Made by a program: the position numbers and the translations under genes. Shown here in pieces: positions 1-55,170 of a stretch of DNA of 55,170 nt. Numbering within the stretch: position 1 is the stretch's first letter; every line of letters begins with the position of its first letter. This DNA comes from a virus. The stretch lies in IMG/VR virus record IMGVR_UViG_3300045988_134649; one strand, given 5' to 3'. The notes beneath the pieces were generated by a model that ran no database searches, was not told the DNA's origin, and saw nothing but the letters and a program-made list of their open reading frames with translations.

Positions 1-48
1 AGTTTAGTTTTTGTGTGAAGCACTTCCTCCGTAAGCGAACGCTGGAAG
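1..48. repeat. Terminal direct repeat, left copy (48 bp, identical to 55123..55170)
   Basis: agtttagtttttgtgtgaagcacttcctccgtaagcgaacgctggaag occurs verbatim at both ends of the window. This fits a circular or terminally redundant genome, or an att duplication. Confidence 0.95.
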
Positions 49-60
49 TGCTTTTGTTTT
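17..60 (+). terminator. Rho-independent terminator-like hairpin spanning the repeat boundary
   Basis: 10-bp stem AAGCACTTCC (18-27) / GGAAGTGCTT (44-53), 16-nt loop, then TTTTGTTTT. If the genome is circular it lies downstream of the last + strand gene (54757..55032). Confidence 0.6.
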
Positions 61-191
61 AGGTGTATCAAGCACTTACGAAAAAAGCAGATTTCCATCA
101 TTTCGCAGCAGGTTGCAAAATTTGATTGTCGGACAATTGTCGGACAGTATTTTTTAATAACCAAATTGTCGCAACTTTATTAAACAAAAAG

Positions 192-1364
192 ATGGCAACA
201 CTTAAACTTTGTATCGTACCAGCTAAAGTGCTTATCAACGGAAAGCACAAAGTAAGAATATCTCTGGCACACAACTCCGGTACCAGGTACATTCCTACAA
301 ACTGTATCATCGATGACTTGTCCCAATTTAAAGACGGTCAAGTTGTCAATCACCCCGAAGCTGCATCTATGAACATGAAGCTCCGAAACCTGCTCAACCA
401 TTACCAAAAAGTCATAGACAACATCTATGATGTGGATGTATATTCATGTTCCGAACTCCGGGAAATCATCATCAAGAAGAAAGACCATACCAATGCCAAA
501 TTCTCCTCAGCTATGAATTCTTATCTATCTGAACTCGCAGAAGAGAAAAGAAGTAAATCAGAGAAGTTATATAGGCTATCCTGCCAGTCCTTCATTAAGT
601 CACAAGGTGACTTATTACTTTCTATGATTACACCTCGGAATATAAAGCATTTCGAGATGGACCTTGAGGATAAGAGGTTATCCCCTACCACTATCAAAAT
701 ATATCTGACATTACTCAAAGTGATTATCAACTATGCAAAGAAGCACAATATGGTGAAATATGAGATTGACCCTTTCGAGTTCTGCCGAATGCCATCCGCT
801 AATATTCGTGAACTAGACCTTACTATTGACGAAGTAAAAGCTATCCGGGATATGGAAATTCCCAAATACAACATAGGTGTAGTACGCGACATATTTATGC
901 TAAGTTATTACCTCGGTGGAATCAACCTTATAGATATGCTTGACATTGATTTCCGTAAAGATTGGATAGAATATTACCGACGGAAAACAAAGAACAAGAA
1001 AAGCGGTGAAAGCAAAACCGCATTTTCAATCCAACCGGAAGCCAGAGAAATCATAAACAAATACATGCAAAAAAACGGAAAACTTGTGTTTGGCAAGTAC
1101 AAAACATTCGGGCAATGCTACTCCGTGGTATCACGTAAAATGGAAGAACTTGCCAAGATAGCTGGCATAAAGAAACATGTGATATATTATTCAGCCCGTA
1201 AATCATTCGTCCAGCACGGATTTGAATTAGGTATCTCCCTAGAAATACTTGAATACTGCATCGGCCAGTCGATGAAAACCAATAGACCAATATTCAACTA
1301 TTTTAGGGTCATGCGAAAACATGCGGATGATGCAATGAGAAAAATCTTCGACAGTCTAAAGTGA
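192..1364 (+). CDS. int: Tyrosine recombinase / integrase (Bacteroidota type, divergent active site)
   Basis: Start taken at MATLKLCIVP (ATG 192). The N-terminal arm-binding-like segment and SAM-like core resemble Bacteroides integrases. C-terminal box II-like YYSARKSF and ...NYFRV (candidate catalytic Tyr). Adjacent to the terminal repeat. Confidence 0.8.
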   Translation: MATLKLCIVPAKVLINGKHKVRISLAHNSGTRYIPTNCIIDDLSQFKDGQVVNHPEAASMNMKLRNLLNHYQKVIDNIYDVDVYSCSELREIIIKKKDHTNAKFSSAMNSYLSELAEEKRSKSEKLYRLSCQSFIKSQGDLLLSMITPRNIKHFEMDLEDKRLSPTTIKIYLTLLKVIINYAKKHNMVKYEIDPFEFCRMPSANIRELDLTIDEVKAIRDMEIPKYNIGVVRDIFMLSYYLGGINLIDMLDIDFRKDWIEYYRRKTKNKKSGESKTAFSIQPEAREIINKYMQKNGKLVFGKYKTFGQCYSVVSRKMEELAKIAGIKKHVIYYSARKSFVQHGFELGISLEILEYCIGQSMKTNRPIFNYFRVMRKHADDAMRKIFDSLK

Positions 1365-1564
1365 TTGTTCTTGGCGAAAGCTATTGCCTCGGCAGTAGCT
1401 TCTTCCCTCTCCTTTTCTATGTCGGAGTTCAAGCGGTCTATTAAGTCCATATTTCCCGTCAGCGCGGTTTTCACACAATCGGAAAACGTGACTGTCAACT
1501 GATAGTGACCGTAACCAATAAAGGACTTAGTGAGTTTCGGAAAGGATGATTCAAGTTTACCCAT
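1298..1564 (-). CDS. Hypothetical small protein (doubtful)
   Basis: 88-aa ORF whose last 67 nt overlap the integrase 3' end on the opposite strand. No recognisable motif. Confidence 0.3.
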   Translation of the reverse strand: MGKLESSFPKLTKSFIGYGHYQLTVTFSDCVKTALTGNMDLIDRLNSDIEKEREEATAEAIAFAKNNHFRLSKIFLIASSACFRMTLK

Positions 1565-1811
1565 AACGCAACCGGATTAAGGAGCGGAAAAAAGAACGGT
1601 TCCGCTTTCCCGTTGCGTTACATACCAAGACAGGCACAGTGCCACCATTACAGCGACAACACGGGGGTCGGAACCGTATAAGAAAAACCACGGGCATTAT
1701 AAAAACACCCGTGATAGACCGGTCAGAATTCCTACCTGTCTCTTAAAAGTATGTAACGCACTGCAAATATGGAAAAAATATGCGAAATAACGAAAATAAT
1801 TCATGCAATAG

Positions 1812-1842
1812 TTGTTTAATAACCAAAAGATTATTATCTTTG
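1812..1842 (+). promoter_or_regulatory. Candidate Bacteroides-type promoter (-7 box TAtcTTTG)
   Basis: TATCTTTG at 1835-1842 matches the TAnnTTTG -7 consensus about 28 nt upstream of the 1870 start. The upstream TTG at 1812-1814 is only a weak -33 element. Confidence 0.35.
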
Positions 1843-1869
1843 TAATGTCAAATAACAAAAGTAACCAAC

Positions 1870-2052
1870 ATGAGTAACGAACAAATTAAAAAGGACCTGC
1901 TTATACAAAGAGCATTCCTCAAAAAAGAATTAGACCAGCTAAGGTTTATTGCCGAAGTTACCGGAACTAACCAGGAAAAAGAGATTGATAAAAGATTAGA
2001 CCGATTACTGACAATCGACAAAATATTGAAAGAGTTAGAAAAAAAGAAGTAA
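1870..2052 (+). CDS. Hypothetical coiled-coil protein (60 aa)
   Basis: Charged heptad-like sequence. First gene of a short + strand pair after the promoter-like motif. Confidence 0.5.
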   Translation: MSNEQIKKDLLIQRAFLKKELDQLRFIAEVTGTNQEKEIDKRLDRLLTIDKILKELEKKK

Positions 2053-2095
2053 AACAAAGTCCCTCTCTCCGGAGAGGGCACTAAAAAACAAATAT

Positions 2096-2500
2096 ATGGC
2101 ACTGAAAGATGAATTACTGGCATTAAAGCCACTACTTGGTACAGACTCTCCAGAGTTCTATACCAAAATGAGAGAAATAGCCGCCAAGTACAATTCGGAA
2201 GAAGATAAAAAAGCTATTGCAGATTTCGTATCAGAACGCTTACAGAACATTGATAGGAAACTGGACGTTATAGAAGAAAGTGCAATCAAATTGCAATTAC
2301 AAGAAGTTGCCGAAATAGTTTCTCTAAGCTATCTTGCGAAAAAGTATTTCAACAAGAGCCGTTCGTGGTTATATCAGAGGTTAAATGGCAATCTGGTAAA
2401 CGGGAAACCGGCACGCTTTACCAAAGAAGAATTACAGACATTCAACAATGCACTACAAGACATATCTCAAAAAATAGGCTCACTTAGTATCTCATATTGA
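2096..2500 (+). CDS. DUF5053-like putative DNA-binding protein
   Basis: C-terminal KYFNKSRSWLYQRLNGNLVNGKPARFTKEELQTFNNALQDISQKIG resembles the Bacteroidota phage/ICE DUF5053 HTH-like signature. This is from memory and was not searched. Confidence 0.5.
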   Translation: MALKDELLALKPLLGTDSPEFYTKMREIAAKYNSEEDKKAIADFVSERLQNIDRKLDVIEESAIKLQLQEVAEIVSLSYLAKKYFNKSRSWLYQRLNGNLVNGKPARFTKEELQTFNNALQDISQKIGSLSISY

Positions 2501-2520
2501 TACTCTGTTATTTGACACCA

Positions 2521-2551
2521 TCCCCGTAGTTGAGCCGCTACGGGGATTTTT
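2521..2551 (+). terminator. Rho-independent terminator
   Basis: 9-bp stem TCCCCGTAG (2521-2529) / CTACGGGGA (2538-2546), 8-nt loop, then TTTTT. Lies between convergent genes. Confidence 0.7.
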
Positions 2552-2554
2552 ATA

Positions 2555-2845
2555 TCAATTACTTATCATCAATTCCCAATTATCCATAATAGTCATATCC
2601 CAACGTGGTACATCAAATTCATTATTGACCGATACCCCATATACAGAAAGACTCTTGCCGGCACTGTCAAACTCAATCAAAGCCGTTTCCTCTCCTTTCT
2701 GGATACGAAGATTCATAAAGTCTGTCATTTGTTCCCAATCGGTAGGGCCGATGAATAATGATTCTATGAGACGCTCTTTCACGGGTGCGCCAATGGCGGT
2801 ATCCTTAATGCGTTCCAAATATAATAAAGCCTCTTTGTAAGTCAT
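2555..2845 (-). CDS. Hypothetical 96-aa protein, last gene of the kinase/receiver cassette
   Basis: Clean ORF co-directional with and downstream of 2903..3928. No motif recognised. Confidence 0.55.
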   Translation of the reverse strand: MTYKEALLYLERIKDTAIGAPVKERLIESLFIGPTDWEQMTDFMNLRIQKGEETALIEFDSAGKSLSVYGVSVNNEFDVPRWDMTIMDNWELMISN

Positions 2846-2902
2846 GGGGCAAAGATAGCAAAATATAGTGAAAAGGGGCGACTATTCAGCCACCCCTTCT
2901 GC

Positions 2903-3928
2903 TCATGGTATATATTTTTGAAGCCTTATTATAATTTTATTATTTGCATACGGAAGTCCACCTATCATATAGGATAAATCACCCCGCTGAAGAACTATAC
3001 TTCCACCATTCATTTCTGTTAGCTTTTTAGCATAATACATGCCTATTCCATACCCATTCAAACTAGCTTTATTAGCCCATGTGCCTGAATAATTTTTCAT
3101 AAAAACAGCTTCAGCCTCACTTTCTTCTATATATAAACTTTGCATTGATATTTCAATAATAACAGATGTTGAATCCGACCGAAACAGAATATTTAATTCT
3201 GATTCTATCCCCATATATTTTGAGGCATTATCCCATATGTGACCCAATACGACAGAAAAAGTTGAATAATCAATTAAAACATCTTCATAACAATTTCCAA
3301 TATTTATATGATTGCTATTTTGAATAAAATCAAGAAAAAAAGGTTGTAAAGTTATACCAACAACCTTATGAATAGAATGTTTCTGTAAATCTAACTCTTC
3401 AATGTTAGAATTAATTAAATCAAACACATTCATTTCAGCATTAATTAATTTTATATTCTTTAGAATCCGGAATAAAGTAAATGCTGTCGTTTCTGGATTA
3501 TCTTGTATATCCTCTTTTATAATATTAATTGTTTCTTTCCAATCTTTTTTGGCAATAGATTCTTGTGGAATTATACTCTCTAGTTCATCTTGAATTTTAG
3601 CATTATAATTATTTATATTATGTCTAAGCACCTTAGAACGAGCTTCTTCCGTTTCACAATCGCCTATTCTACAAAGCTGATTATAGACTAATATCAATAT
3701 ATCTAAAATACGCTTATATTGTTGAGTTGTAATATTCTCATCATATATACACAAATATACAAAACCACTATCGGTATTTTTTTTTCCATGTCTCTTAGTT
3801 TTTTTTAAAATTGGACATGTACAAAACATATTCTCAGCTTTACATTTATCTATTTCCGAATATAGTGTTCGAGGTACATTAGATAAAATAACATTATTTT
3901 GAGAGATAAAATGAAAATATGTGATCAT
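2903..3928 (-). CDS. Soluble histidine-kinase-like protein (HisKA-like H-box + HATPase_c)
   Basis: H-box-like SKVLRHNINNYNAKI, N-box HIWDNASKY, G2-like NGYGIGMYYAKKLTEMNGGSI. No TM segment. Cys-rich N-terminal region of about 95 aa (CKAENMFCTCP). Visibly AT-rich DNA. Confidence 0.75.
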   Translation of the reverse strand: MITYFHFISQNNVILSNVPRTLYSEIDKCKAENMFCTCPILKKTKRHGKKNTDSGFVYLCIYDENITTQQYKRILDILILVYNQLCRIGDCETEEARSKVLRHNINNYNAKIQDELESIIPQESIAKKDWKETINIIKEDIQDNPETTAFTLFRILKNIKLINAEMNVFDLINSNIEELDLQKHSIHKVVGITLQPFFLDFIQNSNHINIGNCYEDVLIDYSTFSVVLGHIWDNASKYMGIESELNILFRSDSTSVIIEISMQSLYIEESEAEAVFMKNYSGTWANKASLNGYGIGMYYAKKLTEMNGGSIVLQRGDLSYMIGGLPYANNKIIIRLQKYIP

Positions 3929-3935
3929 AGCATTT

Positions 3936-4616
3936 TTACATACTGGTAAATAATTGCAATATACTTGCTATAGAAGCTGCATTTTGGATATTAAACGCAG
4001 AAGCTAATTTATCTTCCGTAAAATCTTTCGGATAAATTTTATTAAGTTTCCGTTCTATCTCATTTTCACTCATTGATATATTATATTCATTATAAAGAAT
4101 TCTTTTTATCCGAACTATACAATTTTCCAAACAAAAAGCCTCTTTTGCCAAATGTTCAATAATACTACTAAATTCATATTGATCTGCTGTTTTCCTTATT
4201 CGATAATCAACAAGATTTGCCGCACTATGAAATGAATCAATTTTCCCTTGACTTTCAGCGCTGTACATTACCACCTTCTTATTGGGATATTGTTTTTTAA
4301 TACTAACAATTAGCCCTAGCCCTGCATCTGAATAGCCCATTTTTGTACCGACACCTTGTATATCTACAAAAATAATATGTGCATCCAACACTTCCATTTG
4401 AGATAAACTATCTACATCCTTAATCCATACGGTATTCTTCCAACCGTCTTTATCTCTTAGTCTATCTACCAACTTAAATTTTTGGTCGTCGATAAATAAT
4501 ACCCTACAGCCATTCTTTATATCCTCTAAACTCCTATTGGGCATCTTTTGACGTTTTCTACTAAAAAAGTTATTCCACCAACTCATTTTCTTATATAAAA
4601 ACAATTCAGAAAACAA
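3936..4616 (-). CDS. Receiver (REC) domain protein with uncharacterised C-terminal domain
   Basis: REC signature residues in order: RVLFIDDQ (acidic pair), HIIFVDIQG (phospho-acceptor Asp), KVVMYSA (Ser/Thr), YRIRKT (Lys). About 80 aa of unknown C-terminal extension. The start could instead be Met at 4586 or 4544. Confidence 0.7.
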   Translation of the reverse strand: MFSELFLYKKMSWWNNFFSRKRQKMPNRSLEDIKNGCRVLFIDDQKFKLVDRLRDKDGWKNTVWIKDVDSLSQMEVLDAHIIFVDIQGVGTKMGYSDAGLGLIVSIKKQYPNKKVVMYSAESQGKIDSFHSAANLVDYRIRKTADQYEFSSIIEHLAKEAFCLENCIVRIKRILYNEYNISMSENEIERKLNKIYPKDFTEDKLASAFNIQNAASIASILQLFTSM

Positions 4617-4791
4617 TATATTTTGTTTCTCCTTAATTATAAGTTATTAACTTAGCCCCAAATATAGCATATATAATCCATTTTACACATCATTTTCAGT
4701 ATTTTTGTGTAACAGCTATCACAAACGAACTTAACACTCTACCTTGTATCGGCAACAATCACTTATCTAATAAGCAAGATTTTTTTACATT

Positions 4792-5253
4792 TTACCATAC
4801 AAATAGATTATAACTTATTCCTGCGCCTATATACATGCCGCCCGGATAACCATAACCGACTTGCAACCCTAATCCCCAACGCTTCTTCTTCAACTTGATG
4901 GGGACCGAATGATAGACGTCATTCGTCACCGTCTGATATACCGTCTTCGGATACACCACCATACTATCCAGCCGAGGGTCTACATATCCGCTCACTACCG
5001 CACGATATAAACTATCTGAATACACCACTTGTCGGCGATGAAGCAAGGTATCACCTATCCGTGTCGTATCATCCGGTACGAAGCGCCAGAACACAGCCAT
5101 CGGTGCGGAGATGAGAAGCGTATCAGTCTTGACGATAGTCCTTATCCTCGTCTCGGTTCTGACCTCTGCCGGAGGCTGCTCGTGCGGACGGAACCAAACC
5201 ACCACACAAGCAACTGCCAGCAATACAACCAATATCCACGGTAACCTTTTCAT
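4792..5253 (-). CDS. Membrane-anchored lysis-cassette protein (spanin-like candidate)
   Basis: N-terminal [20 protein letters not shown], Gly-rich C-terminus. Overlaps the endolysin stop by 4 nt. Confidence 0.45.
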
Positions 5254-5774
5254 TCCTCGAACCTTAAATCGTTAATCCGATTCATCCACCCCCGTTTGAA
5301 TTTATTGTTCGCCGGACGTTTTTTGCATATATCCTCGATGAAGTCGAACCGTGCAATCTTAATCATGTCGAACAACTCACGAGGATTCTTGGCATTCACC
5401 GCGGCAATGGTCTTGGGACCAACAATGCCATCCACAGTAACACCAAGCAAACGTTGAGGAATCTTGATGCCATGTGCACCCGATGCCCACACCCAATCGA
5501 CAAGGATATTCGCCACAGACTGGCTCGTTATCAAATCGGCTTTCCATCTGTCCCAATAATGCGGCTTGAGCACCCGTTTAACGACATCCTCACGGGTAAG
5601 CAGACGCAGGTCATCCACGTCTATATCACCGTCACCGTCCTTGTCATAGCCGCATGACTTCCACGTACCGATAGTCACACCCATATTCGTAGCACCTCCA
5701 AGGTCTGCCGGGTCATTCACGAAACCGCCTTCCCATTTTAGGATAAACGGTGCAAGTTGATTCACATTCGCCAT
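5250..5774 (-). CDS. Endolysin, GH108-type muramidase with PG_binding_3-like C-terminus
   Basis: [28 protein letters not shown] is the GH108 N-terminal signature. [14 protein letters not shown] is a peptidoglycan-binding motif. Confidence 0.85.
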
Positions 5775-5796
5775 TTCAATTTTCCTCCTTATTCAA

Positions 5797-6138
5797 TTAA
5801 TACCCATTTTGCGGTTCTCTATCACCGCACTTCTTTCTCTCACACCGTTTCAGTGCCAGTTCCAGTTTCAGGTCAGAATTAGCCTCCTTCAGTGTAAACA
5901 GCTCATCCTGTGCCTTACGGAGCCGGTCAGTCTGCTCCACAAACCGCTGTTCCTTCTTCGAAAGCTGCTTCTGAAGGAACTCGTTGTACTCCCGTAATGC
6001 CTTGAACTCCTCGACATCAGCATGTGCGTCCTCAATACGCGCGTTGGTCTTACGGGACATCCACCACTTGATAAGCTGCTTGATGCCCTCGATGCCACCG
6101 AGTGCGGTCACCAACATAACCCAATCATTCATATCCAT
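5797..6138 (-). CDS. Holin or lysis-associated TM + coiled-coil protein
   Basis: Single N-terminal TM (WVMLVTALGGIEGIKQLIKWW) followed by a coiled coil. Immediately upstream of the endolysin. Confidence 0.45.
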   Translation of the reverse strand: MDMNDWVMLVTALGGIEGIKQLIKWWMSRKTNARIEDAHADVEEFKALREYNEFLQKQLSKKEQRFVEQTDRLRKAQDELFTLKEANSDLKLELALKRCERKKCGDREPQNGY

Positions 6139-6295
6139 TTCACCAATTCATTTAATAATCTACTAATAACCATATCTTTGTCCGACACCGCACAAATGTA
6201 CATCAGACGAAATCAAACAAGTTGTTGAATTACAATTTTCCACTGACATTCCGTGACAGCAAAAGTAATTGCTTCCACAGCCTCGAAAAAGGACA

Positions 6296-6340
6296 TAAAA
6301 AAAGAGCTCGATGACAACGTAAGTTGCCACCAAGCTCTTG
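6296..6340 (-). terminator. Rho-independent terminator downstream of the invertase genes
   Basis: On the minus strand, AAGAGCT/AGCTCTT stem (6302-6308 / 6333-6339) followed by a U-run (A-run 6297-6303 on the + strand). Confidence 0.6.
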
Positions 6341-6397
6341 GTGTTTATATGCATTTCTATAAGCAAATATAGGAATGCATATTTGAAATCCCATTAC

Positions 6398-6991
6398 TTA
6401 TTGCATCCTTTTTAAATGGTCATCCAATGTTTTAGGATTGCATTTCAATTTTCTACAAATGGCAGCTTTAGAATATCCGTATTCAAGCATAGTTTTAATC
6501 AATCCTTCTTTACCTGTCAGCTTGTAATGCGAGTTATGCCCACCCTTATGCCGCCCTAATTTCTGTCCTTCGGCAACACGCCTGGCAAGACCTTCTTTGG
6601 TCCGTTGCGAAATCAAATCACGCTCAATCTGAGCTGACAGACCAAAAGCGAAGGCAAGTATCTGAGACTGTATATTGTTACCCAACTCATACTTCTCCTT
6701 TACAGTCAGAACAGTGATTTTTTTTTGCATGAGAGTGTTTAGAATGCTCATCACTTCCATCAGACGACGCCCAAGACGACTAATTTCAGAGCAAATAAGG
6801 GTATCGCCCTTCTTGAGCTTCTTTAGTAAGGTGCCAAGCTTCCGTTCTTTTGCAGACTTGGTTCCGGATATGATTTCCGACACCCATTTGTCTATTTGCA
6901 GTTCTCTTATCTTACAAAACCTCCCTATCTCAAATTTCTGATTCTCAACTGTTTGTTTATCTGTACTGACTCTAATATACGCGTAAATCAT
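6398..6991 (-). CDS. Small serine recombinase (resolvase/invertase family), copy 1
   Basis: N-terminal MIYAYIRVSTDKQTVENQ (catalytic Ser motif), RLGRR, C-terminal HTH (GYSKAAICRKLKCNPKTL). 197 aa, typical of DNA invertases. Confidence 0.85.
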   Translation of the reverse strand: MIYAYIRVSTDKQTVENQKFEIGRFCKIRELQIDKWVSEIISGTKSAKERKLGTLLKKLKKGDTLICSEISRLGRRLMEVMSILNTLMQKKITVLTVKEKYELGNNIQSQILAFAFGLSAQIERDLISQRTKEGLARRVAEGQKLGRHKGGHNSHYKLTGKEGLIKTMLEYGYSKAAICRKLKCNPKTLDDHLKRMQ

Positions 6992-7013
6992 TTTTCACGC
7001 AAAGATATAAAAC

Positions 7014-7625
7014 TCAATTACAAGGTAGAAAATAGCACATCCTTATAAGATGCCTATCCAAAGTTATCGGATTACATTGCAGCCTTCTACAAATGGCAGC
7101 TTTGGAATATCCGTATTCAAACATCTTTTTTATTAGCCGTTCCTTTCCAGTCAATTTATAATGGGAATTCTGAACACCTGGTTTTCGCCCAAGCTTCATC
7201 CCCATGGCTACCCGCCTGGCAAGTCCGGCTTTGGTTCTCCTTGATATATCTTCTCGCTCCCTTTGAGCAAATAAGACCTTTAAAAACGTATCTTGCACAG
7301 AATCTGAATCATCTTTAATAAGCTTGTCATCACGGATTTCTACAATATTGGCTTTGGCAATCAGACAATGAGATATGATAGCTATAACCATATACGCACA
7401 GCGTCCAAGCCTTGAAAGTTCCGTAACATATATGGTATCGCCTTTGTCTATCGTATTCAGTATCTTGCCTAATTTCCGTACATTGGGATGCCTGGCACCA
7501 GACACACTCTCTTCAATCCACTTATCTATAATGAGCCCCTTGCGCTTGCAGTATTCAGTTATCTCGTACCGTTGGTTTTCAACGGTCTGTTTCTCACTGC
7601 TCACTCTGATGTAACCGTAATTCAT
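7014..7625 (-). CDS. Small serine recombinase (resolvase/invertase family), copy 2
   Basis: MNYGYIRVSSEKQTVENQ, RLGRC, C-terminal HTH (GYSKAAICRRLQCNPITL). Clear paralog of 6398..6991. Confidence 0.85.
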   Translation of the reverse strand: MNYGYIRVSSEKQTVENQRYEITEYCKRKGLIIDKWIEESVSGARHPNVRKLGKILNTIDKGDTIYVTELSRLGRCAYMVIAIISHCLIAKANIVEIRDDKLIKDDSDSVQDTFLKVLFAQREREDISRRTKAGLARRVAMGMKLGRKPGVQNSHYKLTGKERLIKKMFEYGYSKAAICRRLQCNPITLDRHLIRMCYFLPCN

Positions 7626-7712
7626 AGGATTCTGTTTTTCTCCTTTAAAAGTAAGAATTTATATGCAATTAATAAAGCATCGAACATAAAGTTTTCATAA
7701 TCCGGAGGATTC

Positions 7713-7760
7713 GCCCCTTAAATGTGTTAAGTATGGCAGAGAAGCAGGATATTAGAGAAG
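7713..7760 (+). repeat. Shufflon recombination-site repeat, copy A (+ orientation)
   Basis: GCCCCTTAAATGTgtTAAGtATGGCAGAgAAGCAgGATATTAGAGAA is shared with 8146..8190 (direct) and 9521..9565 (inverted). Confidence 0.75.
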
Positions 7761-8101
7761 AGCAAATGACTGTAACCAACAGTGTGGATTATCTGCGAGG
7801 CTTGAAAGGAAATAACAGCGTGTTGATTAGCGTATTAGATGCTATATCGAATAAGGCAATTGTTAATAAAGGACATGTTAAGACTGACGTCCTTAATATC
7901 GTCGGGAATTATGTTGCATATTCAACATCAGATATTGATGGCAGTGGAATAGATGGTTGTCTTATCTCGATAAATCCGACCGGGCTTGAAGGTGCACAGA
8001 TTAAAGTTGCATATAATATGAGCATAATTAAAGTTAGAGCTGCCTATAATGTCGATGGAGCAGCGAAATGGTCAGATTGGAAGTCAATAACTATTACTTG
8101 A
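7733..8101 (+). CDS. Shufflon cassette A protein (variable, fibre-associated candidate)
   Basis: ATG at 7733 (MAEKQDIREEQM...). The N-terminus is shared with cassettes B and C. The C-terminal WSDWKSITIT is shared with B (WSEWKSVTLT). Confidence 0.6.
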   Translation: MAEKQDIREEQMTVTNSVDYLRGLKGNNSVLISVLDAISNKAIVNKGHVKTDVLNIVGNYVAYSTSDIDGSGIDGCLISINPTGLEGAQIKVAYNMSIIKVRAAYNVDGAAKWSDWKSITIT

Positions 8102-8129
8102 ACTAACTATTTATTTCCTCCTTTCGCTT

Positions 8130-8141
8130 TTCTGCCATACT
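8130..8141 (-). repeat. Partial inverted copy of the shufflon core (TTCTGCCATACT)
   Basis: Reverse complement of AGTATGGCAGAA (8163-8174; also 7730-7740). It flanks cassette A on its 3' side, so cassette A is bracketed by inverted cores. Confidence 0.6.
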
Positions 8142-8145
8142 CTTT

Positions 8146-8190
8146 GCCCCTTAAATGTATTAAGTATGGCAGAACAAGATATTAGAGAAA
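8146..8190 (+). repeat. Shufflon recombination-site repeat, copy B (+ orientation)
   Basis: GCCCCTTAAATGTatTAAGtATGGCAGAaCAAGATATTAGAGAA. Similarity to copy C continues for about 110 bp into the coding region. Confidence 0.75.
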
Positions 8191-8540
8191 ATACGATGAG
8201 TGGTGGAACTCCGGCACGGCTGCGTGGACTGGCGGCAAACGGCAACAGTATATCACCGACAATTCAAGAGGTGGCAGAAACTTTCGGTAAAGGATATGCT
8301 GCAGATTTGAATAACGAAACAGATTATGGAATTTCTGGCATGTTTAACGCTGATACTATTAATCATCCACCCATTTCATCAGATATTATTTTTGGCATAT
8401 ACTCAAATCATAGAGCAAAATATATAACAGGAGGAGTGTTTTTGTATCAAATAGCTGTCCCAGAAAATATGATAGGAATGTATGTAAGACGATGCTGGAA
8501 TGGGAATTGGAGCGAATGGAAGTCAGTAACTCTTACTTAA
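8166..8540 (+). CDS. Shufflon cassette B protein
   Basis: MAEQDIRENTMSGGTPARLRGLAANGNSISPT closely matches the cassette C N-terminus. The C-terminal part diverges. Confidence 0.65.
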   Translation: MAEQDIRENTMSGGTPARLRGLAANGNSISPTIQEVAETFGKGYAADLNNETDYGISGMFNADTINHPPISSDIIFGIYSNHRAKYITGGVFLYQIAVPENMIGMYVRRCWNGNWSEWKSVTLT

Positions 8541-8543
8541 AAC

Positions 8544-8590
8544 TGTGGAATTATTCCACAATACCGTGGAGCACTCCACAATATTCCACA
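8544..8590. promoter_or_regulatory. Cluster of five TCCACA/TGTGGA half-sites (candidate protein-binding array)
   Basis: TGTGGAAttaTTCCACAataccGTGGAgcacTCCACAatatTCCACA. Includes the perfect palindrome TGTGGAATtATTCCACA (8544-8560). Confidence 0.4.
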
Positions 8591-8807
8591 GTATTGTTAA
8601 AAGAGGATTTTGCCTTATATTAATGAAAATGAATGCAATATTGTTGCGCAATCATTCTGGTATCAATTTTGTACTATGGTTTATGTCTTAAAAGTTATCA
8701 GTAACTTGTAGTTGTTATGGTTAGGCAATAGGTATTAGTTGCATTAAGGTTTAAAGACATTTTGTTCATATTGATTTTCATTCGGAAACTCTCTTTGTTT
8801 GGCATTG

Positions 8808-8840
8808 CATCCCGGTCTGTGAAGTATCGGGATGTTTTTA
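8808..8840 (+). terminator. Hairpin + T-run inside the shufflon spacer
   Basis: CATCCCG (8808-8814) / CGGGATG (8828-8834) followed by TTTTT. The loop carries the CGGTCTGTGAAG motif. Confidence 0.4.
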
Positions 8841-9129
8841 CTTAGATGGTTGCTGTTTCCGACTAAATACTGTAACTTTGTATAGTTAGCCGATATACTA
8901 CTTAACTAATACTATTTTATTCTTTGGAATAATGAAAGTATTCTCGGTCTGTGAAGATCGGATGCTTTTGGTGGGTAATGCCGCCAATTATTCCAGTTAA
9001 GTGTTTAGGTTTTATGCAGTCTACCCCATGAATGGACTGCATTGACAAGAAGTATTCTGCCCGTTCTGACCGAGATGGCCGGAACGGGCATAACCAGAAT
9101 GAAAATCCACATGGCTTGCAGAACCACTA

Positions 9130-9546
9130 TCATAAGGTACCAATCCTTTTTAAAACTATGTATGTTTCAGTGCTTCTGTTGTTTTTGATAAAAAAGCTAC
9201 CATTTGTCGTTTTTCGACCGAAAGCAACACCTTTAGTCCCATCTGTATAATCACAGTAAAAATTTGAACCTGCATCTGACACAAAACCTTTTGAATAGGA
9301 ACCAAAAGCAAATATAGCAGTTGCTGCATTGTTGGGGGATGCAAGCAAATACATACCGTACCCCAAGTCGCCAAGGTCTTTTTCCTCTTTTGCCGCCAAT
9401 GTAAAGCTATAGGTATATATTCCCATTGCGTTCATTACCTCTTCCAATGTTGGTGATATACTGTTGCCGTTTTTATCCAGTCCACGTAATCTTGTAGGTG
9501 TTCCACCACTCATCGCATTCTCTCTAATATCTTGCTTATCTGCCAT
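9130..9546 (-). CDS. Shufflon cassette C protein (copy currently co-oriented with the tail-fibre operon)
   Basis: ATG at 9546 (MADKQDIRENAMSGGTPTRLRGLDKNGNSISPT...). Lies downstream of and on the same strand as 10103..14065 and 9634..10089. Confidence 0.7.
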   Translation of the reverse strand: MADKQDIRENAMSGGTPTRLRGLDKNGNSISPTLEEVMNAMGIYTYSFTLAAKEEKDLGDLGYGMYLLASPNNAATAIFAFGSYSKGFVSDAGSNFYCDYTDGTKGVAFGRKTTNGSFFIKNNRSTETYIVLKRIGTL

Positions 9547-9565
9547 ATTCTTACATTTAAGGGGC
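9521..9565 (-). repeat. Shufflon recombination-site repeat, copy C (inverted relative to A and B)
   Basis: The reverse complement reads GCCCCTTAAATGTaagaatATGGCAGAtAAGCAaGATATTAGAGA. Confidence 0.75.
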
Positions 9566-9633
9566 ATAATTTCCGGATGGAAATATTACCCGATTTAACA
9601 TTTTAATAATTAACTCGTTTTGTAAATTATAAA

Positions 9634-10089
9634 TCAAATTTTTCCGTAATATCTGAAGAACTCAAAAGGAGTTCTCACATCAAGATAACCGTCTACCTCT
9701 TCGTTGGCTTCCGCTTCCATTTCAAACGCGGAATTTCCGTAAGCCTTATCACCTACATTTATCCAACACCGGTTACGGCATAAGTGATACATGTAGGATA
9801 TTGCGTACTCCACACCATACTGGAGGTAGAACCACAACGGGCATAGCAGATATACCCATAAGTTGAATCCGGTAAACAGCATGATTACCGTCAGCAGCAC
9901 AGCGGATGCAATCATGCATTCCTCCCATTGGCGCACATGAATCGCCTCATGGTTAAGTGTACTCTGCTTCATCTCCTCCTTGCTTTTCTTGGTGAAGACG
10001 AAACATCCCAATGTGATGGTGTTGTAACCCTGCCACAGCAGCCATTTCGCTAACTTGCTTTCATAAAAAACTTTCATACATCTTTCCAT
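9634..10089 (-). CDS. Membrane protein with HExxH motif (DUF4157-like metallopeptidase signature)
   Basis: ITLGCFVFT...LNHEAIHVRQWEE resembles the DUF4157 HExxHVxQ core. Followed by at least two hydrophobic segments. Confidence 0.45.
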   Translation of the reverse strand: MERCMKVFYESKLAKWLLWQGYNTITLGCFVFTKKSKEEMKQSTLNHEAIHVRQWEECMIASAVLLTVIMLFTGFNLWVYLLCPLWFYLQYGVEYAISYMYHLCRNRCWINVGDKAYGNSAFEMEAEANEEVDGYLDVRTPFEFFRYYGKI

Positions 10090-10102
10090 TTATATTAGTT
10101 TG

Positions 10103-13100
10103 TTAATTAACCGGGTTTTCGTAATCATGGTCACCCAAATCAGCATACGAATACGAAATGCCATTTTTATTGGTTGAAATCCAGACTCCTCCCAATGATA
10201 TGAATTCATAAACACCAGGCTCTGTGATATGAGCTTTATTGCAATAATGGTATTGACCGTCAACCAACTCCATATCATTAAATCCGTCCGATGTCACAAC
10301 TGACACATAGCCATATGTGCTCCCTGAAGAATTATTATATATGATCAAGGATATTTTCATACCCACACATTGGGCAGAGCTGGGAAGCATGTATTCACTT
10401 TGGCCTATTCTACTGGGACGCCCATTGCCAAAATCCGAACCAAAATTGGGGTTCAGGTAAAAGTAGCCTTCATTGGAACTAAACCCATGTATCTTTATGA
10501 ATGCCGCTGTCGCTGTAATTTTTCCTTGAACATTGACTTCTCCAGTCTCACCATCAATGTTACAAGTGACATTTCCATTCTTATCCCTTGCCAATACGTT
10601 CTGTACCACCAAATCATCCACAAGGATTTCATCGGCACGTATCTTTCTTATTAAAGCCATATCCATAGCTACAAACATAAACTGCTGTGCCGCCTCCCAA
10701 TTAGCATCACCGTCTATCGAGGTAGGTGCGACAGTGACCGACGTACCGTAAGCCCGTACCCGAAACGGAATGGTGCGATTGTTGAATGTGGCCAGTACGA
10801 TGTCATGGTAATCTTCATTCCAGACATATGTGTTGCCCTTGGCGAAAAAACCTCTCGGACGCGGCTCACTGGCATCCCGTCCGCTTGAACCGTCATAGCT
10901 GACACCCACGGACATCTCCGCAATGAAACTGTCATTCCATGCCGAAGCGTCAGCCTGGCTCTGGTAACAGCGGACAGAGAAAGTTGAATACCCTGCAGAA
11001 GCGTTGACCGTAATCTCGGAAGCCCTCGAAGGCCCTGCGATGGCGCTCCATATCCCGTTGCTGTACCCCCGTGCGGCCAGATATCCGTCCGGATAAGTCA
11101 ATGTGGCGCTGCCGAGCGTCCGCTTGGCATAGACCCGAAAAGCTGAAGGCACCAAAGACCCGGCACTGCTCACCCGTATATTGCTGCATGTACTGATGAG
11201 ATATACCATGCCGCCATCCTGGGTAAGCTGCTCCCATTCGGCCGTGTTCACTTCTCCGGTAGGAATATAGCCGTAGCTCTTTCCACCGTTCTGTGTCTGT
11301 AGGATGCGCCTATCCTGACTGTCATTGACTGTCCATAGAGGTGGATTCGATGTATCAACCTTGGAGAGCCATGACCGGCCACCCATCGTGCAGATGGTGA
11401 GCTTTTTGAATGGAGTATTAGCTGTGCGCCACTCACCGCCAGCCTTGACGGATTCGCCGTCACCGCCAGGTTTTCCTGGATTACCGTCGTTACCATCCAC
11501 GACCATGGGTATAGTTTCCCGGTCCACGACCTGCCCACCCACATAATAGACAAATTGTAACTGCGTCGTGAAGTTCTTCGGAGAGATGGACGTGCCGTTC
11601 TGTATCTCGACCTCTGCGCCTCCGTCCTTACTGTATTTCAGTACGCCATCCGTCGTGATGGAAGTGCTACCGCCTACAGACTTGGTACGTGTACATGACA
11701 CCCCGGCTACACTATAAGTGCCGTCCTTCCGTTTGCTGACTGAAGAAACGGAAGGCACCAGCCTATAGAGTACCGCATCACTGCCCGGATTACCGGCACG
11801 CACCCCGGTAACAGTGAACACCAGCTCACGGCTTATATCCGTATCCTGTACTGTAGCCGTAACGGTTATCCTGACCTCTGAACGTGCAGGCATCGAAATG
11901 CCGGAAGCCACGGTAAACGCTATCACACCCGTATTGACATTGTAGCTCTCCGTGACACCGGAGGGCGTCACGCATGAGATGGACTTGAGCTGTAGTTTCT
12001 TCGTACCATACCACATGCCGACGGTCGTATTGAGCACGGACTGCGAAACAGTCTTTCCTTCGTATGTCAAGGCAATGCTTTCCATCTCGTTGTCGAAATC
12101 GGCTACAATGGCCGACTCGCCGTCAAAGCCCCATTTGGCCCAGATGGCTGCCGGGCTGAACGCGCTCCATAGACCGTCCTTCTTCGTGCGGCAACAAGCC
12201 CACTCGTATGGCAGGCTCTCGCTGACACCAATCGGGTCATCATGCCAGCCGGACGGCACGTAGTCATCAGTCTGTGATGTGGCAGGGGTTGCCGGAGCGA
12301 TATTTTCCGCAGTATGCTTAAAAATCCATTCATAATCCCTACCGTCACGCCCGTCCTGGCCGTTCTCCACCAGCAGCTCATACTCAGCGGTATTCAAGTC
12401 CCCGGTAATGGTATAACCGTAGGACTTGCCGCCGTTCTGGGTCTGCAGGATACGGCGCCCCTCATTGGTCGTCTGAGTCCACATCGGAGGATTGTCTGTA
12501 CCACCGGGAGCGACACATAAAAACACACGTCCGGCCATCCTGGTAATACCCATGTAAGGTATATGCTTGCCGGTCTGCCAGTCACCGCAATTGGTAATGC
12601 TTGTACCGTCTGCACCCTTGCTGCCAGTCACACAGATGGCGTTCGTTGTGGTGGAAGTATCGTCAGTAAAGACTATCCTTGTCCGGGTCCAGATATACCA
12701 GCCGTTTTTCCACGCCGGAGAGTCTGTCTGCCACTCGCCTCCGGTTGTGGTGGCCGATGAAGAGGAAAGGTAGTATTCTTCGGTAATGGACTTGATGCCC
12801 TTGCCGTCGGCTCCCTGCCCACCACTGATACAAGCCGCTTGGGTGTACTTGACTTCGCCATCAGAATAGACAATCTTCGTCCGCGACCAGATATACTTGC
12901 CGGCTTCCCATTCTGGGGAGGTAGTCTGCCAACCGTCCACCGGGGCAATGACATTCGACACCGATATCGCGTATTCCACATCGGTAGACTTGATGCCCTT
13001 GCCGCTTTCTCCCTTTGCCGCATATTTCAGCCAGTCGGCATTGCCGTCTGCCGGTTCTGTAGACGTGCCTTTCTCATTGACACATATCCATGAGCTGCCG

Positions 13101-14065
13101 TTATGCGTCACCTCATCGTAATAGGCATACTTCTCATCCTTTTCCCACGTCCCCTTGAATAGCGGCACCCGGAAAGCCTCGCCGGTGATGTCATCTACCT
13201 GGAATATCTTGCCGGACATGATGACGTGGCGAAAAACAGCCGAGTAGTTGTCTGCAGGAATACCATGCACGGTACGGCCTTTCTTCTTACCAATCCACGA
13301 CATCTCTTGTGCCGGTTCCGGGTCCCATGTATTGGCGTGGTCAAAGAAAGTAATGCAGTTGTTGCCACCCACCGTATCGATAAGGATGTACGTCTGTCTA
13401 TCCTCATCTGTAAAGTTACCCGTCTGGGCGAGTACCATCGCATCCCCCGGCTTCCAGTCGGTACCCGGTTTCGGCGTCATGACGAATGTCTTGGCAGTGT
13501 AATCGGCAGAAGTCACCCGGAACTTCATCTCCTCGAACCCCTGCAGCTTGCCTTCAGGTGACTTGGTGACGAAGTAGGTGGTCAGAATGTCATCGACAAA
13601 CTGGCTCAGACCGTCGGCATCGGTCAGGTCAGGGGTTATGGTATAGCTACCGTCACCATTATCGCTCCACTCCTTGACCGTACACCCACCTCCGGGAGAG
13701 GCACACATACGTCCCTTGAAATAGGTCACACGGTTATAGGCAATCTCTGGAACAAACAGACGCTTCCTAAATATGCCTTCCTCCATCTCGAGAATGCCGT
13801 TCTTGTCGATGCACCCTCCGGAAATACCGGTGATGAATTCGCCGAACTTGACCCAATCTCCGAAGGTAATCGGAAAAGGAGTGCCGTCAGCCTGGTCTTT
13901 GCGGAGGAACACCTTTGATAATTCCTCGATGCTCATTCCTTGTTGAATGAGTTCAAGAATGCCAATAAATGTCCGTCCAACCCTCTCTGCGGTATTCTCT
14001 CCCTCAGAAGAGGCGTTCCTTATCTGTAGAGCAAGTTTCCTTAATATGTCAAGTGTATCAGGCAT
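10103..14065 (-). CDS. Tail fibre / receptor-binding protein (1320 aa)
   Basis: Large ORF with collagen-like G-x-x runs (GQDGRDGRD, DGNDGNPGKPGGDG). Internal domain duplications (WQT.SP.W..G.YIW.RT.IV twice; PP.WT....RRILQTQNGGKSYGY twice). Sits in the virion block. Confidence 0.8.
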   Translation of the reverse strand: MPDTLDILRKLALQIRNASSEGENTAERVGRTFIGILELIQQGMSIEELSKVFLRKDQADGTPFPITFGDWVKFGEFITGISGGCIDKNGILEMEEGIFRKRLFVPEIAYNRVTYFKGRMCASPGGGCTVKEWSDNGDGSYTITPDLTDADGLSQFVDDILTTYFVTKSPEGKLQGFEEMKFRVTSADYTAKTFVMTPKPGTDWKPGDAMVLAQTGNFTDEDRQTYILIDTVGGNNCITFFDHANTWDPEPAQEMSWIGKKKGRTVHGIPADNYSAVFRHVIMSGKIFQVDDITGEAFRVPLFKGTWEKDEKYAYYDEVTHNGSSWICVNEKGTSTEPADGNADWLKYAAKGESGKGIKSTDVEYAISVSNVIAPVDGWQTTSPEWEAGKYIWSRTKIVYSDGEVKYTQAACISGGQGADGKGIKSITEEYYLSSSSATTTGGEWQTDSPAWKNGWYIWTRTRIVFTDDTSTTTNAICVTGSKGADGTSITNCGDWQTGKHIPYMGITRMAGRVFLCVAPGGTDNPPMWTQTTNEGRRILQTQNGGKSYGYTITGDLNTAEYELLVENGQDGRDGRDYEWIFKHTAENIAPATPATSQTDDYVPSGWHDDPIGVSESLPYEWACCRTKKDGLWSAFSPAAIWAKWGFDGESAIVADFDNEMESIALTYEGKTVSQSVLNTTVGMWYGTKKLQLKSISCVTPSGVTESYNVNTGVIAFTVASGISMPARSEVRITVTATVQDTDISRELVFTVTGVRAGNPGSDAVLYRLVPSVSSVSKRKDGTYSVAGVSCTRTKSVGGSTSITTDGVLKYSKDGGAEVEIQNGTSISPKNFTTQLQFVYYVGGQVVDRETIPMVVDGNDGNPGKPGGDGESVKAGGEWRTANTPFKKLTICTMGGRSWLSKVDTSNPPLWTVNDSQDRRILQTQNGGKSYGYIPTGEVNTAEWEQLTQDGGMVYLISTCSNIRVSSAGSLVPSAFRVYAKRTLGSATLTYPDGYLAARGYSNGIWSAIAGPSRASEITVNASAGYSTFSVRCYQSQADASAWNDSFIAEMSVGVSYDGSSGRDASEPRPRGFFAKGNTYVWNEDYHDIVLATFNNRTIPFRVRAYGTSVTVAPTSIDGDANWEAAQQFMFVAMDMALIRKIRADEILVDDLVVQNVLARDKNGNVTCNIDGETGEVNVQGKITATAAFIKIHGFSSNEGYFYLNPNFGSDFGNGRPSRIGQSEYMLPSSAQCVGMKISLIIYNNSSGSTYGYVSVVTSDGFNDMELVDGQYHYCNKAHITEPGVYEFISLGGVWISTNKNGISYSYADLGDHDYENPVN

Positions 14066-14580
14066 TATTCACCAAGTACTCTAAAAGTTACACGATTAGC
14101 ATTAATCCCTCCATTTCCTCTATACAGCGGAAAGTCTTTTTTGTTATCATTCAAATACCGAACACATTCTTTCATATACCTATCAGCAACAAAGAAAGCA
14201 TCATTATAAGCTATAAGTTTCTCCTTAAAATCAGAACGCGATGAATATTCGTTATCTTTATTGACAAATCCAAAACGGGTGACATTTCCATCTCCATTTT
14301 TCACGATACGAGCATAGGTATAATATGCTAATGTCATTTTCAGCCCTACAAAGGAACGTTTGCCTCCACATTCTATGGTATAAGAACTACCATTAAGCAA
14401 CTCACTATAATTTTCCGGATGTTCTTTCACATCTAAGAATAAAGCATCACCCAAAGCTGACTTCAAATCAATGTTCTCCGACTCCCGAATATATGCCTCT
14501 ATCTTTTCCGTATCGATGTGTATTGACATCGTACGAGCCAACTTATAGACCTCATCTGTTGTTATTAGACACTGCAGCAT
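14065..14580 (-). CDS. Hypothetical virion-block protein
   Basis: 171-aa ORF between the portal-like and fibre genes. The start may be the internal Met at 14529. Confidence 0.5.
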   Translation of the reverse strand: MLQCLITTDEVYKLARTMSIHIDTEKIEAYIRESENIDLKSALGDALFLDVKEHPENYSELLNGSSYTIECGGKRSFVGLKMTLAYYTYARIVKNGDGNVTRFGFVNKDNEYSSRSDFKEKLIAYNDAFFVADRYMKECVRYLNDNKKDFPLYRGNGGINANRVTFRVLGE

Positions 14581-15748
14581 TTCTTATATATTTAAGAGGT
14601 TGTACACTAAAGTCATTGGAAGGATTGAGAGGTTCATACCAATGCGCAAAAATTTTCTGAAAAGCCCGTTCAATCATGCGTTGTTGCTTTGACACAATAG
14701 AGTTATAGTATTCAAAAGCATCTTCCAATATATCCCCAGAAAAACCAACCTTACCAATCCGGATACAATACCAAGGCTCCTGCCCGAAAGCTGAATAAAT
14801 ACGTTCAACTACACTGGCATCAGTAACGGTAAACTCCTTATCATAATTTTTAGGACTAATATCCACAAACTCCGGTTTTTCTTCATCAGATTCCAAGGTT
14901 ACCTCTAAGACCTTTGTCGCATTGGTGTCTCCTTGTAATTGCACAATAGTATCAGAAAAACCAGTATCTTCGTTAGTCCTATCCTCTTTTATAGGATTTC
15001 CGTTTTCATCAAAACGTACCGAAGAAGCACCTTTCTTTGTAATTATCATCCCGGAAGGCATGAAGTTACAGCGCACATTACGATACTTCACATTGGCTAA
15101 TCCCTCATCCGTACTCATTTCCGTAATCACACGGTCAGCTCTTCCGATAGGATACACGAATTTCCCAGTGTTACTAATCCATAATATCTGCCCCTTATAG
15201 TTTTCAATCCCTCCGGCAGCCCGAATTTGCGCATAGACCACCTCCTTACGTGGATTAAATACATCTATAAACTCCACATTTTCTGGTATTACCTTTATGG
15301 CTTTTCCCTGACGGGTTTTCTTTCCTGTCCAATCCGGATGAACTGCGATTTTTGCGATATATCCGGATTCATCCTCCTCCAACAAACGGCAATTTTCAAA
15401 GGGGATGTGCTGTACTTCCACTATATCTGCGAACATATTATAATTAACATGTATCGCCATCCCATCGTAATCAGCAACATCCTTGCAGACGAAAGCATGG
15501 ATGTCATCTGCCGTATCTCCACGGCGGTTAACCACATATTCAGAAAAAGCAACCTCACGAAACCCATTTCCCTCTATGAAATTGGCATAACGTTCTGCAC
15601 ATTCGCTACCCGTTGAACTCGCAGCGATGATATTTCTTAGATGTTGGGGATATAAATTATCATCACCGTAGCTTTGGATGCCAAGATTACGTAAATAGCC
15701 CGTGTCAACACGCCTATTACTCTTCTTCTTTAATTCATTTACGTTCAT
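14552..15748 (-). CDS. Putative portal protein
   Basis: 398 aa in the head module. N-terminal region (YGDDNLYPQ...ECAERYANFIEGNGF) recalls portal annotations in Bacteroidota prophages. Not verified. Confidence 0.45.
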   Translation of the reverse strand: MNVNELKKKSNRRVDTGYLRNLGIQSYGDDNLYPQHLRNIIAASSTGSECAERYANFIEGNGFREVAFSEYVVNRRGDTADDIHAFVCKDVADYDGMAIHVNYNMFADIVEVQHIPFENCRLLEEDESGYIAKIAVHPDWTGKKTRQGKAIKVIPENVEFIDVFNPRKEVVYAQIRAAGGIENYKGQILWISNTGKFVYPIGRADRVITEMSTDEGLANVKYRNVRCNFMPSGMIITKKGASSVRFDENGNPIKEDRTNEDTGFSDTIVQLQGDTNATKVLEVTLESDEEKPEFVDISPKNYDKEFTVTDASVVERIYSAFGQEPWYCIRIGKVGFSGDILEDAFEYYNSIVSKQQRMIERAFQKIFAHWYEPLNPSNDFSVQPLKYIRNAAVSNNNR

Positions 15749-15767
15749 CGTTCCGTGAGGTTATTCT

Positions 15768-16367
15768 TTATTTCACCGTTTCTACGGCTTCTATAGTCTG
15801 CTTAGAGTCAACTACAGATTGAGCCTCTTTAATATGAGCATCCAATACTTTAGCTGTAACTTTCTTCCCGTTCAGTTTATAAGTCTTGAACGCATCTCTC
15901 ACAATCTCAGAAGTAGCACCTTCCACTTCAAAGGCTTTCACCAGTTCTGAAACCAAAGTTTCATCCAATGGTAAAGCAGGACTCATCCGTCTTTCAACCC
16001 TTTTCTCCCAATCGGAAGGCGTTGAAGCAAAAAAGACTATCCCTTTAGGATTTTCCGCAAGATACCTTTCTGCCGCTTCGTCAGTGAGATTGTTGTTGGT
16101 GTACATTTCACTACTTCCAAAACCTACTTGGAGCAATACACCATTTTTCAATGCATAACTTGATTTTTCTTTCATTTTTCCATATCTTTTTAAGTACGAA
16201 TGCATTTCAATCACAGCGTCACGATAGCAATCACCACATGAGGTCTTGGTAAATGTCCTACCAAGAACTTCATGAAACATCAGTTCAATGTCTGATTTAT
16301 CAGAAGAAGAAAGGGAGACCTTATCTCCCAATCTCTTCAACTTATCAACCACCTCCAAGACAAGCAT
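15768..16367 (-). CDS. Hypothetical head/neck-module protein
   Basis: 199-aa ORF, co-directional and tightly packed in the virion block. Confidence 0.5.
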   Translation of the reverse strand: MLVLEVVDKLKRLGDKVSLSSSDKSDIELMFHEVLGRTFTKTSCGDCYRDAVIEMHSYLKRYGKMKEKSSYALKNGVLLQVGFGSSEMYTNNNLTDEAAERYLAENPKGIVFFASTPSDWEKRVERRMSPALPLDETLVSELVKAFEVEGATSEIVRDAFKTYKLNGKKVTAKVLDAHIKEAQSVVDSKQTIEAVETVK

Positions 16368-16375
16368 ATTCCCTC

Positions 16376-16987
16376 CTATGCTGCCGGTTCAGCCGTCAAG
16401 GTATTGACAGCTGTCTTAGTTGCTTCATAACTCGTCTTGAACAAGAATAATGCAGATTTAGGCGTTTTCTGCTCTTCCAAGGTAACAGCCCATCCCCCTT
16501 CAGTATCCTCACTATACTTATCGTTGTCGATAGCTGTAGCTGTAAGTCCTTGATAGTAACCATACACCTGAAAAGCGGCATCACCAGGGTTTCCTTCTTT
16601 CTGTAAACCCTTATATTTATTCTCCAACACCACAACATAGGTACCGTTAGCCAATCCGTCAATAACATCAGCGCATACATCCGGATCGTTTGCCAATATC
16701 ACAATCGCGACAGTATTGGTAAACGAACTACGATATGTGCCAGCCACTAATGAGGTCTTTGTACCCGTAAATGGATTTTTACCAGGAACAACAACCTTAT
16801 AAGCCTTCTTCCCGGTTTTCATAGCCAGCGTTTCAATCACATTCTTTTTTGTAGAATTGAATACTGTGGCTGCAAAGTCCACATCCGCACGATTCATTAT
16901 TACCCCTTCCTGCTCCAATCCTTGTACTACTGGATCATCACACGACGGAACAATATCTTTCTTTAAAATATCATCACATACTCCCAT
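16376..16987 (-). CDS. Hypothetical structural protein (possible major tail or decoration protein)
   Basis: 203 aa immediately after the capsid gene. Call is based on position only. Confidence 0.4.
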   Translation of the reverse strand: MGVCDDILKKDIVPSCDDPVVQGLEQEGVIMNRADVDFAATVFNSTKKNVIETLAMKTGKKAYKVVVPGKNPFTGTKTSLVAGTYRSSFTNTVAIVILANDPDVCADVIDGLANGTYVVVLENKYKGLQKEGNPGDAAFQVYGYYQGLTATAIDNDKYSEDTEGGWAVTLEEQKTPKSALFLFKTSYEATKTAVNTLTAEPAA

Positions 16988-17003
16988 AGAATACCTCCTT
17001 TTG

Positions 17004-18077
17004 TCAATATGCTACTTGCACCAAGTTGTCCTCGCCAATCATAGAACCGAGTTTACCAGTAGAATAGATATAATTCTTACGGGGTTTTCTTTCAAACCAG
17101 ATATCAAGGTCAGATATCGGGTTATCGCCTTCACAACCGTACATTAAATTGTCCGGAGAACATAGAACCGCACGGTGAGGAAGGTTCAGTTTCGTTTTAT
17201 CGTTCTGATACGCTTGAATAAATCTATCCCAAATAGAACATTTTACGACCGTAACGCCGTCATACTCTCCTACTTCAAGGCCGTCAAAAATGACCGTCCA
17301 AGGCATAATAACCTTATATTTCTCCCTCACATCACGTGACAAAGAATCACATAATGATTTTGTAGCAAAAATTGCATGTCCGGACTTCTGGAAAATACGG
17401 CTATCCGCATCTTCAAGCATCGTGTCAAACACAGATGTAGCAGCCCCCAATTCTTTCATCTTGGACTTCTGCAAAGCATAAGATGCTTCAGAGTTGGCTG
17501 ATATAACGGTATGCTGACCGGAATTCTCTGCACATATGGCAAACAGGCGTTTAAAGAAACCGTCACATGTCTTGAACAATTCTACATTCAATCCATCCGT
17601 AATTTGACCGGAACCGTCAATATTAGCGGCATCCTTGTCTCCAAACCAAGTGAAGCGCCATAACATTTTCATCATTGCTTCCGTCAGTTTTGGAAGGACA
17701 ATCCCATCCATATATTCAGTAGAAGTAAGGTCCGCAATATTGGTACCGGTCTTCAAGCAGTACTTTGCAATAGTATTCTCCAAATCCTCATAGCACATTT
17801 CCAACGGAACTTGCCAGTCGCCAATTTCCCATACTTTCTGGGCGGCAGCGATAGCCACTTTTTGATATTCAGGGTCACATCCGGCACCTGCGATACCTAC
17901 ATCCTCCATCTCACCGATGAAGCCAACTTTCTTGCCATTGGTCACTTTAGGCATGAACGTCATAAAACGCTCCATATCCTCATTTTGAAAGACTGTCAGT
18001 TCAATCAAGTCTTTCAAATCCTTCACCGCCTGATTGTCTGGCGTCAATTTTGAAAAATCTAAAATAGGCATACTCAA
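17004..18077 (-). CDS. Major capsid protein (candidate HK97-fold)
   Basis: 357 aa directly downstream of the ClpP-type prohead protease/scaffold gene. Size and position are typical. Confidence 0.7.
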   Translation of the reverse strand: MSMPILDFSKLTPDNQAVKDLKDLIELTVFQNEDMERFMTFMPKVTNGKKVGFIGEMEDVGIAGAGCDPEYQKVAIAAAQKVWEIGDWQVPLEMCYEDLENTIAKYCLKTGTNIADLTSTEYMDGIVLPKLTEAMMKMLWRFTWFGDKDAANIDGSGQITDGLNVELFKTCDGFFKRLFAICAENSGQHTVISANSEASYALQKSKMKELGAATSVFDTMLEDADSRIFQKSGHAIFATKSLCDSLSRDVREKYKVIMPWTVIFDGLEVGEYDGVTVVKCSIWDRFIQAYQNDKTKLNLPHRAVLCSPDNLMYGCEGDNPISDLDIWFERKPRKNYIYSTGKLGSMIGEDNLVQVAY

Positions 18078-18088
18078 TTCTCCTTTCT

Positions 18089-19225
18089 TTACTTTTTAGT
18101 TCTCTTCTCCCTTTCCTCTCTCAACTTTCTTTGAATAGGTGTCTCCTCTGCACTTGCTTGTGTCTCAACAGTATTCTTGAAGGATTGGGTACGCAAAGAG
18201 ACTCTATAGGTTGAACAATGTTTTGCTAGCCAATTCTCACCTCCTGCCATCTTTACAGCATTCAGTATCTTATTGTCCTCAACTGTACGGGCATTGGTTT
18301 TCAATGCCGCATTTTCCTCTTCAAGTTCTTCAATGCGCGCCTTTAAAGCTTCAATCTCCTCGTCACCGTTTGCTTCTTCCGGGTCTTTGATTTCTGTAAT
18401 CACTCCGTCTGTTACAATGATAGTCTTACCATCGGGCATAACATGCTCGCCATCGGGGGATGCCGCATCTCCCACCTGCGGTTCTCCTTCTTCACGTTCC
18501 ACCGTCAGTGTATTACCTTCGGCATCTGTCAGTTCCATAGATACTACCGGAATGTCTTCTATCTTCTGGTAGCCACATTTCGCAAGCAGTCTGTCAATGA
18601 TAGATTGCTTTACCGTTACTTGTTTCTCTTTGTTCATTTTCTCACTATTAAGTTTATAATCAGTTCCTTTTGCTGTAGTCGGTATAAGAACACCAGATAT
18701 AAATCCAAGTTGTTTTGCAACCTCACCGCCAAACCATGCCTCCTTGTTCATCTGGACCTCCAAAATGGTCGATTCAACTCCTGTCCGTTCAACATATACA
18801 GCCATCATCTTATCCTTTTCCGCTTCCAGACTTGATTTGATGGATTCTATAGTTTCAAGGTCCAATAAATCATCATATCTTGCCAAATATGGTTTGTGGA
18901 TGAGAAACTTTGCATGAGGATAAGCTTTTCTGCGTTCAAGTGGAGCAGAAAGCAAAATGATGGTAGCCATAGAAGCACATCGTCCAACAACGGTACAAGA
19001 TATTTCCTTGCCCGACGCACGTAATGCATCATAAATAGCATACCCCTCAACCGTATCACCGCCGCACGAATGGATTTCAATGTCAATTTTAGGGTCAGCC
19101 GGGTCAAGCCATGAAAGGAAGTATTGGATATCCGGAAACGAAAGCCCCTCGTCACCGGTCAAATACCAATTTTCCATTTTATCCTTATCAGCTACAATGT
19201 CCTTGTTAATGTATAATTTAGCCAT
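18089..19225 (-). CDS. ClpP-family prohead protease fused to a scaffold-like coiled coil
   Basis: Start at MAKLYINKD (ATG 19225). IHSCGGDTVEGYAIYDAL, GRCASMATIILLSA (Ser) and FLIHKP (His) match the ClpP/S14 pattern. Acidic coiled-coil C-terminus. Confidence 0.85.
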   Translation of the reverse strand: MAKLYINKDIVADKDKMENWYLTGDEGLSFPDIQYFLSWLDPADPKIDIEIHSCGGDTVEGYAIYDALRASGKEISCTVVGRCASMATIILLSAPLERRKAYPHAKFLIHKPYLARYDDLLDLETIESIKSSLEAEKDKMMAVYVERTGVESTILEVQMNKEAWFGGEVAKQLGFISGVLIPTTAKGTDYKLNSEKMNKEKQVTVKQSIIDRLLAKCGYQKIEDIPVVSMELTDAEGNTLTVEREEGEPQVGDAASPDGEHVMPDGKTIIVTDGVITEIKDPEEANGDEEIEALKARIEELEEENAALKTNARTVEDNKILNAVKMAGGENWLAKHCSTYRVSLRTQSFKNTVETQASAEETPIQRKLREEREKRTKK

Positions 19226-19355
19226 ATCACATAATTGTTTGTAACAAAGGTAGAAAACATGATACGGCTTGAAGAAAATAAGAAGTCTATTCCACTGACA
19301 CGCTTTGTCAGCAACTTTTTCAAAACAAAAAAAGAGCGGAATAATTCCGCCCCCC

Positions 19356-19589
19356 CTAAACATCCACCTTACTTGAGAACTTATCTATTATCCGATAAAT
19401 TGTCCTTTCCGCAATATTATACTCATCGGATAAATATTGCATGATATAAGTCTTTTTATGTCCCTCCTTTGACAGACGGACATATTCTTGATACACGGGA
19501 ATATATTTCACATCCCCGACATCAAGCGAAGCATCCCCCATCATTTGAAGAAGACTCTTATTCAATATCAATAGTTCATATGCTTTCAT
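19356..19589 (-). CDS. Small HTH regulator (Mor-like late activator candidate)
   Basis: C-terminal YLSDEYNIAERTIYRIIDKF is an HTH of the Mor / resolvase-HTH type. Lies between the tape-measure and head genes. Confidence 0.4.
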   Translation of the reverse strand: MKAYELLILNKSLLQMMGDASLDVGDVKYIPVYQEYVRLSKEGHKKTYIMQYLSDEYNIAERTIYRIIDKFSSKVDV

Positions 19590-22183
19590 ATACTACCAAG
19601 ATTTTCAACGTACTTAACCCTATTAGCAACAGAGGTAAACTCTTCCACAGAAACCACCGGAGCAGGCGCCATCATCATACCTTTTGCAACAGCTTTGGCC
19701 AGCATGTCCTCTCCTAACGCCTGATTGGAAGAAGCTGTTACATTAATGGGAATACCTCCTCCTATCTGATTGAAAGCCGACAATAACGGAGCAAACATCG
19801 AGGTTGCAGCAGCCGTCATTACACTTTCACCGTTGGACAACATAGCAGGTATGGAATCGCTTGTACCGGAACCTGGCCCTTCAACTTTACCTCCTTGTGC
19901 AAATTTAGCACTTTTCACCGATTTCATAGCCTTTCCCATAACAGTAGTTACAGATGCCACTACAGTACCTATCGCAGCAAGCATGTCAATCCATGTTGCA
20001 GATGAGCGGGTAGCTGTTTCTACGGCTTTGGCAATGGCTACCCCTTGTGCGATAGAAACCTCCGCAATAGCCAGTATTTTCGCCAACTGGGCCATATTCT
20101 CGTTATCTCCTGCCGCTTGTTCCAACAAATCAGAAAGATTCCCTGCCAAGACAGAAAGGGATTCACCTTTATTTTGCTGCATCTCCACTTCCTTGTCAAT
20201 GACCGCCTGCTTTGCATCCAAGTATTCTTGGTCTGCAGCAAGCTGTCTGGCCCGGAATTCGGCATCACTCTCCTCTCCCATCCGTCTCAAGCTGTCTTTC
20301 AGTTCAAGCTTCTGCTGTTCCTGCATACGAAGAAGCTCAAGTTCACTATATCCATTCAATTTAGCTTCTGCCAATTCATTATCCAATCGAAGTTTGAGTG
20401 CATCAGCTTGTTTCTTTGCTGTATCATTCTCATGTTGAACGGACAAATCATCAATCTCTTTATTGTACTTCTCCGTGACAGCAAGCTTCATCTGTTCAGT
20501 AAGCTCTTTCTGACGAAGTTCTACGTCACGTTGGACAACAAGTTGCTGTATTTTGAGTTGGTATTCCTGCTCACTTCCAGCTTTTACGGATTCAAGTTGC
20601 AGAGAGATTAGTTTCTGCCGGTTCTCCATCTCCTTCATCAGTTGTTCTTCCGATAATTGCTGTAATGCATCATTTTTTTGCTGTTCAAGTGCAATGATCT
20701 GCTGATTGAGTGCTTGGCGCATAGTTGCTGTAAGACCTATTTCAGTACGTAAACGAATGCGTAAATCCTCTATCTGACGCTCATACACTCTCTTAGTCTC
20801 AATAAATTGTTTTTCTTGGGCATCCTTGACTATCTTCAAGGCTTCATCTTCTGCTTTTCGGATTTCCTCGCGCTCTTTTTCTTTGATGGCAGCCACTTTC
20901 TCTGCCACAGCTTTCTGCACTGTGACTATTTCTCCTCTAATCGTATTCTCCTGCTCAAGTAATTCCATAGTTTTAGAGAAATACTCCTTCTCCGCATTGT
21001 ATTTTGCAGCTTCAAGTTCAGCCAACTTATCATTTGTCTCTGCATCATTTTCTGCCCATTCTGAACGCTTACGAAGAAGCTCAAACTCTCTCGTTGCCAA
21101 ATCCACATTCCGCTTTGCCTGCTCCTCTTCAAGCTTATTAGCCTGCTTTACGAAAGCAAGTCTCTCCTCTGCCGTGAACTTCTCCTTGTCTTTCGCCTGC
21201 TGGCGCAAACGTGCGACCTCCAGCTGGTCTTTAGCATTCTGTACTTGGTCCGTTCGCGCTTGTTTTGCTATGGCTGCTTCTTCCTTAGCCAGTTTGATAG
21301 CCTCTCTATTGGCATCGTTAATGTCCCTGATATACTTTCCTATGCCAGGCAATTTTTCTGCCATCTTAGCTATCCATCCAATCATCTTTGCTCCAGACTC
21401 GACAACAGATAGAATACCTCCCGCTAATCGTTGAACTATGTTCAAAAGAAAATCAAGTGACCTTGATAATGGAGCAGTAATAATGTTCCAACGATTTGAC
21501 GCTTCTTCACTGGAATTTATAGCTTTGGATACAAGCATTATCGCTGCAGCAATATTAGCAAGAATAGCAACTATCGGATTCGTCAGTAAAGCTAATAATT
21601 GCTTACTAAATCCTATAACAGCTGTTTTCCCAACATTAAAAGCTTGTTTCACTCCTCCAAGTTCTGTTTGCATTTTAATAATTGAATCAAGAAATGGGAT
21701 ATTTGATTGTGCAGCCTTTAAAATAGCAGCTTCATAGTTTCCTACATTCCGATAAAAGCGCAGCGTTTCTTCTTCCGCACCTTTCAGTTCATCGGTAATG
21801 GCATTTATCTTATCTTGCAGCTCTTTGCCTTTGACTCCCTCACGCTCTACACGACTTAATCTGTCATAAGCAGCAGTAAGATTGGAAAGCTCAGCCCGCA
21901 ACCTAACAAGGCTTCCTTCCATCTCTGTCTGCTCTTTACGTTCATTTTGAATTTGTTTATTCAATACACGGATAGATTCGGTGTATTCTTTGGCGGCTAT
22001 CTTTGTTTCTGCCATCATTAAGTTGTATTTTTCCCTCTCTATCCGCCCTTTACTCACATCCTCCTTCAACTGCTTTTCCCTTGCTTTTAATTTATCAAGT
22101 TCAGTACTGTATTCAGCTATCTTAGTAATGGCTTTATCATACCTCACTTTAATCTCTAATATTTTCTCTTCCGCATTTCCCAT
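19586..22183 (-). CDS. Tail tape measure protein
   Basis: 865 aa. Long coiled coils, hydrophobic core (VIGFSKQLLALLTNPIVAILANIAAAIMLV), C-terminal FAQGGKVEGPGSGTSDSIPAMLSNGESV motif typical of tape measure proteins. Confidence 0.85.
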   Translation of the reverse strand: MGNAEEKILEIKVRYDKAITKIAEYSTELDKLKAREKQLKEDVSKGRIEREKYNLMMAETKIAAKEYTESIRVLNKQIQNERKEQTEMEGSLVRLRAELSNLTAAYDRLSRVEREGVKGKELQDKINAITDELKGAEEETLRFYRNVGNYEAAILKAAQSNIPFLDSIIKMQTELGGVKQAFNVGKTAVIGFSKQLLALLTNPIVAILANIAAAIMLVSKAINSSEEASNRWNIITAPLSRSLDFLLNIVQRLAGGILSVVESGAKMIGWIAKMAEKLPGIGKYIRDINDANREAIKLAKEEAAIAKQARTDQVQNAKDQLEVARLRQQAKDKEKFTAEERLAFVKQANKLEEEQAKRNVDLATREFELLRKRSEWAENDAETNDKLAELEAAKYNAEKEYFSKTMELLEQENTIRGEIVTVQKAVAEKVAAIKEKEREEIRKAEDEALKIVKDAQEKQFIETKRVYERQIEDLRIRLRTEIGLTATMRQALNQQIIALEQQKNDALQQLSEEQLMKEMENRQKLISLQLESVKAGSEQEYQLKIQQLVVQRDVELRQKELTEQMKLAVTEKYNKEIDDLSVQHENDTAKKQADALKLRLDNELAEAKLNGYSELELLRMQEQQKLELKDSLRRMGEESDAEFRARQLAADQEYLDAKQAVIDKEVEMQQNKGESLSVLAGNLSDLLEQAAGDNENMAQLAKILAIAEVSIAQGVAIAKAVETATRSSATWIDMLAAIGTVVASVTTVMGKAMKSVKSAKFAQGGKVEGPGSGTSDSIPAMLSNGESVMTAAATSMFAPLLSAFNQIGGGIPINVTASSNQALGEDMLAKAVAKGMMMAPAPVVSVEEFTSVANRVKYVENLGSI

Positions 22184-22185
22184 AA

Positions 22186-24063
22186 CTACACCTCCAATTG
22201 TAACAATTTACATTCACATATTCCCGTATCTTCTGCCTTAATGGAAATAATGGCATAATATCTACCATATTGGGCCAAATAAATTGGAACAGTCATATCT
22301 AAGTCTCTCAACTCAATATCATTTATTTCTATCTTTTCTGTAATAACAATAGGCCTTCGTATGATAGATTGGTATGTTTGGTAATACATAGAAAGGAGTG
22401 TATTCCAATCAAGACCAGTAAATACCCCTTTCACACCATTATAAGCCAATAATCTTGGCTCAACTGAATTGTATTCCAAATTACCTTCCTCATCATATGA
22501 ATATATTGGTATCTTGGCTACATCCGAGAATTGGTCACTAGCAGCAAACGGCAATTCAACAACATCTCTTTCACTTTCTATCGTTTCGTTTTCTACAAAC
22601 AAATACCCATCATATTTCCCCACTACCGTATCATCCTCCTTCCATCTATAAAAATTCTTTTGAGAAAAATCATCAAGAGAATAGGCAATCGCATTAGGTT
22701 TATTATCTTTATATGTAGCAACCAGCCTACGGGTCCAATCCAACGCTTTCGCCTTATTAGACATAATTGTATCAAATGATACAAACACAAGGCCGTTACT
22801 TTCTGTGAACAAAGGGAAAGTACCTATGATTGCCGATATAGCTTTAATAAAATCAGACTGCTTTATATCTGGCAGATTAGGTATTATCCAATATCTACCA
22901 CCCAATAATATTTCTTGCTCTATATTCGTTATCTTCAACGTGCCGCTAATAGAAACGACATCAGATGGCTTGCCTATATTCTGCAAAGCAAATTTCAGAT
23001 GAGGAATAGAAGAATGTAGAGTAGAAAGCATCTCTGTTTGCCTATTCTCAAATTGAAACAAGACCTCATATACACCGTCACTTATAAAATTTACATTCAG
23101 TAATGGAATTGTAAGTACAGTACTTGTATCCAGTTCGCTACCGACTTCATTGAAGTTGTAATTATAAACTTCCAATGTAGCAGATAATGGAGCCACATTT
23201 GTATTTACTTTAACTTTAAAATTACCCGATATCTTAGGTACAGCATTTATGACTTTAGACCTATAGCCATTGTAATATCCTCCACTCACTCCGTTTCCTA
23301 TTACTGCAAGGTTTCCATAAAACGAACCAACATTTCCCATATCGTTGAAGTATATGTTTGTCTTGCCAGCCCTATCCTCTGCAACGCCCTTTAAATCAAC
23401 GGTTATAGCTTCGATTTCTGCATACTCTTCGCTTGGATTTTTTTCCAATAATGGAACAAACATGTTTTCCAATAAAGCCTCTTTGTCTTTTGGAAAAATA
23501 AAAGATATGCCGTTATCCTCTTCTATGTATTCCATGATTTGTTTTACAGACTGAACAGGATGATACCACACCATTGAATCTCCATTTCTGAAACCATAGT
23601 CAACCTTTGGATATACACGATCATTTTCTCCCCAATCTTTCCATTCAATATATTTCGGATAATATATACCTCCCACATATTCACCAGCATCCATATCTCT
23701 CAGGCTTTTTCCACTTTCAAGCATTGATGATAGTGCTGTTATATTTCCCCACGTCATGGCAATCTCAATCTTATCAGATATAGATATAAGTACAGCCTTA
23801 GCAGTTGGAATAACCTCTACCCCATTACGAAAATATCTTGCATCATGATATTTCCGAGGATAACCGGAGTCTGCAGATGGAAGCTCAGCATGCGATATGA
23901 TACGTTGATTCCTTATTGTCTTAGGTAATTTGATTGTATAACTATTATTGCTCACAATCTTACTCAAGTCTGTAAAAATATTGCTCTTGAAATTAAGTGT
24001 AATCTTGGTATTATCGTCCAAGTCTACCAACTTACCATCAATAAATAGCATGTCATTTCTCAT
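22186..24063 (-). CDS. Putative tail/baseplate structural protein (625 aa)
   Basis: Large ORF adjacent to the tape measure gene. No catalytic motif seen. Confidence 0.5.
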   Translation of the reverse strand: MRNDMLFIDGKLVDLDDNTKITLNFKSNIFTDLSKIVSNNSYTIKLPKTIRNQRIISHAELPSADSGYPRKYHDARYFRNGVEVIPTAKAVLISISDKIEIAMTWGNITALSSMLESGKSLRDMDAGEYVGGIYYPKYIEWKDWGENDRVYPKVDYGFRNGDSMVWYHPVQSVKQIMEYIEEDNGISFIFPKDKEALLENMFVPLLEKNPSEEYAEIEAITVDLKGVAEDRAGKTNIYFNDMGNVGSFYGNLAVIGNGVSGGYYNGYRSKVINAVPKISGNFKVKVNTNVAPLSATLEVYNYNFNEVGSELDTSTVLTIPLLNVNFISDGVYEVLFQFENRQTEMLSTLHSSIPHLKFALQNIGKPSDVVSISGTLKITNIEQEILLGGRYWIIPNLPDIKQSDFIKAISAIIGTFPLFTESNGLVFVSFDTIMSNKAKALDWTRRLVATYKDNKPNAIAYSLDDFSQKNFYRWKEDDTVVGKYDGYLFVENETIESERDVVELPFAASDQFSDVAKIPIYSYDEEGNLEYNSVEPRLLAYNGVKGVFTGLDWNTLLSMYYQTYQSIIRRPIVITEKIEINDIELRDLDMTVPIYLAQYGRYYAIISIKAEDTGICECKLLQLEV

Positions 24064-25157
24064 AAGCTTTGTACTCTTGTTTCTGGTAATATGATTGTTG
24101 CTACGAAATCCTGCAATACGGCTTTTGTCTTATTGAAATTACCAACAGATACATTCACCGCCTTCCAGCTATCAACTCCATTCACATTTTTACCTGCATA
24201 CATATCAACGATGGGTGACAACGCGAGTTGAAACAAGAAGTCAAACGTTTCAGAGTCCACTAAAGGAGCACACACCAACAATGTATTCTCTTCTGTTTTT
24301 CTCTGCTTACGTCCTGAACCTCCATGATAGCCATTAACATAGTTATAGTCTTGCATATTATTACGAATGAATTCACCATCATTGGCAATTTGTTTGCTCT
24401 CATCACCACGTTTAAACAACCAATAGCAATAAAAGCCATGACGATTTATCCAACGTAAATAAATTCCATCCGTGCATTCATCAACTAAAAGCCTCACATT
24501 TGCGGCCACATTCGTCAATGCGTGAAAAGTAAAGTCAAAGGTATTATCGAATACACTTGCTCCCGTACTGGTTCCAGGGAGATTCAAAACAACATCCCTA
24601 TTCGCATCAATACCCTGCAAAGTAAGATTATACACTTTGCGGTCAGACAATATGATGGACGGCAAAACTTGACCGTCAGCAGTCACACTAACAGTACCGG
24701 CCCCCGCAGTGTACATACCGACCGTAAATGGTAAGTTCCTAAACCATGTTAGAATACGGTCACCATTATATCTTTCGCCGACTTTCATTGCGCCCCAAAT
24801 AATAAAAGTATTAAACTGGAAACTTTCTCCGATAGTGCTATCAGACGTATACATATCCACTTCAACAGAGAACAGACGCCCAAGCTGACTATCTTGTGGA
24901 ATAGAGGATTGATAGTCAATCTTGCCAAACTCCGTTGCATCAAAAGCCGATTGCATATAGAAAGACAGATCAAAGAAACATGCGGTTTTAAATAATGCAC
25001 GTTTTTCCTTATATTCCTTTCCGGTAAGTACGTCGGTTATCGTTGCTTCCACCCATGCCCAAGTATATCCACTAATATTTATCACTACCGGATTGAAACA
25101 GAAAGATATTTCATCCGGATACTCGATTGTAGTATTTCCTATCTTATGCGTCCTCAT
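24060..25157 (-). CDS. Putative virion structural protein (365 aa)
   Basis: 4-nt overlap with the next gene. Sits in the virion block. Confidence 0.5.
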   Translation of the reverse strand: MRTHKIGNTTIEYPDEISFCFNPVVINISGYTWAWVEATITDVLTGKEYKEKRALFKTACFFDLSFYMQSAFDATEFGKIDYQSSIPQDSQLGRLFSVEVDMYTSDSTIGESFQFNTFIIWGAMKVGERYNGDRILTWFRNLPFTVGMYTAGAGTVSVTADGQVLPSIILSDRKVYNLTLQGIDANRDVVLNLPGTSTGASVFDNTFDFTFHALTNVAANVRLLVDECTDGIYLRWINRHGFYCYWLFKRGDESKQIANDGEFIRNNMQDYNYVNGYHGGSGRKQRKTEENTLLVCAPLVDSETFDFLFQLALSPIVDMYAGKNVNGVDSWKAVNVSVGNFNKTKAVLQDFVATIILPETRVQSL

Positions 25158-25620
25158 TACTATGCAAATTTATATGTTGTACATCGTTCAGAAAAACACC
25201 AAACACACGGTCCATAATATCCCGTATCGCTTGTGTAACACTCGTTGAATATATATCCTCATGCGTTCCAGAGTGATAAAGCCTAGTACCCTCATTTGCA
25301 ATCTTACGAGCTACGAGATAAGCAAACGATTTAGGCTTTTCTACTTGAATCCTCTTATCCACCACCCATTGCTGAATTATTTGATAAAAACCTTTTGGGA
25401 TTTTTCCCGGTCCGCGTCCTGTTTCCAGAACTCCAAAAGCCTGTCTACCGAATAAAACACCATGATTATCATCGACTACGACATGCAGGCTCTTGATGGT
25501 TCTTCCGCTTGCACGCTGTCCAGCTTGTATATGATTCTCAATGATACGCTGCCGAAGTTTATCCAACTCCTCGTTCAGTATATCTTTAACGTCCTTTCTT
25601 CTGTCTTCCATAACTAACAC
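25144..25620 (-). CDS. Hypothetical head-tail connector-region protein
   Basis: 158-aa ORF, tightly packed in the virion block. Confidence 0.45.
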   Translation of the reverse strand: MLVMEDRRKDVKDILNEELDKLRQRIIENHIQAGQRASGRTIKSLHVVVDDNHGVLFGRQAFGVLETGRGPGKIPKGFYQIIQQWVVDKRIQVEKPKSFAYLVARKIANEGTRLYHSGTHEDIYSTSVTQAIRDIMDRVFGVFLNDVQHINLHSNEDA

Positions 25621-26045
25621 ATGGGTACTCCTTGAACCTCTTTCAGTTTCAATTCTATTACTATTCCAGTAACATTTACATCCAGCTTATCATAGAAAAC
25701 GGAATAAGGGACCTCATCGCTTACCCACTCAAACAGCCCGCTCCTATTCAACTCACGGATAAATTGAACTGCATACCCTTTGCACCTCTCAATAACCTCA
25801 TCATTCTCCACCCCATCGAAATCAAATTTGGTCTTATCAGCAAATGCTATCATGCAGTTAGGAGAATCCCTTAGCTGTGTTCTTGATATGACGAATTTCC
25901 CGGATATAGGAAGCAAATTTATAATGGCCGGCAATGGCATCTTATCCAACCGGATATTGGCAGTCGCCCAGTTATCGAACAAATAGGTGACTCCTTCCAG
26001 CTTTTCTGCAACAGAAGCTATCTTCCTTTCTACACTTGTATTCAT
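25614..26045 (-). CDS. Hypothetical head-tail connector-region protein
   Basis: 143-aa ORF with a 4-nt overlap to the upstream gene. Confidence 0.45.
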   Translation of the reverse strand: MNTSVERKIASVAEKLEGVTYLFDNWATANIRLDKMPLPAIINLLPISGKFVISRTQLRDSPNCMIAFADKTKFDFDGVENDEVIERCKGYAVQFIRELNRSGLFEWVSDEVPYSVFYDKLDVNVTGIVIELKLKEVQGVPMC

Positions 26046-26578
26046 TGCTTATTCTGATATATTTCTCGTAATCGACGTTCATAACGTATTTTCTCCGCAT
26101 CCATGTCAAGACACTTGTACACTCTTACCCATGGAACACTCTCTACCTGCTCATGGTCAGTTATCCCCATACGGGTAGCATAGTAATCCACCAAGCCAAA
26201 CAACCCGAACGAAAGCTTATCCACTCCGGCACGTCTTTCTTCCGGAGTCGGTGCCACGCTTGTAGTTTCAAAGAGCTTGGTAATACGTTCAACTTCCCTA
26301 GCTATCCATGTGGAGAATCCCAAAATATCCGCTGCTTCATACTTCTCTATCTTATCAATAGACAAACCAAGGACAACACGGCATGGAACCATTATACAAT
26401 CTATTCCATTGCGTACGGATTGCAGTTCCATCAACTGACCTATGGTGAGGTCGTTCAGAGTCTCCGGAACTCTGACACCTGCGACAAAGTCCGGTTTAGG
26501 CAACTTTCCTATCTGCTCCAACAGTTCAGTAGCATTGCTCGCCACGTCACTCAATATCAAAAACTCTTTTACTGTCAT
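26042..26578 (-). CDS. Hypothetical protein downstream of terminase
   Basis: 178-aa ORF with a 4-nt overlap to TerL. Confidence 0.45.
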   Translation of the reverse strand: MTVKEFLILSDVASNATELLEQIGKLPKPDFVAGVRVPETLNDLTIGQLMELQSVRNGIDCIMVPCRVVLGLSIDKIEKYEAADILGFSTWIAREVERITKLFETTSVAPTPEERRAGVDKLSFGLFGLVDYYATRMGITDHEQVESVPWVRVYKCLDMDAEKIRYERRLREIYQNKQ

Positions 26579-27891
26579 ATCTGTCCTAATTTTGCTTTTG
26601 GTCTTTTAGGTATCGGTTTTATACGAAAAAGCATTGCCATTATCAACATGTCGAGGTAATCCGGAGAATGCCCGAGTATATCTTTCATCTTCTCCTTGCT
26701 GATTATCCCTTTCTTCCGGGTATCGGCATCTATATGGTCTTGCTTCAAGACGGACAATTCTTCCATTATGCGCTCCCTTTGCGCTTCCGTACATATAACC
26801 CTTATCTGCCGATTATTTATTAGTTCTGCAAGCTTAAATGCACATTCAGACTTCAGATTGTCGTACTCTGGATTAACAGGTCGGTTACCACCATGAAATT
26901 CTTTGATACCATTCAAATAACTTTCAAGGTAGCTTCCAAGTCCATCACTATCAACTACCATCATGCTACGTGGAATCTTCCACTGTATCATCATGTTTTT
27001 AAGGTCCGTCTCAATAGATTTACCCGTGCTATATTCCTGGTCTAACCGGATATAACACACATTACCCACCCAGTGCCCCCCGACAAAGCGGTCGCGTCCT
27101 TTCATGGCAAGGTCAGCTGCTCCCGTCGATAAACCAGCCGATATTACATGCTCATTAGTAAATAAGTCGCAAATAGCATCATAATCACAAAGTGCTGTCG
27201 GGTCGTTGTCATACTCCCAATTACCATAGTACAAGCGCTCCTTTGTCACTTTGTCCCTGGTATTACGGAGCGTATCTATGTAGTCCTCGGTAGCGTAGGG
27301 ATTATCCTGCACCAATGCTTGAATAAAAGCGTATGGGGCTTCCAGCCTGCCTTCTTTCCACGGTTTGTAGAACTCACGATAAAGCCAGTTCTTCTTCGGA
27401 TTGCAAGTGATAAGTATCTTTCCGGATATTCCATACACATCATTCAAGTGCCGTCCTATACGCGTCTTCAAAACCTCAAATGCGAGGTAGTGAACCTGCC
27501 CGGCTTCTTCAATCCACCCTCCAGTAAACTCCTTGGAGCCCAATCGCTCATACATCGGGTCTTTGACGGGATAATATGTCAAGTCAAGAAAGATGATTTC
27601 CGACCCATTCCCTAAAAGTATACCGTCATTGGTCTGCTTGTAGTCAGTGAATCGATGCCACTTTGCCACCTTGTCGAAAGTGACAGAGATAGACTCACGG
27701 CTATCTTTCAAATTATTTCGGCCAGCGAACCATCGAGTGCCCGGGAGATAGTAAGCACATTGCATAAGCCATTCACACCCAAGCCATGACTTTCCACCTC
27801 CACCAGCTCCACCATAACACAGAAATTTCGTAACATCGTCACGAAGGTAGTTATAGGCTAACCTCTGCTTTATATTGACCTTATATCCCAT
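26575..27891 (-). CDS. terL: Terminase large subunit
   Basis: Walker A CYGGAGGGKSW, size of 438 aa, 1-nt overlap with the small subunit gene. Confidence 0.85.
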   Translation of the reverse strand: MGYKVNIKQRLAYNYLRDDVTKFLCYGGAGGGGKSWLGCEWLMQCAYYLPGTRWFAGRNNLKDSRESISVTFDKVAKWHRFTDYKQTNDGILLGNGSEIIFLDLTYYPVKDPMYERLGSKEFTGGWIEEAGQVHYLAFEVLKTRIGRHLNDVYGISGKILITCNPKKNWLYREFYKPWKEGRLEAPYAFIQALVQDNPYATEDYIDTLRNTRDKVTKERLYYGNWEYDNDPTALCDYDAICDLFTNEHVISAGLSTGAADLAMKGRDRFVGGHWVGNVCYIRLDQEYSTGKSIETDLKNMMIQWKIPRSMMVVDSDGLGSYLESYLNGIKEFHGGNRPVNPEYDNLKSECAFKLAELINNRQIRVICTEAQRERIMEELSVLKQDHIDADTRKKGIISKEKMKDILGHSPDYLDMLIMAMLFRIKPIPKRPKAKLGQI

Positions 27892-28433
27892 TACTTGACT
27901 TTCTCCGCATCTTCTGTATATGGTAGAAAATTAAATCCTTTGAACTCTTTTCCTGCATTCGTATGGTCCACTTCCTGCTTGTCAGCAAGCCCTAACTTTC
28001 GGGCAATGATATTCGCATTGAAAGCTCCAACGCACGCTCCTTCAAACTGCTGCGTCTCGATGGTTTCCTCCACGCGTGCGATGACCTCCAAAAAATCTTC
28101 ATCATTCTTATTTCTACATTCGGAACGAAAAGTGCTCCACCACTTGGAAGAAGCACCTACATAAATACAGAAACCGGTTAGGGAATACGGACGGGAAGTC
28201 GGGGAAACCTCTTGTTGTACTTGTTGCTCATTGACTGTCTCCACTTTCTTCCCTTTCTTCCTTCTTACCGGAACAGTCTTTTGAATGGCCTTTTTGGACA
28301 ACCAGGGATTTTCATCACACCATTGGAAATACTCACATGCCGCCTCCCATAAGAGTTCTGGCGTGGAAAAGAGTTTATCCCTCCCATGCTTGCTCCTTAA
28401 CATCCAAAATTTATTTCCCGTCGGTGCCGCCAT
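27891..28433 (-). CDS. Terminase small subunit (candidate)
   Basis: NKFWMLRSKHGRDKLFSTPELLWEAACEYFQWCDENPW resembles small-terminase N-termini of Bacteroidota phages. Position immediately upstream of TerL. Confidence 0.6.
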   Translation of the reverse strand: MAAPTGNKFWMLRSKHGRDKLFSTPELLWEAACEYFQWCDENPWLSKKAIQKTVPVRRKKGKKVETVNEQQVQQEVSPTSRPYSLTGFCIYVGASSKWWSTFRSECRNKNDEDFLEVIARVEETIETQQFEGACVGAFNANIIARKLGLADKQEVDHTNAGKEFKGFNFLPYTEDAEKVK

Positions 28434-28434
28434 C

Positions 28435-29289
28435 TTATTTCTTCTTGAATCGTTCGTCCAATATCTTAGGAACAGTGTTATTCCAATTAATCACGTGGTG
28501 CAATCTTTTCGTTTCCTCGCTATGGCCCATCACGCCCACCTTCACAGAAGACGGCATCATCATAACCGTATAAAAGCTCTTGACATACGTCCCTTGACTC
28601 ATGTATATATCCGTCATACCTCCTTTATTCTTCTGTGTCTGCTTCTGGTTTAGCGCCACTTGTGGAACCTGCAGAAGCAGACATCCCCTGCTCCCAAGTG
28701 TGGTATAGGTGTTCACATCTTCATTAATGCGACCAACGAATTGGAACGGTCTATCTACGGAACAGATGAAAGAATTCATCGCTTTTCGTTTCATCTTCTC
28801 GCCTTTCAAAATATCGTTCTCCTTTCCTCCTACAAAATCGCCTCTCTGAGCCATAGCCAAAGTGAGAGCCGGAATACTTTCATAAAAACGTAGCATAGCT
28901 TCAAATACCACGTCCAATTGCTTTATTGCCCTCTGTTTGACTGTACCATCTCTGCCGTAAGTAAAAGAAAAAACATCGTAATCATCATCCAGTTCTATGA
29001 AGTATTTGTAGCCAAGTTTTCTTGCTATCTGAAAGCAAGCATTACGCGCATAAACAATAGCTCTGCGATCATCAAAATTATCCGCTTCATCAAAAGTCTT
29101 TGCAATCTTTGGTTTATCGAACATTACAACGTTTTTATATTTCGCGTAATACTCTGCGGCCACTTTATCTTCATTGTCTATCACATAAACAATCGGTCCC
29201 GTATAGCCACACTTCCGCAGTGTCTTATCTGTAATGACGGAACCGGCACGGCCATGCGTCAGTATGAATGCTGCAAAATCACTCCTCAT
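28435..29289 (-). CDS. Hypothetical protein with GT-A-like DxD motif (possible glycosyltransferase)
   Basis: KYFIELDDDYDVFSF (DxD-like) after an N-terminal beta-alpha-like segment AAFILTHGRAGSV. Weak, motif-only call. Confidence 0.35.
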   Translation of the reverse strand: MRSDFAAFILTHGRAGSVITDKTLRKCGYTGPIVYVIDNEDKVAAEYYAKYKNVVMFDKPKIAKTFDEADNFDDRRAIVYARNACFQIARKLGYKYFIELDDDYDVFSFTYGRDGTVKQRAIKQLDVVFEAMLRFYESIPALTLAMAQRGDFVGGKENDILKGEKMKRKAMNSFICSVDRPFQFVGRINEDVNTYTTLGSRGCLLLQVPQVALNQKQTQKNKGGMTDIYMSQGTYVKSFYTVMMMPSSVKVGVMGHSEETKRLHHVINWNNTVPKILDERFKKK

Positions 29290-30049
29290 CTTCAGTATCC
29301 TCCAGCATTATTTCATAAATATCTTCCTTGAATCTGGAATAACCGTTCTCTATCGCCTTATCAAAGTCTATTATCACCAGCGCAGACGCTTCCATCAGTT
29401 CCTGAATCTCTTTCTCCTGATGGGCGTAGAACTCTGCTATCCGTCCGTAATCGAATACAATATGTCTCAATGCAGCTATCCGAAGGAAAGACTTCACATT
29501 TTCCGGAACGTTTGAATTATCTATTTCCGAAATCAGTTCTTCATATTTGCTTTTATCATAGAGAGAATTTATTTCCGGGCATACAGGGTTTTTAGGCTCA
29601 TACACCGGAGCTTCAATCTTTTTCGTGTATTTATTCCGGGCATCACTTTCACTATCTACCAGACTATCATAGTCGAAATCAAAGTTTAATCCCCAATCCA
29701 TCAAAGACTCTGCATTCCACTCCTTCAATAGTTTTTCGTCCCATGTACCATTATTCACGTTATCACGGATAATAATCTCCCGTTCTCGTTCTTCTGTCAA
29801 CCCATGAAGCAGAACCGTCGGCACATCAGAAAGTCCTAGTTCTACACTGGCCTCATACCGTTGGTTTCCGGCTATAATCACCAGTTCCCCAGTCCGGTCA
29901 GAGAGTATGATGGGCCGTGCTTCGAAGTAGTCCGGATTACTATGAATAGACTCTTTGAGTATCCGCATCTGCTCCTCTGATATGGTTCTGGGATTGTTAC
30001 TCAGTTTTTTAAGGTCTTCTATTTTTCTATAAATTATCTCCATTGGCAC
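29279..30049 (-). CDS. ParB-like nuclease/DNA-binding domain protein
   Basis: LSNNPRTISEEQMRILKESI...ELVIIAGNQRYEA matches the ParB N-terminal domain pattern. Confidence 0.75.
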   Translation of the reverse strand: MPMEIIYRKIEDLKKLSNNPRTISEEQMRILKESIHSNPDYFEARPIILSDRTGELVIIAGNQRYEASVELGLSDVPTVLLHGLTEEREREIIIRDNVNNGTWDEKLLKEWNAESLMDWGLNFDFDYDSLVDSESDARNKYTKKIEAPVYEPKNPVCPEINSLYDKSKYEELISEIDNSNVPENVKSFLRIAALRHIVFDYGRIAEFYAHQEKEIQELMEASALVIIDFDKAIENGYSRFKEDIYEIMLEDTEDEE

Positions 30050-30332
30050 ACTATTTTACGTTACGAAAATAAAGATACCGAATAATCCACGAACGGACTA
30101 TTCGGCATCAAAGAAGTTACTGACACGATTTGGCAGAAGATTTTGCTTTAGCCAGCAATACCTTAAATAAATCCCAACCTTCAATTTAACAATTACACCG
30201 TTAATGGTTAACAAGTACATTTACCAGCTAAACCATGTTATAAGATGGCTGAACAAAGGCTCATAATTTGCACAACTCCCACAAAACCGTACCTTTGCAA
30301 TGTGTTTTTCATAGTATTAGATTAAGGTTAAT

Positions 30333-30369
30333 AAAAAAGATTGGCTGTCTGGGAAGATAGCCTTTTTTT
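30333..30369. terminator. Bidirectional terminator-like hairpin between the early and late blocks
   Basis: GGCTGTC (30343-30349) / GATAGCC (30356-30362), flanked by an A-run (30333-30338) and a T-run (30363-30369). Confidence 0.55.
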
Positions 30370-30396
30370 GTAACCATTGGCAATATCTTTTCTTTA

Positions 30397-30654
30397 TTAA
30401 TCACCTGGTCGTTCATACCGTTTCTTCAATTGTTTCAAGACTATTTCCATACCGTTATCCAACCCTTTCTTATAGCCGGACATATGTTCACCTATGTTGT
30501 AAATCAAACATCCTACAACAATAAGGACAACCCCTAAAGCTCTATGCCAATAAGGGAGTGATATGCTGAACGGCGAAAATGTCAACCGGAAATGCCCGAT
30601 GAATAATACTGCGATGATGAATATCGCAATAAAGAAAATGAGGTCTGTTTTCAT
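30397..30654 (-). CDS. Small membrane protein
   Basis: 85 aa with two hydrophobic segments. Last gene of the early block. Confidence 0.5.
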   Translation of the reverse strand: MKTDLIFFIAIFIIAVLFIGHFRLTFSPFSISLPYWHRALGVVLIVVGCLIYNIGEHMSGYKKGLDNGMEIVLKQLKKRYERPGD

Positions 30655-30663
30655 GTCTATTCC

Positions 30664-31059
30664 TTATATTAAATTGGGATTATCGTAAATATTACTGACG
30701 ATTGTCATAGTCTGCCATTCGCCTAAAGGTCTCATGCCGACTTTTTTTTCAAAATCGAATTGTAATGCGAATGTAGCAAGTTCTTTGTTCCACAATACAA
30801 GAGCTATATGTTGCTCACACATAAGTATGTCGCCTTCATAGATTTCTTTACCGCTCTTGTCGCACAAGCCGGTGAACTGCCCGACGGTTTCAGCCCATAC
30901 GTCGTAACAGCAGCCGTCTTCCGGAGAATATATCCTCGCCTTGTCCGTAAAGATAAGCCCGTTTTCGTCCCTTCCGGCAGTATAGAAAAAAGAGAGAAAT
31001 CCATATACCCATTTCCCAGTATCAATACCTTTACCTCTGAATTTTATTTCACGCTTCAT
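30664..31059 (-). CDS. YopX-family protein
   Basis: Start at MKREIKFRGK. ...VGQFTGLCDKSGKEIYEGDIL... and C-terminal SNIYDNPNLI are YopX hallmarks. Confidence 0.75.
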   Translation of the reverse strand: MKREIKFRGKGIDTGKWVYGFLSFFYTAGRDENGLIFTDKARIYSPEDGCCYDVWAETVGQFTGLCDKSGKEIYEGDILMCEQHIALVLWNKELATFALQFDFEKKVGMRPLGEWQTMTIVSNIYDNPNLI

Positions 31060-31061
31060 AA

Positions 31062-31634
31062 TCAATACCTTTTTCCATGTTTGTTTTCTCTCAATTCGTT
31101 GTATCGCATCTTCTGCTCCACATGCCATATAAGGTCTATGTTCAGATGTTTGGCAAACCCGAAAATAGCCAATAGCATGCTATTTAATTGATTTTCTAAT
31201 AGACTGTCATATTCATACTCACACCGTATAGGAATTGTAGATATAGCGTATATGCTTTCTGTGAAGGTCTCATTATTGCAGCTTTCTGTTGCTTCGTATA
31301 TCATTTCACCTGAAAAATCATCAATGGATATATTTCTTAATCCAGCCAAATCAAGCAGGCGTATGCAGGCGTCGGCAAACTCGTCTTCCACACAGTCTTT
31401 GATATATTTTTCAAAACTATACTTAAAATCGGCATTGTAATGCGGCTCTTCATCCTCATAATAATCTTTGAAAGATTTCCTATCAGCATATTTATTGTTT
31501 CTATCCGCTTCCACAGCTTCCATAAGCTCGGATATGACAAGGCAAAGGCAGTGTTCATTACTCAGCTCTTCATCGTGAAAACCGTGTTCGCAAGCGGTTT
31601 TATAGGCGCGGTCGCGCAATTCATTTAGATTCAT
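31062..31634 (-). CDS. MazG-like nucleotide pyrophosphohydrolase (candidate)
   Basis: NELRDRAYKTACEHGFHDE...VISELMEAVEADR is the all-alpha NTP-PPase-type EExxE-like pattern. Confidence 0.5.
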   Translation of the reverse strand: MNLNELRDRAYKTACEHGFHDEELSNEHCLCLVISELMEAVEADRNNKYADRKSFKDYYEDEEPHYNADFKYSFEKYIKDCVEDEFADACIRLLDLAGLRNISIDDFSGEMIYEATESCNNETFTESIYAISTIPIRCEYEYDSLLENQLNSMLLAIFGFAKHLNIDLIWHVEQKMRYNELRENKHGKRY

Positions 31635-31932
31635 GTTTCCTATCCTTTAATTTGTTATACTCATCCTCAATACATTTATTGATTTTAGCGGCTTCCTCGT
31701 ACCGTTCCTCATTAATCATTGCGCTTTTCAGCCATTCAAGTTGGTTTATATAAATGAATCGGTTACACTCTGAAACCCTACGGGTGTATTCCCTTATCTC
31801 ATTCAGCTTGTCCTCCATGCGCCTATGCCATCTGCTTACCATGATTAGGACAAATCCTAATGCAACGGCATTGAATAAAGTGATGGAGATTTTAATTATC
31901 AGTCCTACAGTTTCCATAATCATATTAATCAA
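31621..31932 (-). CDS. Small TM protein
   Basis: N-terminal TM, then a charged helix. Packed in the early array. Confidence 0.45.
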   Translation of the reverse strand: MINMIMETVGLIIKISITLFNAVALGFVLIMVSRWHRRMEDKLNEIREYTRRVSECNRFIYINQLEWLKSAMINEERYEEAAKINKCIEDEYNKLKDRKHESK

Positions 31933-32563
31933 TCAGTTCAAATTCGTAAGCAAATACATAAGGGTTGGACTCCCACGTACCTTTGCCGGAGACTTTATCT
32001 ATGAGGGCGGCAAAGGCTTCACGAGGGGTGCAATAAGGCTGAATGTCCCCTTTATAATAATAAGCATCCATAAAATGTGTATCTGCACTTCCGCATTGTC
32101 CTTTATAAATTCCTTCTTTCAAGCAATCTTTATCGGAGATGCCTTGAAGTTTTTCTATCTTGATATTGGTAATGCGGATATGATGGGGCATGAGTTCGGC
32201 TTTTGTAAACAACTTGTTAGTCCAACCTGCAAGAGAATTGATAGTTGTTTTATTACCATTACTCTTCCATTGAGATACCTCCGCAAGGGATAAATCTAAA
32301 TAGCTCTGCGCAATAGCAACAACTTCACCAACCTTGTATTTTGGAAATATCTCGCCCATATCAAACTCTCTTTCATCTGCATCATACATACAAGGCCAAC
32401 CCACAATCTTTTTATCAGAATGGCGTCTGTGTATATTGAATCCGGCAACCCATTCTCCTTTAAAAGTTCTTGGACATTTGACTATTCTTCTCGTCATAGT
32501 CTTCCGACCATCCAATACAGCCTGGGTTAGACTGTATTTATCATTGAACATTATCTTCTTCAT
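31925..32563 (-). CDS. ASCH-domain-like protein
   Basis: MFNDKYSLTQAVLDGRKTMTRRIV matches the ASCH/PUA-like N-terminal motif. Confidence 0.5.
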   Translation of the reverse strand: MKKIMFNDKYSLTQAVLDGRKTMTRRIVKCPRTFKGEWVAGFNIHRRHSDKKIVGWPCMYDADEREFDMGEIFPKYKVGEVVAIAQSYLDLSLAEVSQWKSNGNKTTINSLAGWTNKLFTKAELMPHHIRITNIKIEKLQGISDKDCLKEGIYKGQCGSADTHFMDAYYYKGDIQPYCTPREAFAALIDKVSGKGTWESNPYVFAYEFELID

Positions 32564-32574
32564 TGCTGTTTCTC

Positions 32575-32838
32575 CTATACTTTAAAAGACAATTTCTCAA
32601 GTTTCTCAATCTGCTTACGAAGGGAAGCGATTTCCCTAATCCTCATTTCTTCCGCCTTTTTCAACGCTTCGGATTTATCGGTGAATGCGTTTTCCCCTAT
32701 ACAGAAGTAAGAACATAAACCATCCATTACATATTCTCCATCTTCAAATCTACTTCTAATAATATCTGCTTCTATCTCTTTAATACCTTTTGTTAAGGCA
32801 TACTTTGTTATAAATACTTTTGCCATAGTTGTAATCAT
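32575..32838 (-). CDS. Hypothetical early protein
   Basis: 87-aa ORF in the co-directional early array. Confidence 0.45.
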   Translation of the reverse strand: MITTMAKVFITKYALTKGIKEIEADIIRSRFEDGEYVMDGLCSYFCIGENAFTDKSEALKKAEEMRIREIASLRKQIEKLEKLSFKV

Positions 32839-32846
32839 TTATAAGG

Positions 32847-33437
32847 TTAAAGTGAATTAAGAGAGATAGCGGACACGGGGCGAACCCAATTGTAACTGCC
32901 CTGATCGTCGTTGAACCTATTACCATTGTCCCAATTGAGAATAAAATTATTGCGTTTGTTTGCTTTTCTCGTAGAACACCAATACCATTCATTTTTTATT
33001 GGTTGTTTTCCGCAGATAGCTAAGGCTGCATTCAGCATAACCTTATGTTCATACCCTAAGACACTCTCTTGTAGTGTAGGAATGTGCCAACTTAATCCAC
33101 ATAAGTCCAATGCTATGACTTTCTCAGCAATTTCGCTTCCGGATACAGCTAATGCTTTGGTATTACCTATTCCATCGGTATCCTTCATACCTTCTTCTGT
33201 GGTTGGATATATCTTTCCTGTTTGCTCTTTCTCCCAATCAAGAAGAATATGGGTATCATTATCCATATCTTCCGGATAGAAGAATAAAGCATTGCCATCA
33301 TGGATAATAACTGCACATTGTGCCTGTTCGTTTTCTTCATGCAGTCCCCAAAATTTAGGTTCTACAAAATTCTTATTGACGGTAAAGATGAATACACCAT
33401 TACCTACATTTTCTTTTGTGTAAATTCCTTTGCTCAT
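32847..33437 (-). CDS. DUF1566-like protein
   Basis: WHIPTLQESV...EWYWCSTR...NWVRPVSA resembles the DUF1566 (Lcl C-terminal) pattern. Confidence 0.45.
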   Translation of the reverse strand: MSKGIYTKENVGNGVFIFTVNKNFVEPKFWGLHEENEQAQCAVIIHDGNALFFYPEDMDNDTHILLDWEKEQTGKIYPTTEEGMKDTDGIGNTKALAVSGSEIAEKVIALDLCGLSWHIPTLQESVLGYEHKVMLNAALAICGKQPIKNEWYWCSTRKANKRNNFILNWDNGNRFNDDQGSYNWVRPVSAISLNSL

Positions 33438-33442
33438 AATGG

Positions 33443-33883
33443 TTATATAAGTTTTAAAGTTTCTTGTATTCCGGCCTCCAATGCTTCTTCGTAGGATTTA
33501 TAATGGATAATAGGTCTGTCAGACAATCCAACTAAGTCATGGTTCGGAATTGTTAGTATATCATATATCCAATAATTTTCATACATATAGGATATTTCAA
33601 TATGCAGGTTCTTGGTTTCACGAAGCCACTTTTGGGCAAATGATTGGTTTGGTGCAGATATTAAATGTATAGCTATCTGACATTTGTTACATGGAATAAA
33701 ATTTGCACATGTATGGAAATTTTCACATAATTCTGGAACTGGAAGTGAATTATAACTCGATTCAATCCTATTAGGGTCTTGGTATAAATCTCCATTATTT
33801 TTATAAGCGAATAATGTTCTTTCATTAAACCCTTTCTTTTTCAGCAGCTTCGCTGTCTCTAATGTTACAAGTTCTTCGGTCAT
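33443..33883 (-). CDS. Hypothetical early protein
   Basis: 146-aa ORF in the early array. Confidence 0.45.
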   Translation of the reverse strand: MTEELVTLETAKLLKKKGFNERTLFAYKNNGDLYQDPNRIESSYNSLPVPELCENFHTCANFIPCNKCQIAIHLISAPNQSFAQKWLRETKNLHIEISYMYENYWIYDILTIPNHDLVGLSDRPIIHYKSYEEALEAGIQETLKLI

Positions 33884-33912
33884 GGTTGTTTCTCCTCTTT
33901 TCTTGTTTTGAT

Positions 33913-34146
33913 TTATAACTCTTTAAATTCCTGCTCCAGTCGGCATTTTTTTACATAAAGTCCATCTATAATGTATTGGGTACAATACTTGGGAAGAGTG
34001 ATAACCGCAATGTCACCGGATGTCTTGACGGCATCGCGATACACACAGCATTCCCTGCTGCTTTTTAGAATTGACTCAAGAAGAGAATTACACTTTTCAA
34101 TCTCTTCCTTAAGGATTTTAGCCCTTTCAAACGATTCATTTTTCAT
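33913..34146 (-). CDS. Hypothetical early protein
   Basis: Start taken at MKNESFERAK, giving a 4-nt overlap with the upstream gene. Confidence 0.4.
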   Translation of the reverse strand: MKNESFERAKILKEEIEKCNSLLESILKSSRECCVYRDAVKTSGDIAVITLPKYCTQYIIDGLYVKKCRLEQEFKEL

Positions 34147-34493
34147 AAAAAATAATAATGAGACGTACACAGAGGAGGGAAATTAATGGCTGCCGCACAA
34201 CCGTTAATCTCTTGCCAGAAGTGTTCCTCCTCTATTTTTACCCATGAGGACCACAACAAACCGTCCATATCCCTGCGTACATAGAAAGGCGGTCCGTAAG
34301 GGTCACATACAGCCAATATCTGCACATGGCTGTTTTCATTGTAGGACACAACTTTCATCTTGGAGGAATCGAACAAATCCCCCTCTATTTTCTTTCCCGG
34401 ACTGATGTTGTACGAGTAGTTAAAGTCCTTATGTACATTCAAGGTCTTCCATGGGTATTCCGGGAAATCTATTATTCTCAGGTCCATTCTCAC
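34143..34493 (-). CDS. Hypothetical early protein
   Basis: 116-aa ORF with 4-nt overlaps on both sides. Confidence 0.45.
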   Translation of the reverse strand: MRMDLRIIDFPEYPWKTLNVHKDFNYSYNISPGKKIEGDLFDSSKMKVVSYNENSHVQILAVCDPYGPPFYVRRDMDGLLWSSWVKIEEEHFWQEINGCAAAINFPPLCTSHYYFL

Positions 34494-34939
34494 TCCTCTG
34501 TTTTCAGTTCAATCTTTTCTGCCCGTCCCCACCAGGAGCGCTTGTTGTGCTCTTTAATCAAGTTTTCCAGCAGGTAGCGCTTGTATTCTTCATCAGAAGC
34601 TTTTCTGCGTTCTTCATAAACCTTTTCTTGCAGGGAATTGGCCTTGTTTTCCAACCTGGTAATTTCTTCGACAAGCTTCTTGACATACTCATCCTTCAAG
34701 GAATAGATAGCCCGTGTTTTCCTGGAAAAACTGAATCCTTCTTGTACATCAGTAAATTCAGCCAGCGTATTCCCGTCACCCAACGCTACGACAAGCATGG
34801 AAATACTTTCCGCGCTTATCTCATAGCGTTCTTTTATCTCAAAGGAATCAGGCAGTTTCCCGTTCTTGATTTCTATTCCGTCCACATTGAATATAAGGTC
34901 CTTGCCGTCAAAGACCACTTCTTTCTTGTTCTGTTCCAT
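34490..34939 (-). CDS. Hypothetical early protein
   Basis: 149-aa ORF with a coiled-coil C-terminus. Confidence 0.45.
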   Translation of the reverse strand: MEQNKKEVVFDGKDLIFNVDGIEIKNGKLPDSFEIKERYEISAESISMLVVALGDGNTLAEFTDVQEGFSFSRKTRAIYSLKDEYVKKLVEEITRLENKANSLQEKVYEERRKASDEEYKRYLLENLIKEHNKRSWWGRAEKIELKTEE

Positions 34940-34943
34940 GATA

Positions 34944-35432
34944 CTAATCTTTATTTATAACGTCGTTGATGTTCCACTCTATTTGAGGGACTTGAATCTT
35001 TTGGGAGAATAGTCCCTGTAATTCCTTTACAGTAGCCTTGTGCGCTTGTGCTACGTCTGTCCCATAATACCACCGGTCATGATTGCAAAGAATAAAATCC
35101 CCTTTGTGTTGGTAGCATCCGACCGCTTCCCATATGTTGTCATGGTCCAATACAAACCATTGGTTCTTGTCTGTATCATCTCTCAATGCAGCAATACCCA
35201 AGAAAAATTCTTCATTGGTTCCGCAATCAATAGAAATATCTATATCTGGGTTATTTTGCAAATCCCATTCAGGGGTTGCAACATATCTCCATTCCTTTGT
35301 TTCCTTAATTCGGAATGTTGCAAGACATTTACCCATCCATTTTCCATTATTAAGTTTATATCCCAAAATTTCCAGCTTCTTCCGAAGCTCCGGTGTATTT
35401 TTGCGTATAAAGCACGGTGTTGTAAATCCCAT
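34944..35432 (-). CDS. Hypothetical early protein
   Basis: 162-aa ORF in the early array. Confidence 0.45.
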   Translation of the reverse strand: MGFTTPCFIRKNTPELRKKLEILGYKLNNGKWMGKCLATFRIKETKEWRYVATPEWDLQNNPDIDISIDCGTNEEFFLGIAALRDDTDKNQWFVLDHDNIWEAVGCYQHKGDFILCNHDRWYYGTDVAQAHKATVKELQGLFSQKIQVPQIEWNINDVINKD

Positions 35433-35434
35433 AT

Positions 35435-35683
35435 TTATTCTCCTTTCAGTCTTTTAAAAAATTTCATCGGAGACACTAAGGAACCCGACGAAATGTCTTT
35501 GAAAATTTCACTATCATCATTCACACCCAATACAAGACAATACTCCTGCGGATTAACTTTTGCCAATTCTTGGAGCATCTTCTCCCGATTTACACCAGCA
35601 TAAAGAATCCCGGTATATTCCAAAGTAATAGAACCGTGCATATCTTTCAAATCTGATAGCCTTAATATTTCTCCTCTTGACAT
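35435..35683 (-). CDS. Hypothetical early protein
   Basis: 82-aa ORF in the early array. Confidence 0.4.
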   Translation of the reverse strand: MSRGEILRLSDLKDMHGSITLEYTGILYAGVNREKMLQELAKVNPQEYCLVLGVNDDSEIFKDISSGSLVSPMKFFKRLKGE

Positions 35684-35686
35684 TAT

Positions 35687-35860
35687 TCAATCTCCTTTCA
35701 GTTTCTTTATTAGTGAATCAGCGAAACCAATACTCCATTCTGCCACCATATTTGAGTCAGCATCCATTATCTGTTGATGTGGATTGCTACAGAATCCTTG
35801 CATTGCAGCCTTTACCAGTTCATAACGCCTCTGTTCCCAATCAATTTTCTTTTCTTCCAT
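35687..35860 (-). CDS. Hypothetical early protein
   Basis: Start taken at MEEKKIDWEQ to minimise overlap with 35841..36278. Confidence 0.35.
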   Translation of the reverse strand: MEEKKIDWEQRRYELVKAAMQGFCSNPHQQIMDADSNMVAEWSIGFADSLIKKLKGD

Positions 35861-36278
35861 CTTTAACCTCCTTATTAATTTTAATAAACCCCTTTTGAAT
35901 GCACCAGCACAACATCTCGTAGGCTGCATCAATTAATAAATCATCAGTAAAATGTTTGAGGCAATCATCTATATCTTCAACATTTCGATATGCTACAGTG
36001 TCTCTTTCAATCATCCATACAAACAATATTTGTTTGGACGGAAATGGATTCAAATAATGTGGCAGCTTGTCGAGAATGTCCTGCAAGGTATAAGCAGGAT
36101 ATTCATGTTTCATATTCGGTTGAGAAACGAAGAGAGTAAGCTCTTTCTCTGTTTCATCTGTTCCATTGATAATAGCATCGGCAGTAGGTAAATACTGCCA
36201 GTGCATACTTGCATCACCCGTATCTAATCCAAGCTCCTGCAAGTGCTTCATCTGTTCGACTGATAATACTTGTTTCAT
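35841..36278 (-). CDS. Hypothetical early protein
   Basis: 145-aa ORF in the early array. Confidence 0.45.
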   Translation of the reverse strand: MKQVLSVEQMKHLQELGLDTGDASMHWQYLPTADAIINGTDETEKELTLFVSQPNMKHEYPAYTLQDILDKLPHYLNPFPSKQILFVWMIERDTVAYRNVEDIDDCLKHFTDDLLIDAAYEMLCWCIQKGFIKINKEVKDGRKEN

Positions 36279-36472
36279 TTCTTTTCCTCCTCCGTTTTAA
36301 TCTCTGTTACTTTACCACGACTGACAAATATATCTCCACCCAGCATGTAGCACATTAATATTGATTGATGACAAATACTATAAAGAGAGCAATCATCACA
36401 ATAAGCCTCTGAATTAGTATTCACCAATTTATGCAGCACTCCGTCTATTATTATTCCGTTCTTTACTTCCAT
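36275..36472 (-). CDS. Small Cys-containing protein
   Basis: 65-aa ORF with a 4-nt overlap downstream. Confidence 0.4.
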   Translation of the reverse strand: MEVKNGIIIDGVLHKLVNTNSEAYCDDCSLYSICHQSILMCYMLGGDIFVSRGKVTEIKTEEEKK

Positions 36473-36481
36473 GACCTTCTC

Positions 36482-36667
36482 CTATTCCTTTTTAAGTTTT
36501 AAAAACAACATTATTCTGTCCCATAATACCATATAGCTGTCCCAGTAATCGCTAAAGCTGAAATAGTACCAGCTCATTTGCAAATACCATATCGGCAGAT
36601 AGGCTATGAATATGGCGAACCATAAAGGGATAAGCAGCCATCGGAGTATCAGTCTTAATTTTATCAT
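36482..36667 (-). CDS. Small Trp-rich membrane protein
   Basis: Start at MIKLRL. LILRWLLIPLWFAIFIAYLPIWYL is a hydrophobic segment. Confidence 0.4.
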   Translation of the reverse strand: MIKLRLILRWLLIPLWFAIFIAYLPIWYLQMSWYYFSFSDYWDSYMVLWDRIMLFLKLKKE

Positions 36668-36858
36668 AGTGTTAAAATAATATCTATTCTTATACACTCT
36701 TTGGGTTGAGATAAAGGTTCTGATTTTGCGTTTTCCCGATACACATAAACTATATTGGATTTCAATCCGGTTTCTAATTCGAGATTTTCCAGAATCCGGG
36801 CTATCTCCATTTCTGCTTTCACTTTCTTTATTTTAGCTTCTTCTACCGTCTGTTTCAT
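36664..36858 (-). CDS. Hypothetical early protein
   Basis: Start at MKQTVEEAKI (ATG 36858), overlapping the stop of 36855..37040. Confidence 0.4.
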   Translation of the reverse strand: MKQTVEEAKIKKVKAEMEIARILENLELETGLKSNIVYVYRENAKSEPLSQPKECIRIDIILTL

Positions 36859-37040
36859 GATTTTATCTTTTGATAGTCCAACACAATACCTCTTTTCTCC
36901 AGTTCCTTTAGAGCCTGTTTCTTGCAGTCCTCCTTTACTTTCTCGTCGGTCTTGTTCTCCCAGCAATCCACACAAAACACCCCATAAGGCGTATTATAAC
37001 AGCCGCCCTTTACGGGCTTTCCGCATTTTTCACACTTCAT
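36855..37040 (-). CDS. Zn-ribbon protein
   Basis: CEKCGKP...CVDCW: two CxxC pairs. Confidence 0.5.
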   Translation of the reverse strand: MKCEKCGKPVKGGCYNTPYGVFCVDCWENKTDEKVKEDCKKQALKELEKRGIVLDYQKIKS

Positions 37041-37342
37041 TTCTTACCCTCCTTATCAAATTCGGATAATGCCTGCTCACAAAACTTGACCTGTTCCAAA
37101 GCATAATCCCTCCTATAGGTTATTATATCACGTGTTGTATAGTCCGTACAAAATCGGCCTATAATGCTCCTAACATGAAATCTCACTGGCTGCTCGCAAT
37201 GGTTCAGAAGAATCACGTATTCATCGTTTCTCGGATGAAAGCACAAAAACCGATAATAATTCACTTCACCATTCAAGCATTCAATCAGTTTTTCATCTTC
37301 CCTTAGATTTTCAATGTCTTCTATATTTCTTATTGGTCTCAT
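37037..37342 (-). CDS. Hypothetical early protein
   Basis: 101-aa ORF with a 4-nt overlap downstream. Confidence 0.45.
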   Translation of the reverse strand: MRPIRNIEDIENLREDEKLIECLNGEVNYYRFLCFHPRNDEYVILLNHCEQPVRFHVRSIIGRFCTDYTTRDIITYRRDYALEQVKFCEQALSEFDKEGKK

Positions 37343-37345
37343 AAT

Positions 37346-37672
37346 TCAATATTTTTTATTATTTTTTCTATTCCGCTCGCTCTGTACCTCTGCCATACAC
37401 ATCTTGCACCATGACGCTTTCAGATGGTATTCCTTACCGTTACGACGGGCTGTCCTATCGAAGAATCTGGATAATGGAAGTGCTCTACCGCAACGGGTGC
37501 ACAGTTTACGCTCCACTCCGTCAACCACCACCCGGTTACGGGGTTTCCTCCTCACGATTTCACATGGTCCGCATTCGGACGCACCGTACCTCCTGCAATA
37601 GGCAAGTGAGTGCTTGCCGCACTTGGCGAAGGAGGTGCAATCCGAACGGGGAACTATCTGGTGAATGTTCAT
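37346..37672 (-). CDS. Cys-rich (Zn-binding-like) basic protein
   Basis: CGPCE...CTRCG...CKMC motifs. 4-nt overlap with the upstream methyltransferase fusion. Confidence 0.45.
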   Translation of the reverse strand: MNIHQIVPRSDCTSFAKCGKHSLAYCRRYGASECGPCEIVRRKPRNRVVVDGVERKLCTRCGRALPLSRFFDRTARRNGKEYHLKASWCKMCMAEVQSERNRKNNKKY

Positions 37673-40185
37673 ACGGCATCATTCATTAAGTCGAACAATG
37701 TGGGTGCGCTGACCTCCATCTCTGCCTCATACAGATATGAAAGACTATCTTTCCAGTAGTCGTAATTGAGTTCGGTTGACAGACCTTTCCTCCCCAGATT
37801 GATAGCGCAATAGGGAACGGTGCCGATACCTCCGAACGGGTCAAACACCAGTTCACCCCTGTTTGAATACCGTTCAATCAATCTTTCGACAATATCCAAC
37901 TGAAGGGGACAAATATGATTCTGCCGTTTCTTCTGCGACTGCTTGGTATTGAGCGTGCGCATCCGGGTGACATCATCCCATATCCAGGGCTTCTTGCTTA
38001 CCGGGTCAACGGCCATGAATGTCTTTGGCAGTTTTCCGTATGCCTCCAGCTCTTCGGCGAATGATACGTGTTCCTCATAATCATAGACGTGCCCACGCTC
38101 GTAGTTCCTGAATAGGTGGCGTATCTTATCTATTCCGGCTCCTTTCATGTCCTCATAGCTCAATAGAGAGTTACCAGAAGATTTCCAACTTGCATGGGCA
38201 TCTATCTGCCAACGGGCCAACGAATATTCGCTTTTGTTCTTGGTCACCGGCAAATCAGCATAGGCCCGTGAGGTGTCGGAAGGCAACTTGCGGAAAAGAA
38301 GGACATACTCAGGACAACCGATACCCATCTTTGAACCGTCCTTGCACATCTCCGTATATCCAAGCCGATAAGTCTGGTTGTTCTCCCTTACCACATCCGT
38401 ATCCACCGTGATGCGCCCCATGTAGCGGAAACCGTGTTTCATGTAGTGGAATACAGTCATTTCACTGAACGGGTCGATGGTGGGCATACCGTCACCAGTG
38501 GCGTTGCCGAACAAAACACGGTCTTTCACATGGATGCAAGCTAACCTACCGGGTTTAAGAATACGCATAAGCTCCGGTGTAAGATAATCCATCTGCTCGA
38601 AGAACTTGCCGTTGTCCTCATTATGCCCGAAGTCATTATAGGTCGGAGTGTACTCATAGTGGTTGGAGAACGGGATGCTGGTTACAATCAAGTCCACCGA
38701 ATTACTTTCCATAGTCTGACATTCAAGAACATTGTCGTTATTTATGGGCCTCCAAAGTTTACCGGACTTTTCTTCCCGGCTGGCGAACATCCACCGCATC
38801 ATCTTTTCCTCTGCCTGTAAACCGAACAAACCGTTCTCGCGGACTATATCGGTCATCTTGGCTACCATCTCCCGATGTTGCGCCCACTTCTGCATGAATG
38901 ATTTGAATATTTCACCTTCGCTTTCGGCATACACCAAGTAAAGGTCTACGGGATGCTGCTGCATGAAACGGTAGATACGGGCTATCGCCTGGAACTTGTC
39001 GTTAAAACGGTAGTCGATGAACATGATTGCCTTATGGCAGTGGTACTGGAAGTTCAAACCTTCACCAAGCATCTCCGGTTTGGCAGCCAGATATTTCAGA
39101 CGGCCGTCCTTAAAGTCCGCTATTACTCTGTCGGCTTCCTCATCATCCTGCGAGCCGTACACAGCCTTACATCCGGGTATGGCATCACACAAAGCCTTCC
39201 GTTCATTCTCCAGGTCATGCCATAAAAGGAAATGGTCGTCTTTGTTTTCAGGACGGTTAATGATTTCCACCACACGGGCAATCTTTTCCTGCATGTTGTC
39301 CCGACGTTCTTTCGCTGCGTCGGCAAGTCCGAGAGCAGCCTCACGGAACATCTTCACTTGTCCGTCACGGTCGGTTCCGGCAGTGGAGTTGTCAACACTA
39401 ACCACTTCTTCATGTACACGTAGTTCCGGCAATTCATATCCGGTATCGGGATAACCAAGGTCGGACGGTTTGGTGAGGAACAACGCCCATGTACTTACCC
39501 ACAACCAGAACTCCTTCTCCTTGTGCGGATAAAGGGTAAGGTTATTTGCCTTCGTGCTGTCACGCTGAAAGAAACGGGTAAGCGCCTGCCCGGTATCCAT
39601 CACACCGAGATAACCGGCATAATGTATCAGCTCCTTGTATCTGTTGGGCGATGGCGTGGCGGTGGCTACAAAGCGGTAGGGAACATCCGCAAACAAGGGA
39701 AGGAACTCCTGGTAGGTCTTGGTACCGAAACCACGTAATACGCTCGCTTCATCCAATGATGTTGCGGTGAAGTAGGAAGGTTCTATTCTTACACCATCTT
39801 CACCGTCGCGCACACGCTCGTAGTTCGTAACCATGATGTCAGTCGGGCATATCATCACATCAGCCATAGTTCGTACATAGGTCACTTTCATGTGCAGATG
39901 TTGTTCCGCTTGTGTAAGGAACTCAACCACTACACGTTTGGGACAAACTATCAGCCCTTTGCCGCCTTTGTGTTTCAGGACTACCCGAAGTATCTCCAAC
40001 TGAGTTACGGTTTTCTGCATACCGAAACTGGAGAATATCGCACGGCAACCGCCGGACACCGCCCAACGAACGGTATCTTTCACATGAGGATATAACGATG
40101 GGGTTAAATCATCCTGATTGACCTCGAACCCGGTCTGATGACTGATGGCCATCTTGTCTTTCAGAAATTCTATATATTCTTTCAT
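37669..40185 (-). CDS. SF2 helicase-like / DNA methyltransferase fusion protein (838 aa)
   Basis: N-terminal half: LIVCPKRVV, LDEASVLR (motif II DEAS), FVATATPSPN (motif III). C-terminal half: DLIVTSIPFS (motif IV, S-x-P-F) upstream of ELVFDPFGGIGT (motif I). That order indicates a beta-class N6A/N4C methyltransferase. Confidence 0.75.
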   Translation of the reverse strand: MKEYIEFLKDKMAISHQTGFEVNQDDLTPSLYPHVKDTVRWAVSGGCRAIFSSFGMQKTVTQLEILRVVLKHKGGKGLIVCPKRVVVEFLTQAEQHLHMKVTYVRTMADVMICPTDIMVTNYERVRDGEDGVRIEPSYFTATSLDEASVLRGFGTKTYQEFLPLFADVPYRFVATATPSPNRYKELIHYAGYLGVMDTGQALTRFFQRDSTKANNLTLYPHKEKEFWLWVSTWALFLTKPSDLGYPDTGYELPELRVHEEVVSVDNSTAGTDRDGQVKMFREAALGLADAAKERRDNMQEKIARVVEIINRPENKDDHFLLWHDLENERKALCDAIPGCKAVYGSQDDEEADRVIADFKDGRLKYLAAKPEMLGEGLNFQYHCHKAIMFIDYRFNDKFQAIARIYRFMQQHPVDLYLVYAESEGEIFKSFMQKWAQHREMVAKMTDIVRENGLFGLQAEEKMMRWMFASREEKSGKLWRPINNDNVLECQTMESNSVDLIVTSIPFSNHYEYTPTYNDFGHNEDNGKFFEQMDYLTPELMRILKPGRLACIHVKDRVLFGNATGDGMPTIDPFSEMTVFHYMKHGFRYMGRITVDTDVVRENNQTYRLGYTEMCKDGSKMGIGCPEYVLLFRKLPSDTSRAYADLPVTKNKSEYSLARWQIDAHASWKSSGNSLLSYEDMKGAGIDKIRHLFRNYERGHVYDYEEHVSFAEELEAYGKLPKTFMAVDPVSKKPWIWDDVTRMRTLNTKQSQKKRQNHICPLQLDIVERLIERYSNRGELVFDPFGGIGTVPYCAINLGRKGLSTELNYDYWKDSLSYLYEAEMEVSAPTLFDLMNDAV

Positions 40186-41510
40186 GCTGTCATTCGTTGT
40201 TTAATTAGATTTATATTCTTCTCCACAAGACCAATGATACGATTGTGATAAGGCGAAACACCATTGCATACCGCCCTTGACTGCTCTACTTTCAAAGTTT
40301 TCAAATTCAGTTCCACAGTCTCGATGCGTTTCCCTTCGGTGTCCTTTGCAGAAAGTATCAGAGAATCCGGCCTCTTGTAATAGCCATTGTCATATACGCA
40401 ATGGTGCATTACCGCACCTTCTTCCGCTATCTCGGCAACACTGCTTATCACCGTCACCATTATCTCACCGTCACCGAAGCACACACCGAAAAACTTCCCT
40501 TTGTCTTTCTTGTACACTTCTTCCCACTTGGCTGCCTCCTTGTACTTTTCCTCCAAACTCCGCTTCGCTTTCACCTTGCGTTTACGCTCCATCATCTTGT
40601 CGTGTGCTTCCATAAGGTTAGGCGGACAAACATATTTAGCGTTATGGGTGTCGAGGTTAAAGTATGCCAATGCTTCCAGATAGTCGAACCATAGGGAAGC
40701 ATCCTGAACGATGTAATGATTCCGGTTGCAGATGTTAAGGGCATGCCGGAAAGGTATCTCGTAGTTATCCTTACGCAACATGTATTCAAAAACGGACAAC
40801 TGCCCGGTCTTTACCAAAGTCTCGGCTAAGGGGTTGGTAAGCAGCTGGCAAATAGTATCCACAACAGAAACCCGTGCCATCTTCAATAATCGCCCCATCC
40901 AACCGTTGCGCCGGAGCAAGGGAGTGACTGATGCACGCGGATAGAGAAAATTTCCCGTCACATCAAAGACATCGTTCATCTCGTAATACCCGGAAGCACT
41001 TCCGTTGTGCTGCTTAACATCTGTCTTGCTATCGTAATCCCAACTGAAATGAAACGGGCTACGGGTGTATTTCTTCCCGGTTATTACTTCCTTGCCGCCA
41101 TCCGTTATCCAATTCTGGAATACCTCATGGATGTACATACGGGTATCGCAACCATACACATTATCACGCAGCACATCGAATGTCCGTACTACCATCATGC
41201 CATGGAAGGATTGCACTACCGAATAGAGCTTTTCTTCGGAATTGGCCTTCCTGCTATGTCTGTGTTCCAAATTCAATGATTTCCCGCAGTTCGGGCAATA
41301 ATGGGTTTCCATCTCCAGAGATACTGCCAGCATAGGCTTGCTCACACGGTCGATATACCCACAGCACTGGCACCACACCTCACCTTTCTTCAAATAGTAG
41401 CCTATTTTTGGAAACAGAGAAATGGCATATCTCCGTTGCGCATCCGTCAATGGCGGCAACTTGCCTGCCAATGCCATTGCGTGCTTCTCTAATTTCGTCC
41501 TCGGTTTCAT
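40182..41510 (-). CDS. PcfJ-like protein
   Basis: C-terminal EGAVMHHCVYDNGYYKRPDSLILSAKD...RIETVELNLKTLKVEQSRAVCN resembles the PcfJ signature. N-terminal Zn-ribbon-like CQCCG...CPNCG. Confidence 0.6.
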   Translation of the reverse strand: MKPRTKLEKHAMALAGKLPPLTDAQRRYAISLFPKIGYYLKKGEVWCQCCGYIDRVSKPMLAVSLEMETHYCPNCGKSLNLEHRHSRKANSEEKLYSVVQSFHGMMVVRTFDVLRDNVYGCDTRMYIHEVFQNWITDGGKEVITGKKYTRSPFHFSWDYDSKTDVKQHNGSASGYYEMNDVFDVTGNFLYPRASVTPLLRRNGWMGRLLKMARVSVVDTICQLLTNPLAETLVKTGQLSVFEYMLRKDNYEIPFRHALNICNRNHYIVQDASLWFDYLEALAYFNLDTHNAKYVCPPNLMEAHDKMMERKRKVKAKRSLEEKYKEAAKWEEVYKKDKGKFFGVCFGDGEIMVTVISSVAEIAEEGAVMHHCVYDNGYYKRPDSLILSAKDTEGKRIETVELNLKTLKVEQSRAVCNGVSPYHNRIIGLVEKNINLIKQRMTA

Positions 41511-41917
41511 TGTCCTATCAATGGTTTACACAGTTCAACAACTCTCTTGCAATCTTCCATATCGAACATACCAATATGACAAACTTCATGTGGTATTCCT
41601 AATTGAATAGATAACCACAAATAAGCTTTATTCCTATTTGAAGTGTTGGGGATATGTTTCTTCCAAATTTTATTGATAAGATTGGTCTTAGCTATTTGGT
41701 CAAAATAGAAGTGGGCTTCTTTCTTGGCTTCCCTTAGTTCTGTATTTGCCAGTCGTCCTAACGCTCGGTCTGTACCCTTATGCACACCGACATAAGCCAT
41801 ACAATCCCAGCATAGATATATCATCCCGTAAGAACGTCCATAAATAACAGAACTATCCACATATTCGGTACGATTACCACAATAAGGGCAAATCTTACCA
41901 GACAGAATACCATCCAT
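41507..41917 (-). CDS. Zn-finger protein (DUF3268-like)
   Basis: CPYCGNRTEY...CWDCMAYVGVHKGT...LREAKKEAHFYFD. Family assignment is from memory. Confidence 0.45.
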   Translation of the reverse strand: MDGILSGKICPYCGNRTEYVDSSVIYGRSYGMIYLCWDCMAYVGVHKGTDRALGRLANTELREAKKEAHFYFDQIAKTNLINKIWKKHIPNTSNRNKAYLWLSIQLGIPHEVCHIGMFDMEDCKRVVELCKPLIGQ

Positions 41918-41920
41918 AAT

Positions 41921-42337
41921 TTAGAACAATGACATCTGTTGTACTTCAGTTGCTCCTTTCCTTACCCGTGACGTTTTTTTCCTAAGCGATACATATTGCT
42001 CTTCGGTCAAACGTTTTATCGCCGCTTCACGAGCCGCTTTCTTCTCCTCTTCCGTCAGTTCTACGGGTTGAAATGTGGAGATGGATGCACGGGTTCCAGC
42101 AGGCATCTTGCTCACTTTGATGTCATCCTCATCGTAATAGTGGATAGCCATCCCGAATACCTCCTCGTCTGTCATGGCCACGGCAGAGCCCCGTTTCCGT
42201 GCCTCTCCCATGATGTAGGAACAGCACTCATCCAAATTCTTGTTTTCTTTTGCGTAGGACTTGGCGAACAGTTCGTCAGTCCTAGCACGTCCGTCAAGAT
42301 GATTCTTGATTACGTCCTTGAAAGTTTTGTTTTCCAT
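41921..42337 (-). CDS. PcfK-like protein (family reported to include the anti-CRISPR AcrIIA9)
   Basis: CCSYIMGEARKRGSAVAMTDEEVFGMAIHYYDEDD resembles the PcfK-like core. Adjacent to the PcfJ-like gene, as in conjugative elements. Confidence 0.5.
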   Translation of the reverse strand: MENKTFKDVIKNHLDGRARTDELFAKSYAKENKNLDECCSYIMGEARKRGSAVAMTDEEVFGMAIHYYDEDDIKVSKMPAGTRASISTFQPVELTEEEKKAAREAAIKRLTEEQYVSLRKKTSRVRKGATEVQQMSLF

Positions 42338-42451
42338 AATTGCGTTACAAATAACTCCTTAAACAATAGTCCGCTATCCAGTAGCAGACAAAATAAAAAG
42401 CGGCATATACTGCCAGGATTGACAGAATAGTCGCTATCAGTTTGGTCTCTT

Positions 42452-43084
42452 TCATTTCAAATTCAGTTTTGCCCGTAAGTCGTCGGGCGGTTGGTGATTC
42501 CGTTTTACCGGAGCTTGTTGTTCCTCCAAAGCTTGGTTATTGCGTCGACGAATGATAATATCCAGTTCATCTGACCGTTCCCGAAGAAATTTCCGAAATG
42601 CTTCGCCAACGGTTATCGTATCGAAATAACCATAGAACTTACCATACCTTCCCAGCTTGAACCGTGCGACAAACAATATGAACTCCGTCAGTTTGATGTA
42701 GTGATACTGGCTAACGAACAGCCCAGAGAACTCATTCAAGGCATTTTCATCGGCCCCCTCCTTCGTGGAAGAAGCAAAATCAATGGTCAGTAACTGCGTC
42801 TTTACCCACAGAGACGAGGAACCATATCCGTACATCCGTTCAAGGTCTGACAGCGTGGGAGACTTCTCGCTGTACGCTTTCTCGGTATCTGCAAGAAGCA
42901 TAGGCTGAAGAGACGTTGAATATGCGGCAGAAGCCTTGCTAAAGGTCGGGTATTTCTCCTTGATGGCTGATAGCATTACTTCCCTGCTCGATGGCTGCAT
43001 ATTCGTCAAGGAGGTTTCTTGCCTTTGCTGTTTTATCAGCATCCCGACTGTTTTGTCTTTGGGCTTGATTTTCTGTTTTTCCAT
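42452..43084 (-). CDS. Hypothetical replication-module protein (start uncertain)
   Basis: The maximal ORF overlaps 42939..43727 by 146 nt. Internal Met codons at 43042, 43000, 42976 and 42901 are alternative starts. Confidence 0.45.
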   Translation of the reverse strand: MEKQKIKPKDKTVGMLIKQQRQETSLTNMQPSSREVMLSAIKEKYPTFSKASAAYSTSLQPMLLADTEKAYSEKSPTLSDLERMYGYGSSSLWVKTQLLTIDFASSTKEGADENALNEFSGLFVSQYHYIKLTEFILFVARFKLGRYGKFYGYFDTITVGEAFRKFLRERSDELDIIIRRRNNQALEEQQAPVKRNHQPPDDLRAKLNLK

Positions 43085-43727
43085 TGTCCTGCTGTTTTTT
43101 CTCGATTATCCAAAGATTGGCCCGACTGTCCCAACGTTCCACCTTGGCACCAGTAGCAGTTTTCCAACCGAGACCGGAGAAATGGTTGTAGAAAATATCC
43201 GCTTGCATCTCCCAGTCCGACAGTTTGTCACGAAAATACTCTTTCACCTCTTCGGCGGTCGGTGGTATAAACTCCACTTTAGGCTTAACGGGTTTCTTTG
43301 TCGGTGGTAGGTCGGGCGGGAATAACTCGCCAGAGTTATCTTCCCCTATACTCTTAGTCTTATTCTTAGTCTTATATAAAGGGTTACCATTTTGGTTACC
43401 GTTTTGGTTACCACTTTGGTTACCGTTTTGGTTACTACTTTGGTTACCTACAGAAACCAAAATGTAAGACGCTGCCTTTTCTCTCCTATTGCCTTCAATG
43501 AATTCAATCAGCCCCTTTTGCTTCAATCGGTTGCGCAAATCAATTATAGTCTTGTTACTATAACCTAATTCGGCTTGGATTAGACGTGTTGGTAATTCAA
43601 ATGGGCAAAGCCAGTTCCGGATATTGCATTCTTTCAATAGAAAAAAGTAAAAGTCTGCTTCATATGCCGTCATCGGCTTATATCGTCGAATTTGCCAAAA
43701 CTGATTGATATAATCTATATAGGTCAT
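42939..43727 (-). CDS. Putative replication initiator/organiser (winged-HTH N-terminus, iteron-containing gene)
   Basis: wHTH-like LIQAELGYSNKTIIDLRNRLKQKGLIEF. Central NQNGNQSGNQNGNQNGN linker encoded by 12-bp tandem repeats. Position is upstream of the VRR-NUC/helicase genes. Confidence 0.5.
   Translation of the reverse strand: MTYIDYINQFWQIRRYKPMTAYEADFYFFLLKECNIRNWLCPFELPTRLIQAELGYSNKTIIDLRNRLKQKGLIEFIEGNRREKAASYILVSVGNQSSNQNGNQSGNQNGNQNGNPLYKTKNKTKSIGEDNSGELFPPDLPPTKKPVKPKVEFIPPTAEEVKEYFRDKLSDWEMQADIFYNHFSGLGWKTATGAKVERWDSRANLWIIEKKQQDNGKTENQAQRQNSRDADKTAKARNLLDEYAAIEQGSNAISHQGEIPDL
43383..43448. repeat. Tandem 12-bp repeats GTTACCnnTTTG x5.5 (iteron / origin candidate)
   Basis: gttaccattttg gttaccgttttg gttaccactttg gttaccgttttg gttactactttg gttacc, read directly from the sequence. 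Confidence 0.85.
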
Positions 43728-44089
43728 AATAGGTAAGAATTGACTTCATTCATAAACTCAGTAAGAGAATGGCATACCACATATTTATTTCGGAACTTTT
43801 CAGCCTCTCTCTGCCATCTTATCTGCTCCTCGCTTTGTTTCCCTTTCGGTCTCTTCATTTCGATGCAAAGAGCGGAAAATCCTTTCTTAGGTACAAGCAG
43901 TATCAAATCGGAAACACCCCTTACACTTCCCTCGTACTTCATTTGTGCTCCAGTCCTGGCATCACGCTTTCCTCCGTTGGGAACGGCGAACAACATAAGA
44001 CTCAAAGACGGGTATTGAATCCGGAACCAAGTCAGACAGCTATGCTGTATCTGACTTTCCGATTGCGGTGTAGTCTGTCTTTTTCTCAT
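43724..44089 (-). CDS. VRR-NUC domain nuclease
   Basis: GVSDLILLVP...ALCIEMKRPKGK (D...E-x-K) and the overall 121-aa size. Confidence 0.75.
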   Translation of the reverse strand: MRKRQTTPQSESQIQHSCLTWFRIQYPSLSLMLFAVPNGGKRDARTGAQMKYEGSVRGVSDLILLVPKKGFSALCIEMKRPKGKQSEEQIRWQREAEKFRNKYVVCHSLTEFMNEVNSYLL

Positions 44090-45774
44090 AATTTACCTTT
44101 GAATAAGTCCATAGCCATATCTACCACATTCTCCTTAACCACATCGTCCGTTCCGGTGACACCGTTAGCTATGCCTTTCTTCCGTTGGATAACACCATAC
44201 ATGTATTCATCAATGGTATTCCTGCCAAGGAAATAGTAACAGTTGACGTTATTCTTCTGCCCATTACGGTGTGCCCTATCTTCCGCCTGCTCACAGTCAG
44301 AAAAAGTCCATGGGAACTCGATGAAGGCTACACGGCTGGAAGCAGTCAAGGTGAGCCCGGTACCGCCCGATTTGTAGTTAAGGATAATCAACGTACAATC
44401 CGGATTGTTCTGGAAAGCATCCACAGCCATCTGCTTCTGGGCAGCATTATCCTCGCCGGTAACAGTCACTGCTTTCGGAAACATATTCTTCAGCTCCATT
44501 ACCACTTCTTTCAGGTAGGCAAAGACAATCAGCTTTTCCCCACCGTCTATCACGTCATGTATGAATTCGGCAGCCGCCTTGATTTTTCCACGCGCAGAAA
44601 TGGCTTTCAATATTCCCATGCGTACCATCACCTCGCCCCTCATGGACTTGGCTATCTTCTCATCATCCGCATTCTTGTAGACACGCAGATATTGTATGAG
44701 GTCGTTTTCCGCTTTTTCATACTCAAGCCGTGTGGTGATATCCATCTCAATATACTGCCTCGTCTTGTCCGGAAGCTGGGTCAATACCTTGGCTTTTTCA
44801 CGCCGGAAGAAGCAGGTATTCCAAAGGCGCCAGTTCAGTTCTTTCAGATTGGAGGCTTTCTTCGGCCCATTACAGAAACGTTCGGTGAATGTCCTATACC
44901 CTCCGAAATCCTCCAACCGTCCCATTATCTTAAGTTGCTGTATAAGGTCAGTATTATCGTTTACTACCGGTGTTCCCGTCAGTTCAAGAATGAAATCCTT
45001 GCCCTTACAGATGCCCTCAACAAACTTACTCTGTTGGGTCTTGGTAGACTTGCACTTATGCGACTCGTCAATGATTACAGACTTGAAAAGGGTTATACGT
45101 GGGTCAAAGGTGATTGATTTCAGCGTAAACCGCGTATCATTCTTCACATCCAATACAAAGAACTTTTTCAGGCTCTCGTAGTTAGTGATGAAGATGTCAC
45201 AACACTTGGTTTCAATGAAGCGCTGCCAAGTATTTTTGTTCTTATCATCAAGGATTAGCGCCTGCTTTCCAGCAAATTTCTTGAACTCACGCTGCCAATT
45301 TATTTTAAGTGCTGCCGGACATACAACAAGGCACGGATAGGATTTTGCAATCGTCACCGTGCCTATTGCCTGCAAGGTCTTACCGAGTCCCGGCTGGTCA
45401 CCGAAGATACACCGTTTATGGGCCAGAGCATAGGCTATGCCCTCCTTCTGGTAATCGTACGGTTCAAGTAGCAATCCGTGGGGAACGGTCAGCTGCGGCA
45501 TCGGAGCAATGTCAAAACTCATATCGACCTTTCTTTGCTCCGACCGTTGTACGGAACCGCAGAATCCCTGCTGTACCGCCCATTTCGCCATTGTATCAAC
45601 ATACCATTCATCAGCCAAGTCAACCCACCACGCCTTTTCATTGAAAAGATATGCTTTCTTTGCGTTAGCCTTGACTGACGGAATATTGTTCACGCATTTA
45701 ACCAACATCGGATGATACATGAATTTCAGTTTGAAGCCGTCCGGATATTTGGTGATACAAAAAGGTGCTGCCAT
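44086..45774 (-). CDS. SNF2-family helicase
   Basis: DYQKEGIAYAL...GDQPGLGKTLQAI (motif I), VIIDESHKCKS (motif II), LTGTPVVN (III), GGTGLTLT...QAEDRAHRNGQ (V/VI). Confidence 0.9.
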   Translation of the reverse strand: MAAPFCITKYPDGFKLKFMYHPMLVKCVNNIPSVKANAKKAYLFNEKAWWVDLADEWYVDTMAKWAVQQGFCGSVQRSEQRKVDMSFDIAPMPQLTVPHGLLLEPYDYQKEGIAYALAHKRCIFGDQPGLGKTLQAIGTVTIAKSYPCLVVCPAALKINWQREFKKFAGKQALILDDKNKNTWQRFIETKCCDIFITNYESLKKFFVLDVKNDTRFTLKSITFDPRITLFKSVIIDESHKCKSTKTQQSKFVEGICKGKDFILELTGTPVVNDNTDLIQQLKIMGRLEDFGGYRTFTERFCNGPKKASNLKELNWRLWNTCFFRREKAKVLTQLPDKTRQYIEMDITTRLEYEKAENDLIQYLRVYKNADDEKIAKSMRGEVMVRMGILKAISARGKIKAAAEFIHDVIDGGEKLIVFAYLKEVVMELKNMFPKAVTVTGEDNAAQKQMAVDAFQNNPDCTLIILNYKSGGTGLTLTASSRVAFIEFPWTFSDCEQAEDRAHRNGQKNNVNCYYFLGRNTIDEYMYGVIQRKKGIANGVTGTDDVVKENVVDMAMDLFKGKL

Positions 45775-45775
45775 A

Positions 45776-46426
45776 TCAAGCTGCCGGCTCTTTAATCTTC
45801 ACTTTTTTACTTTTGTTTCTCGGCTTCACTTTCTTCCCGTCAATCGTCAGAGTAGTGCCACTCTGTTCCACCACTTGTTTAAGGAACTCATTCGCTTCCT
45901 CTTCAAATGCAGCATCTCCCACCGGGTCGGCTGCAATGTCCGTAGGAATATCCCCATCGAACGGAAGTTCCTGCTGGACTACCGCCCATTTCTTAGCGGT
46001 AAGATACTGTTCCACCTCATAATTACATGCCTCAATTGCCTGCTGCAGTTCGAATGCATGCTTATATTCCTCGTTCTCATTGTTGAACATGGTAAACGGA
46101 GCTATAAGGTTAAGCACCTTCTTACTTTTAAGAAAACGTTTTCCAACCAATACCACACCTTCATTGTCATCCGAACCGCTAACTGTGTAGCCCGTGACCT
46201 CGAATGTAGAGAAGATTTCTTCCGGCAGTTCATCTATGGAGTCCTTTCCATCAGCTTCTTTCTGCTCACAGAGGAAAGCAAGGTGAGGAATCAATTCGTT
46301 AAACGCTGCACGCAAATCCTTATGGATAAGATTCTTTCCCTCAATGGTTACATTGTCCTCATTCTCGTTCTTGAAAGAGGCAACAAGCGTGTTGTCTTTC
46401 GTGATTTTTGCTTTGGTGATATTCAT
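45776..46426 (-). CDS. Hypothetical acidic recombination-module protein
   Basis: 216-aa ORF between the NinB-like and SNF2 genes. Confidence 0.45.
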   Translation of the reverse strand: MNITKAKITKDNTLVASFKNENEDNVTIEGKNLIHKDLRAAFNELIPHLAFLCEQKEADGKDSIDELPEEIFSTFEVTGYTVSGSDDNEGVVLVGKRFLKSKKVLNLIAPFTMFNNENEEYKHAFELQQAIEACNYEVEQYLTAKKWAVVQQELPFDGDIPTDIAADPVGDAAFEEEANEFLKQVVEQSGTTLTIDGKKVKPRNKSKKVKIKEPAA

Positions 46427-46428
46427 TT

Positions 46429-46854
46429 CTACCTCCTGTCTTTATACTCGTTGATAAATTCGTTATAGTAACGGTCAGCCGGAAGAGGGAGCGTTATTCC
46501 CAGTTCGGCAGCAGCATCGGCCTGAACCTTATTTAGAAAGTCAGTCATCTGTACTGTATTGAGTTTCGATGTGCTTCCGGCAATGACCATTTCTTTTCCT
46601 CTGAAATACGAAGTCCTTCTGAGAAAGCGATTACAATAGTAATCGTGTACATCCTGCTTGTCCGTCCCGGTCTCCTGCTCAATACAAGTAAACCACAACC
46701 ACATAAGCGCATTCTGTGACAGCGTCCTTGGCTCTGTGAACCTTTCGATTTTTACACGATACCGACCATTACGAAGCTGGGAACACATGAAGTCAAAAGA
46801 CTTGCTTATGTGTACCTCGCCGTTGACCTTTTCCAGAATTGCTTCTTGTGCCAT
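46429..46854 (-). CDS. NinB-like recombination protein
   Basis: RTLSQNALMWLWFTCIEQ and GSTSKLNTVQMTDFLNKVQ parallel lambda NinB RSLDQNRKLWACLGDV / GQSTSRMRVGEFAELL. Confidence 0.6.
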   Translation of the reverse strand: MAQEAILEKVNGEVHISKSFDFMCSQLRNGRYRVKIERFTEPRTLSQNALMWLWFTCIEQETGTDKQDVHDYYCNRFLRRTSYFRGKEMVIAGSTSKLNTVQMTDFLNKVQADAAAELGITLPLPADRYYNEFINEYKDRR

Positions 46855-47675
46855 TACTCTAATCCAAAGATTTTTTTATCAGCAATAATGTCTCGGTTTG
46901 CTTCCAAAAACTCTATGAAATGCTCGCAGTGTGCCGTAAGCAGCTTAATCGTCTGTTCATGGTTATAAGTGTAGTATTCCGGGTATTGCGTTCCGCTAAT
47001 TAGTGGCGTCCGGCTGGTACCGCCCTTCATCTGATAGGCAGTGTACTCAAACGCTTTCACGCTTTCCATCTGACCGGAAGCAATCAGACAGTAAGGATAT
47101 ACATGGCGCTGCCAGCCGTGTTCATACTTGCCAAAATCATACTTAGATGTCGTCTTGATATCATATACAGTATCACGAACGAGCTCATCTATATACCCAT
47201 AAAGCTCCACATCACCATAGCGAGTGGGAATGACTGCGGACACAAAGACTTGGGACAATGCACCGGAAAAATACTTCGACTGCTCTATACACCAGCTACG
47301 GTCAAATAAGAAATTACGCTCTGGCGCGATATCAGTAGCAGGAAAATATACCTGAATGGTATTCGTTTCTCCATCACCGATAATGGTGTATGGCTCCCGT
47401 TCGCTTGGTATATGCTTTTTCTTGTGGATATAGCAGTCTATGACAGCATTAAAGGCCGTTCCTTTATCAGCTGCCTCACTCTCAAACGGGACACGGTTTA
47501 TCGCATCAAGTAGGCTTTGCTTCAGCTCCGCTTCAATTACTTCCGGACTTTTCTTATATTCCCCCGTTTCATTATCGACATTCCAGAAGCTCTCTACTTG
47601 TTCATCAGCCCGTAAATACTGCTCGAATTTATCAAGCAGTGACGGGTAGAATCTGTATTTAGGCTGCTGGTTCAT
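46854..47675 (-). CDS. PD-(D/E)XK-type exonuclease (Cas4/RecB-like fold candidate)
   Basis: GYIDELVRDTVYDIKTTSK gives a D...D-x-K arrangement. Neighbours are recombination genes. Confidence 0.5.
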   Translation of the reverse strand: MNQQPKYRFYPSLLDKFEQYLRADEQVESFWNVDNETGEYKKSPEVIEAELKQSLLDAINRVPFESEAADKGTAFNAVIDCYIHKKKHIPSEREPYTIIGDGETNTIQVYFPATDIAPERNFLFDRSWCIEQSKYFSGALSQVFVSAVIPTRYGDVELYGYIDELVRDTVYDIKTTSKYDFGKYEHGWQRHVYPYCLIASGQMESVKAFEYTAYQMKGGTSRTPLISGTQYPEYYTYNHEQTIKLLTAHCEHFIEFLEANRDIIADKKIFGLE

Positions 47676-48597
47676 ACCTTTTGCTGAGTTTGTTAAACTT
47701 CAAGCCAAGTCTCTTGCACTTCTCATTGAGCATCATGCCTGCCCGTACCTTGCTGTCAAAGATATGCGTCATGGTGTCTAAAGCTTCCCGAACAGAATTG
47801 GCAGATTGTGTATCAGTCACTTGTTCCACTGCGTCACGGATAGCATCAAGAACTGCATCATATTCGGAAGATAGTTCCGTCTGCTTCGTCTGATACTCCT
47901 TATAAGTACTGATGATTTTCGTCATGAAATCATTCTCACCCGTTACGGTACCGGACTCATCAATGATAACGGGTATCTTGATACGAGAAGGAAGATTACA
48001 AGTATTCTTCCCGTAGAACTTCTCGCACGGGTCAAAAGAAATAGTTCTATCTTTACCGATAGCTTCCATGTAACCAACCAAATCCAACTCCTTAATCAAA
48101 TCACCGGCAGATGAGCCACCAATCTCCGGACGTATCTGTTTTTCGTCGCCTACTTTCTCCTCCCGTTCATGAGCCACGAAGATAACAGACTTGCCCATGA
48201 GGGTTACTTGGTTAACGAAGTTGATGAACATGTTCTTACGTACTCCGTAGCCTTGCAAAGAAAGGGTACCATCCGCTTTCTTCATCTTCGGATTCGCTGC
48301 CATAATCGCCTTATCCATAAAAGAAAGCATCTTTCCGGCAGTATCAATCACAATAGTGGAAAACTCCTTGATTTCTTCGGACGAAAGTACCTGGTTCGTC
48401 TCGTCCCAGCTTGTAATCTGGACGGTCGGTACACGATGGGCGGCATTGACACGGTGAATACCGCCGTCATAATCGAACAATACCGGATTGGGAGCCGATA
48501 ATGCAAGAGTTGTTTTTCCCATGCCAGGTTGGCCGTAAATCAGTGCTGACAAGGTAGTCTTAACGGTCAGCTCGTTAGGTCTTTTGATAAGTCCCAT
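47659..48597 (-). CDS. Sak4-like / AAA_24-type recombination ATPase
   Basis: Start at MGLIKRPNEL (ATG 48597). Walker A IYGQPGMGKTT. Walker B-like IVIDTAG. Confidence 0.65.
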   Translation of the reverse strand: MGLIKRPNELTVKTTLSALIYGQPGMGKTTLALSAPNPVLFDYDGGIHRVNAAHRVPTVQITSWDETNQVLSSEEIKEFSTIVIDTAGKMLSFMDKAIMAANPKMKKADGTLSLQGYGVRKNMFINFVNQVTLMGKSVIFVAHEREEKVGDEKQIRPEIGGSSAGDLIKELDLVGYMEAIGKDRTISFDPCEKFYGKNTCNLPSRIKIPVIIDESGTVTGENDFMTKIISTYKEYQTKQTELSSEYDAVLDAIRDAVEQVTDTQSANSVREALDTMTHIFDSKVRAGMMLNEKCKRLGLKFNKLSKRYEPAA

Positions 48598-48621
48598 AAT
48601 AGAAAATATTAAAGTGGTTAA

Positions 48622-48666
48622 TAAAAAAATAGCCAAAGGAAAGCCCCGAAGCGTATTCTCCGGGGC
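48622..48666 (-). terminator. Rho-independent terminator closing the tRNA-like cluster
   Basis: Minus strand: GCCCCG (48661-48666) / CGGGGC (48643-48648) followed by TTTCCTTTGGCTATTTTTTT. Confidence 0.6.
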
Positions 48667-48812
48667 GCAAACGACAAATACTCCTAATCCTATCCGATTT
48701 CGCATTACCTTTCAGATAGAGTCAACGGCTAACCGATGCCGCGCGGATGATTCCCTGCGCTATCTTCGCCCTACTCTCGGACTAAAAGCGGATTTTCTCT
48801 CATAAAGGCTTG

Positions 48813-48943
48813 TAGAAACGGATGGATTCGAACCACCGACCGCCGCTTGTGGTGCTCTCCCATTAAGCTAAGAATCTACTTGAGAGAATCGAACTCTCAA
48901 CCTTCCACCACACACGGTGCTCTATCCACTGAGCTACGTTCCC
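48813..48943 (-). ncRNA. 131-nt tRNA-like 'dumbbell' RNA (outer tRNA scaffold plus inner permuted tRNA-like domain)
   Basis: Hand fold:
- Acceptor GGGAACG/CGTTTCT (G1:U72 and G3:U70 wobbles), then A73.
- D arm GCTC-AGTGGATA-GAGC.
- 12-bp helix CCGTGTGTGGTG (48906-48917) / CACCACAAGCGG (48843-48854) replaces the anticodon arm.
- 51-nt insert containing TGAGAG-TTCGATT-CTCTCA and a D-arm-like AGCTTAATGGGAGAG.
- Variable loop CGGTC.
- T arm GGTGG-TTCGAAT-CCATC. Confidence 0.6.
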
Positions 48944-49037
48944 AGAATAGGTGAACTATTTTCACAAACCGTTCACCTTGAAACACAAACAAAAAATAAA
49001 ACACGACAAAACTACTAAATAACCCTCTCTTGGATTG

Positions 49038-49105
49038 TGGACGTTGACGGACTCGAACCGCCAATCTCCTCAAATGAGTTGTGTTAGCCATTACACCGAA
49101 CGCCC
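49038..49105 (-). tRNA. Compact 68-nt tRNA-like gene (non-canonical, candidate UUG loop, no variable loop)
   Basis: Acceptor GGGCGTT/AACGTCC (G3:U70) then A73. D arm GTGT-AATGGCTA-ACAC. T arm GGCGG-TTCGAGT-CCGTC. Only 18 nt lie between the D and T stems. The best anticodon hairpin is (A)ACTC-ATTTGAG-GAG(AT). Confidence 0.5.
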
Positions 49106-49196
49106 ATATTTGCCTACCATATCTTCACAGACCGGGCAGGCAGGTCAACAAAGTTGCTCCCGGATAGGCGGTCAAGCCACACCGGGATAGTCACTT

Positions 49197-49257
49197 AAAA
49201 CAAAAGCAAAATAAAAACTTAAATGAGGACTCTCACCTCACGTTGTCCTTTACAACG
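49197..49257 (-). terminator. Hairpins + U-run downstream of the 114-nt tRNA-like gene
   Basis: Minus strand: CGTTGT-aaagg-ACAACG, then TGAGG-TGAGAGT-CCTCA, followed by TTTAAGTTTTTATTTTGCTTTTGTTTT. Confidence 0.5.
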
Positions 49258-49286
49258 GAATTATAGATTAAACAATAAAAAGCTTG

Positions 49287-49400
49287 TGGACAATGCGGGA
49301 TTTGAACGCCGCGACCTGTACATGAAACCTTTAAACAATACCATGACAAATTACCAATACTAACTACATGTACCGCTCTACCAAGCTGAGCTAATTGCCC
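49287..49400 (-). tRNA. tRNA-Ala-like gene with a 42-nt AU-rich insertion in place of the anticodon loop
   Basis: Hand fold:
- Acceptor GGGCAAT/ATTGTCC (G3:U70), then A73.
- D arm GCTC-AGCTTGGTA-GAGC.
- 7-bp helix GTACATG (49367-49373) / CATGTAC (49318-49324) enclosing 49325-49366.
- Variable loop AGGTC.
- T arm GCGG(C)G-TTCAAAT-CCCGC with one bulged C. Confidence 0.6.
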
Positions 49401-49633
49401 GTGTCTGTCCCTGCTCTCACGAGTAGAGACAACTCCCATGTCTAATTCTAAATCAATCTAATTATGTGTGAAACACTTCCTCCGCTGAGGTCTATATCTT
49501 GAACACCTTTTTCAAGACATTGTGATAAAACCAATACGAATACACAAGGCCAAAAAGGTTTATACCATAATTCCAGTCTCCCGTTACCGAGTCTACATCA
49601 TTAAACATCAATAAACATGGTAGTGCCAATACG

Positions 49634-49933
49634 TTAAGCAGTAGCACGTTTATAATGATTCTTCTTTTCATTGTTCTTTCCCTTTCTTACTTTTGCAAAG
49701 CTCAACACATCCGAAGCATTGTAATAGCTTCTCCCATTAGATTTATACTCAACTCTCACTCTTTGAGTATTTACCAACACTCTTAACCTGCCCGGACCTC
49801 CTACTATTTTTTCAGATTCTCTCTTTGGAAAAGTGCGAGAATCCATAATAGTGAGGATGTCTGCCAATCTCGCCTCCGCTGTCCCGTCAATCAACATGGA
49901 ACTGCGTAAATCACCATTCACTTCGTATATCAT
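49634..49933 (-). CDS. Hypothetical basic protein
   Basis: 99-aa ORF, last gene of a three-gene minus-strand unit upstream of the tRNA-like cluster. Confidence 0.45.
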   Translation of the reverse strand: MIYEVNGDLRSSMLIDGTAEARLADILTIMDSRTFPKRESEKIVGGPGRLRVLVNTQRVRVEYKSNGRSYYNASDVLSFAKVRKGKNNEKKNHYKRATA

Positions 49934-49937
49934 ACCG

Positions 49938-50318
49938 TTAAAAAATAAAGTCGTTATTATTCTTTCGGCCAGTCCTTATATATCGCATAGCTGTCCGTAC
50001 CCGTGATGGTATTCTCATTCTCCGTAAATCAATATCATTGCAAGTGACCTGCATCAATAAGAATAGAATGGAGAATAGGAATTCAAGCCCGTGTCTGCGT
50101 AATTCCTTCAAATCAAAATCACGCTTAAGCCTATCGCAAATCATATACAGAAGCAGTTCCGTATCTTTGGAAATACCCAACTTCCGGTATATCGTTCTTT
50201 TCTGGGTCTTGACAGTCCAAACCGATTTATTCAGATTGCCCGCCACCTCCTTGTCGGCAAGCCCCTTGCAGTACTCATTCGCGACAAGCAGTTCCGTAGG
50301 AGAAAGGGAAATCATCAT
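49938..50318 (-). CDS. LuxR/FixJ-type HTH regulator with hydrophobic C-terminal segment
   Basis: LSPTELLVANEYCKGLADKEVAGNLNKSVWTVKTQKRTIYRKLGI is a LuxR-type HTH. Followed by LEFLFSILFLLMQV. Confidence 0.7.
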   Translation of the reverse strand: MMISLSPTELLVANEYCKGLADKEVAGNLNKSVWTVKTQKRTIYRKLGISKDTELLLYMICDRLKRDFDLKELRRHGLEFLFSILFLLMQVTCNDIDLRRMRIPSRVRTAMRYIRTGRKNNNDFIF

Positions 50319-50527
50319 GCGACCCTTTCCACATCAAAAATACCTTTCCTCTTGTCAACCTCCCCTACTTTCCAGTCAGCATCCTCAACGCAGAACTCCA
50401 ATCTCAATCGGGGGATAATTGTCCCCTTTATGGAATTATACGCCTTAACCGGAAAAGTTAGAACTTCCCCTACCTCCATATCTCTCAAAGCCGGAGTGTA
50501 GTTTTCTGTGATTATTCGCTTTTTCAT
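50315..50527 (-). CDS. Hypothetical small protein
   Basis: 70-aa ORF with a 4-nt overlap to the LuxR-type gene. Confidence 0.45.
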   Translation of the reverse strand: MKKRIITENYTPALRDMEVGEVLTFPVKAYNSIKGTIIPRLRLEFCVEDADWKVGEVDKRKGIFDVERVA

Positions 50528-50646
50528 CGCTATAAAATTTTAATGATTAGTATTTGAGCTCTCCCGAGCCAATCTGATTGGCGGCATCACGCTTTATTCG
50601 GGAGATTTACTTAACTTTGTATTGCCACATTTAAAATTAAGTAAGT

Positions 50647-51006
50647 ATGGAGAATAAATTATTCAAAAGTCAAAGGCAAACCGTTGAAGAGCTTATCACA
50701 GAATATATCAATCTGTGCAACAAATACGATGAACTTGAATGTATTGGGTTGAAAGTTGAACTCAAATTCTTTAGTATAGATAATCTGTTACATTGGGCTC
50801 TTGATCTAATAGGGTTCCCACAAGATACAACTCTTGAAGCAGATGGAATAAACGGCAAATTCTTTTGTCGAGATTATCTTACTGACTCAACCTTATTAGA
50901 TGAAGAATCTGGAAGCAATACACATAATACTGTCGAGGAATATGTGGATTTTCTCTATAAAGAGTTTGAGACGTTGAAGGAAAAAGAGCCTCTGCTTTTT
51001 CAGTAA
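50647..51006 (+). CDS. Hypothetical acidic protein
   Basis: 119-aa ORF divergent from 50315..50527. Its 3' end overlaps the convergent ORF 50879..51139. Confidence 0.45.
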   Translation: MENKLFKSQRQTVEELITEYINLCNKYDELECIGLKVELKFFSIDNLLHWALDLIGFPQDTTLEADGINGKFFCRDYLTDSTLLDEESGSNTHNTVEEYVDFLYKEFETLKEKEPLLFQ

Positions 51007-51139
51007 GTTCTATTTGAGCCCCTTCTTTTGTTATTATTCGAGTTATTAGCCCAGCGTGGGTTAATAAATTCAGAATTTTTAGGGCTTTCTTTAAAGGAAG
51101 TCCTAATTCTTTAGATAAAATAGAATTTGAAGTTTTCAT
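50879..51139 (-). CDS. Small winged-HTH-like protein (3' extent uncertain)
   Basis: SILSKELGLPLKKALKILNLLTHAGLITRI looks like a wHTH. The ORF tail overlaps 50647..51006 by 128 nt. Confidence 0.4.
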   Translation of the reverse strand: MKTSNSILSKELGLPLKKALKILNLLTHAGLITRIITKEGAQIELTEKAEALFPSTSQTLYRENPHIPRQYYVYCFQILHLIRLSQ

Positions 51140-51143
51140 AAAC

Positions 51144-51374
51144 TTATTCTTTAGCTGTTCCGTTCATTATCCAATCATAAAACCTGTTTAGACTTTCTAA
51201 TGAAATTTGGTTCTCACTTTCTATCCATGTACTTCCCGAAAGGTACATGTTCTTAAGCAGTCCTTCAGAGGACAGCCTTTGCAACAAGGTTCTCCTTGTG
51301 GCTGCAATATGCGTAAATGCACTCTGTATCCTTTTCTCTGGAATATCTCTATACGAGAATAGAGTGTTGAGCAA
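51144..51374 (-). CDS. Hypothetical small protein
   Basis: 76-aa ORF immediately upstream of 50879..51139 on the same strand. Confidence 0.4.
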   Translation of the reverse strand: MLNTLFSYRDIPEKRIQSAFTHIAATRRTLLQRLSSEGLLKNMYLSGSTWIESENQISLESLNRFYDWIMNGTAKE

Positions 51375-51757
51375 TCAAGCTGTGCGCACCTATCGGGAAT
51401 ACCTAAGAAAATATCATAACGGGGAATTACCGCACGGTCAAGCTTACGTATATGAAAGCATACCAAAAAGAAAAATCTTCGTATTCTGTGAAGGATGTTC
51501 GTATGTTTCATTCCTGCTGTTTATCATCGTATTGGTTACATATACTATTGTAAGGAGTTTCTGTTAATTATTTCATGTTACGAAGTATCTTTTTAAAAAC
51601 CCTCCAACAAAAGTATAGCACAAAGGGGAACAGTACCATTTGAACAATAGTCTGTATCACATAATTTACAGACAAGGCATCAATCGCATACTCGATTGGT
51701 GAATCCTTAATGTAATCTATTATTTCATTCATATTCTCTCTATTTTCGATTAATATT

Positions 51758-52156
51758 CGTGCCCCGATAAGCTCTCTCTGCTCTTCCCACCGGAGTTATC
51801 AGCTACTGTACTTCGCTGCATGACCGTTCGGGGCATGTCGGCTTCTTATTTCGCACCGTTGCAAATCTTTCGCTCGTTCTGAACTTCCATTCAGACATCA
51901 TCGCAAATTCTTGCTACTCCGGGTATCTCTCGCGTCCTCTATGCTGGGATTGAGGGTAAGCGCCAGTATCGCTTTCTGGAACGGATTGCTTAGGGCAATC
52001 ACTCCATCTCGTTCTCCGTCTCCCATCAAAGGGTAGGCTCAATGACCGGACGGAGAATCTTTCAATTCGCCCATGCAAGGCTTTGCACGCCACTTGCGCA
52101 AGTATTCATGTTAAGCGTACAGCTATTCTGCATGGTATATGTAGCTGCCTTTTCTG
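51758..52156 (+). ncRNA. Candidate structured non-coding RNA (unclassified)
   Basis: No ORF of 60 aa or more is fully contained in 51568-52168; the only one touching it is 52042..52395 (+). Helices: 51758-51767/51828-51837 (10 bp), 51984-51989/51995-52000, 52011-52020/52049-52058 (10 bp), 52120-52125/52142-52147 followed by CCTTTTCT. The G:U pairs in the two 10-bp helices form only in a + strand transcript. Confidence 0.3.
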
Positions 52157-52168
52157 CGAATAATTATC

Positions 52169-52471
52169 TTAATCGCCTACGTAACGGGAACCGAAGGCCC
52201 CTTTGCTGTTCTGATTGTAGTAAGCTGAAGCTGGAGCGTTGCAGTAATCATAAGAACTTCTTCTTTCCGGTCGTACCAAAGCTGCTTTCATTACTTCTTT
52301 CTCAGCCTTTCTCGCTTCTTCATCAGCAACACGTTTCTTTTCGTCAGCCCAAGCGAGTTTCAAGCAATCACCGAAAGTCTGTACACCGTGAGTAAGCTGG
52401 TATAGCTTGAAATACTTTCTGTATATCTCGTGAGCCGCTTTCATAATCTTGTGTAAATCGTACTTTTTCAT
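52169..52471 (-). CDS. Hypothetical protein, first gene leftward of the switch region
   Basis: 100-aa ORF divergent from the cI-like gene. Confidence 0.5.
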   Translation of the reverse strand: MKKYDLHKIMKAAHEIYRKYFKLYQLTHGVQTFGDCLKLAWADEKKRVADEEARKAEKEVMKAALVRPERRSSYDYCNAPASAYYNQNSKGAFGSRYVGD

Positions 52472-52563
52472 TGTCTTACTCCTTTTTAGGTATTACTTTA
52501 ATTTTGCCAACTCAACTATTTTTCATTATTTTGTAGTCGTTGTTGACGTTGATGTTGCAAAGA

Positions 52564-52578
52564 TAGAAATAATTTCTA
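52564..52578. promoter_or_regulatory. Operator-like perfect palindrome TAGAAATaATTTCTA (copy 1)
   Basis: Perfect 7-1-7 palindrome in the divergent intergenic region. Confidence 0.6.
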
Positions 52579-52595
52579 ACACAAACGCCAATAAA

Positions 52596-52610
52596 TAGAA
52601 ATAATTTCTA
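52596..52610. promoter_or_regulatory. Operator-like perfect palindrome TAGAAATaATTTCTA (copy 2)
   Basis: Identical 15-mer 32 bp from copy 1 and 18 bp upstream of the 52628 start. Confidence 0.6.
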
Positions 52611-52627
52611 TTTTAATAATTATTAAT

Positions 52628-53020
52628 ATGAGTGTGAGGGATAGACTTCAAGAGTTTATAAGCTACAAAAATCTTACAAACAAAGGATTTGAGTCGCTAT
52701 GCGGGCTTGGGAATGGATTTGTTTCCAAGGTGGGAGATAGTATTAGAAAAGAGAAATTAGAATTAATTTCTAACACATTTCCTGAATTGAACATAGATTG
52801 GATTATTAACGAAAAAGGGAATATGCTGAAACCAGTGCAATGCGTTGGGGATATATCTAATAGTAATGTTTCAGGGGTAAATGTAAATGGTAGAGAAATA
52901 CATATCAACCCTAATGCGTATAACACTTTGCTCAAGATAGTAGAAAATAATCAGAAAACTACAGAGAAGTTCCAAGAACAAATTGATAGGCTTATATCCA
53001 TTATTGAAAACAAACTATGA
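52628..53020 (+). CDS. cI-like HTH repressor candidate
   Basis: RLQEFISYKNLTNKGFESLCGLGNGFVSKV...FPELNIDWIINEKGNML resembles Bacteroidota phage-repressor-type HTH proteins. Divergent from the early genes, with palindromes upstream. Confidence 0.6.
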   Translation: MSVRDRLQEFISYKNLTNKGFESLCGLGNGFVSKVGDSIRKEKLELISNTFPELNIDWIINEKGNMLKPVQCVGDISNSNVSGVNVNGREIHINPNAYNTLLKIVENNQKTTEKFQEQIDRLISIIENKL

Positions 53021-53802
53021 AACAAAAATCAGGCAATATATCCAACAGCAATGTTTCAGGAGTGAATATTAACGGGAATGAAAATTCTATTTCTAATAAT
53101 ATTAATACAAGCCATAGTAAATGGTCTACCTTGTTGTCCACAATATCCATCGTTTCATCAATAGGCGTTTGGGTTTCATTGTATTTTACTATTCAACACG
53201 GAACTGCTATAACAAATGATTCGTTTATAGGAGCTATAGGAGGTCTAATGGGTATATGTGCAACTATAATTGTAGGATTCCAAATCTATAATTTTATAGA
53301 TATAAGTAAAAAGATACAAGATTCTAATAATCAGTATAATAATCACATTATCCAAATATCATCTAAACAACAAGAATTAGAAGTCCTAATATCGCAAACA
53401 AAAAACGAATTAAAAAAATCACGGTCAGACAACAATCTTCAATTTAATTTTTTGCAGAGCTATATTAATATAGTTCAGGCTATGGTAATTTCAAAAAAAC
53501 AACCATTTTCAGCTTTTTTATCTTGGTATTGTGCCATGAAATATGCAGCCACAGCTAATGACCATAAATTAATCACTTTAATAATGTATAATTTAGAAAA
53601 CCTATACAGAGATATTAAGAGTTTTGACGATAATGAAATATCCGAGTATATAAAAAATGATGATAATGAAAATATAAGAAAGGCTCAAAGTGTGAGGACT
53701 GAAAATATAAAAATTACCGATGCATATCAGGAGGCTCAAGACAGGTTTGAAGAAATTGCATCAGATATAAAGGAAATAATTTTCAAAAATCAAACAAAAT
53801 AG
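53017..53802 (+). CDS. Two-TM membrane protein with coiled-coil C-terminal domain
   Basis: The ATGA overlap with the HTH gene suggests translational coupling. TM segments WSTLLSTISIVSSIGVWVSLYF and AIGGLMGICATIIVGFQIY. Very AT-rich. Confidence 0.6.
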   Translation: MKQKSGNISNSNVSGVNINGNENSISNNINTSHSKWSTLLSTISIVSSIGVWVSLYFTIQHGTAITNDSFIGAIGGLMGICATIIVGFQIYNFIDISKKIQDSNNQYNNHIIQISSKQQELEVLISQTKNELKKSRSDNNLQFNFLQSYINIVQAMVISKKQPFSAFLSWYCAMKYAATANDHKLITLIMYNLENLYRDIKSFDDNEISEYIKNDDNENIRKAQSVRTENIKITDAYQEAQDRFEEIASDIKEIIFKNQTK

Positions 53803-53826
53803 GATAAACTTATATTAGCTCTAAGT

Positions 53827-54597
53827 ATGAAAATACATCATTATACTTCTATTGAAGCATTAGAAATGATTCTCAAGAACAAAAGTATAAAATTTAATCG
53901 TTTAGATCAAGTGGATGATAAAGCCGAATATAAATATGACTCAACAGTTTATGATACGAATATTAAATTAGGCAAATATACTTTTGTAAGTTGTTGGACT
54001 AAGCTGAAAGTGGAAAATATTGATTTATGGAATCGATACGGAAAGGGAAATAAAGGTGTAAGGATAAGTTTGGATGAGGATATGTTTGAAACTTACGATG
54101 TGGGAACTGTTAATAGGTCATTTTATAATAATAGGGAATATTATTTTGAAAATTTTGTAGTCAGTTCTTATATTAATAAAGTTAATCTTGTTGAGGTGAA
54201 ATATGAACAAAATATTGAGCCATATTATAAAGAAGCTATCAAATGCTTTGATCAAGGATTTGCGTTTAAATATGACAATATTGGTATTTACAAGAAAAGA
54301 GAATGGGCATTACAGAACGAAAGCCGTTTCATTATTCACGCACAACCGTTTGAACCAGCCTTAATGAGCAGTCACCCTTTGAGTTTTCCGTTGGCTCTTG
54401 GCGCTGCCTATAAAAATGGAATGGAGTTGAGCGAAAAAGCTCTTTATATTCCATTAAAACAAGAAGCCTTAGAAGATTTAGAAATAATGATGGGACCTAA
54501 AACCACTGATGAAGATCTGAAAAAGGTTGAAAAGATACTGAGAGATTGTTATATGATAGCAGAAATCAAAGATAGTGCATTAAAGGGAGATTTGTGA
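53827..54597 (+). CDS. DUF2971-like protein
   Basis: N-terminus IHHYTSIEALEMILKNKSIKFNRLDQVDDKAEY fits the DUF2971 pattern (HYTs..al..IL....l.f.....lND..E). Family assignment is from memory. Confidence 0.5.
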   Translation: MKIHHYTSIEALEMILKNKSIKFNRLDQVDDKAEYKYDSTVYDTNIKLGKYTFVSCWTKLKVENIDLWNRYGKGNKGVRISLDEDMFETYDVGTVNRSFYNNREYYFENFVVSSYINKVNLVEVKYEQNIEPYYKEAIKCFDQGFAFKYDNIGIYKKREWALQNESRFIIHAQPFEPALMSSHPLSFPLALGAAYKNGMELSEKALYIPLKQEALEDLEIMMGPKTTDEDLKKVEKILRDCYMIAEIKDSALKGDL

Positions 54598-54756
54598 TAT
54601 GACTATTATAGAGAATATTAGATTATGTTTGGCTAAGTATAGTAGTTCAATCCATTGCCAACTTTCGTAGTAAACGCCATCCATCATAAACCTAAAAGGG
54701 AACAATTTAAATAAAGACCAATATATCATTGAAGGTATAGCTGTAAAATTAGACAA

Positions 54757-55032
54757 ATGAAAACCATAATATCTCAATGTGCGTCCACTTGTGAAGGAAC
54801 AGACTATTGCCAACTCACCCCTACCTGCAAAGGCTGGGGGTGTCGGTTTCTTACCACTCCCATAGATAAGTTGCCGACCACCGACAAGGAGAAAGCAAAA
54901 CTGTTCTCCAAGGTGTACCGGGAAGCGAAAGAAAAGGGGGTACTGGAATGTCCGCACTATCGTTCGCTTTTCATCGACGAGGTTCTAGAGAACATTGAGA
55001 AAAGTAACGTTATACAACAAAACATGAGCTGA
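54757..55032 (+). CDS. Small Cys-rich protein
   Basis: 91-aa ORF. CASTCEGTDYCQLTPTCKGWGC. Followed across the circular junction by the hairpin at 17-60. Confidence 0.45.
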   Translation: MKTIISQCASTCEGTDYCQLTPTCKGWGCRFLTTPIDKLPTTDKEKAKLFSKVYREAKEKGVLECPHYRSLFIDEVLENIEKSNVIQQNMS

Positions 55033-55122
55033 TTTTTCCTATTTATTGTCGACATCAGATTTAAACCAGCCTATAAAGAAGTGATACACAGATTATAGTG
55101 GTATTTCCAATACTATAAGTCT

Positions 55123-55170
55123 AGTTTAGTTTTTGTGTGAAGCACTTCCTCCGTAAGCGAACGCTGGAAG
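55123..55170. repeat. Terminal direct repeat, right copy
   Basis: Identical to 1..48. Confidence 0.95.

Follow-up and report, generated by a model that had tools for sequence, protein, structure and literature searches.

A receiver and histidine kinase-like gene pair of the predicted defence family PDC-M43 as hotspot cargo of a Bacteroides-type gut prophage

Introduction

Phosphotransfer in anti-phage immunity is exemplified by Detocs, a system composed of DtcA, DtcB and DtcC in which both the kinase histidine (H645) and the receiver aspartate are essential (Rousset et al., bioRxiv 10.1101/2023.01.24.525353). In 80% of the operons a PNP ATP nucleosidase serves as the effector, and transmembrane effectors occur in minor variants (bioRxiv 10.1101/2023.01.24.525353), so that Detocs provides a precedent for His-Asp phosphotransfer driving anti-phage effectors, including transmembrane ones. 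Ambrosia comprises five genes (AbrR/A/B/C/D), among them those of an XRE regulator, a methylase and an HNH nuclease. The REC protein of this system carries a wHTH and is thought to regulate the transcription of a module resembling restriction-modification (R-M) systems (bioRxiv 10.1101/2025.09.30.679545).

A further group of two-component genes, PDC-M43, is one of 145 candidate systems (PDCs) predicted by guilt-by-embedding, and is listed in the supplementary table of that study as the two-family cassette CAS_00151 (FAM_00604>>FAM_02649) (Payne et al., bioRxiv 10.1101/2024.01.29.577857). No mention of PDC-M43 was found in the literature search, and in DefensePredictor the terms HATPase and REC occur only as abbreviations in one figure legend, for predicted systems with unvalidated domains.

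The locus analyzed here lies in the virus record IMGVR_UViG_3300045988_134649, whose entire 55,170 nucleotides are referred to as the window, and represents cargo of a Bacteroides-type gut prophage. A first-pass annotation had proposed a defence cassette of three genes, encoding a soluble histidine kinase-like protein, a receiver protein and a 96-aa protein, which was likened to Detocs and considered a possible undescribed variant. The phage-borne soluble pair and its position in a defence hotspot are supported by the present analysis, but the third gene, the likeness to Detocs and the uncatalogued status are not.

Organization and base composition of the locus

The three open reading frames are present as annotated, all on the minus strand, but the module consists of two genes only. 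Gene A (3936..4586, 216 aa) encodes a PDC-M43A-type receiver protein and gene B (2903..3928, 341 aa) a PDC-M43B histidine kinase-like protein, with 7 nt between the stop codon of A and the start of B. The third frame, gene C (2555..2845, 96 aa), has a family and a distribution of its own and is treated below as a boundary gene. The listed frame of gene A runs from 4616 to 3936 with a TTG start (226 aa); the ATG at 4586 is most likely the true start as predicted from the sequence, because most homologues (98 clusters) measure about 205-225 aa and a 216-aa gene upstream of a 99% identical copy of B is called from its ATG.

The description of the region as an AT-rich island applies to genes A and B, with GC contents of 0.318 and 0.279 against a window mean of 0.415, but not to the 96-aa frame, which at 0.402 lies near that mean. 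Sequence reading and a motif scan revealed a candidate Bacteroides-type -7 motif TAnnTTTG (TATATTTG, 4659..4666, minus strand) about 75 nt upstream of the ATG of gene A, and the same motif (TATCTTTG, 2857..2850, minus strand) occurs 5 nt upstream of the ATG of gene C; since it is short and has 34 minus-strand matches in the window, its role as a promoter is suggestive at most. A terminator-like hairpin detected by terminator scan, with a 13-bp stem followed by a T-rich tract (2871..2900, minus strand), begins 3 nt past the stop codon of gene B. No tRNA gene that could mark an attachment site was found in the window.

The receiver protein A

The REC domain of A comprises residues 20-151 (4134..4529, minus strand), as delimited by conserved columns, AF2 modelling, Foldseek and hhalign alignment to CheY. 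The codons of the acidic pair D33/D34 (4490..4485), the phospho-acceptor D75 within IIFVDIQ (4364..4362), S109 (4262..4260) and K132 (4193..4191), all on the minus strand, were verified. In an alignment of 35 homologues D33, D75, S109 and K132 show no variation and D34 almost none, and hhalign places D33/D34, D75 and S109 opposite D12/D13, D57 and T87 of CheY; a family-specific G78-V79-G80 insertion immediately follows D75. The AF2 model (pLDDT 89.5) shows the (beta-alpha)5 fold, and the top Foldseek matches are all receiver domains, including those of Spo0F and NtrX (TMt 0.7-0.76). Thus, the canonical receiver residues reported in the first-pass annotation are confirmed by conservation, by alignment to CheY and by fold, and A has the fold, acidic pair, phospho-Asp, Thr/Ser and Lys of CheY-like receivers. 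With these residues conserved, A could in principle autophosphorylate from small donors. Pfam gave a weaker picture, with no match of Response_reg in A at E<=1 and a sub-threshold match of HATPase_c in B.

Outside the receiver domain, A has a basic and aromatic N-terminal tail and a putative orphan C-terminal domain of about 65 aa (residues 152-216; 3939..4133, minus strand), in which AF2 places four helices (153-168, 174-184, 191-198 and 204-214). This domain contains an invariant cysteine (Cys156), has a pI of 6.4 and ends in a conserved, moderately hydrophobic helix (NAASIASILQLF). It lies outside all three PADLOC models for PDC-M43A. A Pfam vote over 22 members gave no family common to more than two of them, a PDB profile search returned coiled-coil noise and no consistent match, and a Foldseek search of PDB and BFVD with the model of the whole protein recovered receiver-domain matches only. 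A profile of the domain matched 36 of 1.84 billion representative proteins, all from the same family and essentially all either full-length proteins the size of A, matching at their C-terminal end, or short fragments.

Two possible outputs of this domain were considered. A transmembrane tail anchor formed by the C-terminal helix is unsupported in the window's copy, which has no transmembrane segment (best KD19 hydropathy 1.07, below the usual threshold); a few homologues reach about 1.6-1.7 in this helix. Because of the weak hydropathy and the confident AF2 packing of the helix into the bundle, membrane insertion of the window's A is speculative. Regarding DNA binding, the annotated absence of such an output domain is probably right, as no consistent Pfam HTH family was detected, hhalign probabilities were null (0.2% against GerE and 1.7% against the HTH of Hin) and the domain is neutral; its fold may nevertheless be that of a degenerate HTH.

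The kinase-like protein B

Protein B has no transmembrane segment (best KD19 hydropathy 0.98) and its AF2 model (pLDDT 86) shows the sensor-DHp-CA fold of histidine kinases, which Foldseek matches to WalK, HK853 and other kinases with E-values from 1e-15 to 1e-10, in agreement with the soluble kinase-like protein first annotated. Its homologues form 51 clusters, 45 of them with a precomputed PF02518 assignment, whereas HATPase_c in B itself scores 21.8 bits, under the cutoff of 26.4.

A putative alpha/beta sensor domain at the N-terminus (residues 1-65; 3734..3928, minus strand) consists in the AF2 model of strands 2-9, 12-16, 34-37, 44-51 and 55-62 and a helix at 20-28. No other domain of B varies as much, the mean pairwise identity being 33% here compared with 40% for the DHp and 47% for the CA domain, as would be expected of an immune sensor, and long Foldseek alignments of B extend to PAS/LOV kinases such as 4gcz and 4i5s. 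The cysteines that had led to its description as Cys-rich are present but not conserved among homologues, which rules out a Cys-rich or zinc-binding sensor.

The DHp-like helical hairpin (residues 66-175; 3404..3733, minus strand) was defined by alignment, AF2 (helices 68-119 and 130-173) and Foldseek alignments to the DHp and CA regions of HK853 and WalK. It bears His103 (LRHNINN; 3622..3620, minus strand), which is invariant within the motif R-L-x-H-N-(I/V/L). The CA domain, similar to GHKL ATPases (residues 176-341; 2906..3403, minus strand), matches that of WalK in a profile search against PDB (E 3e-10). Across 31 homologues the H box (His103), the N box (N234, K237, Y238) and the G2 box (G292, G294, G296) annotated from the sequence proved invariant. 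The G1 box departs from the canonical Asp-x-Gly: Met262 (3145..3143, minus strand) stands opposite the canonical Asp in the alignments and is followed by Ser264. All members examined have Met in place of the Asp, and M-x-S is conserved across members from Bacteroidota, Calditrichota and Proteobacteria. As this Asp is the adenine-binding residue, ATP-dependent autophosphorylation of B is not assured.

Assignment to PDC-M43 and genomic context

Both proteins match the PDC-M43 models of PADLOC-DB v2.0.0 (PDLC04644-04650). Protein A matches PDLC04646, PDLC04645 and PDLC04644 (E 1.9e-50, 3.2e-33 and 8.2e-33) over the receiver domain alone (residues 20-159 in the 226-aa form), and B matches PDLC04647 over its full length (E 4.9e-73), with residues 9-338 aligned to profile positions 10-343 of 347. 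E-values of 1.9e-50 and 4.9e-73 indicate that the assignments are not due to chance, and at E<=1 the scan returned for A and B only PDC-M43 models and one weak REase_II match. The pair also resembles PDC-M43 in its two-gene order, in the adjacency of the genes and in the type of context, embedded in type I R-M systems. On this sequence evidence it is a member of the predicted candidate family and is already catalogued. It differs in that the copy in the window is phage-borne and its A has the extra C-terminal domain and no transmembrane segment, whereas the PDC-M43A models cover proteins of Burkholderia and E. coli plasmids end to end, as an N-terminal transmembrane helix (hydropathy 2.1-2.7 in the plasmid proteins) plus receiver.

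The linkage of the two genes is strict. In all 14 genome loci, from Bacteroidota, Calditrichota and Proteobacteria, gene A directly precedes gene B and shares its strand, and the plasmid copies keep the same order. Type I R-M operons enclose the pair in two separate lineages; in a third it directly follows hsdR and precedes a GmrSD-type gene. It adjoins Thoeris ThsB/ThsA in one context and DUF262/GmrSD-type genes in others, and retron RTs, AbiLi and other PDC candidates are also among its neighbours. Further copies reside on a CTnDOT-like ICE, on an IncF plasmid, where a NACHT gene is adjacent, and between IS3 and Tn3. Homologues are therefore found in defence islands and on mobile elements and not in metabolic regulons, as the defence proposal had anticipated. 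Addiction modules and regulators, too, typically occur in islands and on mobile elements. In B. finegoldii gene A is frameshifted and B intact.

Among viruses, IMG/VR gave two loci with the pair, both close relatives of the window's cassette, so that it is confined there to one phage lineage. INPHARED yielded only a partial 33% match to the CA domain, and no close relative emerged when phage records were searched by megablast with the first 25 kb of the window. On the chromosomes of E. coli (5,426 complete genomes), megablast did not find the plasmid homologue.

A cargo hotspot in related prophages

The boundaries of the cassette become visible by comparison with related prophages. Against one of these (L096), blastn of the window aligned positions 1-2898 and 4812-5253 only, and a different cargo of 4.7 kb takes the place of 2899..4811 (minus strand), a segment of 1.9 kb with a GC content of about 0.30 that comprises A, B and their upstream region. 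Low in GC and acquired horizontally, the segment separates the lysis genes from the integrase end. The DUF6808 gene of the lysis module borders the slot at one end; at the other come the 96-aa gene, DUF5053 and the integrase. A and B lie directly downstream of the endolysin and DUF6808 genes. The terminator-like hairpin belongs to the conserved flank, being located within the 1-2898 block common to L096, and spans the breakpoint at 2873 with respect to the two 97% identical copies of the pair (L093 and L105).

Between DUF6808 and gene C, related prophages carry ShosT/ShosA (E 1.5e-20 and 3.4e-62), a BstA-like gene (E 2e-8) or A and B accompanied by a DpnII/MboI nuclease and a C protein, which substantiates the annotated hotspot position; the copies in the window and in L093 have no partner defence gene beside them. 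P2/P4-type prophages and satellites reportedly possess comparable hotspots (Rousset et al. 2022), in which a fixed backbone slot carries varying defence systems. The present one shares the fixed slot, its alleles being ShosTA, the BstA-like gene, the DpnII nuclease and PDC-M43, but belongs to a Bacteroides-type phage lineage and has different flanks.

Gene C is a conserved backbone or boundary gene of the prophage, outside the cassette. It falls into a large family of its own, with 144 proteins at E<=0.001, of which many occur in Bacteroides contigs without A and B, and is itself missing from L093 and L105; its GC content, close to that of the backbone, and its position after the hairpin also argue against a third cassette gene. 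No match to it was found in PADLOC, Pfam or NCBIfam.

Comparison with described two-component systems

With Detocs the pair shares the predicted phospho-His and phospho-Asp, represented by the invariant His103 of B and Asp75 of A, and a receiver apparently fused to a non-DNA-binding output. Detocs has three genes including the buffer receiver DtcB, while the module described here has two and gene C lacks receiver features. DtcA is larger and contains TPR repeats, whereas B, of 341 aa, has an alpha/beta N-terminus of about 65 aa and no Pfam TPR match. In place of the PNP or another killing effector, A carries a C-terminal domain without Pfam, PDB or PADLOC match. The resemblance to Detocs drawn from the sequence does not extend to gene content, and membership is ruled out by gene content and domains. 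No PNP, nuclease or hydrolase domain was found in A or B, and neither protein has a recognizable effector domain.

Ambrosia likewise combines HATPase kinase-like and REC genes in an R-M-associated defence cluster, but the window's pair is alone and has no recognizable HTH. As in classical two-component systems, B has the sensor-DHp-CA fold and A is a CheY-like receiver with the catalytic quintet; they differ in the change of the G1 Asp-x-Gly to Met-x-Ser, in scores of the window's copies under the Pfam thresholds, in the orphan output domain and in their location in defence islands and mobile elements instead of regulons. The recognizable HTH or wHTH output of NarL-, OmpR- and NtrC-type regulators is not seen in A.

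Proposed function and alternatives

It is proposed, at somewhat better than even confidence, that A and B constitute a self-contained module which protects the lysogen by His-Asp phosphotransfer, through superinfection exclusion or abortive infection, and which a temperate Bacteroides-type phage would have acquired horizontally as defence-hotspot cargo. Soluble B would use its small and rapidly evolving N-terminal domain to sense an infection cue, the cue would alter the phosphorylation state of His103, this state would set that of Asp75 in A, and the resulting phospho-switch would act through the non-receiver part of A. Because this part is a single N-terminal transmembrane helix in the PADLOC-type relatives and a tail plus orphan domain in the window, membrane output or receiver oligomerization is favoured over transcription, and the output is possibly membrane-directed. 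The proposal draws on membership in PDC-M43, on the selection to which the phosphotransfer residues are subject, on strict linkage, defence contexts and the hotspot position, and on the variability of the sensor domain; the Met in the G1 box, the missing effector domain, the confinement to one phage lineage in IMG/VR and the occurrence of addiction modules and regulators in similar locations speak against it.

An unlikely variant retains defence and reverses the signalling. B would be a His-dependent phosphatase or phosphotransferase, not an ATP-dependent autokinase, and would counteract the phosphorylation of A by acetyl phosphate or host kinases, so that A stays unphosphorylated; a phage factor that binds or inactivates B would lead to accumulation of A~P and to output. 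The family-wide replacement of the GHKL motif-II Asp by Met points in this direction, together with the conserved catalytic residues of A (four invariant and one nearly invariant) and the surroundings of the phospho-His, where B has an Asn and not an acidic residue directly after the His but keeps the H-x-x-x-(N/T/S) position. In HisKA kinases an acidic residue follows the phospho-His, and the H-x-x-x-(N/T/S) position serves phosphatase activity. However, the acidic residue is also missing in HisKA_2 and HWE kinases, which are active, and the invariant Asn, Lys and Tyr of the N box and the glycines of the G2 box argue for retained nucleotide triphosphate binding.

Returning to the His-Asp phosphotransfer module, its form could conceivably, if improbably, be that of a minimal effector-less phosphorelay immunity, in which a non-canonical kinase is combined with self-assembly of the receiver as the killing or blocking step. 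Assembly would take place at the membrane via the transmembrane helix or, in the Bacteroidota and prophage variant, via the orphan helical domain, and the Met in place of the GHKL Asp would then imply another phosphodonor or a guarded phosphatase.

That the pair is an ordinary regulatory two-component system, with A as a DNA-binding response regulator of degenerate HTH fold that switches neighbouring defence or phage genes, is considered distinctly unlikely. Two-component genes are known to occur in the vicinity of R-M systems, and those of Ambrosia are believed to control its R-M-like module; the last three helices of A follow an H-H-turn-H pattern, (I/L)A..F(N/G)(L/I)(S/Q)...S(I/V), which hhalign lines up with the Hin HTH, scattered single-member Pfam HTH matches occur (E 0.003-0.1) and some homologues of A are named 'NarL/FixJ family response regulator' by JGI. 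Yet the HTH similarity is statistically null, no Pfam family recurs in more than 2/22 members, and the C-terminal domain is neutral, its putative recognition helix having no basic residue. A sister clade lacks the C-terminal domain altogether and has only a transmembrane helix; moreover, there is no partner defence gene to regulate in the window or in L093, and the neighbours vary in every lineage.

A non-defence cargo, either a toxin-antitoxin-like addiction or stabilization module or, since the pair adjoins the endolysin and DUF6808 genes, a sensor of the phage life cycle that tunes lysis or induction, would suit the constant location on mobile or island DNA (prophage, CTnDOT-like ICE, plasmids, between IS3 and Tn3) and the frameshifted A beside an intact B in B. 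finegoldii, but is very improbable, given that three lineages lie in or beside chromosomal type I R-M operons, where a role in phage lysis makes no sense, that the allelic cargo of the same prophage slot consists of known defence genes and that A and B have no toxin-like domain.

Significance

If the pair protects lysogens, it would be a second immune system based on phosphotransfer beside Detocs, mechanistically distinct and the smallest, with proteins of 216 and 341 aa performing sensing, signalling and output without a known effector domain; if it confers no phenotype, the result is a phage-borne copy of a catalogued candidate and no more. The Met-for-Asp replacement in B concerns a residue regarded as universal in GHKL ATPases and raises the question of the nucleotide used and of kinase versus phosphatase activity. 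The mapped hotspot for defence cargo in temperate Bacteroides phages, from DUF6808 to the 96-aa gene, could be mined for further systems, with relevance to phage-host dynamics in the gut. Should the effector-less reading of PDC-M43 be true, it would establish a new effector principle for two-component proteins, by which a gut prophage excludes its competitors.

Composition and borders of the cassette

Genes A and B, which encode a receiver protein and a histidine-kinase-like protein, form a two-gene cassette, a credible candidate for defence that occupies a real hotspot, and defence by phosphotransfer is proposed for the pair with slightly more confidence than doubt. The first-pass annotation had described a three-gene cassette in an AT-rich island. 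Its three open reading frames all exist where it placed them, but they lie on the minus strand (gene A, 4616..3936; gene B, 3928..2903, 341 aa; gene C, 2845..2555, 96 aa) and the start of gene A, listed from a TTG at 4616, was corrected: since lengths of about 205-225 aa prevail among the 98 homologue clusters and a 216-aa gene is annotated upstream of a 99% identical copy of B, the true start is almost certainly the ATG at 4586, with a product of 216 aa. The GC content is 0.318 in gene A, 0.279 in gene B, 0.402 in gene C, 0.49 in the adjacent lysis genes and 0.415 in the whole window; the AT-rich island comprises genes A and B only.

An A homologue lies immediately upstream of B, on the same strand, in 14/14 genome loci that have a true B homologue with sequence upstream of it, covering Bacteroidota, Calditrichota and Proteobacteria, and the same order occurs in E. 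coli and Burkholderia plasmids. No conserved third gene was found beside A-B in the loci compared. Gene C, whose own, separate family is far larger (144 proteins at E<=0.001), occurs without A-B in many Bacteroides prophages and is missing from two prophage contigs, L093 and L105, despite a 97% match to the cassette (aligned window stretches 2873-5253 and 457-2555). The unit is therefore A and B, acquired horizontally. By blastn, a related prophage with other cargo (L096) aligns at window 1-2898 and 4812-5253, hence the swapped segment is 2899..4811, that is, A-B with its upstream region. A terminator-like hairpin (2900..2871) begins 3 nt past the gene B stop codon, and Bacteroides-type TAnnTTTG motifs located about 75 nt upstream of gene A and 5 nt upstream of the gene C ATG are promoter candidates, only suggestive given their shortness. 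A GC-rich hairpin with an 11-bp stem (2520-2547), where the DUF5053-like gene 2096..2500 on the plus strand and gene C on the minus strand converge, is likely their shared terminator.

The cargo hotspot and its phage

The window belongs to a temperate phage encoding an integrase, an endolysin, a DNA invertase, a tail fibre, a tape-measure-like protein and helicases, with no close relative found among deposited phage genomes. Comparison of window 2555-2845 and 4792-5253 with L096, L101-L103 and L106 placed a variable slot of related prophages between the lysis-module DUF6808 gene and the gene C/DUF5053/integrase end. This slot holds five genes in L096, including CoiA_N (a weak DruB-like match) and CIS_TMP proteins; ShosT and ShosA in L101 (E 1.5e-20 and 3.4e-62); a DUF4145 protein in L102; a Bro-N/BstA-like protein in L103 (E 2e-8); and, in the more distant phage L106, A-B and, after it, a nuclease of the DpnII/MboI type with an HTH_3 controller (C) protein. 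Such differing cargo bears out the defence-hotspot position suggested at first pass. The gene bounding the hotspot opposite DUF6808 is conserved, with 96/97 aa, in a Bacteroides prophage family. In L093 (5085-5618) and L094, which carry 97% identical cassette copies, an opposite-strand 177-aa gene with a Pvc16_N domain replaces the 96-aa gene, so the boundary gene is exchangeable too.

Elsewhere in the window, tandem serine-recombinase/DNA-invertase genes lie on the minus strand at 6398..6991 (phrog_125, E 1.9e-43) and 7014..7625, the latter a putative assignment from its similar translation. Beside them, on the plus strand, are paralogous ORFs of 124-125 aa (7724..8101 and 8166..8540) with N- and C-terminal peptides common to both, and a 16-nt inverted repeat (7730-7745/8126-8141, 94% complementary) brackets the former. 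The region 6398-8540 probably acts as an invertible switch of the tail-fibre tip or of host range for the tail-fibre gene 10103..14065. An 838-aa protein (37669-40185) has helicase (phrog_16, E 1.9e-119) and DNA-methyltransferase (phrog_67, E 1.5e-28) matches, and a second helicase is encoded at 44086..45774.

Gene A: a receiver with an orphan C-terminal domain

Pfam Response_reg gave no match to the gene A product at E<=1, and a profile of 35 A homologues matched solved receiver domains weakly (E 0.04-0.4). The receiver residues reported at first pass are nonetheless in place: D33, D75, S109 and K132 are invariant and D34 nearly so among the 35 homologues, and hhalign to CheY pairs D33/D34 with D12/D13, D75 with D57 and S109 with T87. 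An invariant G-V-G insertion directly follows the phospho-acceptor Asp. The AlphaFold2 model (pLDDT 89.5, pTM 0.83) comprises a (beta-alpha)5 domain at residues 20-151 and four helices over 153-214; its top Foldseek matches in the PDB are all receiver domains (e.g., NtrX, Spo0F and a Thermotoga regulator, TM scores on target 0.7-0.76), as are those among viral models.

The C-terminal domain is about 65 aa long, is neutral (pI 6.4) and contains an invariant Cys; its closing helix (NAASIASILQLF, KD19 hydropathy score 1.07) is conserved and moderately hydrophobic. No Pfam family matched it consistently and no meaningful match was found in the PDB. Against 1.84 billion representative proteins its profile gave 36 matches only, nearly all of them short fragments or full-length proteins of A-family size matched at their C-terminal end. 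By these searches, it is an orphan domain.

Gene B: a histidine-kinase fold with an altered G1 box

Kinase-like features had been proposed for B, and most of them hold. Pfam HATPase_c scores 21.8 bits, under the gathering threshold of 26.4, but a precomputed PF02518 match is present in 45/51 B homologue clusters; NCBIfam kinase models match the CA region (best E 1.5e-9) and the family profile matches the WalK CA domain at E 3e-10. The AF2 model (pLDDT 86) runs from an alpha/beta domain (1-62) through two long helices (68-119, 130-173) to a CA domain that is again alpha/beta (182-338), and Foldseek retrieves WalK, HK853, YycG and LOV/PAS kinases at E 1e-15 to 1e-10. His103 (R-L-x-H-N-I), the N box (N234/K237/Y238) and the G2 box (G292/G294/G296) are invariant. 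No TM segment was found in B, as first described, while the cysteines from which a Cys-rich N-terminal region had been proposed are not conserved; the N-terminal domain is the most variable (mean identity 33%; DHp, 40%; CA, 47%).

The exception among the kinase motifs is the G1 box, in which alignment places Met262-x-Ser264 opposite Asp-x-Gly. The Asp-x-Gly of this box contacts adenine N6 in GHKL ATPases. M-x-S is kept in every B member examined, including proteobacterial and plasmid copies; B thus combines a kinase fold and a phospho-His with an ATP recognition that is not assured to be canonical. This Met-for-Asp pocket makes it a real alternative that B is a phosphatase or guard instead of an ATP-dependent kinase, a reading judged to be unlikely.

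Relation to known systems

The pair had been considered a possibly undescribed variant of Detocs. In PADLOC, A matches PDC-M43A at E 1.9e-50 and B matches PDC-M43B at E 4.9e-73, so A-B is already catalogued, as PDC-M43. The PDCs are "phage defence candidates", predicted through genes that lie inside BREX, DISARM and type I R-M systems; the 145 PDCs are, by the authors' own statement, predictions without experimental test, and cassette CAS_00151 (FAM_00604>>FAM_02649) is listed as PDC-M43 in the supplementary table (bioRxiv 10.1101/2024.01.29.577857). No mention of "PDC-M43" was found in the literature searched. The three PDC-M43A models match window A over the receiver domain only, whereas they cover end to end the Burkholderia and E. 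coli plasmid proteins, which consist of an N-terminal TM helix (KD19 2.1) and a receiver and lack the C-terminal domain. Window A is thus an architectural variant of PDC-M43A, the variant dominant in Bacteroidota.

The validated precedent for phosphotransfer defence, Detocs, depends on three genes, which encode a kinase with TPRs, a receiver serving as buffer and a fusion of receiver and PNP (bioRxiv 10.1101/2023.01.24.525353). The window pair departs from Detocs in each of these points of gene content and is not Detocs-like in composition. The first-pass annotation was largely right in observation and partly right in interpretation.

A plain regulatory two-component system is modelled by Ambrosia, a five-gene system in which a HATPase and a REC-wHTH are thought to regulate an R-M-like module (bioRxiv 10.1101/2025.09.30.679545). 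The last three helices of A bear a superficial likeness to a tri-helical HTH, but hhalign gave probabilities of 0.2% against GerE and 1.7% against the Hin HTH. No metabolic regulon was found among the A-B contexts examined, so the finding named at first pass as counting against a defence role did not appear. Plain regulation is considered quite improbable.

Genomic neighbourhoods of relatives

Relatives of A-B occur within type I R-M loci, as HsdM-HsdS-A-B-HsdR adjoining a Multi_ubiq/ThiF pair (L095) and HsdM-HsdS-x-A-B-x-AAA_15-x-HsdR-YgjP (L004). In L081-86, HsdR and A-B are followed by an HTH gene and a GmrSD gene, and in L087, ThsB/ThsA (Thoeris) and A-B by AAA and S8 peptidase genes. PADLOC on 110 neighbours of 12 genome loci detected type I MTases and REases, retron RTs, AbiLi, NsnB and several other PDC candidates.

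Island and mobile settings include an integrase-bounded island of unknown genes (L090), a Burkholderia plasmid with an adjoining DUF262 gene, an E. coli IncF plasmid (L107) on which IS3 and Tn3 flank A-B and NACHT and DUF3800 genes lie nearby, and a CTnDOT-like conjugative element in Alistipes hominis (L001) and Bacteroides finegoldii JCM 13345 (L009), with >99% identity over aligned blocks of the 21-kb loci. In the B. finegoldii copy a frameshift splits gene A, and gene B is intact. The PDC-M43 pair of L107 (NZ_CP148569.1 52495-54157, plasmid pZ1322MEC0001-2) is native to E. coli and consists of a 201-aa TM-receiver, WP_341486241.1, and a 354-aa protein, WP_169782976.1, that carries the annotation "HAMP domain-containing histidine kinase"; by megablast the pair is absent from 5,426 complete E. 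coli genomes.

That A-B is non-defence cargo of mobile elements would agree with these carriers and sits poorly with the defence genes beside it, and is thought very unlikely; the likelihoods given to the four readings need not sum to one.

Proposed role of the pair

The analysis establishes the two folds, the invariance of the catalytic residues, the tight linkage of A and B, their horizontal acquisition, the borders of the cassette and its setting among defence genes and mobile elements; the protective role and the signalling route are inferred. In the proposed defence by phosphotransfer, the A-B pair would protect the lysogen: B may use its variable N-terminal domain to sense infection, the phosphorylation state along His103-to-Asp75 would act as the switch, and output would pass through the non-receiver part of A. 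In the PADLOC-type clade the TM helix is the sole attachment to the receiver, and in the window variant its place is taken by a basic, aromatic tail at the N-terminus together with the orphan helical domain, whose end is hydrophobic. An output by assembly of the receiver or by action at the membrane is therefore favoured over transcription, with low confidence. The native E. coli pair provides a handy test case for PDC-M43, a small system that lends itself to experiment, is opaque in mechanism and keeps an unusual form of a universal ATPase motif.

Follow-up and report, generated by a model that had tools for sequence, protein, structure and literature searches.

The window, by which we mean the whole 55-kb stretch of viral DNA that was analyzed, carries an array of three small open reading frames (ORFs), with the tail genes on one side and the lysis module on the other. 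Cassette A (positions 7733 to 8101, + strand, 122 amino acids) and cassette B (8166 to 8540, + strand, 124 amino acids) are in the silent orientation, and cassette C (9130 to 9546, − strand, 138 amino acids) is at the expression site. All three encode the common N-terminus MA[ED](K)QDIRE...LRGL..N and diverge thereafter. The 3' ends of B and C are separated by a noncoding spacer with hairpins (8541 to 9129; repeats D14, I15, and I25), for which no Rfam match was found. Among the cassettes, only C is co-oriented with the two upstream genes. One of these encodes a tail fiber-like or host specificity protein of 1320 amino acids (10103 to 14065, − strand), which is constant and not recombined and which matches the PHROG tail fiber and host specificity families (E = 1e−13 to 1e−18) and, by tblastn, annotated tail fiber genes of crAss-like phages. 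The other, an ORF of 151 amino acids (9634 to 10089, − strand) with a HEAIH motif, hydrophobic stretches, and a weak PHROG match to "protease," is the fixed gene nearest to the expression site, beside which it is 87 to 100% conserved in most relatives and missing in some. The expressed cassette follows this late structural operon in the same orientation, at a distance of 67 to 88 nt. An earlier note, made from the sequence alone, had described the repeats, ORFs, and recombinases of the array, and every feature it listed was recovered at its position: the N-terminal alignment agrees with its claim of shared N-termini followed by divergence, and the ORF strands agree with the co-orientation of C alone with the fiber genes.

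A 13-nt core, GCCCCTTAAATGT, has three matches in the 55 kb, against 0.08 expected, and none of 100 shuffled sequences reached three; no further copy was found elsewhere in the window. The + strand has two of these copies and the − strand has one, and all three lie 5 to 8 nt 5' of the ATG of an ORF of 122 to 138 amino acids, being followed at that distance by (A)TATGGCAGA, which contains the ATG. Site A (7713 to 7740, + strand; core 7713 to 7725, ATG 7733) is the invertase-proximal boundary, and its left flank, ATCCGGAGGATTC, is homologous to that of the expression site. Site B (8146 to 8173, + strand; core 8146 to 8158, ATG 8166) is internal. Site C (9539 to 9565, − strand; core 9553 to 9565, ATG 9546 to 9544) is the expression site, whose fixed left flank (9566 to 9633, − strand; ...TTTCCATCCGGAAATTAT, followed by GCCCC) fills the interval between the stop codon of ORF 9634-10089 and the core. 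A and C have 27 nt in common at 93% identity, and for B and C there is an inverted repeat of 98 nt with 83% identity (8175 to 8272 and 9437 to 9534). Dyad symmetry, usual in the sites of small serine recombinases, is not obvious in the core. A canonical Bacteroides −7 box (TAnnTTTG) was not found within 100 nt upstream of any cassette, and the absence of this one consensus motif is weakly consistent with the cassettes being promoterless. Because the fixed flank 9566-9633 has no such box either, we infer that the cassette at the expression site is expressed by read-through from the fiber operon.

Directly beside site A are the genes of two paralogous small serine recombinases, as the earlier note had stated, which are 54% identical. 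InvL (6398 to 6991, − strand, 197 amino acids) matches Pfam Resolvase (E = 1.7e−33) and PHROG 125 ("DNA invertase"), carries the catalytic-serine motif YIRVSTDKQ, and scores 301.9 bits against NCBIfam NF009949 ("master DNA invertase Mpi family"), above the cutoff of 272; its best solved relative is Gin (E = 8e−12 across the catalytic domain). The shufflon-proximal InvR (7014 to 7625, − strand, 203 amino acids) also matches Pfam Resolvase (E = 2.5e−26) and a PHROG "DNA invertase" family and scores 194.6 bits against NF009949, below the cutoff. Judged by their sequences, the enzymes are members of the Bacteroides Mpi family and not of the Gin/Hin type, and no match to a gix/cix/hix-like consensus was found in the window. 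The parallel with Gin, Cin, and Min drawn in the earlier note does not extend to the enzymes and their sites. The presence of two invertases, which the note had counted among the distinctive features, turned out to be specific to certain lineages and not essential: the array is adjoined by one or two invertase genes in every related locus, the InvL type or the InvR type may stand alone beside the same sites, and many relatives with these sites have a single invertase.

Related assemblies hold the array in alternative orientations. Between loci L048 and L019, a 1419-nt segment with B and C is inverted at 99.93% identity and the flanks are collinear; the four junctions place a reciprocal exchange within TGCCCCTTAAATGTA. 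In a second, independent pair (L160 and L172), a segment of 1447 nt is inverted at 99.45% identity, with flanks of 99.0 to 99.4%. Both pairs have flanks more than 99% identical on contigs of 200 to 470 kb, and in both the spacer inverts with B and C. A two-cassette version of the array was found in the flipped state in L084 and L085 versus L086. Each of the three cassettes of the window occupies the expression site in some relatives whose neighboring genes are 99 to 100% identical, cassette A in L039 and L005 (99 to 100%) and cassette B in L019, L052, L071, L094, L142, and L172. Across 157 related loci, a single fixed expression-site flank is joined to 34 distinct cassette starts (107 occurrences), and among 207 unique sites on 82 viral contigs identical left flanks are found with many cassettes, and vice versa. 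Fixed paralogs without flanking inverted repeats, which the earlier note had named as the contrary outcome, are the opposite of what the relatives contain. Cassette units bounded by the sites are also exchanged between divergent phage lineages: the unit 7713-8172 with cassette A is 99 to 100% identical at the nucleotide level in divergent lineage-2 phages, and cassette A is equally conserved (99 to 100%) in phages whose fiber is only 30 to 60% identical.

The crossover, placed inside the core by both inverted pairs, lies within GCCCCTTAAA in the 5' untranslated region (UTR), 8 to 20 nt upstream of the start codon, and therefore whole ORFs are swapped, as the earlier note had proposed, although not at the start codon itself. 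Position 0 of the core is strictly linked to the left flank, and positions 11, 12, and 14 go with the cassette. A polymorphism at position 5 (C/A) is not cleanly linked to either flank, so that the crossover is not mapped down to the dinucleotide. Polymorphisms in the first codons travel with the cassette, which argues for a site-specific reaction and against homologous exchange.

The 400 sites with complete ORFs encode 261 unique proteins, which group into 34 families by their C-termini (at most 8 in one locus). The proteins of about 120 to 140 amino acids consist of a short common N-terminus and a variable beta-sandwich. In the AlphaFold2 model of cassette C (pLDDT 77), the N-terminus is disordered and the beta-sandwich comprises residues ~40 to 138. 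The comparison with fiber tips that the earlier note had suggested gave weak fold matches to tail fiber and tailspike proteins (TM about 0.3 to 0.5), which were also among the matches in BFVD, a collection of predicted viral protein structures; the search found no PDB match with an E-value below 1e−3. The C-terminal domain of cassette B matches residues 784 to 853 of 880, the extreme C-terminus, of a siphovirus tail fiber protein with Sipho_Gp37 and Phage_fiber_rpt domains, and is also found in tandem with SGNH esterase domains. Pfam and NCBIfam have no family for any cassette, and no similarity to the DNA or to the cassette proteins was found in GenBank phage records.

Taken as a whole, these data are best explained if the window belongs to a temperate Bacteroides phage or prophage that encodes a system of multiple inversions (a shufflon, broadly defined), and we hold this reading with good confidence. 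The comparison of assemblies supports an invertase-driven multicassette switch in which complete small ORFs would be exchanged behind the tail fiber operon. In the mechanism that we propose, small serine invertases of the Mpi family would recombine copies of an asymmetric site with the core GCCCCTTAAATGT, all of them located in 5' UTRs of small ORFs. The site fixed at the end of the tail fiber late operon would be the expression site, and the others would stand at the front of silent cassettes, which may point either way. When the expression site recombines with any site of opposite orientation, the resulting inversion would bring a different ORF, complete with its start codon, into place behind the operon. 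The short common N-terminus could be an adaptor that docks on the fiber or baseplate, and the variable beta-sandwich, which belongs to a type known from the distal ends of tail fibers, could bind the receptor; we presume that the cassette proteins are incorporated into virions as adhesins and that the adjacent invertases catalyze the reaction. Since flipping changes the tail tip gene behind the fiber operon, one phage genome probably gives rise to particles with different host surface specificities. By the same change, a population of lysogens would release particles with different tip proteins, a hedge against the phase-variable surfaces of Bacteroides. The orientation differences come from assemblies of different samples, and from these we infer that inversion would also take place inside a single population. 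The same switch is frequent among human-gut phages. The programmed variation of a fiber-distal or adhesin component foreseen in the earlier note is in line with the inverted pairs, the 34 cassette starts, and the homology to a fiber C-terminus.

Could the switch be real and its products something other than receptor-binding tips? The cassettes might encode phase-variable accessory proteins, either fiber assembly chaperones or prophage "moron" products with a role in the lysogen such as superinfection exclusion or antidefense. The position of the array between tail genes and lysis module is typical of morons, the cassettes belong to no Pfam or NCBIfam family, and their fold matches are weak. 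The invertible segment of phage Mu also swaps whole chaperone genes (U/U'). Here, however, the fiber gene itself is constant, so that an exchanged chaperone would find no client exchanged along with it. Signal peptides and membrane segments are absent from the cassettes, the C-terminal domain of cassette B is homologous to the distal end of a tail fiber and modules fused to SGNH esterases, and the expressed cassette closely follows a co-oriented late structural operon. We therefore consider accessory proteins unlikely and favor tip proteins.

It is very improbable that there is no programmed inversion and that the array consists of fixed paralogs shuffled by homologous recombination or mosaicism between strains, or of assembly artifacts at repeats. 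The orientation differences are all between assemblies and none is within one sample, short-read assemblers can misjoin at repeats, and L146 and L126 appear chimeric or unusual. Of 72 metagenome contigs, 8 break off within 60 nt past the core; such breaks speak for inversion, but repeats alone would also give them. Against this, the exchange occurs within a core of 10 to 15 nt despite ~100 nt of 83% homology just downstream, reciprocal products are present in two independent pairs on long contigs with nearly identical flanks, invertase genes always adjoin the array, and silent cassettes are nearly never degraded (5 of the 261 proteins are truncated). Equally hard to credit is that the chromosomal Mpi master invertase of the host is the main flipper and that the phage invertases serve another purpose, perhaps at host invertons or another phage locus: InvL is an Mpi-family equivalog by NCBIfam, Mpi works in trans at many dispersed loci (PMC4747536, PMC5903667), and a second paralog is not needed for a single site type, as many relatives have one enzyme, but the core is confined to the array within the window, and the retention of at least one invertase beside the array in all related loci, across lineages whose other genes have diverged to 30 to 66% identity, argues for a cis-linked functional pair.

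Phage-encoded inversion behind the tail fiber operon has several counterparts. In Min of plasmid p15B and in the host-range switches Gin of the Mu G segment and Cin of the P1 C segment, too, a phage-borne small serine invertase lies beside an invertible region, inversion decides which tail fiber-related specificity determinant is expressed, and a late operon fixed upstream drives expression, as we presume here; in Min, likewise, the crossover sites number more than two and point in both directions, which yields many isomers. However, these systems fuse a constant 5' part of the fiber gene to variable 3' parts, whereas here whole ORFs would be exchanged through a crossover in the 5' UTR. Their gix, cix, and hix sites are unrelated to the asymmetric core, their invertases are not of the Mpi family, and the arrays described here have up to eight or more cassettes, which come from a pool of 34 families or more. 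To our knowledge, Bacteroides has no Fis/enhancer context. The R64/IncI1 shufflon (Rci, pilV) likewise uses multiple inversions to select one alternative adhesin end and so varies specificity at the population level, but Rci is a tyrosine recombinase, and its 19-bp sfx repeats lie inside the coding sequence, so that the exchange is limited to C-terminal segments of a single gene. Integron arrays share single-ORF cassettes, promoterless there and presumably here, each bounded by a recombination site, expression that depends on the place next to a fixed expression point, and identical cassettes in otherwise divergent carriers; they differ in excising and inserting circles by means of the IntI tyrosine integrase and folded attC sites, neither of which is present here, instead of inverting DNA between oppositely oriented sites.

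Another counterpart is the tail fiber shufflon of BV01-like phages of Phocaeicola vulgatus (PMC13596623, a preprint of September 2026), also a multicassette invertible region with a flanking recombinase that adjoins the tail fiber gene of a temperate Bacteroidaceae phage and is proposed to counter phase-variable capsules. That system, with three cassettes and the 10-bp motif TGGGAGAACT, overlaps the 3' end of the fiber gene and alters the C-terminus and stop codon of the fiber (PMC13596623), whereas the cassettes here are complete separate ORFs that leave the fiber unchanged; the motif was not found in the window. Bacteroides fragilis Mpi, which inverts capsular-polysaccharide promoters, shares the recombinase family (InvL is above the equivalog cutoff), the host clade, and the variation of surface interactions by inversion. 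The promoters that Mpi inverts are scattered over many chromosomal loci (PMC4747536); the enzyme here is encoded by a phage next to its presumed sites and would move coding cassettes against a fixed transcription unit.

An additional element, the inner-left arm (8126 to 8144, − strand; repeats I10 and I24), is the reverse complement of a cassette start (AGTATGGCAGAAAAGC). It includes the inverted 12-nt element TTCTGCCATACT (8130 to 8141), which is 100% complementary to 8163-8174 and 94% complementary to 7730-7745. The element exists as the earlier note had described it, but as a crossover site it was rejected, since none of its 25 occurrences in related loci was recombined. The arm accompanies cassette A at its 3' end, and the internal sites of relatives have retained it. 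Folding predictions pair it with the AUG of cassette B, which it would sequester (probability of being unpaired, 0.00; minimum free energy, −22.3), and the predicted probability of an unpaired AUG is 0.33 at internal sites versus 0.72 and 0.68 at expression sites. According to these thermodynamic models, an upstream arm may hide the start codon of co-oriented cassettes that lie further downstream, and we therefore propose that only the first cassette would be translated; the arm would also be accounted for as a remnant of cassette duplication.

Public assemblies, which we used as natural experiments for switch activity, indicate at the sequence level that the cassette module is a real and widespread programmed-variation system. 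A site-pattern scan of IMG/VR gave 82 contig stretches, and a scan of metagenome contigs with the flank of the expression site, the site at the end of the tail-fibre operon, gave 71 further. Two of these related loci, L048 and L019, share with the window both invertases (99 to 100% identity), the 151-aa ORF beside the expression site (100%), and the fibre (97 to 100%), and they differ from each other by an inverted 1,419-nt segment that is 99.93% identical. Their four junctions are reciprocal: the left flanks swap cassettes, and the switch point lies within the common TGCCCCTTAAATGTA. In a second, independent pair (contigs of 204 and 244 kb), a 1,447-nt segment is inverted at 99.45% identity between flanks that are collinear at 99.0 to 99.4%, and a two-cassette prophage type was found in both orientation states. 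All three cassettes of the window occur at the expression site: C in L048 and L129; B in L019, L052, L071, L094, L142, and L172; and A in L039 and L005. The contig ends at most 60 nt after the core in 8 of 72 metagenome contigs, which fits mixed populations, but repeats could also explain it.

The features on which an earlier note had based its proposal of a shufflon, namely the repeat, the three ORFs, the two recombinases, and the orientation of cassette C, are all present in the region. The 13-nt core GCCCCTTAAATGT has exactly three copies in the 55-kb window, at 7713(+), 8146(+), and 9565(-), against a chance expectation of 0.08. Each copy is followed after 5 to 8 nt by (A)TATGGCAGA, which contains the ATG of a small ORF; the cores head cassette A (7733-8101, +), cassette B (8166-8540, +), and cassette C (9130-9546, -), respectively. 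The proteins have in common MA(E/D)(K)QDIRE...LRGL..N and diverge after it, and a 98-nt inverted repeat of 83% identity lies between B and C. Only C among the cassettes is co-oriented with the 151-aa ORF (9634-10089) and a 1,320-aa fibre-like ORF (10103-14065). Multiple inversion calls for at least three crossover sites in both orientations, and the sites in the window run +, +, -; relatives have up to 8 ORF-heading sites per locus, and the same cassettes are seen in alternative arrangements.

Where does the exchange take place? In the set of 207 unique sites, a given left flank recurs in front of many different cassettes, and a given cassette recurs behind different left flanks; a single expression-site flank was seen ahead of 34 distinct cassette starts (107 occurrences). 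The base preceding the core is strictly tied to the left flank, and positions 11, 12, and 14 are tied to the cassette. This linkage of polymorphisms places the crossover inside GCCCCTTAAA, 8 to 20 nt upstream of the ATG, with whole ORFs being swapped. Hence, the idea that entire small ORFs are exchanged holds, but the swap point is not the start codon, as had been proposed. Core position 5 is mixed relative to both flanks, and we therefore claim only that the crossover lies within positions 1 to 10; refinement to a dinucleotide by polymorphism linkage was abandoned for this reason. Homologous recombination would have about 100 nt of 83% homology just downstream at its disposal. That the exchange is limited to the short core despite this homology argues for a site-specific reaction and against a homologous one.

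Several smaller features accompany the sites. At 7642-7658(+), adjoining the start codon of InvR, is a degenerate extra site, CCTTTAAAAGTAAGAAT, in which 15 of 17 positions equal CCCTTAAATGTAAGAAT of site C; a decayed start, TATATGCAA, follows, and the element is probably a relic of an old cassette boundary. At 9565-9567(-), the junction between the fixed flank (…AAATTAT) and the core (GCCCC…) makes an upstream ATG that is in frame with cassette C, giving a 145-aa ORF call (MPLKCKN-MADKQ). With B-type spacing, as at the L019 junction, the same ATG gives a 12-codon upstream ORF overlapping the true start, so upstream reading frames at the expression site would differ by cassette. We rejected the ATG at 9567 as the start of cassette C because it is a product of the flank/core junction and lies outside the frame of other cassettes. 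Cassettes B and C are separated at their 3' ends by a 590-nt noncoding spacer (8541-9129), which always inverts with them. A hairpin motif, TC(C/T)CGGTCTGTGAAG, occurs in the spacer twice, at 8810 and 8942, with a T-run after the first copy; the spacer also has a GC-rich hairpin at 9055-9093, and a 42-aa ORF (9005-9133, -) is called in it in many assemblies. An Rfam search of 6000-10200 gave nothing above noise. Scans for sigma-70 promoters and terminators, whose models are unsuited to Bacteroides, did not exceed shuffled sequences, and a custom TAnnTTTG scan for Bacteroides promoters replaced the sigma-70 scan.

The two serine recombinases beside site A, InvL (6398-6991, -; 197 aa) and InvR (7014-7625, -; 203 aa), are 54% identical. 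Both match Pfam PF00239 over residues 2 to 143, have YIRVS(T/S) motifs, and give weak helix-turn-helix matches over residues 157 to 194, as is typical of small serine recombinases (a catalytic domain plus a C-terminal helix-turn-helix in about 180 to 210 aa). Against the NCBIfam model NF009949, “master DNA invertase Mpi family,” InvL scores 301.9 bits and InvR 194.6 bits; the equivalog cutoff is 272, and InvR is therefore a related but divergent paralog. The best solved relatives are Gin and gamma-delta resolvase, with Gin closest, over the catalytic domain only. The targets of Mpi, on which it acts in trans, are numerous dispersed promoter invertons with a common inverted-repeat motif. The partial resemblance between this motif, which we take to be ARACGTWCGT, and the variant core TTAAACGTAC is only a lead. 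The presence of two invertases was correctly noted earlier, but the pair is not a needed feature: relatives with the same core have two invertases, a single InvR-like or InvL-like enzyme, or a single enzyme of a third type (66% identical to InvL). Hence, the pair is a feature of the lineage and not a requirement. Two Bacteroides-type -7 boxes lie just upstream of InvL, TATCTTTG at 7000-7007(-) in the 22-nt gap after InvR and TAACTTTG at 7059-7066(-) inside the InvR 3' end, with TTTG in the -33 zone; InvL may thus be transcribed separately from InvR, from a promoter of its own.

The module is a variant of the phage multiple-inversion host-range switch, set apart by the exchange of whole ORFs in the 5' untranslated region (UTR), by enzymes of the Mpi family, and by a large common cassette pool. 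The likeness to the Gin/Cin/Min layout suggested earlier thus extends to multisite inversion, but not to a gix/hix-like site or an intragenic fibre crossover, neither of which is present in the window. Gin, Cin, Hin, and Pin use 26-bp sites with two imperfect inverted 12-bp half-sites, whereas the core GCCCCTTAAATGT is asymmetric, and a search of the window with the gix/hix consensus TTNTCNAAACCNNGGTTTNGANAA gave no match with up to 3 mismatches. In the classical systems the crossover falls within the fibre ORF, so that one constant 5' part is fused to different 3' parts; here it lies upstream of an ATG, and the 1,320-aa fibre ORF ends 537 nt before the crossover site. The classical invertases also depend on a Fis-bound recombinational enhancer in or near the invertase gene, and we know of no sequence model for such an enhancer in Bacteroidota. 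The R64 shufflon differs in having the tyrosine recombinase Rci and 19-bp sfx sites in pilV 3' segments, as opposed to serine recombinases and 5'-UTR sites. A full-text search of the literature returned the classical Mu and P1 switches, systematic inversion surveys (PMC9881135, PMC5903667), and a tail-fibre shufflon in BV01-like Phocaeicola phages (PMC13596623, a September 2026 preprint), and no account of the present system. The BV01-like shufflon is intragenic: its cassettes overlap the fibre gene at the 3' end and have a directional 10-bp motif, TGGGAGAACT, between them (PMC13596623). This motif is absent from the window, and the cassettes described here are separate ORFs. Neither megablast of 6000-10500 nor tblastn of cassette C against 50,697 GenBank phage records gave a match; hence, no annotated isolate carries the module.

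The 12-nt element at 8130-8141 is the reverse complement of a cassette start and is part of a conserved arm upstream of internal sites (consensus TTTCTCTGCCRTRTYCTTT|GCCCC). The earlier note had listed it as an inversion junction, a role that it does not have, as the arm was in the recombined configuration in 0 of 25 occurrences. We also considered the 12-nt arms at 8130-8141 and 8163-8174 as recombinase half-sites of a 45-bp palindrome and rejected this reading: core-to-ATG spacing differs by about 3 nt from site to site and so speaks against a protein half-site, outer sites have no arm, and the arm is never recombined. In RNA folding predictions, the probability that the AUG is unpaired is 0.33 at internal sites versus 0.72 and 0.68 at expression sites (0.36 versus 0.67 in chimeras), and for cassette B in the window it is 0.00, with a 12-bp stem formed with the upstream arm. 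The arm is thus predicted to sequester the AUG downstream of it, and such a hairpin would block translation of co-oriented downstream cassettes.

What do the cassettes encode? In 157 loci plus the window, 400 sites with complete ORFs specify 261 unique proteins, mostly of 120 to 140 aa, which form 34 C-terminal families (at least 40% identity), up to 8 per locus. Just 5 cassette proteins are truncated, so silent copies are maintained. Exact copies of the window's cassette proteins are spread over 1,262 and 2,692 public-assembly blocks. An AlphaFold2 model of cassette C (pLDDT 77) has a disordered N terminus and a beta-sandwich from residue ~40; it has no significant fold match in the PDB (none with an E value of <1e-3), and its matches among the predicted viral protein structures of BFVD (E = 5e-5 to 1e-3) are uncharacterized phage proteins, tail fibres, and spikes. 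An exhaustive HMMER search with cassette B found its C-terminal domain at the extreme C terminus of an 880-aa protein with Sipho_Gp37 and Phage_fiber_rpt domains (E = 2.7e-5 among 1.8 billion proteins) and in tandem copies fused to SGNH esterases. Full-length homologues of cassette B were too few for structure prediction, and some were frameshifted. We hypothesize that the short common N terminus docks on the tail and that the variable domain would bind the host surface.

The sites also appear to bound sequence shared between lineages. The unit 7713-8172, from the site A core to the next cassette start, is 99 to 100% identical at the nucleotide level in divergent phages whose fibre is just 30 to 60% identical and whose invertase is 66% identical, and the homology starts exactly at the first base of the core. 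Hence, the sites also delimit horizontally exchanged modules. Two different module-bearing prophages, one with two invertases and one with a single invertase, lie on the same 5.03-Mb contig (SCPN01000011.1), which offers an opportunity for cassette exchange between coresident phages. On the basis of the cross-lineage identity of cassette A, the two prophages in this 5-Mb genome, and Mpi-family membership, one can frame a joint reading of cassette trading, invertase cross-action, and AUG masking, although we consider it rather improbable as a whole. The sites could serve as integron-like exchange points at which unrelated coresident Bacteroides phages trade whole receptor-binding cassettes from a community-wide pool. 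As the enzymes are Mpi-family invertases, those of phage and host might act on each other's sites; phage tip proteins could then be shuffled by the host master invertase, or host capsule promoters flipped by a prophage, which would couple both sides of the capsule/receptor arms race. The AUG-masking hairpin would be the third element, giving strict one-cassette translation.

Bacteroides cells escape phages by flipping the promoters of capsules and surface proteins. The ways in which temperate Bacteroides phages are known to keep pace are largely limited to diversity-generating retroelements and one recent fibre shufflon. The design described here exchanges whole genes for putative tip proteins at a short, clearly delimited site in the 5' UTR, with invertases of the family that the host also employs for its capsules. 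For phages of this kind, a host range predicted from one assembled gut-phage genome would be wrong, and assemblies break at the site. In addition, the compact core site and a small invertase would make a ready-made cassette-switching tool for Bacteroides, and the cassettes would provide a natural library of small, modular domains that bind Bacteroides surfaces.

The window represents a temperate phage: besides an integrase-like ORF (126-1364) and a GH108 lysin (5250-5774), it carries genes for a large terminase subunit and a head protease, as well as a portal-like gene. Its segment 5166-11541 matches scaffold_9 of the metagenome assembly ERZ28589098 (SAMN10722253), 364 kb long, at 100% identity, and identical cassette proteins occur on contigs of up to 2.8 Mb. 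The sole host names come from two homologues labeled Bacteroides uniformis in protein records; when species-representative genomes were scanned for the 151-aa ORF, a single MAG contig was found. A minimal form of the module is seen in the L084 prophage, which has the fibre, a 147-aa ORF, a cassette, an inverted cassette, one Resolvase gene, lysis genes, and a tyrosine integrase.

The 151-aa ORF (9634-10089, -), between the fibre gene and the expression site, has an HEAIH (HExxH) motif followed by hydrophobic stretches; it weakly matches the PHROG “protease” family phrog_15610 (E = 1.4e-14) and could be assigned to no family in Pfam or NCBIfam. In most relatives it is 87 to 100% conserved beside the expression site, but L013, L047, L072, L074, and L167 lack it. 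Two metagenome contigs, L146 (6494-9679) and L126 (8875-10348), have expression-site-type flanks at both sides of the array, with two convergent copies of the 151-aa ORF (100% and 87%) in L146; either two co-occurring phages were assembled into a chimera via common cassettes, or the double-ended array is real. Over 10001-14000, the fibre gene has a G+C content of 49 to 53%, compared with 33 to 44% in the rest of the phage, and fibre length ranges from 1,320 to 1,821 aa in relatives with identical cassettes; searches with the fibre protein found distant or unannotated records only. The ORF at 14552-15748(-), with a single gene (DUF6712) between it and the fibre-like gene downstream, strongly matches a PHROG “portal protein” family (E = 2.5e-127). 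The head protease and capsid-region genes precede this ORF, which is unusual in a tailed phage, and the portal annotation may be wrong. On the far side of the invertase pair in L160 and L172 (302-1036), a Mom-like gene (PF25680) is found together with an 80-aa ORF in place of the lysis genes, and the module therefore occupies different genomic neighborhoods.

Follow-up and report, generated by a model that had tools for sequence, protein, structure and literature searches.

Plant mitochondrial t-elements are tRNA-like processing signals (PMC1920247): non-canonical cloverleaves with a conserved T arm that lie within a longer transcript beside coding regions, and that are thought to be excised by RNase P and RNase Z and to receive C/A addition. 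The phage elements described here are alike in fold and placement, and the same processing is predicted for them; they differ in carrying cargo in the place of the anticodon loop, in an enrichment of G3:U70, in a preceding GUGA hairpin, and in a tandem arrangement without genes in between. YrlA RNAs (RF02553; PMC4201824) contain a permuted tRNA-like module, known from some phages too, in which a T arm is followed by a D arm within a long closing helix. The inner part of one of the phage elements (unit 1) has this order, but it lacks an acceptor-like hairpin between the arms, contains no identified Ro-binding motif, and its helix joins a complete tRNA body. The 3' tRNA-like structures of plant RNA viruses are likewise viral tRNA mimics that keep an aminoacyl-tRNA synthetase identity and do not decode; they are 3'-terminal, pseudoknotted, and accept Val, His or Tyr, whereas the phage elements, with their alanine set, are cloverleaf genes located internally in a dsDNA phage genome.

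tmRNA is charged by AlaRS, and its tRNA-like domain resembles the phage units in its G3:U70 and A73 acceptor, its T arm, the lack of an anticodon, and a helix leading away. The phage units, however, have a full D stem and do not keep G3:U70 family-wide. The suggestion in the first-pass annotation that they might be tmRNA-like has to be abandoned: neither ARAGORN nor Rfam gives a tmRNA match, there is no tag frame and there are no pseudoknots, and the units measure 68-131 nt as against 260-400 nt. In mascRNA (MALAT1) and the tRNA-like RNAs of murine gammaherpesvirus 68, which are encoded by an lncRNA and a virus, respectively, the anticodon arms are defective, and host RNase P, RNase Z, and the CCA-adding enzyme use them to release the neighbouring RNAs; these eukaryotic RNAs are not known to be aminoacylated or to hold conserved cargo inside the anticodon arm. 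In the engineered "tRNA scaffold", a laboratory design, foreign RNA replaces the anticodon loop and the chimera undergoes the processing and gains the stability of a tRNA; the phage elements would be its natural counterpart. A literature search for an earlier description of these elements found none.

Architecture and genomic setting of the three units

The window, a 55,170-nt stretch of DNA from a common human-gut Bacteroides phage, contains three conserved tRNA-shaped RNA genes on its minus strand (Table 1). Their ends had been placed by hand folding in the first-pass annotation and coincide exactly with minus-strand matches to the Rfam tRNA covariance model (RF00005). In a sensitive-mode search covering 48400-49900, all three units score above the gathering score of 29 bits; under the default filters a single partial match is left (48813-48877, 31.1 bits), and ARAGORN in standard mode reports neither a tRNA nor a tmRNA in the window. 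According to the Rfam alignments and pair counts, every unit has a 7-bp acceptor stem, a D arm, and a T arm with a UUCRANY loop. A 5-bp anticodon stem with a 7-nt loop (U33 plus anticodon) is absent from all three: 69, 0, and 45 nt stand where the anticodon loop belongs in units 1, 2, and 3, respectively, and the covariance-model search returned no ordinary cloverleaf with a 7-nt anticodon loop. The scaffold common to the units comprises the 7-bp acceptor, A73, C74, the D and T arms, and an R15:Y48 Levitt pair. CAA directly follows A73 in each unit, and CCA is not encoded in the window.

Table 1. Coordinates of the tRNA-like units, their substructures, and the associated hairpins in the window
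Feature	Coordinates	Strand	Description
Unit 1	48813..48943	-	131-nt nested tRNA-like RNA; Rfam tRNA 43.9 bits
Unit 1, long helix	48917-48907 with 48853-48843		in the place of the anticodon arm
Unit 1, inner T-arm-like hairpin	48899-48881		UGAGAG-UUCGAUU-CUCUCA
Unit 1, inner D-arm-like sequence	48868-48854		UAGCUUAAUGGGAGAGC; after the inner T-arm-like hairpin
Unit 2	49038..49105	-	68-nt tRNA-like RNA; Rfam tRNA 43.2 bits
Unit 2, anticodon arm	49079-49068		mini-hairpin, 3-4-bp stem and tetraloop, ACUC-AUUU-GAGG
Unit 3	49287..49400	-	114-nt tRNA-like RNA; Rfam tRNA 40.2 bits
Unit 3, acceptor stem	49400-49394 with 49294-49288		A73 at 49287
Unit 3, D arm	49391-49375		
Unit 3, T arm	49312-49295		one bulged base
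Unit 3, helix	49373-49367 with 49324-49318		7 bp
Unit 3, insert	49366-49325		42 nt, G+U-rich
Hairpin before unit 3	49406..49431	-	GUGA tetraloop; ends 5 nt upstream of unit 3
Hairpin before unit 2	49113..49144	-	CCUGCCUGCCCGGUCU-GUGA-AGAUAUGGUAGG; ends 7 nt upstream of unit 2
Hairpin before unit 1	48949..48978	-	AGGUGAAC-GGUUUGUGAAAAUA-GUUCACCU; ends 5 nt upstream of unit 1
Terminator-like hairpin	48633..48666	-	intrinsic-terminator-like, with U-rich tail; closes the noncoding cluster

The units differ in what occupies the anticodon position. The outer acceptor, D, and T arms of unit 1 are normal. Its helix and insert, first described as 12 bp and 51 nt, persist in slightly revised form, as 11-12 bp with one G.A mismatch and about 52 nt. 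The minimum-free-energy fold is the nested structure (z -2.17), and RNAalifold applied to the homologues independently predicts the same nesting, with two competing registers for the second inner hairpin. The architecture of unit 1, a tRNA with a second T-loop module at the end of its anticodon arm, is unusual. In unit 2 the acceptor, D, variable, and T parts are normal, and position 8 is C instead of the usual U. The aberrant anticodon region noted earlier is real, but it had been ascribed to a missing variable loop; the variable loop (AGAUU) is present, and it is the anticodon loop that is absent. Most unit 2 homologues read CCUC-AUUC-GAGG, which fixes the register of the mini-hairpin, and some encode ACCA. 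The anticodon region of unit 3 is as originally drawn, with a 7-bp helix (GTACATG/CATGTAC) and a 42-nt insert. A short ORF-like frame lies inside this insert; its length is not conserved.

The three units stand in tandem, on the same strand as the flanking operon, in a noncoding stretch of about 890 nt between early regulator genes and replication/recombination genes. The terminator-like hairpin lies about 35 nt before the likely start codon of an ATPase gene (ATG at 48597) and recurs in other phages, at 94-100% identity, downstream of tRNA-Leu-like elements. In most contexts examined, a GUGA hairpin is located 5-14 nt upstream of the elements. The hairpin before unit 2 is 81-91% conserved in otherwise unrelated phages, where it precedes different tRNA-like elements; its stem covaries, and its G.U pairs fit the minus-strand RNA only. 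The hairpin before unit 1 reads UUU-GUGA-AAA here and UCU-GUGA-AGA elsewhere, a compensatory change, and the slot before unit 3 holds a canonical GGUCUGUGAAGAU hairpin in relatives. A sigma-70 promoter scan, with a tool that does not cover Bacteroides promoters, gave no more matches than shuffled sequence.

Conservation of scaffold and cargo

Homologues occur in more than 200 gut-phage contigs, in the cultured Bacteroides phage BS-TP3, and in one Bacteroides isolate. The folds are maintained among them, and as the first reading had proposed checking, they show compensatory substitutions: 10 pairs in unit 1 (16 distinct homologues, 100% of cells paired), 8 in unit 3 (22 distinct, 99.4%), and 2 in unit 2 (20 distinct, 98.8%), the latter at 4:69 and in the T stem. 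When the partners were slid by 1-3 columns as a control, only 26-57% paired. The compensatory changes are confined to the scaffold stems; the acceptor and T stems show free covariation, whereas what stands in the place of the anticodon loop is nearly invariant, and in units 1 and 3 the insert is more conserved than the scaffold surrounding it. Homologues were gathered by exact-match patterns within the elements, so this apparent invariance is partly by construction. The cargo of unit 1 is, however, kept in two loci (L146 and L163) found independently of the cargo, and the insert core of unit 3, UUUGUCAUGGUAUURUUUAAAGGUUUCAU, is kept also in loci retrieved via the ATPase protein, so that its conservation there is not due to retrieval by the insert.

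No unit and no homologue has a 7-nt anticodon loop. Since a different, conserved sequence stands in the place of the anticodon, codons cannot be decoded, and the view that these are not ordinary decoders holds, given also that unit 2 has no spliceable insert and that the inserts are better conserved than the scaffold. A search of the window for a cargo target, exact or with up to 3 mismatches, found only the elements' own complements, as did RNAduplex when both window strands were scanned with the loop of unit 3 and the insert of unit 1; all else in that scan lay at background energies.

The alanine identity set

The bacterial alanine identity set includes G3:U70 with A73 and G2:C71, with G4:C69 and G20 as minor determinants (PMC9976931). 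As first listed, the acceptor stems of units 1, 2, and 3 (GGGAACG/CGTTTCT-A, GGGCGTT/AACGTCC-A, and GGGCAAT/ATTGTCC-A) all contain G3:U70 and A73, and all contain G2:C71 as well; the minor determinants are absent from the sequence. The claim that this set does not arise by chance is borne out by the superfamily: among its 39 distinct acceptor stems (haplotypes), counted without regard to kinship, a wobble occurs at 3:70 in 16, compared with 15 of 234 at the other six positions. Likewise, where the 5' base is G, its partner is U 16 times out of 23 at position 3, compared with 10 of 122 elsewhere. G3:U70 is kept while pairs 4:69 to 7:66 change on both sides. A73 is found in 38 of the 39 haplotypes, and the first trailer base is C in every element tabulated. 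Prompted by G3:C70 in most unit 3 homologues, we considered that G3:U70 might be plain wobble drift; the position-specific enrichment led us to reject this.

G:U at 3:70 in all three units is restricted to the window's own, very abundant lineage. Among distinct sequences, the pair is GU in 17 and GC in 3 of the unit 2 family, GC in 17 and GU in 5 of the unit 3 family, and GU in 11, GC in 3, AU in 1, and CG in 1 of the unit 1 family. The same genomic slot also holds tRNA-Leu-like sister elements, which have A:U or U:A at this position. Alanine acceptance, suggested in the first-pass annotation, is not supported as the defining or essential property of the units: alleles expected to abolish AlaRS recognition occur in every orthologous family, and the G3:C70 and A3:U70 alleles indicate that G3:U70 is dispensable. 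BLAST searches with unit 2 and the insert-less unit 3 found no match in E. coli genomes and, among phage tRNAs, only generic Pro, Thr, Cys, Arg, and Lys genes; without a specific tRNA-Ala match, descent from tRNA-Ala is not demonstrated.

AlaRS ignores the anticodon, and with G2:C71, G3:U70, and A73 in place it should charge all three units. Judging from these determinants, charging by AlaRS is probably possible in this phage lineage.

Explanations and significance

The explanation that we favour, at about an even chance, is that a temperate Bacteroides phage makes units 1-3 as tRNA-like small RNAs that do not decode, each with conserved cargo on a tRNA scaffold. The noncoding stretch would be transcribed along with the minus-strand operon; host RNase P would cut at the 5' end of each unit, leaving an upstream RNA that ends in the conserved GUGA hairpin, and RNase Z or exonucleases together with the CCA-adding enzyme would complete the 3' end. 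The anticodon part of a tRNA is not read by RNase P, RNase Z, the CCA-adding enzyme, or AlaRS, and the parts kept in the phage units are those that the processing enzymes read; on this model, maturation by the host tRNA-processing enzymes is probable. The products would be stable tRNA-shaped RNAs whose working part is the cargo: a 42-nt single-stranded, G+U-rich loop in unit 3, a long helix with a second T-loop module in unit 1, and a bare elbow in unit 2. Charging would then be an accessory trait and not the core function; it might, for instance, let the RNA be taken for tRNA-Ala and so gain stability or bind EF-Tu. A function that lies in the cargo leaves the fivefold enrichment of G3:U70 in need of a reason of its own, and the idea that it serves stability is speculative.

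It is less probable that the aminoacyl group itself is needed: AlaRS would charge the processed units, and the Ala-RNA would act outside decoding, for example as a transferase donor, by tying up EF-Tu or AlaRS, as bait for a defence enzyme directed at charged tRNA or the acceptor end, or by tmRNA-like entry into the ribosome. The enrichment at 3:70 over the 6% wobble at other stem positions, its persistence while neighbouring pairs are replaced, the near-constant A73 and C74 with CCA encoded in some homologues, and the full set on all three units of a very abundant lineage are consistent with this, as is the fact that the other large class in the slot is tRNA-Leu-like, LeuRS being likewise indifferent to the anticodon. 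Against it, G3:C70 or A3:U70 alleles carry the same cargo in all three families, the minor determinants and any tmRNA features are lacking, and no aminoacyl-transferase, SmpB-like protein, or tRNA enzyme is found among the 20 neighbouring proteins scanned. The elements could instead be pure processing signals, which recruit RNase P and RNase Z to cut an early polycistronic transcript, leaving the upstream RNA capped by a hairpin and the downstream mRNA with a short leader; the excised RNA would have no function. Plant mitochondrial t-elements offer a precedent (PMC1920247), and in many relatives the elements lie between coding regions, after a stop codon and hairpin and 20-35 nt ahead of the next start codon. 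One slot accepts interchangeable bodies (Ala-like, Leu-like, and minimal tRNA-like), and the parts common to all members are only those needed for processing. We nevertheless regard this as unlikely: no part is better conserved than the cargo, the enrichment of G3:U70 has no bearing on either nuclease, and the units of the window are in tandem without intervening genes, in a cluster that ends in its own terminator.

Two further readings have very little probability. For intron-interrupted tRNA genes or decaying pseudogenes, one can point to the canonical tRNAs that related phages carry in small number (Phe, Arg, Gln) and to the calls that ARAGORN makes in intron mode, tRNA-Val(CAC) on unit 1 and, at a lowered threshold, tRNA-Asn(GTT) on unit 3. 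Yet unit 2 lacks both an insert and an anticodon loop, and in units 1 and 3 the helices extend over 7-12 bp as far as the insert, with no room left for a 7-nt loop with U33. A group I intron would be far larger than these inserts, which are also better conserved than the exons they would interrupt; decay is ruled out by 98.8-100% pairing with many compensatory changes across hundreds of contigs. We rejected the Val(CAC) and Asn(GTT) calls as forced, with no credible anticodon loop left in either. Even more improbable is a YrlA-type Y RNA binding Ro60/Rsr, at least for unit 1; the first-pass annotation had entertained a Y-RNA-like function for the units in general. Apart from having the YrlA order of arms, the inner part of unit 1 gives a weak match to RF02553 (22.6 bits, E 0.06), far under the gathering score of 69, and dimeric tRNAs score as false positives according to the YrlA authors (PMC4201824). 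The context fails as well: the 20 neighbouring proteins scanned include no TROVE/Rsr gene product, and the unit 1 helix ends in a complete tRNA body and not in free 5' and 3' ends.

A bolder proposal, which we think improbable, is that charge-competent, anticodon-less tRNA mimics form an undescribed class of phage RNA, modelled on tRNA-Ala and, in the sister elements, on tRNA-Leu, the two types that are recognised by their synthetases without regard to the anticodon. Once aminoacylated, they would work apart from decoding, for example by luring host defences that hit the acceptor end or charged tRNA, by sequestering EF-Tu or AlaRS, or by donating the aminoacyl group. If this is true, unit 1 would mimic a tRNA dimer with two elbows and could link two partners that each read an elbow.

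The small RNAs with conserved cargo that we favour would show the tRNA-scaffold principle at work in nature and would be the bacterial and phage counterpart of organellar t-elements. Although they occur in hundreds of phage contigs from the human gut, the elements are missed by standard annotation, ARAGORN returning nothing and Rfam by default a fragment. BS-TP3 and Bacteroides sp. GD17 are tractable systems for their study. The position-specific retention of an AlaRS determinant in non-decoding RNAs raises the question whether a phage produces charged look-alikes of tRNA, and to what end.

Three tRNA-like units and their folds

ARAGORN called no tRNA or tmRNA in the entire window, and Rfam with default filters returned only a partial tRNA match (31 bits) and an FopS sRNA. 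Under permissive filters, a search restricted to 48400-49900 matched the Rfam tRNA model at three places, exactly the three units delimited in the first-pass annotation. Their acceptor stems, read from the sequence, confirm its report of G3:U70 with A73 in all three, and a standard anticodon arm is present in none, as it had also described.

Homologues were collected from IMG/VR by exact patterns taken from each unit and, independently, via the neighbouring ATPase protein. Paired cells amount to 98.8% in unit 2 (20 distinct sequences), 99.4% in unit 3 (22 sequences) and 100% of 576 in unit 1 (16 sequences); when partners were slid by 1-3 columns as a control, pairing fell to 26-57% in every unit. 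The compensatory substitutions that the annotation had proposed to look for in homologous loci number 2, 8 and 10 pairs in units 2, 3 and 1, respectively. The strand is settled as minus by the G.U pairs, each of which would read as an A.C mismatch in plus-strand RNA.

Unit 3 has the 42-nt insert closed by a 7-bp helix that was originally described, and the insert is nearly C-free. In unit 1, about 52 nt are closed by a helix of 11-12 bp, and the insert runs from a perfect T-arm-like hairpin (UGAGAG-UUCGAUU-CUCUCA) through a 10-nt linker to UAGCUUAAUGGGAGAGC, which both the tRNA and YrlA models align as a D arm. RNAalifold independently recovered this nested fold. For the second inner hairpin, two registers fit, D-arm-like GCUU/GAGC or YUCUU/GAGAG, the latter preferred by RNAalifold; only Y-to-Y changes occur opposite G, and the data are therefore compatible with both. 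The original fold of unit 2 needs correction: the variable loop reported missing is intact (AGAUU), and the anticodon arm is a tetraloop on a 4-bp stem, CCUC-AUUC-GAGG in most homologues. By reading of the sequence, an R15:Y48 pair is possible in every elbow. For unit 1 it would be G15/C48 in the outer part, as also in unit 3, and A15/U48 in the inner module, as also in unit 2. Position 8 of unit 2 is C, where tRNAs have U.

The units fail as canonical tRNAs (the anticodon loop is absent), as tmRNA (they are without tag or pseudoknots) and as YrlA (22.6 bits against 69), for which dimeric tRNAs are noted to give false positives (PMC4201824).

Coordinates of RNA features in the window and in loci of related phages (L-numbers)
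Feature	Position	Strand	Details
Unit 1	48813-48943	minus	tRNA model 43.9 bits (permissive); acceptor GGGAACG/CGTTTCT-A
Unit 2	49038-49105	minus	tRNA model 43.2 bits (permissive); acceptor GGGCGTT/AACGTCC-A
Unit 3	49287-49400	minus	tRNA model 40.2 bits (permissive); acceptor GGGCAAT/ATTGTCC-A
Partial tRNA match	48813-48877		default filters
GUGA hairpins	49113-49144, 48949-48978, 49406-49431	minus	
GUGA hairpins elsewhere in window	about 8800-8835, 8935-8965	plus	
Motif A	49224-49258	minus	
Motif B	49156-49190	minus	
Terminator-like hairpin	48666-48643 (listed feature 48633-48666)	minus	ends RNA cluster
FopS sRNA	30302-30372	plus	Rfam 70.8 bits
tRNA-Leu-like elements	L001 about 5745-5960; L039 8632-8779; L088 2368-2471; L002 about 555-722; L158; L194; L197; L204		
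Aberrant tRNA-like genes	L134 102-183; L135 968-1049, 1337-1405; L136 77-158; L218; L255		
DUF2693-FD RNA	L001 385-433		RF02926, 58.8 bits

Alanine identity

The evidence on alanine identity points both ways. The bacterial set (PMC9976931) comprises A73, G2:C71, G3.U70, G4:C69 and G20 and includes nothing in the anticodon; units 1-3 possess the first three. Among 39 distinct acceptor-stem haplotypes (canonical tRNAs left out, two elements read by eye, from L046 and L034, added), a wobble occupies 3:70 in 16/39 against 15/234 at the other six positions, and a 5' G is paired with U in 16/23 cases at position 3 against 10/122 elsewhere; the Fisher p of about 1e-7 to 1e-9 overstates this enrichment because it is uncorrected for phylogeny. 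Also in favour, A73 is found in 38 of the 39, the first base of the trailer is C in 41/41 haplotypes of the scanner table, and some unit 2 homologues encode ACCA. G3:U70 is kept while neighbouring pairs change, both in the unit 2 lineage (GGGCGUU, GGGAGUU, GGGCGUG) and over five different stems in unit 1.

On the other side, each orthologous family includes alleles that, from their sequence, should not be charged by AlaRS. Position 3:70 is GC in 3/20 unit 2 sequences and in 17/22 of unit 3, where G:U occurs only in the window's lineage and one other variant; in unit 1 it is GC in 3/16, CG in 1/16 and AU in 1/16, and A3:U70 occurs additionally in a Bacteroides MAG. Per genome (unit 3/unit 2/unit 1), the 67 loci belonging to the window's lineage have GU/GU/GU, whereas GC/GU/- is the combination in 76 loci, GC/GU/GU in 8 and GC/GU/GC in 2; two more loci, without unit 3, have GC in both other units. 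Thus, all three units here do bear the set, as the first-pass annotation claimed, and its recurrence is not random; alanine acceptance, however, cannot be the property that unites the family.

Cargo, flanking hairpins and the wider family

Every compensatory change in units 1 and 3 falls in the tRNA-like scaffold (acceptor, T, D and helix base), and the cargo, the RNA standing where the anticodon loop should be, varies hardly at all. This invariance is in part independent of sequence retrieval: L146 and L163, retrieved by the unit 2 pattern, have an unchanged unit 1 cargo, and ATPase-derived loci keep the unit 3 loop core UUUGUCAUGGUAUURUUUAAAGGUUUCAU while their acceptor and T stems differ. 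Bacteroides phage BS-TP3 has a different 44-nt insert on the same scaffold. As this phage is the nearest cultured relative, and unit 1 homologues also occur in Bacteroides sp. GD17 and a Bacteroides MAG, the host is Bacteroides.

A GUGA-tetraloop hairpin lies 5-14 nt upstream of almost every element. Its conserved core is GGUCUGUGAAGAU, with GGUUUGUGAAAAU as a compensatory variant. Often it comes directly after the stop codon that ends the upstream ORF, and in some cases a U run follows it. For many elements, the next start codon is 20-35 nt beyond their end. The core, exact or with one mismatch, occurs 6 times in the window against 1.6 expected. The GUGA hairpins elsewhere in the window are followed by U runs and are terminator-like, and the terminator hairpin GGCUGUCUGGGAAGAUAGCC of FopS, a Bacteroidetes family of paralogous sRNAs, resembles those preceding the units.

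The units lie within a noncoding stretch of ~890 nt (49491-48598) in a minus-strand operon, where a LuxR/GerE-type regulator and small ORFs are followed by the RNA cluster and then by an AAA_24 ATPase, SNF2 helicase, VRR-NUC, PcfK, DUF3268, PcfJ and a methylase; no tRNA-related enzyme was found among 20 proteins scanned. The most likely ATPase start is the ATG at 48597, giving MGLIKRPNE as relatives do, rather than the 48705 of the ORF list. Only ~35 nt before it stands the intrinsic-terminator-like hairpin ending the cluster, an arrangement that suggests read-through control or a promoter with a very short leader. Two further structures lie in the stretch. Motif B (UAUCCCGGUGUGGCUUGACCGCCUAUCCGGGAGC), a hairpin in two tiers, is conserved in BS-TP3, L003, L134 and L136, with covarying stems (CCCGG/CCGGG versus CCUAG/CUAGG; GGC/GCC versus CCG/CGG). 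Even relatives without any tRNA-like unit have it upstream of their ATPase gene. Motif A, two adjacent small hairpins (CGUUGU-AAAGG-ACAACG and UGAGG-UGAGAGU-CCUCA) conserved in BS-TP3 and the L089 and L134 types, has no Rfam match.

A simple scanner (T arm, 7/7 acceptor pairing and D arm) found 104 distinct elements in 2.2 Mb of related loci, where ARAGORN reports only a few canonical tRNAs (Phe-GAA, Arg-TCT, Gln-TTG) and several 'tRNA-???' calls with 2- or 4-base anticodons. The occupants of this genomic slot differ by phage. Besides unit 2-like elements, they include an 86-nt G3:U70 element (L046), a minimal element with one hairpin replacing the D and anticodon arms (L034), and tRNA-Leu-like elements with a class II D arm GCGGAAUUGGUAGACGC, A73 and acceptor GGUGGUA or GGAGAAG, in which the anticodon loop either is deleted or gives way to at least 100 nt of unrelated sequence. 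AlaRS and LeuRS are alike in not reading the anticodon. Downstream of tRNA-Leu-like elements in phages that otherwise differ, the window's terminator-like hairpin recurs at 94-100% identity. For the aberrant genes listed in the table, ARAGORN gives 'tRNA-???' and an anticodon of four bases (tgcg) or two (ca); a 69-nt element in L135 shares the acceptor of unit 3 (GGGCAAU/AUUGUCC, G3:U70) on a different body. DUF2693-FD RNA in related phages lies within large structured noncoding regions adjoining tRNA-like elements, and similar sequence precedes unit 2 homologues in L170, L178, L195 and L148.

A proposed scaffold for conserved RNA

RNase P, RNase Z, the CCA-adding enzyme, EF-Tu and AlaRS each read particular parts of a tRNA. 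The parts read by these five are common to all members, and those they ignore are the ones replaced. Host enzymes would excise and stabilise the tRNA scaffold, releasing a small RNA that bears the cargo, and the same cut would leave the upstream RNA with a hairpin cap.

The division between kept and replaced parts is accompanied by a hairpin upstream, short distances to start codons downstream, and conservation of the cargo. Scaffold-plus-cargo is the most economical model; we place it first with about even confidence, with predicted charging likely in the window's lineage but accessory. A mimic whose function depends on the aminoacyl group, close to the alanine-accepting mimics first proposed, is rather unlikely, as alanylation alone leaves the predicted-uncharged alleles unexplained. 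Slightly more doubtful is that the elements serve purely as punctuation, which accounts for neither the conservation of the cargo nor the enrichment of G3:U70. It is these failures that put scaffold-plus-cargo ahead; the intron, pseudogene and Y-RNA explanations are all very improbable.

Plant mitochondrial t-elements (PMC1920247) offer the closest precedent. In their mode of action the units may most resemble these, mascRNA or herpesvirus tRNA-like units, and also an engineered tRNA scaffold; the alanine determinant is common to units 1-3 and the tRNA-like domain of tmRNA. We found no prior description of such elements in the literature. Abundant in gut phages and invisible to annotation, with a structurally unusual member in unit 1, the elements pose a direct experimental question: are they charged, non-decoding tRNA mimics?

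What the first reader, a model, noticed from the sequence alone, without database searches (positions are those of the whole stretch)
48813..48943. 131-nt 'dumbbell' RNA: a tRNA scaffold whose anticodon arm continues into a second, circularly permuted tRNA-like domain
At first glance this region looks like two adjacent tRNA genes, but neither closes on its own.

- The upstream unit's 5' acceptor strand GGGAACG has no partner after its T-like hairpin.
- The downstream unit's 5' strand pairs at only 4 of 7 positions.
- Instead, GGGAACG (48937-48943) pairs with CGTTTCT (48814-48820) across the whole 131 nt.
- CCGUGUGUGGUG (48906-48917) pairs with CACCACAAGCGG (48843-48854) over 12 positions, with one U:G wobble and one G/A mismatch.
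- That U:G wobble and the acceptor-stem G:U pairs only work on the minus-strand transcript.

The enclosed 51 nt run in the order variable-like, T-arm-like (UGAGAG-UUCGAUU-CUCUCA), mini hairpin (AAG-UAGAUU-CUU), then D-arm-like (AGCUUAAUGGGAGAG). That is the order expected of a permuted tRNA joined through its anticodon stem. It recalls the tRNA-like module of bacterial Y RNAs (YrlA).

CUCUC can pair with either flanking GAGAG, so a two-state switch is possible.
Basis: seen in the sequence. Interest (0 to 1): 0.8.

Follow-up and report, generated by a model that had tools for sequence, protein, structure and literature searches.

The report
Double-elbow tRNA-shaped phage RNA
A Bacteroides phage encodes a 131-nt RNA that is a complete tRNA body whose anticodon loop is replaced by a second, closed tRNA-like "elbow"; it is one conserved unit found in hundreds of gut phage contigs, matches no described RNA family, and cannot decode codons, so it is probably a stable decoy or adaptor RNA.

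Summary
On the minus strand, 48943..48813 is a single 131-nt tRNA-shaped RNA, not two tRNAs.

- **Structure is supported by covariation.** Across 39 distinct homologues, all 7 long-range acceptor pairs and 3 of 5 outer T-stem pairs show compensatory changes. The outer half of the long helix also covaries.
- **The inner domain is almost invariant.** The inner 68 nt are a 5-bp stem, T arm, 3-4-bp hairpin and D arm. They keep the tRNA elbow nucleotides.
- **The helix is a fusion.** It consists of two 5-bp "anticodon stems" stacked end to end across an invariant G·A.
- **Distribution.** The family occurs in Bacteroides phages and prophages: over 120 viral contigs and 11 contigs from at least 9 Bacteroides species. 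It sits in early operons, here inside a ~400-nt cassette with its own terminator.
- **Not YrlA.** It scores 22.6 bits against a threshold of 69, lacks the GNCGAAN0-1G motif, and has no Ro60 gene nearby.
- **Not a decoding tRNA,** and no support for a two-state switch.
- **The architecture recurs.** Sequence-unrelated metagenomic RNAs share the same design.

Function is inferred only: a tRNA-processed scaffold that displays a tRNA-elbow payload to bind a host factor. I rate it a new variant of tRNA-like ncRNA.

The parts
48813..48943 (-). Complete 131-nt dumbbell RNA (element C): outer tRNA body plus inner tRNA-like payload. A48813 is the discriminator position.
   Evidence: Rfam tRNA model scores 43.9 bits with a 69-nt insertion. 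My own CM R1 scores 144.5 bits. Covariation.
48937..48943 (-). Outer acceptor stem, 5' strand GGGAACG
   Evidence: 7 of 7 pairs have double-sided changes and 99.6% of cells are paired.
48814..48820 (-). Outer acceptor stem, 3' strand CGUUUCU (G1·U72, G3·U70)
   Evidence: The wobbles make it specific to the minus strand.
48919..48934 (-). Outer D arm GCUC-AGUGGAUA-GAGC
   Evidence: Stem is essentially invariant (one G:C to G:U change at one pair); loop length and sequence vary among family members.
48906..48917 (-). Long helix, 5' strand CCGUG|UGUGG|UG: outer anticodon stem, then inner 'anticodon stem'.
   Evidence: Pair 2 occurs as C:G (16), U:A (21) and U:G (2). Pair 4 occurs as U:G (32), U:A (6) and C:G (1). 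The G·A at pair 5 is invariant in 39 of 39. The inner 5 bp never vary, apart from one unpaired variant at one pair. With sequence-unrelated dumbbells added, 8 of 11 pairs are compensatory.
48843..48854 (-). Long helix, 3' strand CA|CCACA|AGCGG
48882..48898 (-). Inner T arm GAGAG-UUCGAUU-CUCUC, with the full T-loop consensus
   Evidence: 100% paired; only A:U to G:U variation within the family. Compensatory at 2 of 5 pairs when L332, L279 and L387 are included.
48870..48881 (-). Closed mini 'acceptor' hairpin (AAGU-AGAU-UCUU; 3-4 bp)
   Evidence: The loop varies. The fourth pair is U·U here and A:U in 26 of 39 variants.
48854..48868 (-). Inner D arm GCUU-AAUGGGA-GAGC, preceded by UA (U8/A9 analogues)
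   Evidence: Stem invariant apart from U:G to C:G at one pair. The GG of the loop is invariant.
48821..48837 (-). Outer T arm GGUGG-UUCGAAU-CCAUC
   Evidence: 3 of 5 pairs compensatory, 100% paired.
48950..48977 (-). Leader hairpin GGUGAAC...GUUCACC, ending 6 nt before the mature 5' end
   Evidence: Read from sequence. Other family members also have a hairpin just upstream of the 5' end.
49007..49014 (-). Bacteroides-type -7 promoter box TAGTTTTG. Weak evidence: a single motif match.
48633..48812 (-). 3' trailer ending in the intrinsic-terminator hairpin GCCCCGGAGAAUACGCUUCGGGGC (48666..48643) plus a U tract. Belongs to the same ~400-nt cassette as C.
   Evidence: Terminator scan. The cassette is absent from relatives L030-L064. 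The same terminator ends the tRNA-like arrays of other phage groups.

Best explanation
Element C is a phage-encoded, non-decoding, tRNA-shaped small RNA made as one ~131-nt molecule.

**Shown**
- Its outer part is a complete tRNA body: a 7-bp acceptor stem, D arm, variable loop and T arm.
- Its 5-bp anticodon stem stacks directly, across an invariant G·A, onto the 5-bp stem of a second tRNA-like domain. That domain is circularly permuted and closed: T arm, 3-4-bp hairpin, D arm.
- There is no anticodon loop.
- The outer body evolves like a scaffold: its stems covary freely and its acceptor identity is not conserved. The inner 68 nt are held almost invariant in sequence.
- The gene lies in the early operons of temperate Bacteroides phages. 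Here it sits in its own ~400-nt cassette with a terminator.

**Inferred**
- The outer body recruits the host tRNA maturation machinery (RNase P at the 5' end, 3' trimming and CCA addition). This would release the RNA from the early transcript and make it stable, in the way engineered 'tRNA scaffolds' and herpesvirus tRNA-miRNA chimeras work.
- The invariant payload is the working part. It is a tRNA elbow on a sequence-specific helix that binds, titrates or tethers a host factor that recognises tRNA elbows. That would make it a decoy or adaptor analogous to the tRNA-like module of bacterial Y RNAs, but without Ro60.
For: **One unit**
- Long-range acceptor stem has 7 of 7 compensatory pairs; outer T stem has 3 of 5; 0 of 500 shuffles reach the observed score.
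- The tRNA model spans the whole 131 nt at 43.9 bits.

**No anticodon loop**
- ARAGORN finds no tRNA anywhere in the window.
- The helix is continuous.

**Payload conservation**
- All inner stems are essentially invariant across 39 variants, while the acceptor has 3-6 pair types per position.
- The elbow-forming nucleotides are invariant: U8, A14 and G18G19 analogues, UUCGA in the T loop, and the G53:C61 analogue.

**Architecture is real and recurrent**
- CM R1 scores sequence-unrelated RNAs L332, L387 and L279 at 100, 72 and 70 bits, against 53 bits or less for ordinary tRNAs.
- With those three included, 8 of 11 helix pairs, 2 of 5 inner T pairs and 3 of 4 hairpin pairs are compensatory.

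**Phage context**
- Neighbouring genes are Sak4-like, NinB, SNF2 and VRR-NUC.
- More than 120 IMG/VR contigs carry it, as do 11 Bacteroides genome contigs.
- Its position varies, but it is always on the same strand within early or replication modules.

**Cassette and terminator:**

**Processing**
- The 3' flank N73-C-A-A resembles that of canonical tRNA genes in sister phages.
- Neighbouring elements A and B are also covarying tRNA bodies with non-decoding anticodon arms. Other phages carry more such chimeras. This fits a general scaffold strategy.
Against: - No expression, end-mapping or binding data exist. The function is inference from anatomy.
- Within the Bacteroides family the inner stems show no covariation, so their fold rests on tRNA-consensus nucleotides, thermodynamics and analogy to unrelated dumbbells. 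The alignment of those (A4) was fitted to the model.
- The thermodynamic model gives the inner D stem only about 0.04 probability. This is common for D stems, but it is still a gap.
- The invariance of the payload could have other causes, such as recent horizontal spread, or pairing to an unknown nucleic-acid target.
- No partner protein is encoded next to it.
Confidence: 0.6

Rival explanations
1. Two adjacent tRNA genes or pseudogenes, or integration scars (att remnants), that merely look as if they pair.
For: With Rfam's default filters the gathering run reports only the downstream half (48877..48813, 31.1 bits). Temperate phages often carry partial tRNA copies at att sites. An integrase is present in the window.
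Against: The acceptor pairing spans the whole 131 nt and is compensatory at 7 of 7 positions across 39 variants. Neither half closes on its own. The element is not near the integrase or the prophage ends, and it sits at different places in different phages. The decayed copies L187 (inner D arm deleted) and L150 (internal deletion before the outer T arm) show what real degeneration looks like.
Confidence: 0.02
2. A genuine decoding tRNA interrupted by a small intron, which is removed to give a functional anticodon loop.
For: The insertion sits exactly at the anticodon-loop position. The outer body is a good tRNA at 43.9 bits. Phage tRNA genes with introns are known (group I; PMC3984707).
Against: At 69 nt the insert is far shorter than group I introns, and no intron family is hit even at E up to 10. 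The helix is continuous with no bulge-helix-bulge motif. Removing the insert leaves no plausible 7-nt loop. An intron would not be expected to keep invariant T-loop and D-loop elbow nucleotides. Acceptor identity and discriminator vary (A, U, C, G), which does not fit one isoacceptor.
Confidence: 0.04
3. A true Y RNA (YrlA family) that binds a Ro60/Rsr protein and gates or tethers it to an exoribonuclease.
For: The inner domain has the YrlA module order, and the YrlA model aligns at 22.6 bits, E = 0.038. YrlA-like RNAs occur in phages (PMC4201824; one search found YrlA-type RNAs in viral contigs). The 'UGUGUGU(U/G)G' sequence 5' of the T arm is shared with metagenomic YrlA-like RNAs.
Against: The score is far below the gathering threshold of 69. 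There is no GNCGAAN0-1G motif. No TROVE/Ro60 or RtcB gene was found among 10 ORFs flanking the element or 30 further ORFs of the non-structural half. The position of the Ro-binding stem is occupied by a full tRNA body.
Confidence: 0.07
4. An alanine-accepting tRNA mimic: charged by AlaRS through G3·U70 and A73, it acts as an AlaRS or EF-Tu sponge, an Ala donor, or a mini-tmRNA-like molecule.
For: The window copy has G3·U70 and A73. Six different acceptor sequences in its subclade keep G3·U70 with A73: GGGAACG, GGGAAUG, GGGCGGU, GGGGAUG, GGGAGUG and GGGAGCG. Neighbour B keeps G3·U70 in all 15 variants. AlaRS does not need an anticodon (established knowledge).
Against: Across the family, position 3:70 is G·U in only 13 of 39 variants. 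The rest are C:G 9, U·G 9, U:A 4, A:U 2 and G:C 2. The discriminator is A, U, C or G. Aminoacylation therefore cannot be the conserved function. There is no tag ORF or pseudoknots, and ARAGORN finds no tmRNA.
Confidence: 0.1
5. A purely cis-acting RNA-processing punctuation signal. RNase P and RNase Z cleavage at the tRNA-like body would separate and stabilise flanking early mRNAs, and the released RNA would have no function of its own.
For: It is embedded co-directionally in early operons next to other anticodon-defective tRNA bodies. A hairpin lies immediately upstream of the 5' end in many groups and could protect the upstream fragment.
Against: This does not explain the near-invariant 68-nt payload, nor why a second elbow is kept when B, a bare 68-nt body, would suffice. 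Here C has its own terminator 180 nt downstream, so it is not between two cistrons of one mRNA.
Confidence: 0.12

Closest known systems
YrlA-type bacterial Y RNAs (Rfam RF02553; Chen et al. 2014, PMC4201824)
   Same: Both contain a circularly permuted tRNA-like module in the order T arm, acceptor-like hairpin, D arm, closed by a stem and retaining the elbow nucleotides. Both also occur in phages.
   Different: In YrlA the closing stem leads to a Ro60-binding region with a GNCGAAN0-1G motif, and the gene lies within 4 kb of rsr. Here the closing stem is the anticodon stem of a complete tRNA body, the motif and rsr are absent, the hairpin is only 3-4 bp, and the CM score is 22.6 against a threshold of 69.
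Canonical tRNA (RF00005)
   Same: The outer acceptor stem, D arm, variable loop, T arm and discriminator are all present. The 3' flank resembles that of neighbouring phage tRNA genes. The RF00005 model is passed at 43.9 bits.
   Different: There is no anticodon loop. 69 nt, including a second elbow, occupy its place. ARAGORN rejects it. Acceptor identity is not conserved across the family.
Phage T4 stable RNAs C and D (species 1 and 2 RNA) in the T4 tRNA cluster
   Same: These are phage-encoded small stable RNAs of ~120-140 nt, co-located with tRNA genes and of unknown function (PMC3014915). rnaC has paired ends and a canonical T arm.
   Different: rnaC has no D arm and no second T/D elbow. 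It is not recognised by the tRNA model and reaches only 17.5 bits against tRNA-Sec. There is no sequence similarity.
Engineered tRNA scaffolds, and gammaherpesvirus MHV68 tRNA-miRNA chimeras (from my own knowledge, not tested here)
   Same: A tRNA body is used to drive processing and stability of a foreign RNA payload. In the engineered scaffold the payload is inserted at the anticodon stem.
   Different: Those are an artificial construct and a eukaryotic viral system. Here the arrangement is natural, bacterial and phage-borne, and the payload is itself a tRNA elbow.
tmRNA tRNA-like domain
   Same: It is a non-decoding tRNA mimic in which a long helix replaces the anticodon arm. G3·U70 is present in the window copy.
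   Different: There is no mRNA-like ORF and no pseudoknots. A full D stem is present. G3·U70 is not conserved across the family. ARAGORN finds no tmRNA.

Membership tests
tRNA (RF00005) | Covariance-model score at or above the gathering threshold (29 bits) | tested here: met
   43.9 bits over 48943..48813 with a 69-nt insertion. With Rfam's default filters the gathering run reports only the 3' half, at 31.1 bits.
tRNA (RF00005) | Acceptor stem, D arm and T arm supported by covariation | tested here: met
   Acceptor 7 of 7 and T stem 3 of 5 compensatory pairs.
tRNA (RF00005) | 5-bp anticodon stem closed by a 7-nt loop carrying an anticodon | tested here: not met
   The helix runs on for 10-12 bp into a second domain. 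ARAGORN finds 0 tRNAs in the window.
YrlA / bacterial Y RNA (RF02553) | Covariance-model score at or above the gathering threshold (69 bits) | tested here: not met
   22.6 bits, E = 0.038 in a 901-nt search.
YrlA / bacterial Y RNA (RF02553) | tRNA-like module ordered T arm, acceptor-like stem-loop, D arm | tested here: met
   Sequence and the YrlA model alignment. Elbow nucleotides are invariant.
YrlA / bacterial Y RNA (RF02553) | GNCGAAN0-1G motif near the 5' end (putative Ro60 contact; PMC4201824) | tested here: not met
   A regular-expression search of the 131 nt finds none.
YrlA / bacterial Y RNA (RF02553) | Encoded within ~4 kb of a Ro60/Rsr (TROVE) gene, on the same strand (PMC4201824) | tested here: not met
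   Pfam scans of the 10 flanking ORFs and 30 further ORFs find no TROVE, vWA-Ro or RtcB domain.
YrlA / bacterial Y RNA (RF02553) | Bound by Rsr in vivo | not testable with these tools
   Needs immunoprecipitation. I could not determine whether gut Bacteroides encode Rsr.
tmRNA | tRNA-like domain plus tag ORF and pseudoknots, detectable by ARAGORN | tested here: not met
   ARAGORN finds no tmRNA. No Rfam tmRNA hit at E up to 10.
Intron-containing tRNA (group I or bulge-helix-bulge) | A recognisable intron ribozyme or a BHB motif at the insertion | tested here: not met
   No intron family is hit at E up to 10. The insert is 69 nt and the helix is continuous apart from a single G·A.
Alanine-accepting tRNA mimics (AlaRS substrates) | G3·U70 with A73, conserved across the family | tested here: inconclusive
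   Present in the window copy and in 13 of 39 variants (six acceptor sequences). Other clades have C:G, U·G or U:A at 3:70 and a U, C or G discriminator.

The most novel reading that the evidence does not exclude
Bacteroides phages use natural 'tRNA scaffolds' to express an array of payload RNAs early in infection. The dumbbell is the most conserved of these. Its second tRNA elbow, on a sequence-specific helix, acts as a Ro60-independent decoy or adaptor similar to a Y RNA. It would capture a host protein that binds tRNA elbows, for example a tRNA-targeting defence nuclease or toxin, or an RNA-processing enzyme. The same double-elbow design has arisen or persisted in unrelated lineages (L332, L279/L387), which would define a new class of tRNA-derived regulatory RNA.
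Probability: 0.3. Interest if true: 0.85.

Novelty: new variant of a known kind. Interest (0 to 1): 0.68.

Why it matters
tRNA mimicry is a recurring strategy, seen in tmRNA, Y RNAs and viral tRNA-like structures. A complete tRNA body carrying a second, closed tRNA elbow in place of its anticodon loop matched no Rfam 15 family, and I found no description of it in the literature library.

The family is abundant in human-gut Bacteroides phages and prophages, including cultured strains such as B. xylanisolvens XB1A. This makes it experimentally tractable.

If the scaffold-plus-payload reading is right, three things follow:
- It reveals a natural counterpart of the engineered tRNA scaffold.
- It gives a handle on what the still-unexplained tRNA-like module of Y RNAs binds.
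- It may expose a phage counter-measure against host factors that bind tRNA.

It also warns annotators that runs of 'tRNA pseudogenes' in Bacteroides phages are conserved structured RNAs.

Tried and rejected
1. **Two-state switch.** The alternative pairing of CUCUC with the 3' GAGAG has zero ensemble probability and is 3.6 kcal/mol worse under constraints. Family variation (G85A) does not preserve it.
2. **YrlA membership.** It fails the score, motif and gene-neighbourhood tests.
3. **Annotated phage records.** A search found only three short hits in unannotated records.
4. **Literature.** Five full-text searches found no description of this RNA. The review of non-canonical tRNAs (PMC7609411) does not cover it.
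5. **T4 rnaC and rnaD as homologues.** rnaC shares only an acceptor-like closure and a T arm; rnaD shares nothing.
6. **Conserved protein partner.** Neighbours differ between phage groups, and the cassette carries no ORF.
7. **Context of the unrelated dumbbells.** L332 and L279 gave no PHROG hits, and L332 only a sigma-factor Pfam hit.
8. **Supplementary tables of PMC4201824.** I wanted to see whether Bacteroides has Rsr, but the tables are not held.
9. **Sigma-70 promoter scan.** At chance level. Only one Bacteroides-type -7 box was found.

Full report
**1. What is in the sequence**

Read on the minus strand, 48943..48813 is:

GGGAACG-UA-GCUC-AGUGGAUA-GAGC-A-CCGUGUGUGGUG-GAAGGU-UGAGAG-UUCGAUU-CUCUCA-AG-UAGAUU-CU-UA-GCUU-AAUGGGA-GAGC-A-CCACAAGCGG-CGGUC-GGUGG-UUCGAAU-CCAUC-CGUUUCU-A

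- ARAGORN calls no tRNA anywhere in the window.
- Rfam's tRNA model, run with permissive filters, spans the whole 131 nt at 43.9 bits and treats 69 nt as an insertion in the anticodon loop.
- The unconstrained MFE fold gives the same architecture. Pair probabilities are 0.88-0.99 for the long-range acceptor stem and 0.83-1.0 for the long helix.

**2. Is it more than chance?**

Homologues came from four sources:
- the neighbouring Sak4-like protein (80 IMG/VR loci);
- one scan of GTDB species genomes (11 contigs, all genus Bacteroides);
- one architecture-level scan of metagenomes (90 of 119 matches are this family).

These gave 41 distinct sequences. I aligned 39 full-length ones (A3).
- 96.5% of cells paired;
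- covariation score 0.267, against 0.129 ± 0.007 in shuffles (0 of 500 reach it);
- pairing falls to 40-58% when the partners are slid by 1-3 columns.

Results by helix:

| Helix | Result |
|---|---|
| 131-nt-range acceptor stem | double-sided changes at 7 of 7 pairs, 99.6% paired |
| Outer T stem | double-sided changes at 3 of 5 pairs |
| Outer half of long helix, pair 2 | C:G 16, U:A 21, U:G 2 |
| Outer half of long helix, pair 4 | U·G 32, U:A 6, C:G 1 |

The element is therefore one selected structural unit. It is not two tRNAs, not pseudogenes and not an integration scar. Copies L187 and L150, which carry internal deletions, show what decay looks like.

**3. Anatomy**

The '12-bp' helix resolves into three parts:
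- the 5-bp anticodon stem of the outer tRNA (CCGUG/AGCGG, ending in a G·A that is invariant in 39 of 39);
- a second 5-bp stem (UGUGG/CCACA) stacked directly on it;
- two further possible pairs that compete with the inner D stem.

The inner domain keeps the tRNA elbow nucleotides. These are UA before the D stem, A-A-N-G-G in the D loop, UUCGA in the T loop, and a G:C pair closing the T loop. All are invariant. The inner 'acceptor' is a closed 3-4-bp hairpin.

The molecule is thus two tRNA bodies fused anticodon stem to anticodon stem. One has free, processable ends and the other is closed.

Variation is strikingly asymmetric:
- The outer stems, D loop, variable loop and discriminator (A, U, C or G) diverge freely.
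- The 68-nt block from the G·A through the inner domain changes at only about 10 positions, and its stems essentially never vary.

**4. The architecture exists elsewhere with unrelated sequence**

The metagenome scan also returned RNAs with the same layout but different sequences. They are L332 and the pair L279/L387.

A covariance model built from the Bacteroides family (R1) scored as follows:

| RNA | R1 score (bits) |
|---|---|
| Family members | 138-158 |
| L332 | 100 |
| L387 | 72 |
| L279 | 70 |
| Ordinary tRNAs | 53 or less |

With these three added (A4), 8 of 11 helix pairs, 2 of 5 inner T-stem pairs and 3 of 4 hairpin pairs show double-sided changes. One caveat applies: the alignment is fitted to the model, and these RNAs may be analogues rather than homologues.

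L279 has tandem G·A pairs in the middle of its helix where L387 has A:U pairs. This echoes the conserved G·A here.

**5. Context**

The window is a temperate Bacteroides phage or prophage.
- It carries Sak4-like, NinB, SNF2 and VRR-NUC genes, an integrase, and PcfJ/PcfK.
- C lies on the same strand as the early and replication genes.
- Two more tRNA-model hits lie immediately upstream. A (49400..49287) is 114 nt with a 45-nt insert in the anticodon loop. B (49105..49038) is 68 nt with the anticodon loop reduced to a tetraloop.
- Both A and B are conserved, with compensatory acceptor and T-stem changes across 15 variants each.
- Sister phages carry further tRNA bodies with 4-, 8- or 13-nt loops, or with 25-60-nt inserts.

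C itself is absent from the close relatives L030-L064, where B abuts the Sak4 gene. The difference is a cassette of about 400 nt containing:
- a Bacteroides-type -7 box, TAGTTTTG (weak evidence);
- a leader hairpin ending 6 nt before G1;
- C itself;
- a ~170-nt trailer and an intrinsic terminator at 48666..48643.

The same terminator closes tRNA-like arrays in other phage groups. The position of C relative to protein genes differs between groups, and no ORF travels with it.

**6. Mechanism**

*Shown:*
- The RNA cannot decode, because it has no anticodon loop.
- Its outer half has everything RNase P and the 3'-end machinery recognise: a 7-bp acceptor stem stacked on the T arm, plus the elbow.
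- Its 3' flank (N73-C-A-A) matches that of canonical tRNA genes in sister phages.

*Inferred:* it is cut out of the early transcript, receives CCA and accumulates as a stable RNA. The outer body would be a scaffold and the invariant inner block the functional payload. Stems that never covary point to sequence-specific recognition. The most economical reading is a decoy or adaptor for a host factor that recognises tRNA elbows, analogous to the effector module of Y RNAs.

I hold the structural part with high confidence and the function with low-to-moderate confidence.

**7. Alternatives**

- **YrlA membership fails.** The score is 22.6 bits against 69. The GNCGAAN0-1G motif is absent. No TROVE or RtcB gene is nearby. 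By contrast, a metagenomic YrlA-like RNA (L282) sits next to rtcB.
- **An intron is unlikely.** The insert is 69 nt, no ribozyme family is hit, there is no BHB motif, and the acceptor identity is not conserved.
- **Alanine charging is possible for this subclade only.** G3·U70 with A73 is kept in six different acceptor sequences, and in all B variants. It is not family-wide: G·U occurs in 13 of 39 variants.
- **A pure processing signal** does not explain the payload.
- **The two-state switch** has no support.

**8. Novelty**

No Rfam 15 family other than tRNA and a weak YrlA hit matches, even at E up to 10. Five full-text literature searches found nothing on it.

The closest precedents are:
- the YrlA module (PMC4201824);
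- T4's unexplained RNAs C and D (PMC3014915);
- engineered tRNA scaffolds, which I cite from my own knowledge.

I rate it a new variant of tRNA-like ncRNA: a 'double-elbow' tRNA chimera.

Noticed in passing
window 49287-49400 (-): Element A is a 114-nt tRNA body (40.2 bits) with a ~45-nt AU-rich insert in the anticodon loop. It has 15 variants in relatives, with compensatory acceptor and T-stem changes and a conserved insert core (UUGGUAAUUUGUCAUGGUAUU.UUUAAAGGUUUCAU). It looks like another scaffold-plus-payload RNA.
   Followed up: partly
window 49038-49105 (-): Element B is a 68-nt tRNA body (43.2 bits) whose anticodon arm is a 3-4-bp stem with a tetraloop (CUC-AUUU-GAG), so it has no anticodon. 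G3·U70 with A73 is kept in all 15 variants despite a compensatory C4:G69 to A4:U69 change. It may be an AlaRS substrate or mimic.
   Followed up: partly
window 48597-48705 (-): The long ORF 47659-48705 probably starts at about 48597 (MGLIKRPNELTV...) rather than 48705. The first 36 codons overlap the cassette trailer and terminator, and relatives lacking the cassette start at the homologous MSLIKKPNELTV.
   Followed up: yes
window 48633-48812 (-); L082, L099, L258 trailers: The ~170-nt trailer between the tRNA-like array and the conserved terminator is itself conserved within phage groups (for example ...GUUUACGGGCUGCC...ACACGACGGAAAGACGCCGAA... in L082, L099 and L258). It shares its first ~12 nt (CAAGCCUUUA) with the window and may be a further structured RNA.
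   Followed up: no
window 30302-30372 (+): There is a full-length hit to the Bacteroidetes FopS sRNA family (70.8 bits against a threshold of 56). It lies inside the phage, in an intergenic gap and antisense to the surrounding genes.
   Followed up: no
L332:4329-4464 (+); L279:7282-7403 (-); L387:1600-1722 (-): Metagenomic RNAs of unrelated sequence share the same dumbbell architecture: a tRNA body plus an inner T arm, mini hairpin and D arm. They score 100, 70 and 72 bits with model R1. L279 has tandem G·A pairs in mid-helix where L387 has A:U pairs. Their hosts and context are unknown.
   Followed up: partly
L281, L282, L285, L286, L294, L310, L314, L340 (metagenome loci): These are YrlA-like RNAs scoring 39-45 bits, below the threshold. 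They share the motif CUCUGUGUGUUG, then T arm, hairpin, D arm, ACAGA and a second T arm. In L282 the RNA lies directly downstream of an RtcB gene and upstream of SPFH and VIT-domain genes.
   Followed up: partly
L302, L342, L276, L299 (metagenome loci): These loci hold concatenated T-arm / hairpin / D-arm units, or back-to-back mini-tRNA repeats without spacers. They appear to be poly-tRNA-like RNAs.
   Followed up: no
L088, L100, L104 downstream of C; L121:2716-2830; L144:1575-1672: Further chimeric tRNA bodies occur in sister phages. They are type-II-like (GCGGAAUUGGUAGACG D arm) with 25-60-nt inserts. Others are tRNA-like genes with 4-, 8- or 13-nt anticodon loops (L144:1765-1835, L098:9526-9612, L082:6920-7001).
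   Followed up: partly
upstream of B (window 49106-49150) and of C in L090, L099, L182, L258, L374: A conserved ~45-nt leader, AACUUUGUUAACCUGCCUGCCCGGUCUGUGAAGAUAUGGCGGGCAA, precedes different tRNA-like genes in different phages. It could be a shared promoter or processing module that is exchanged together with the RNA genes.
   Followed up: no
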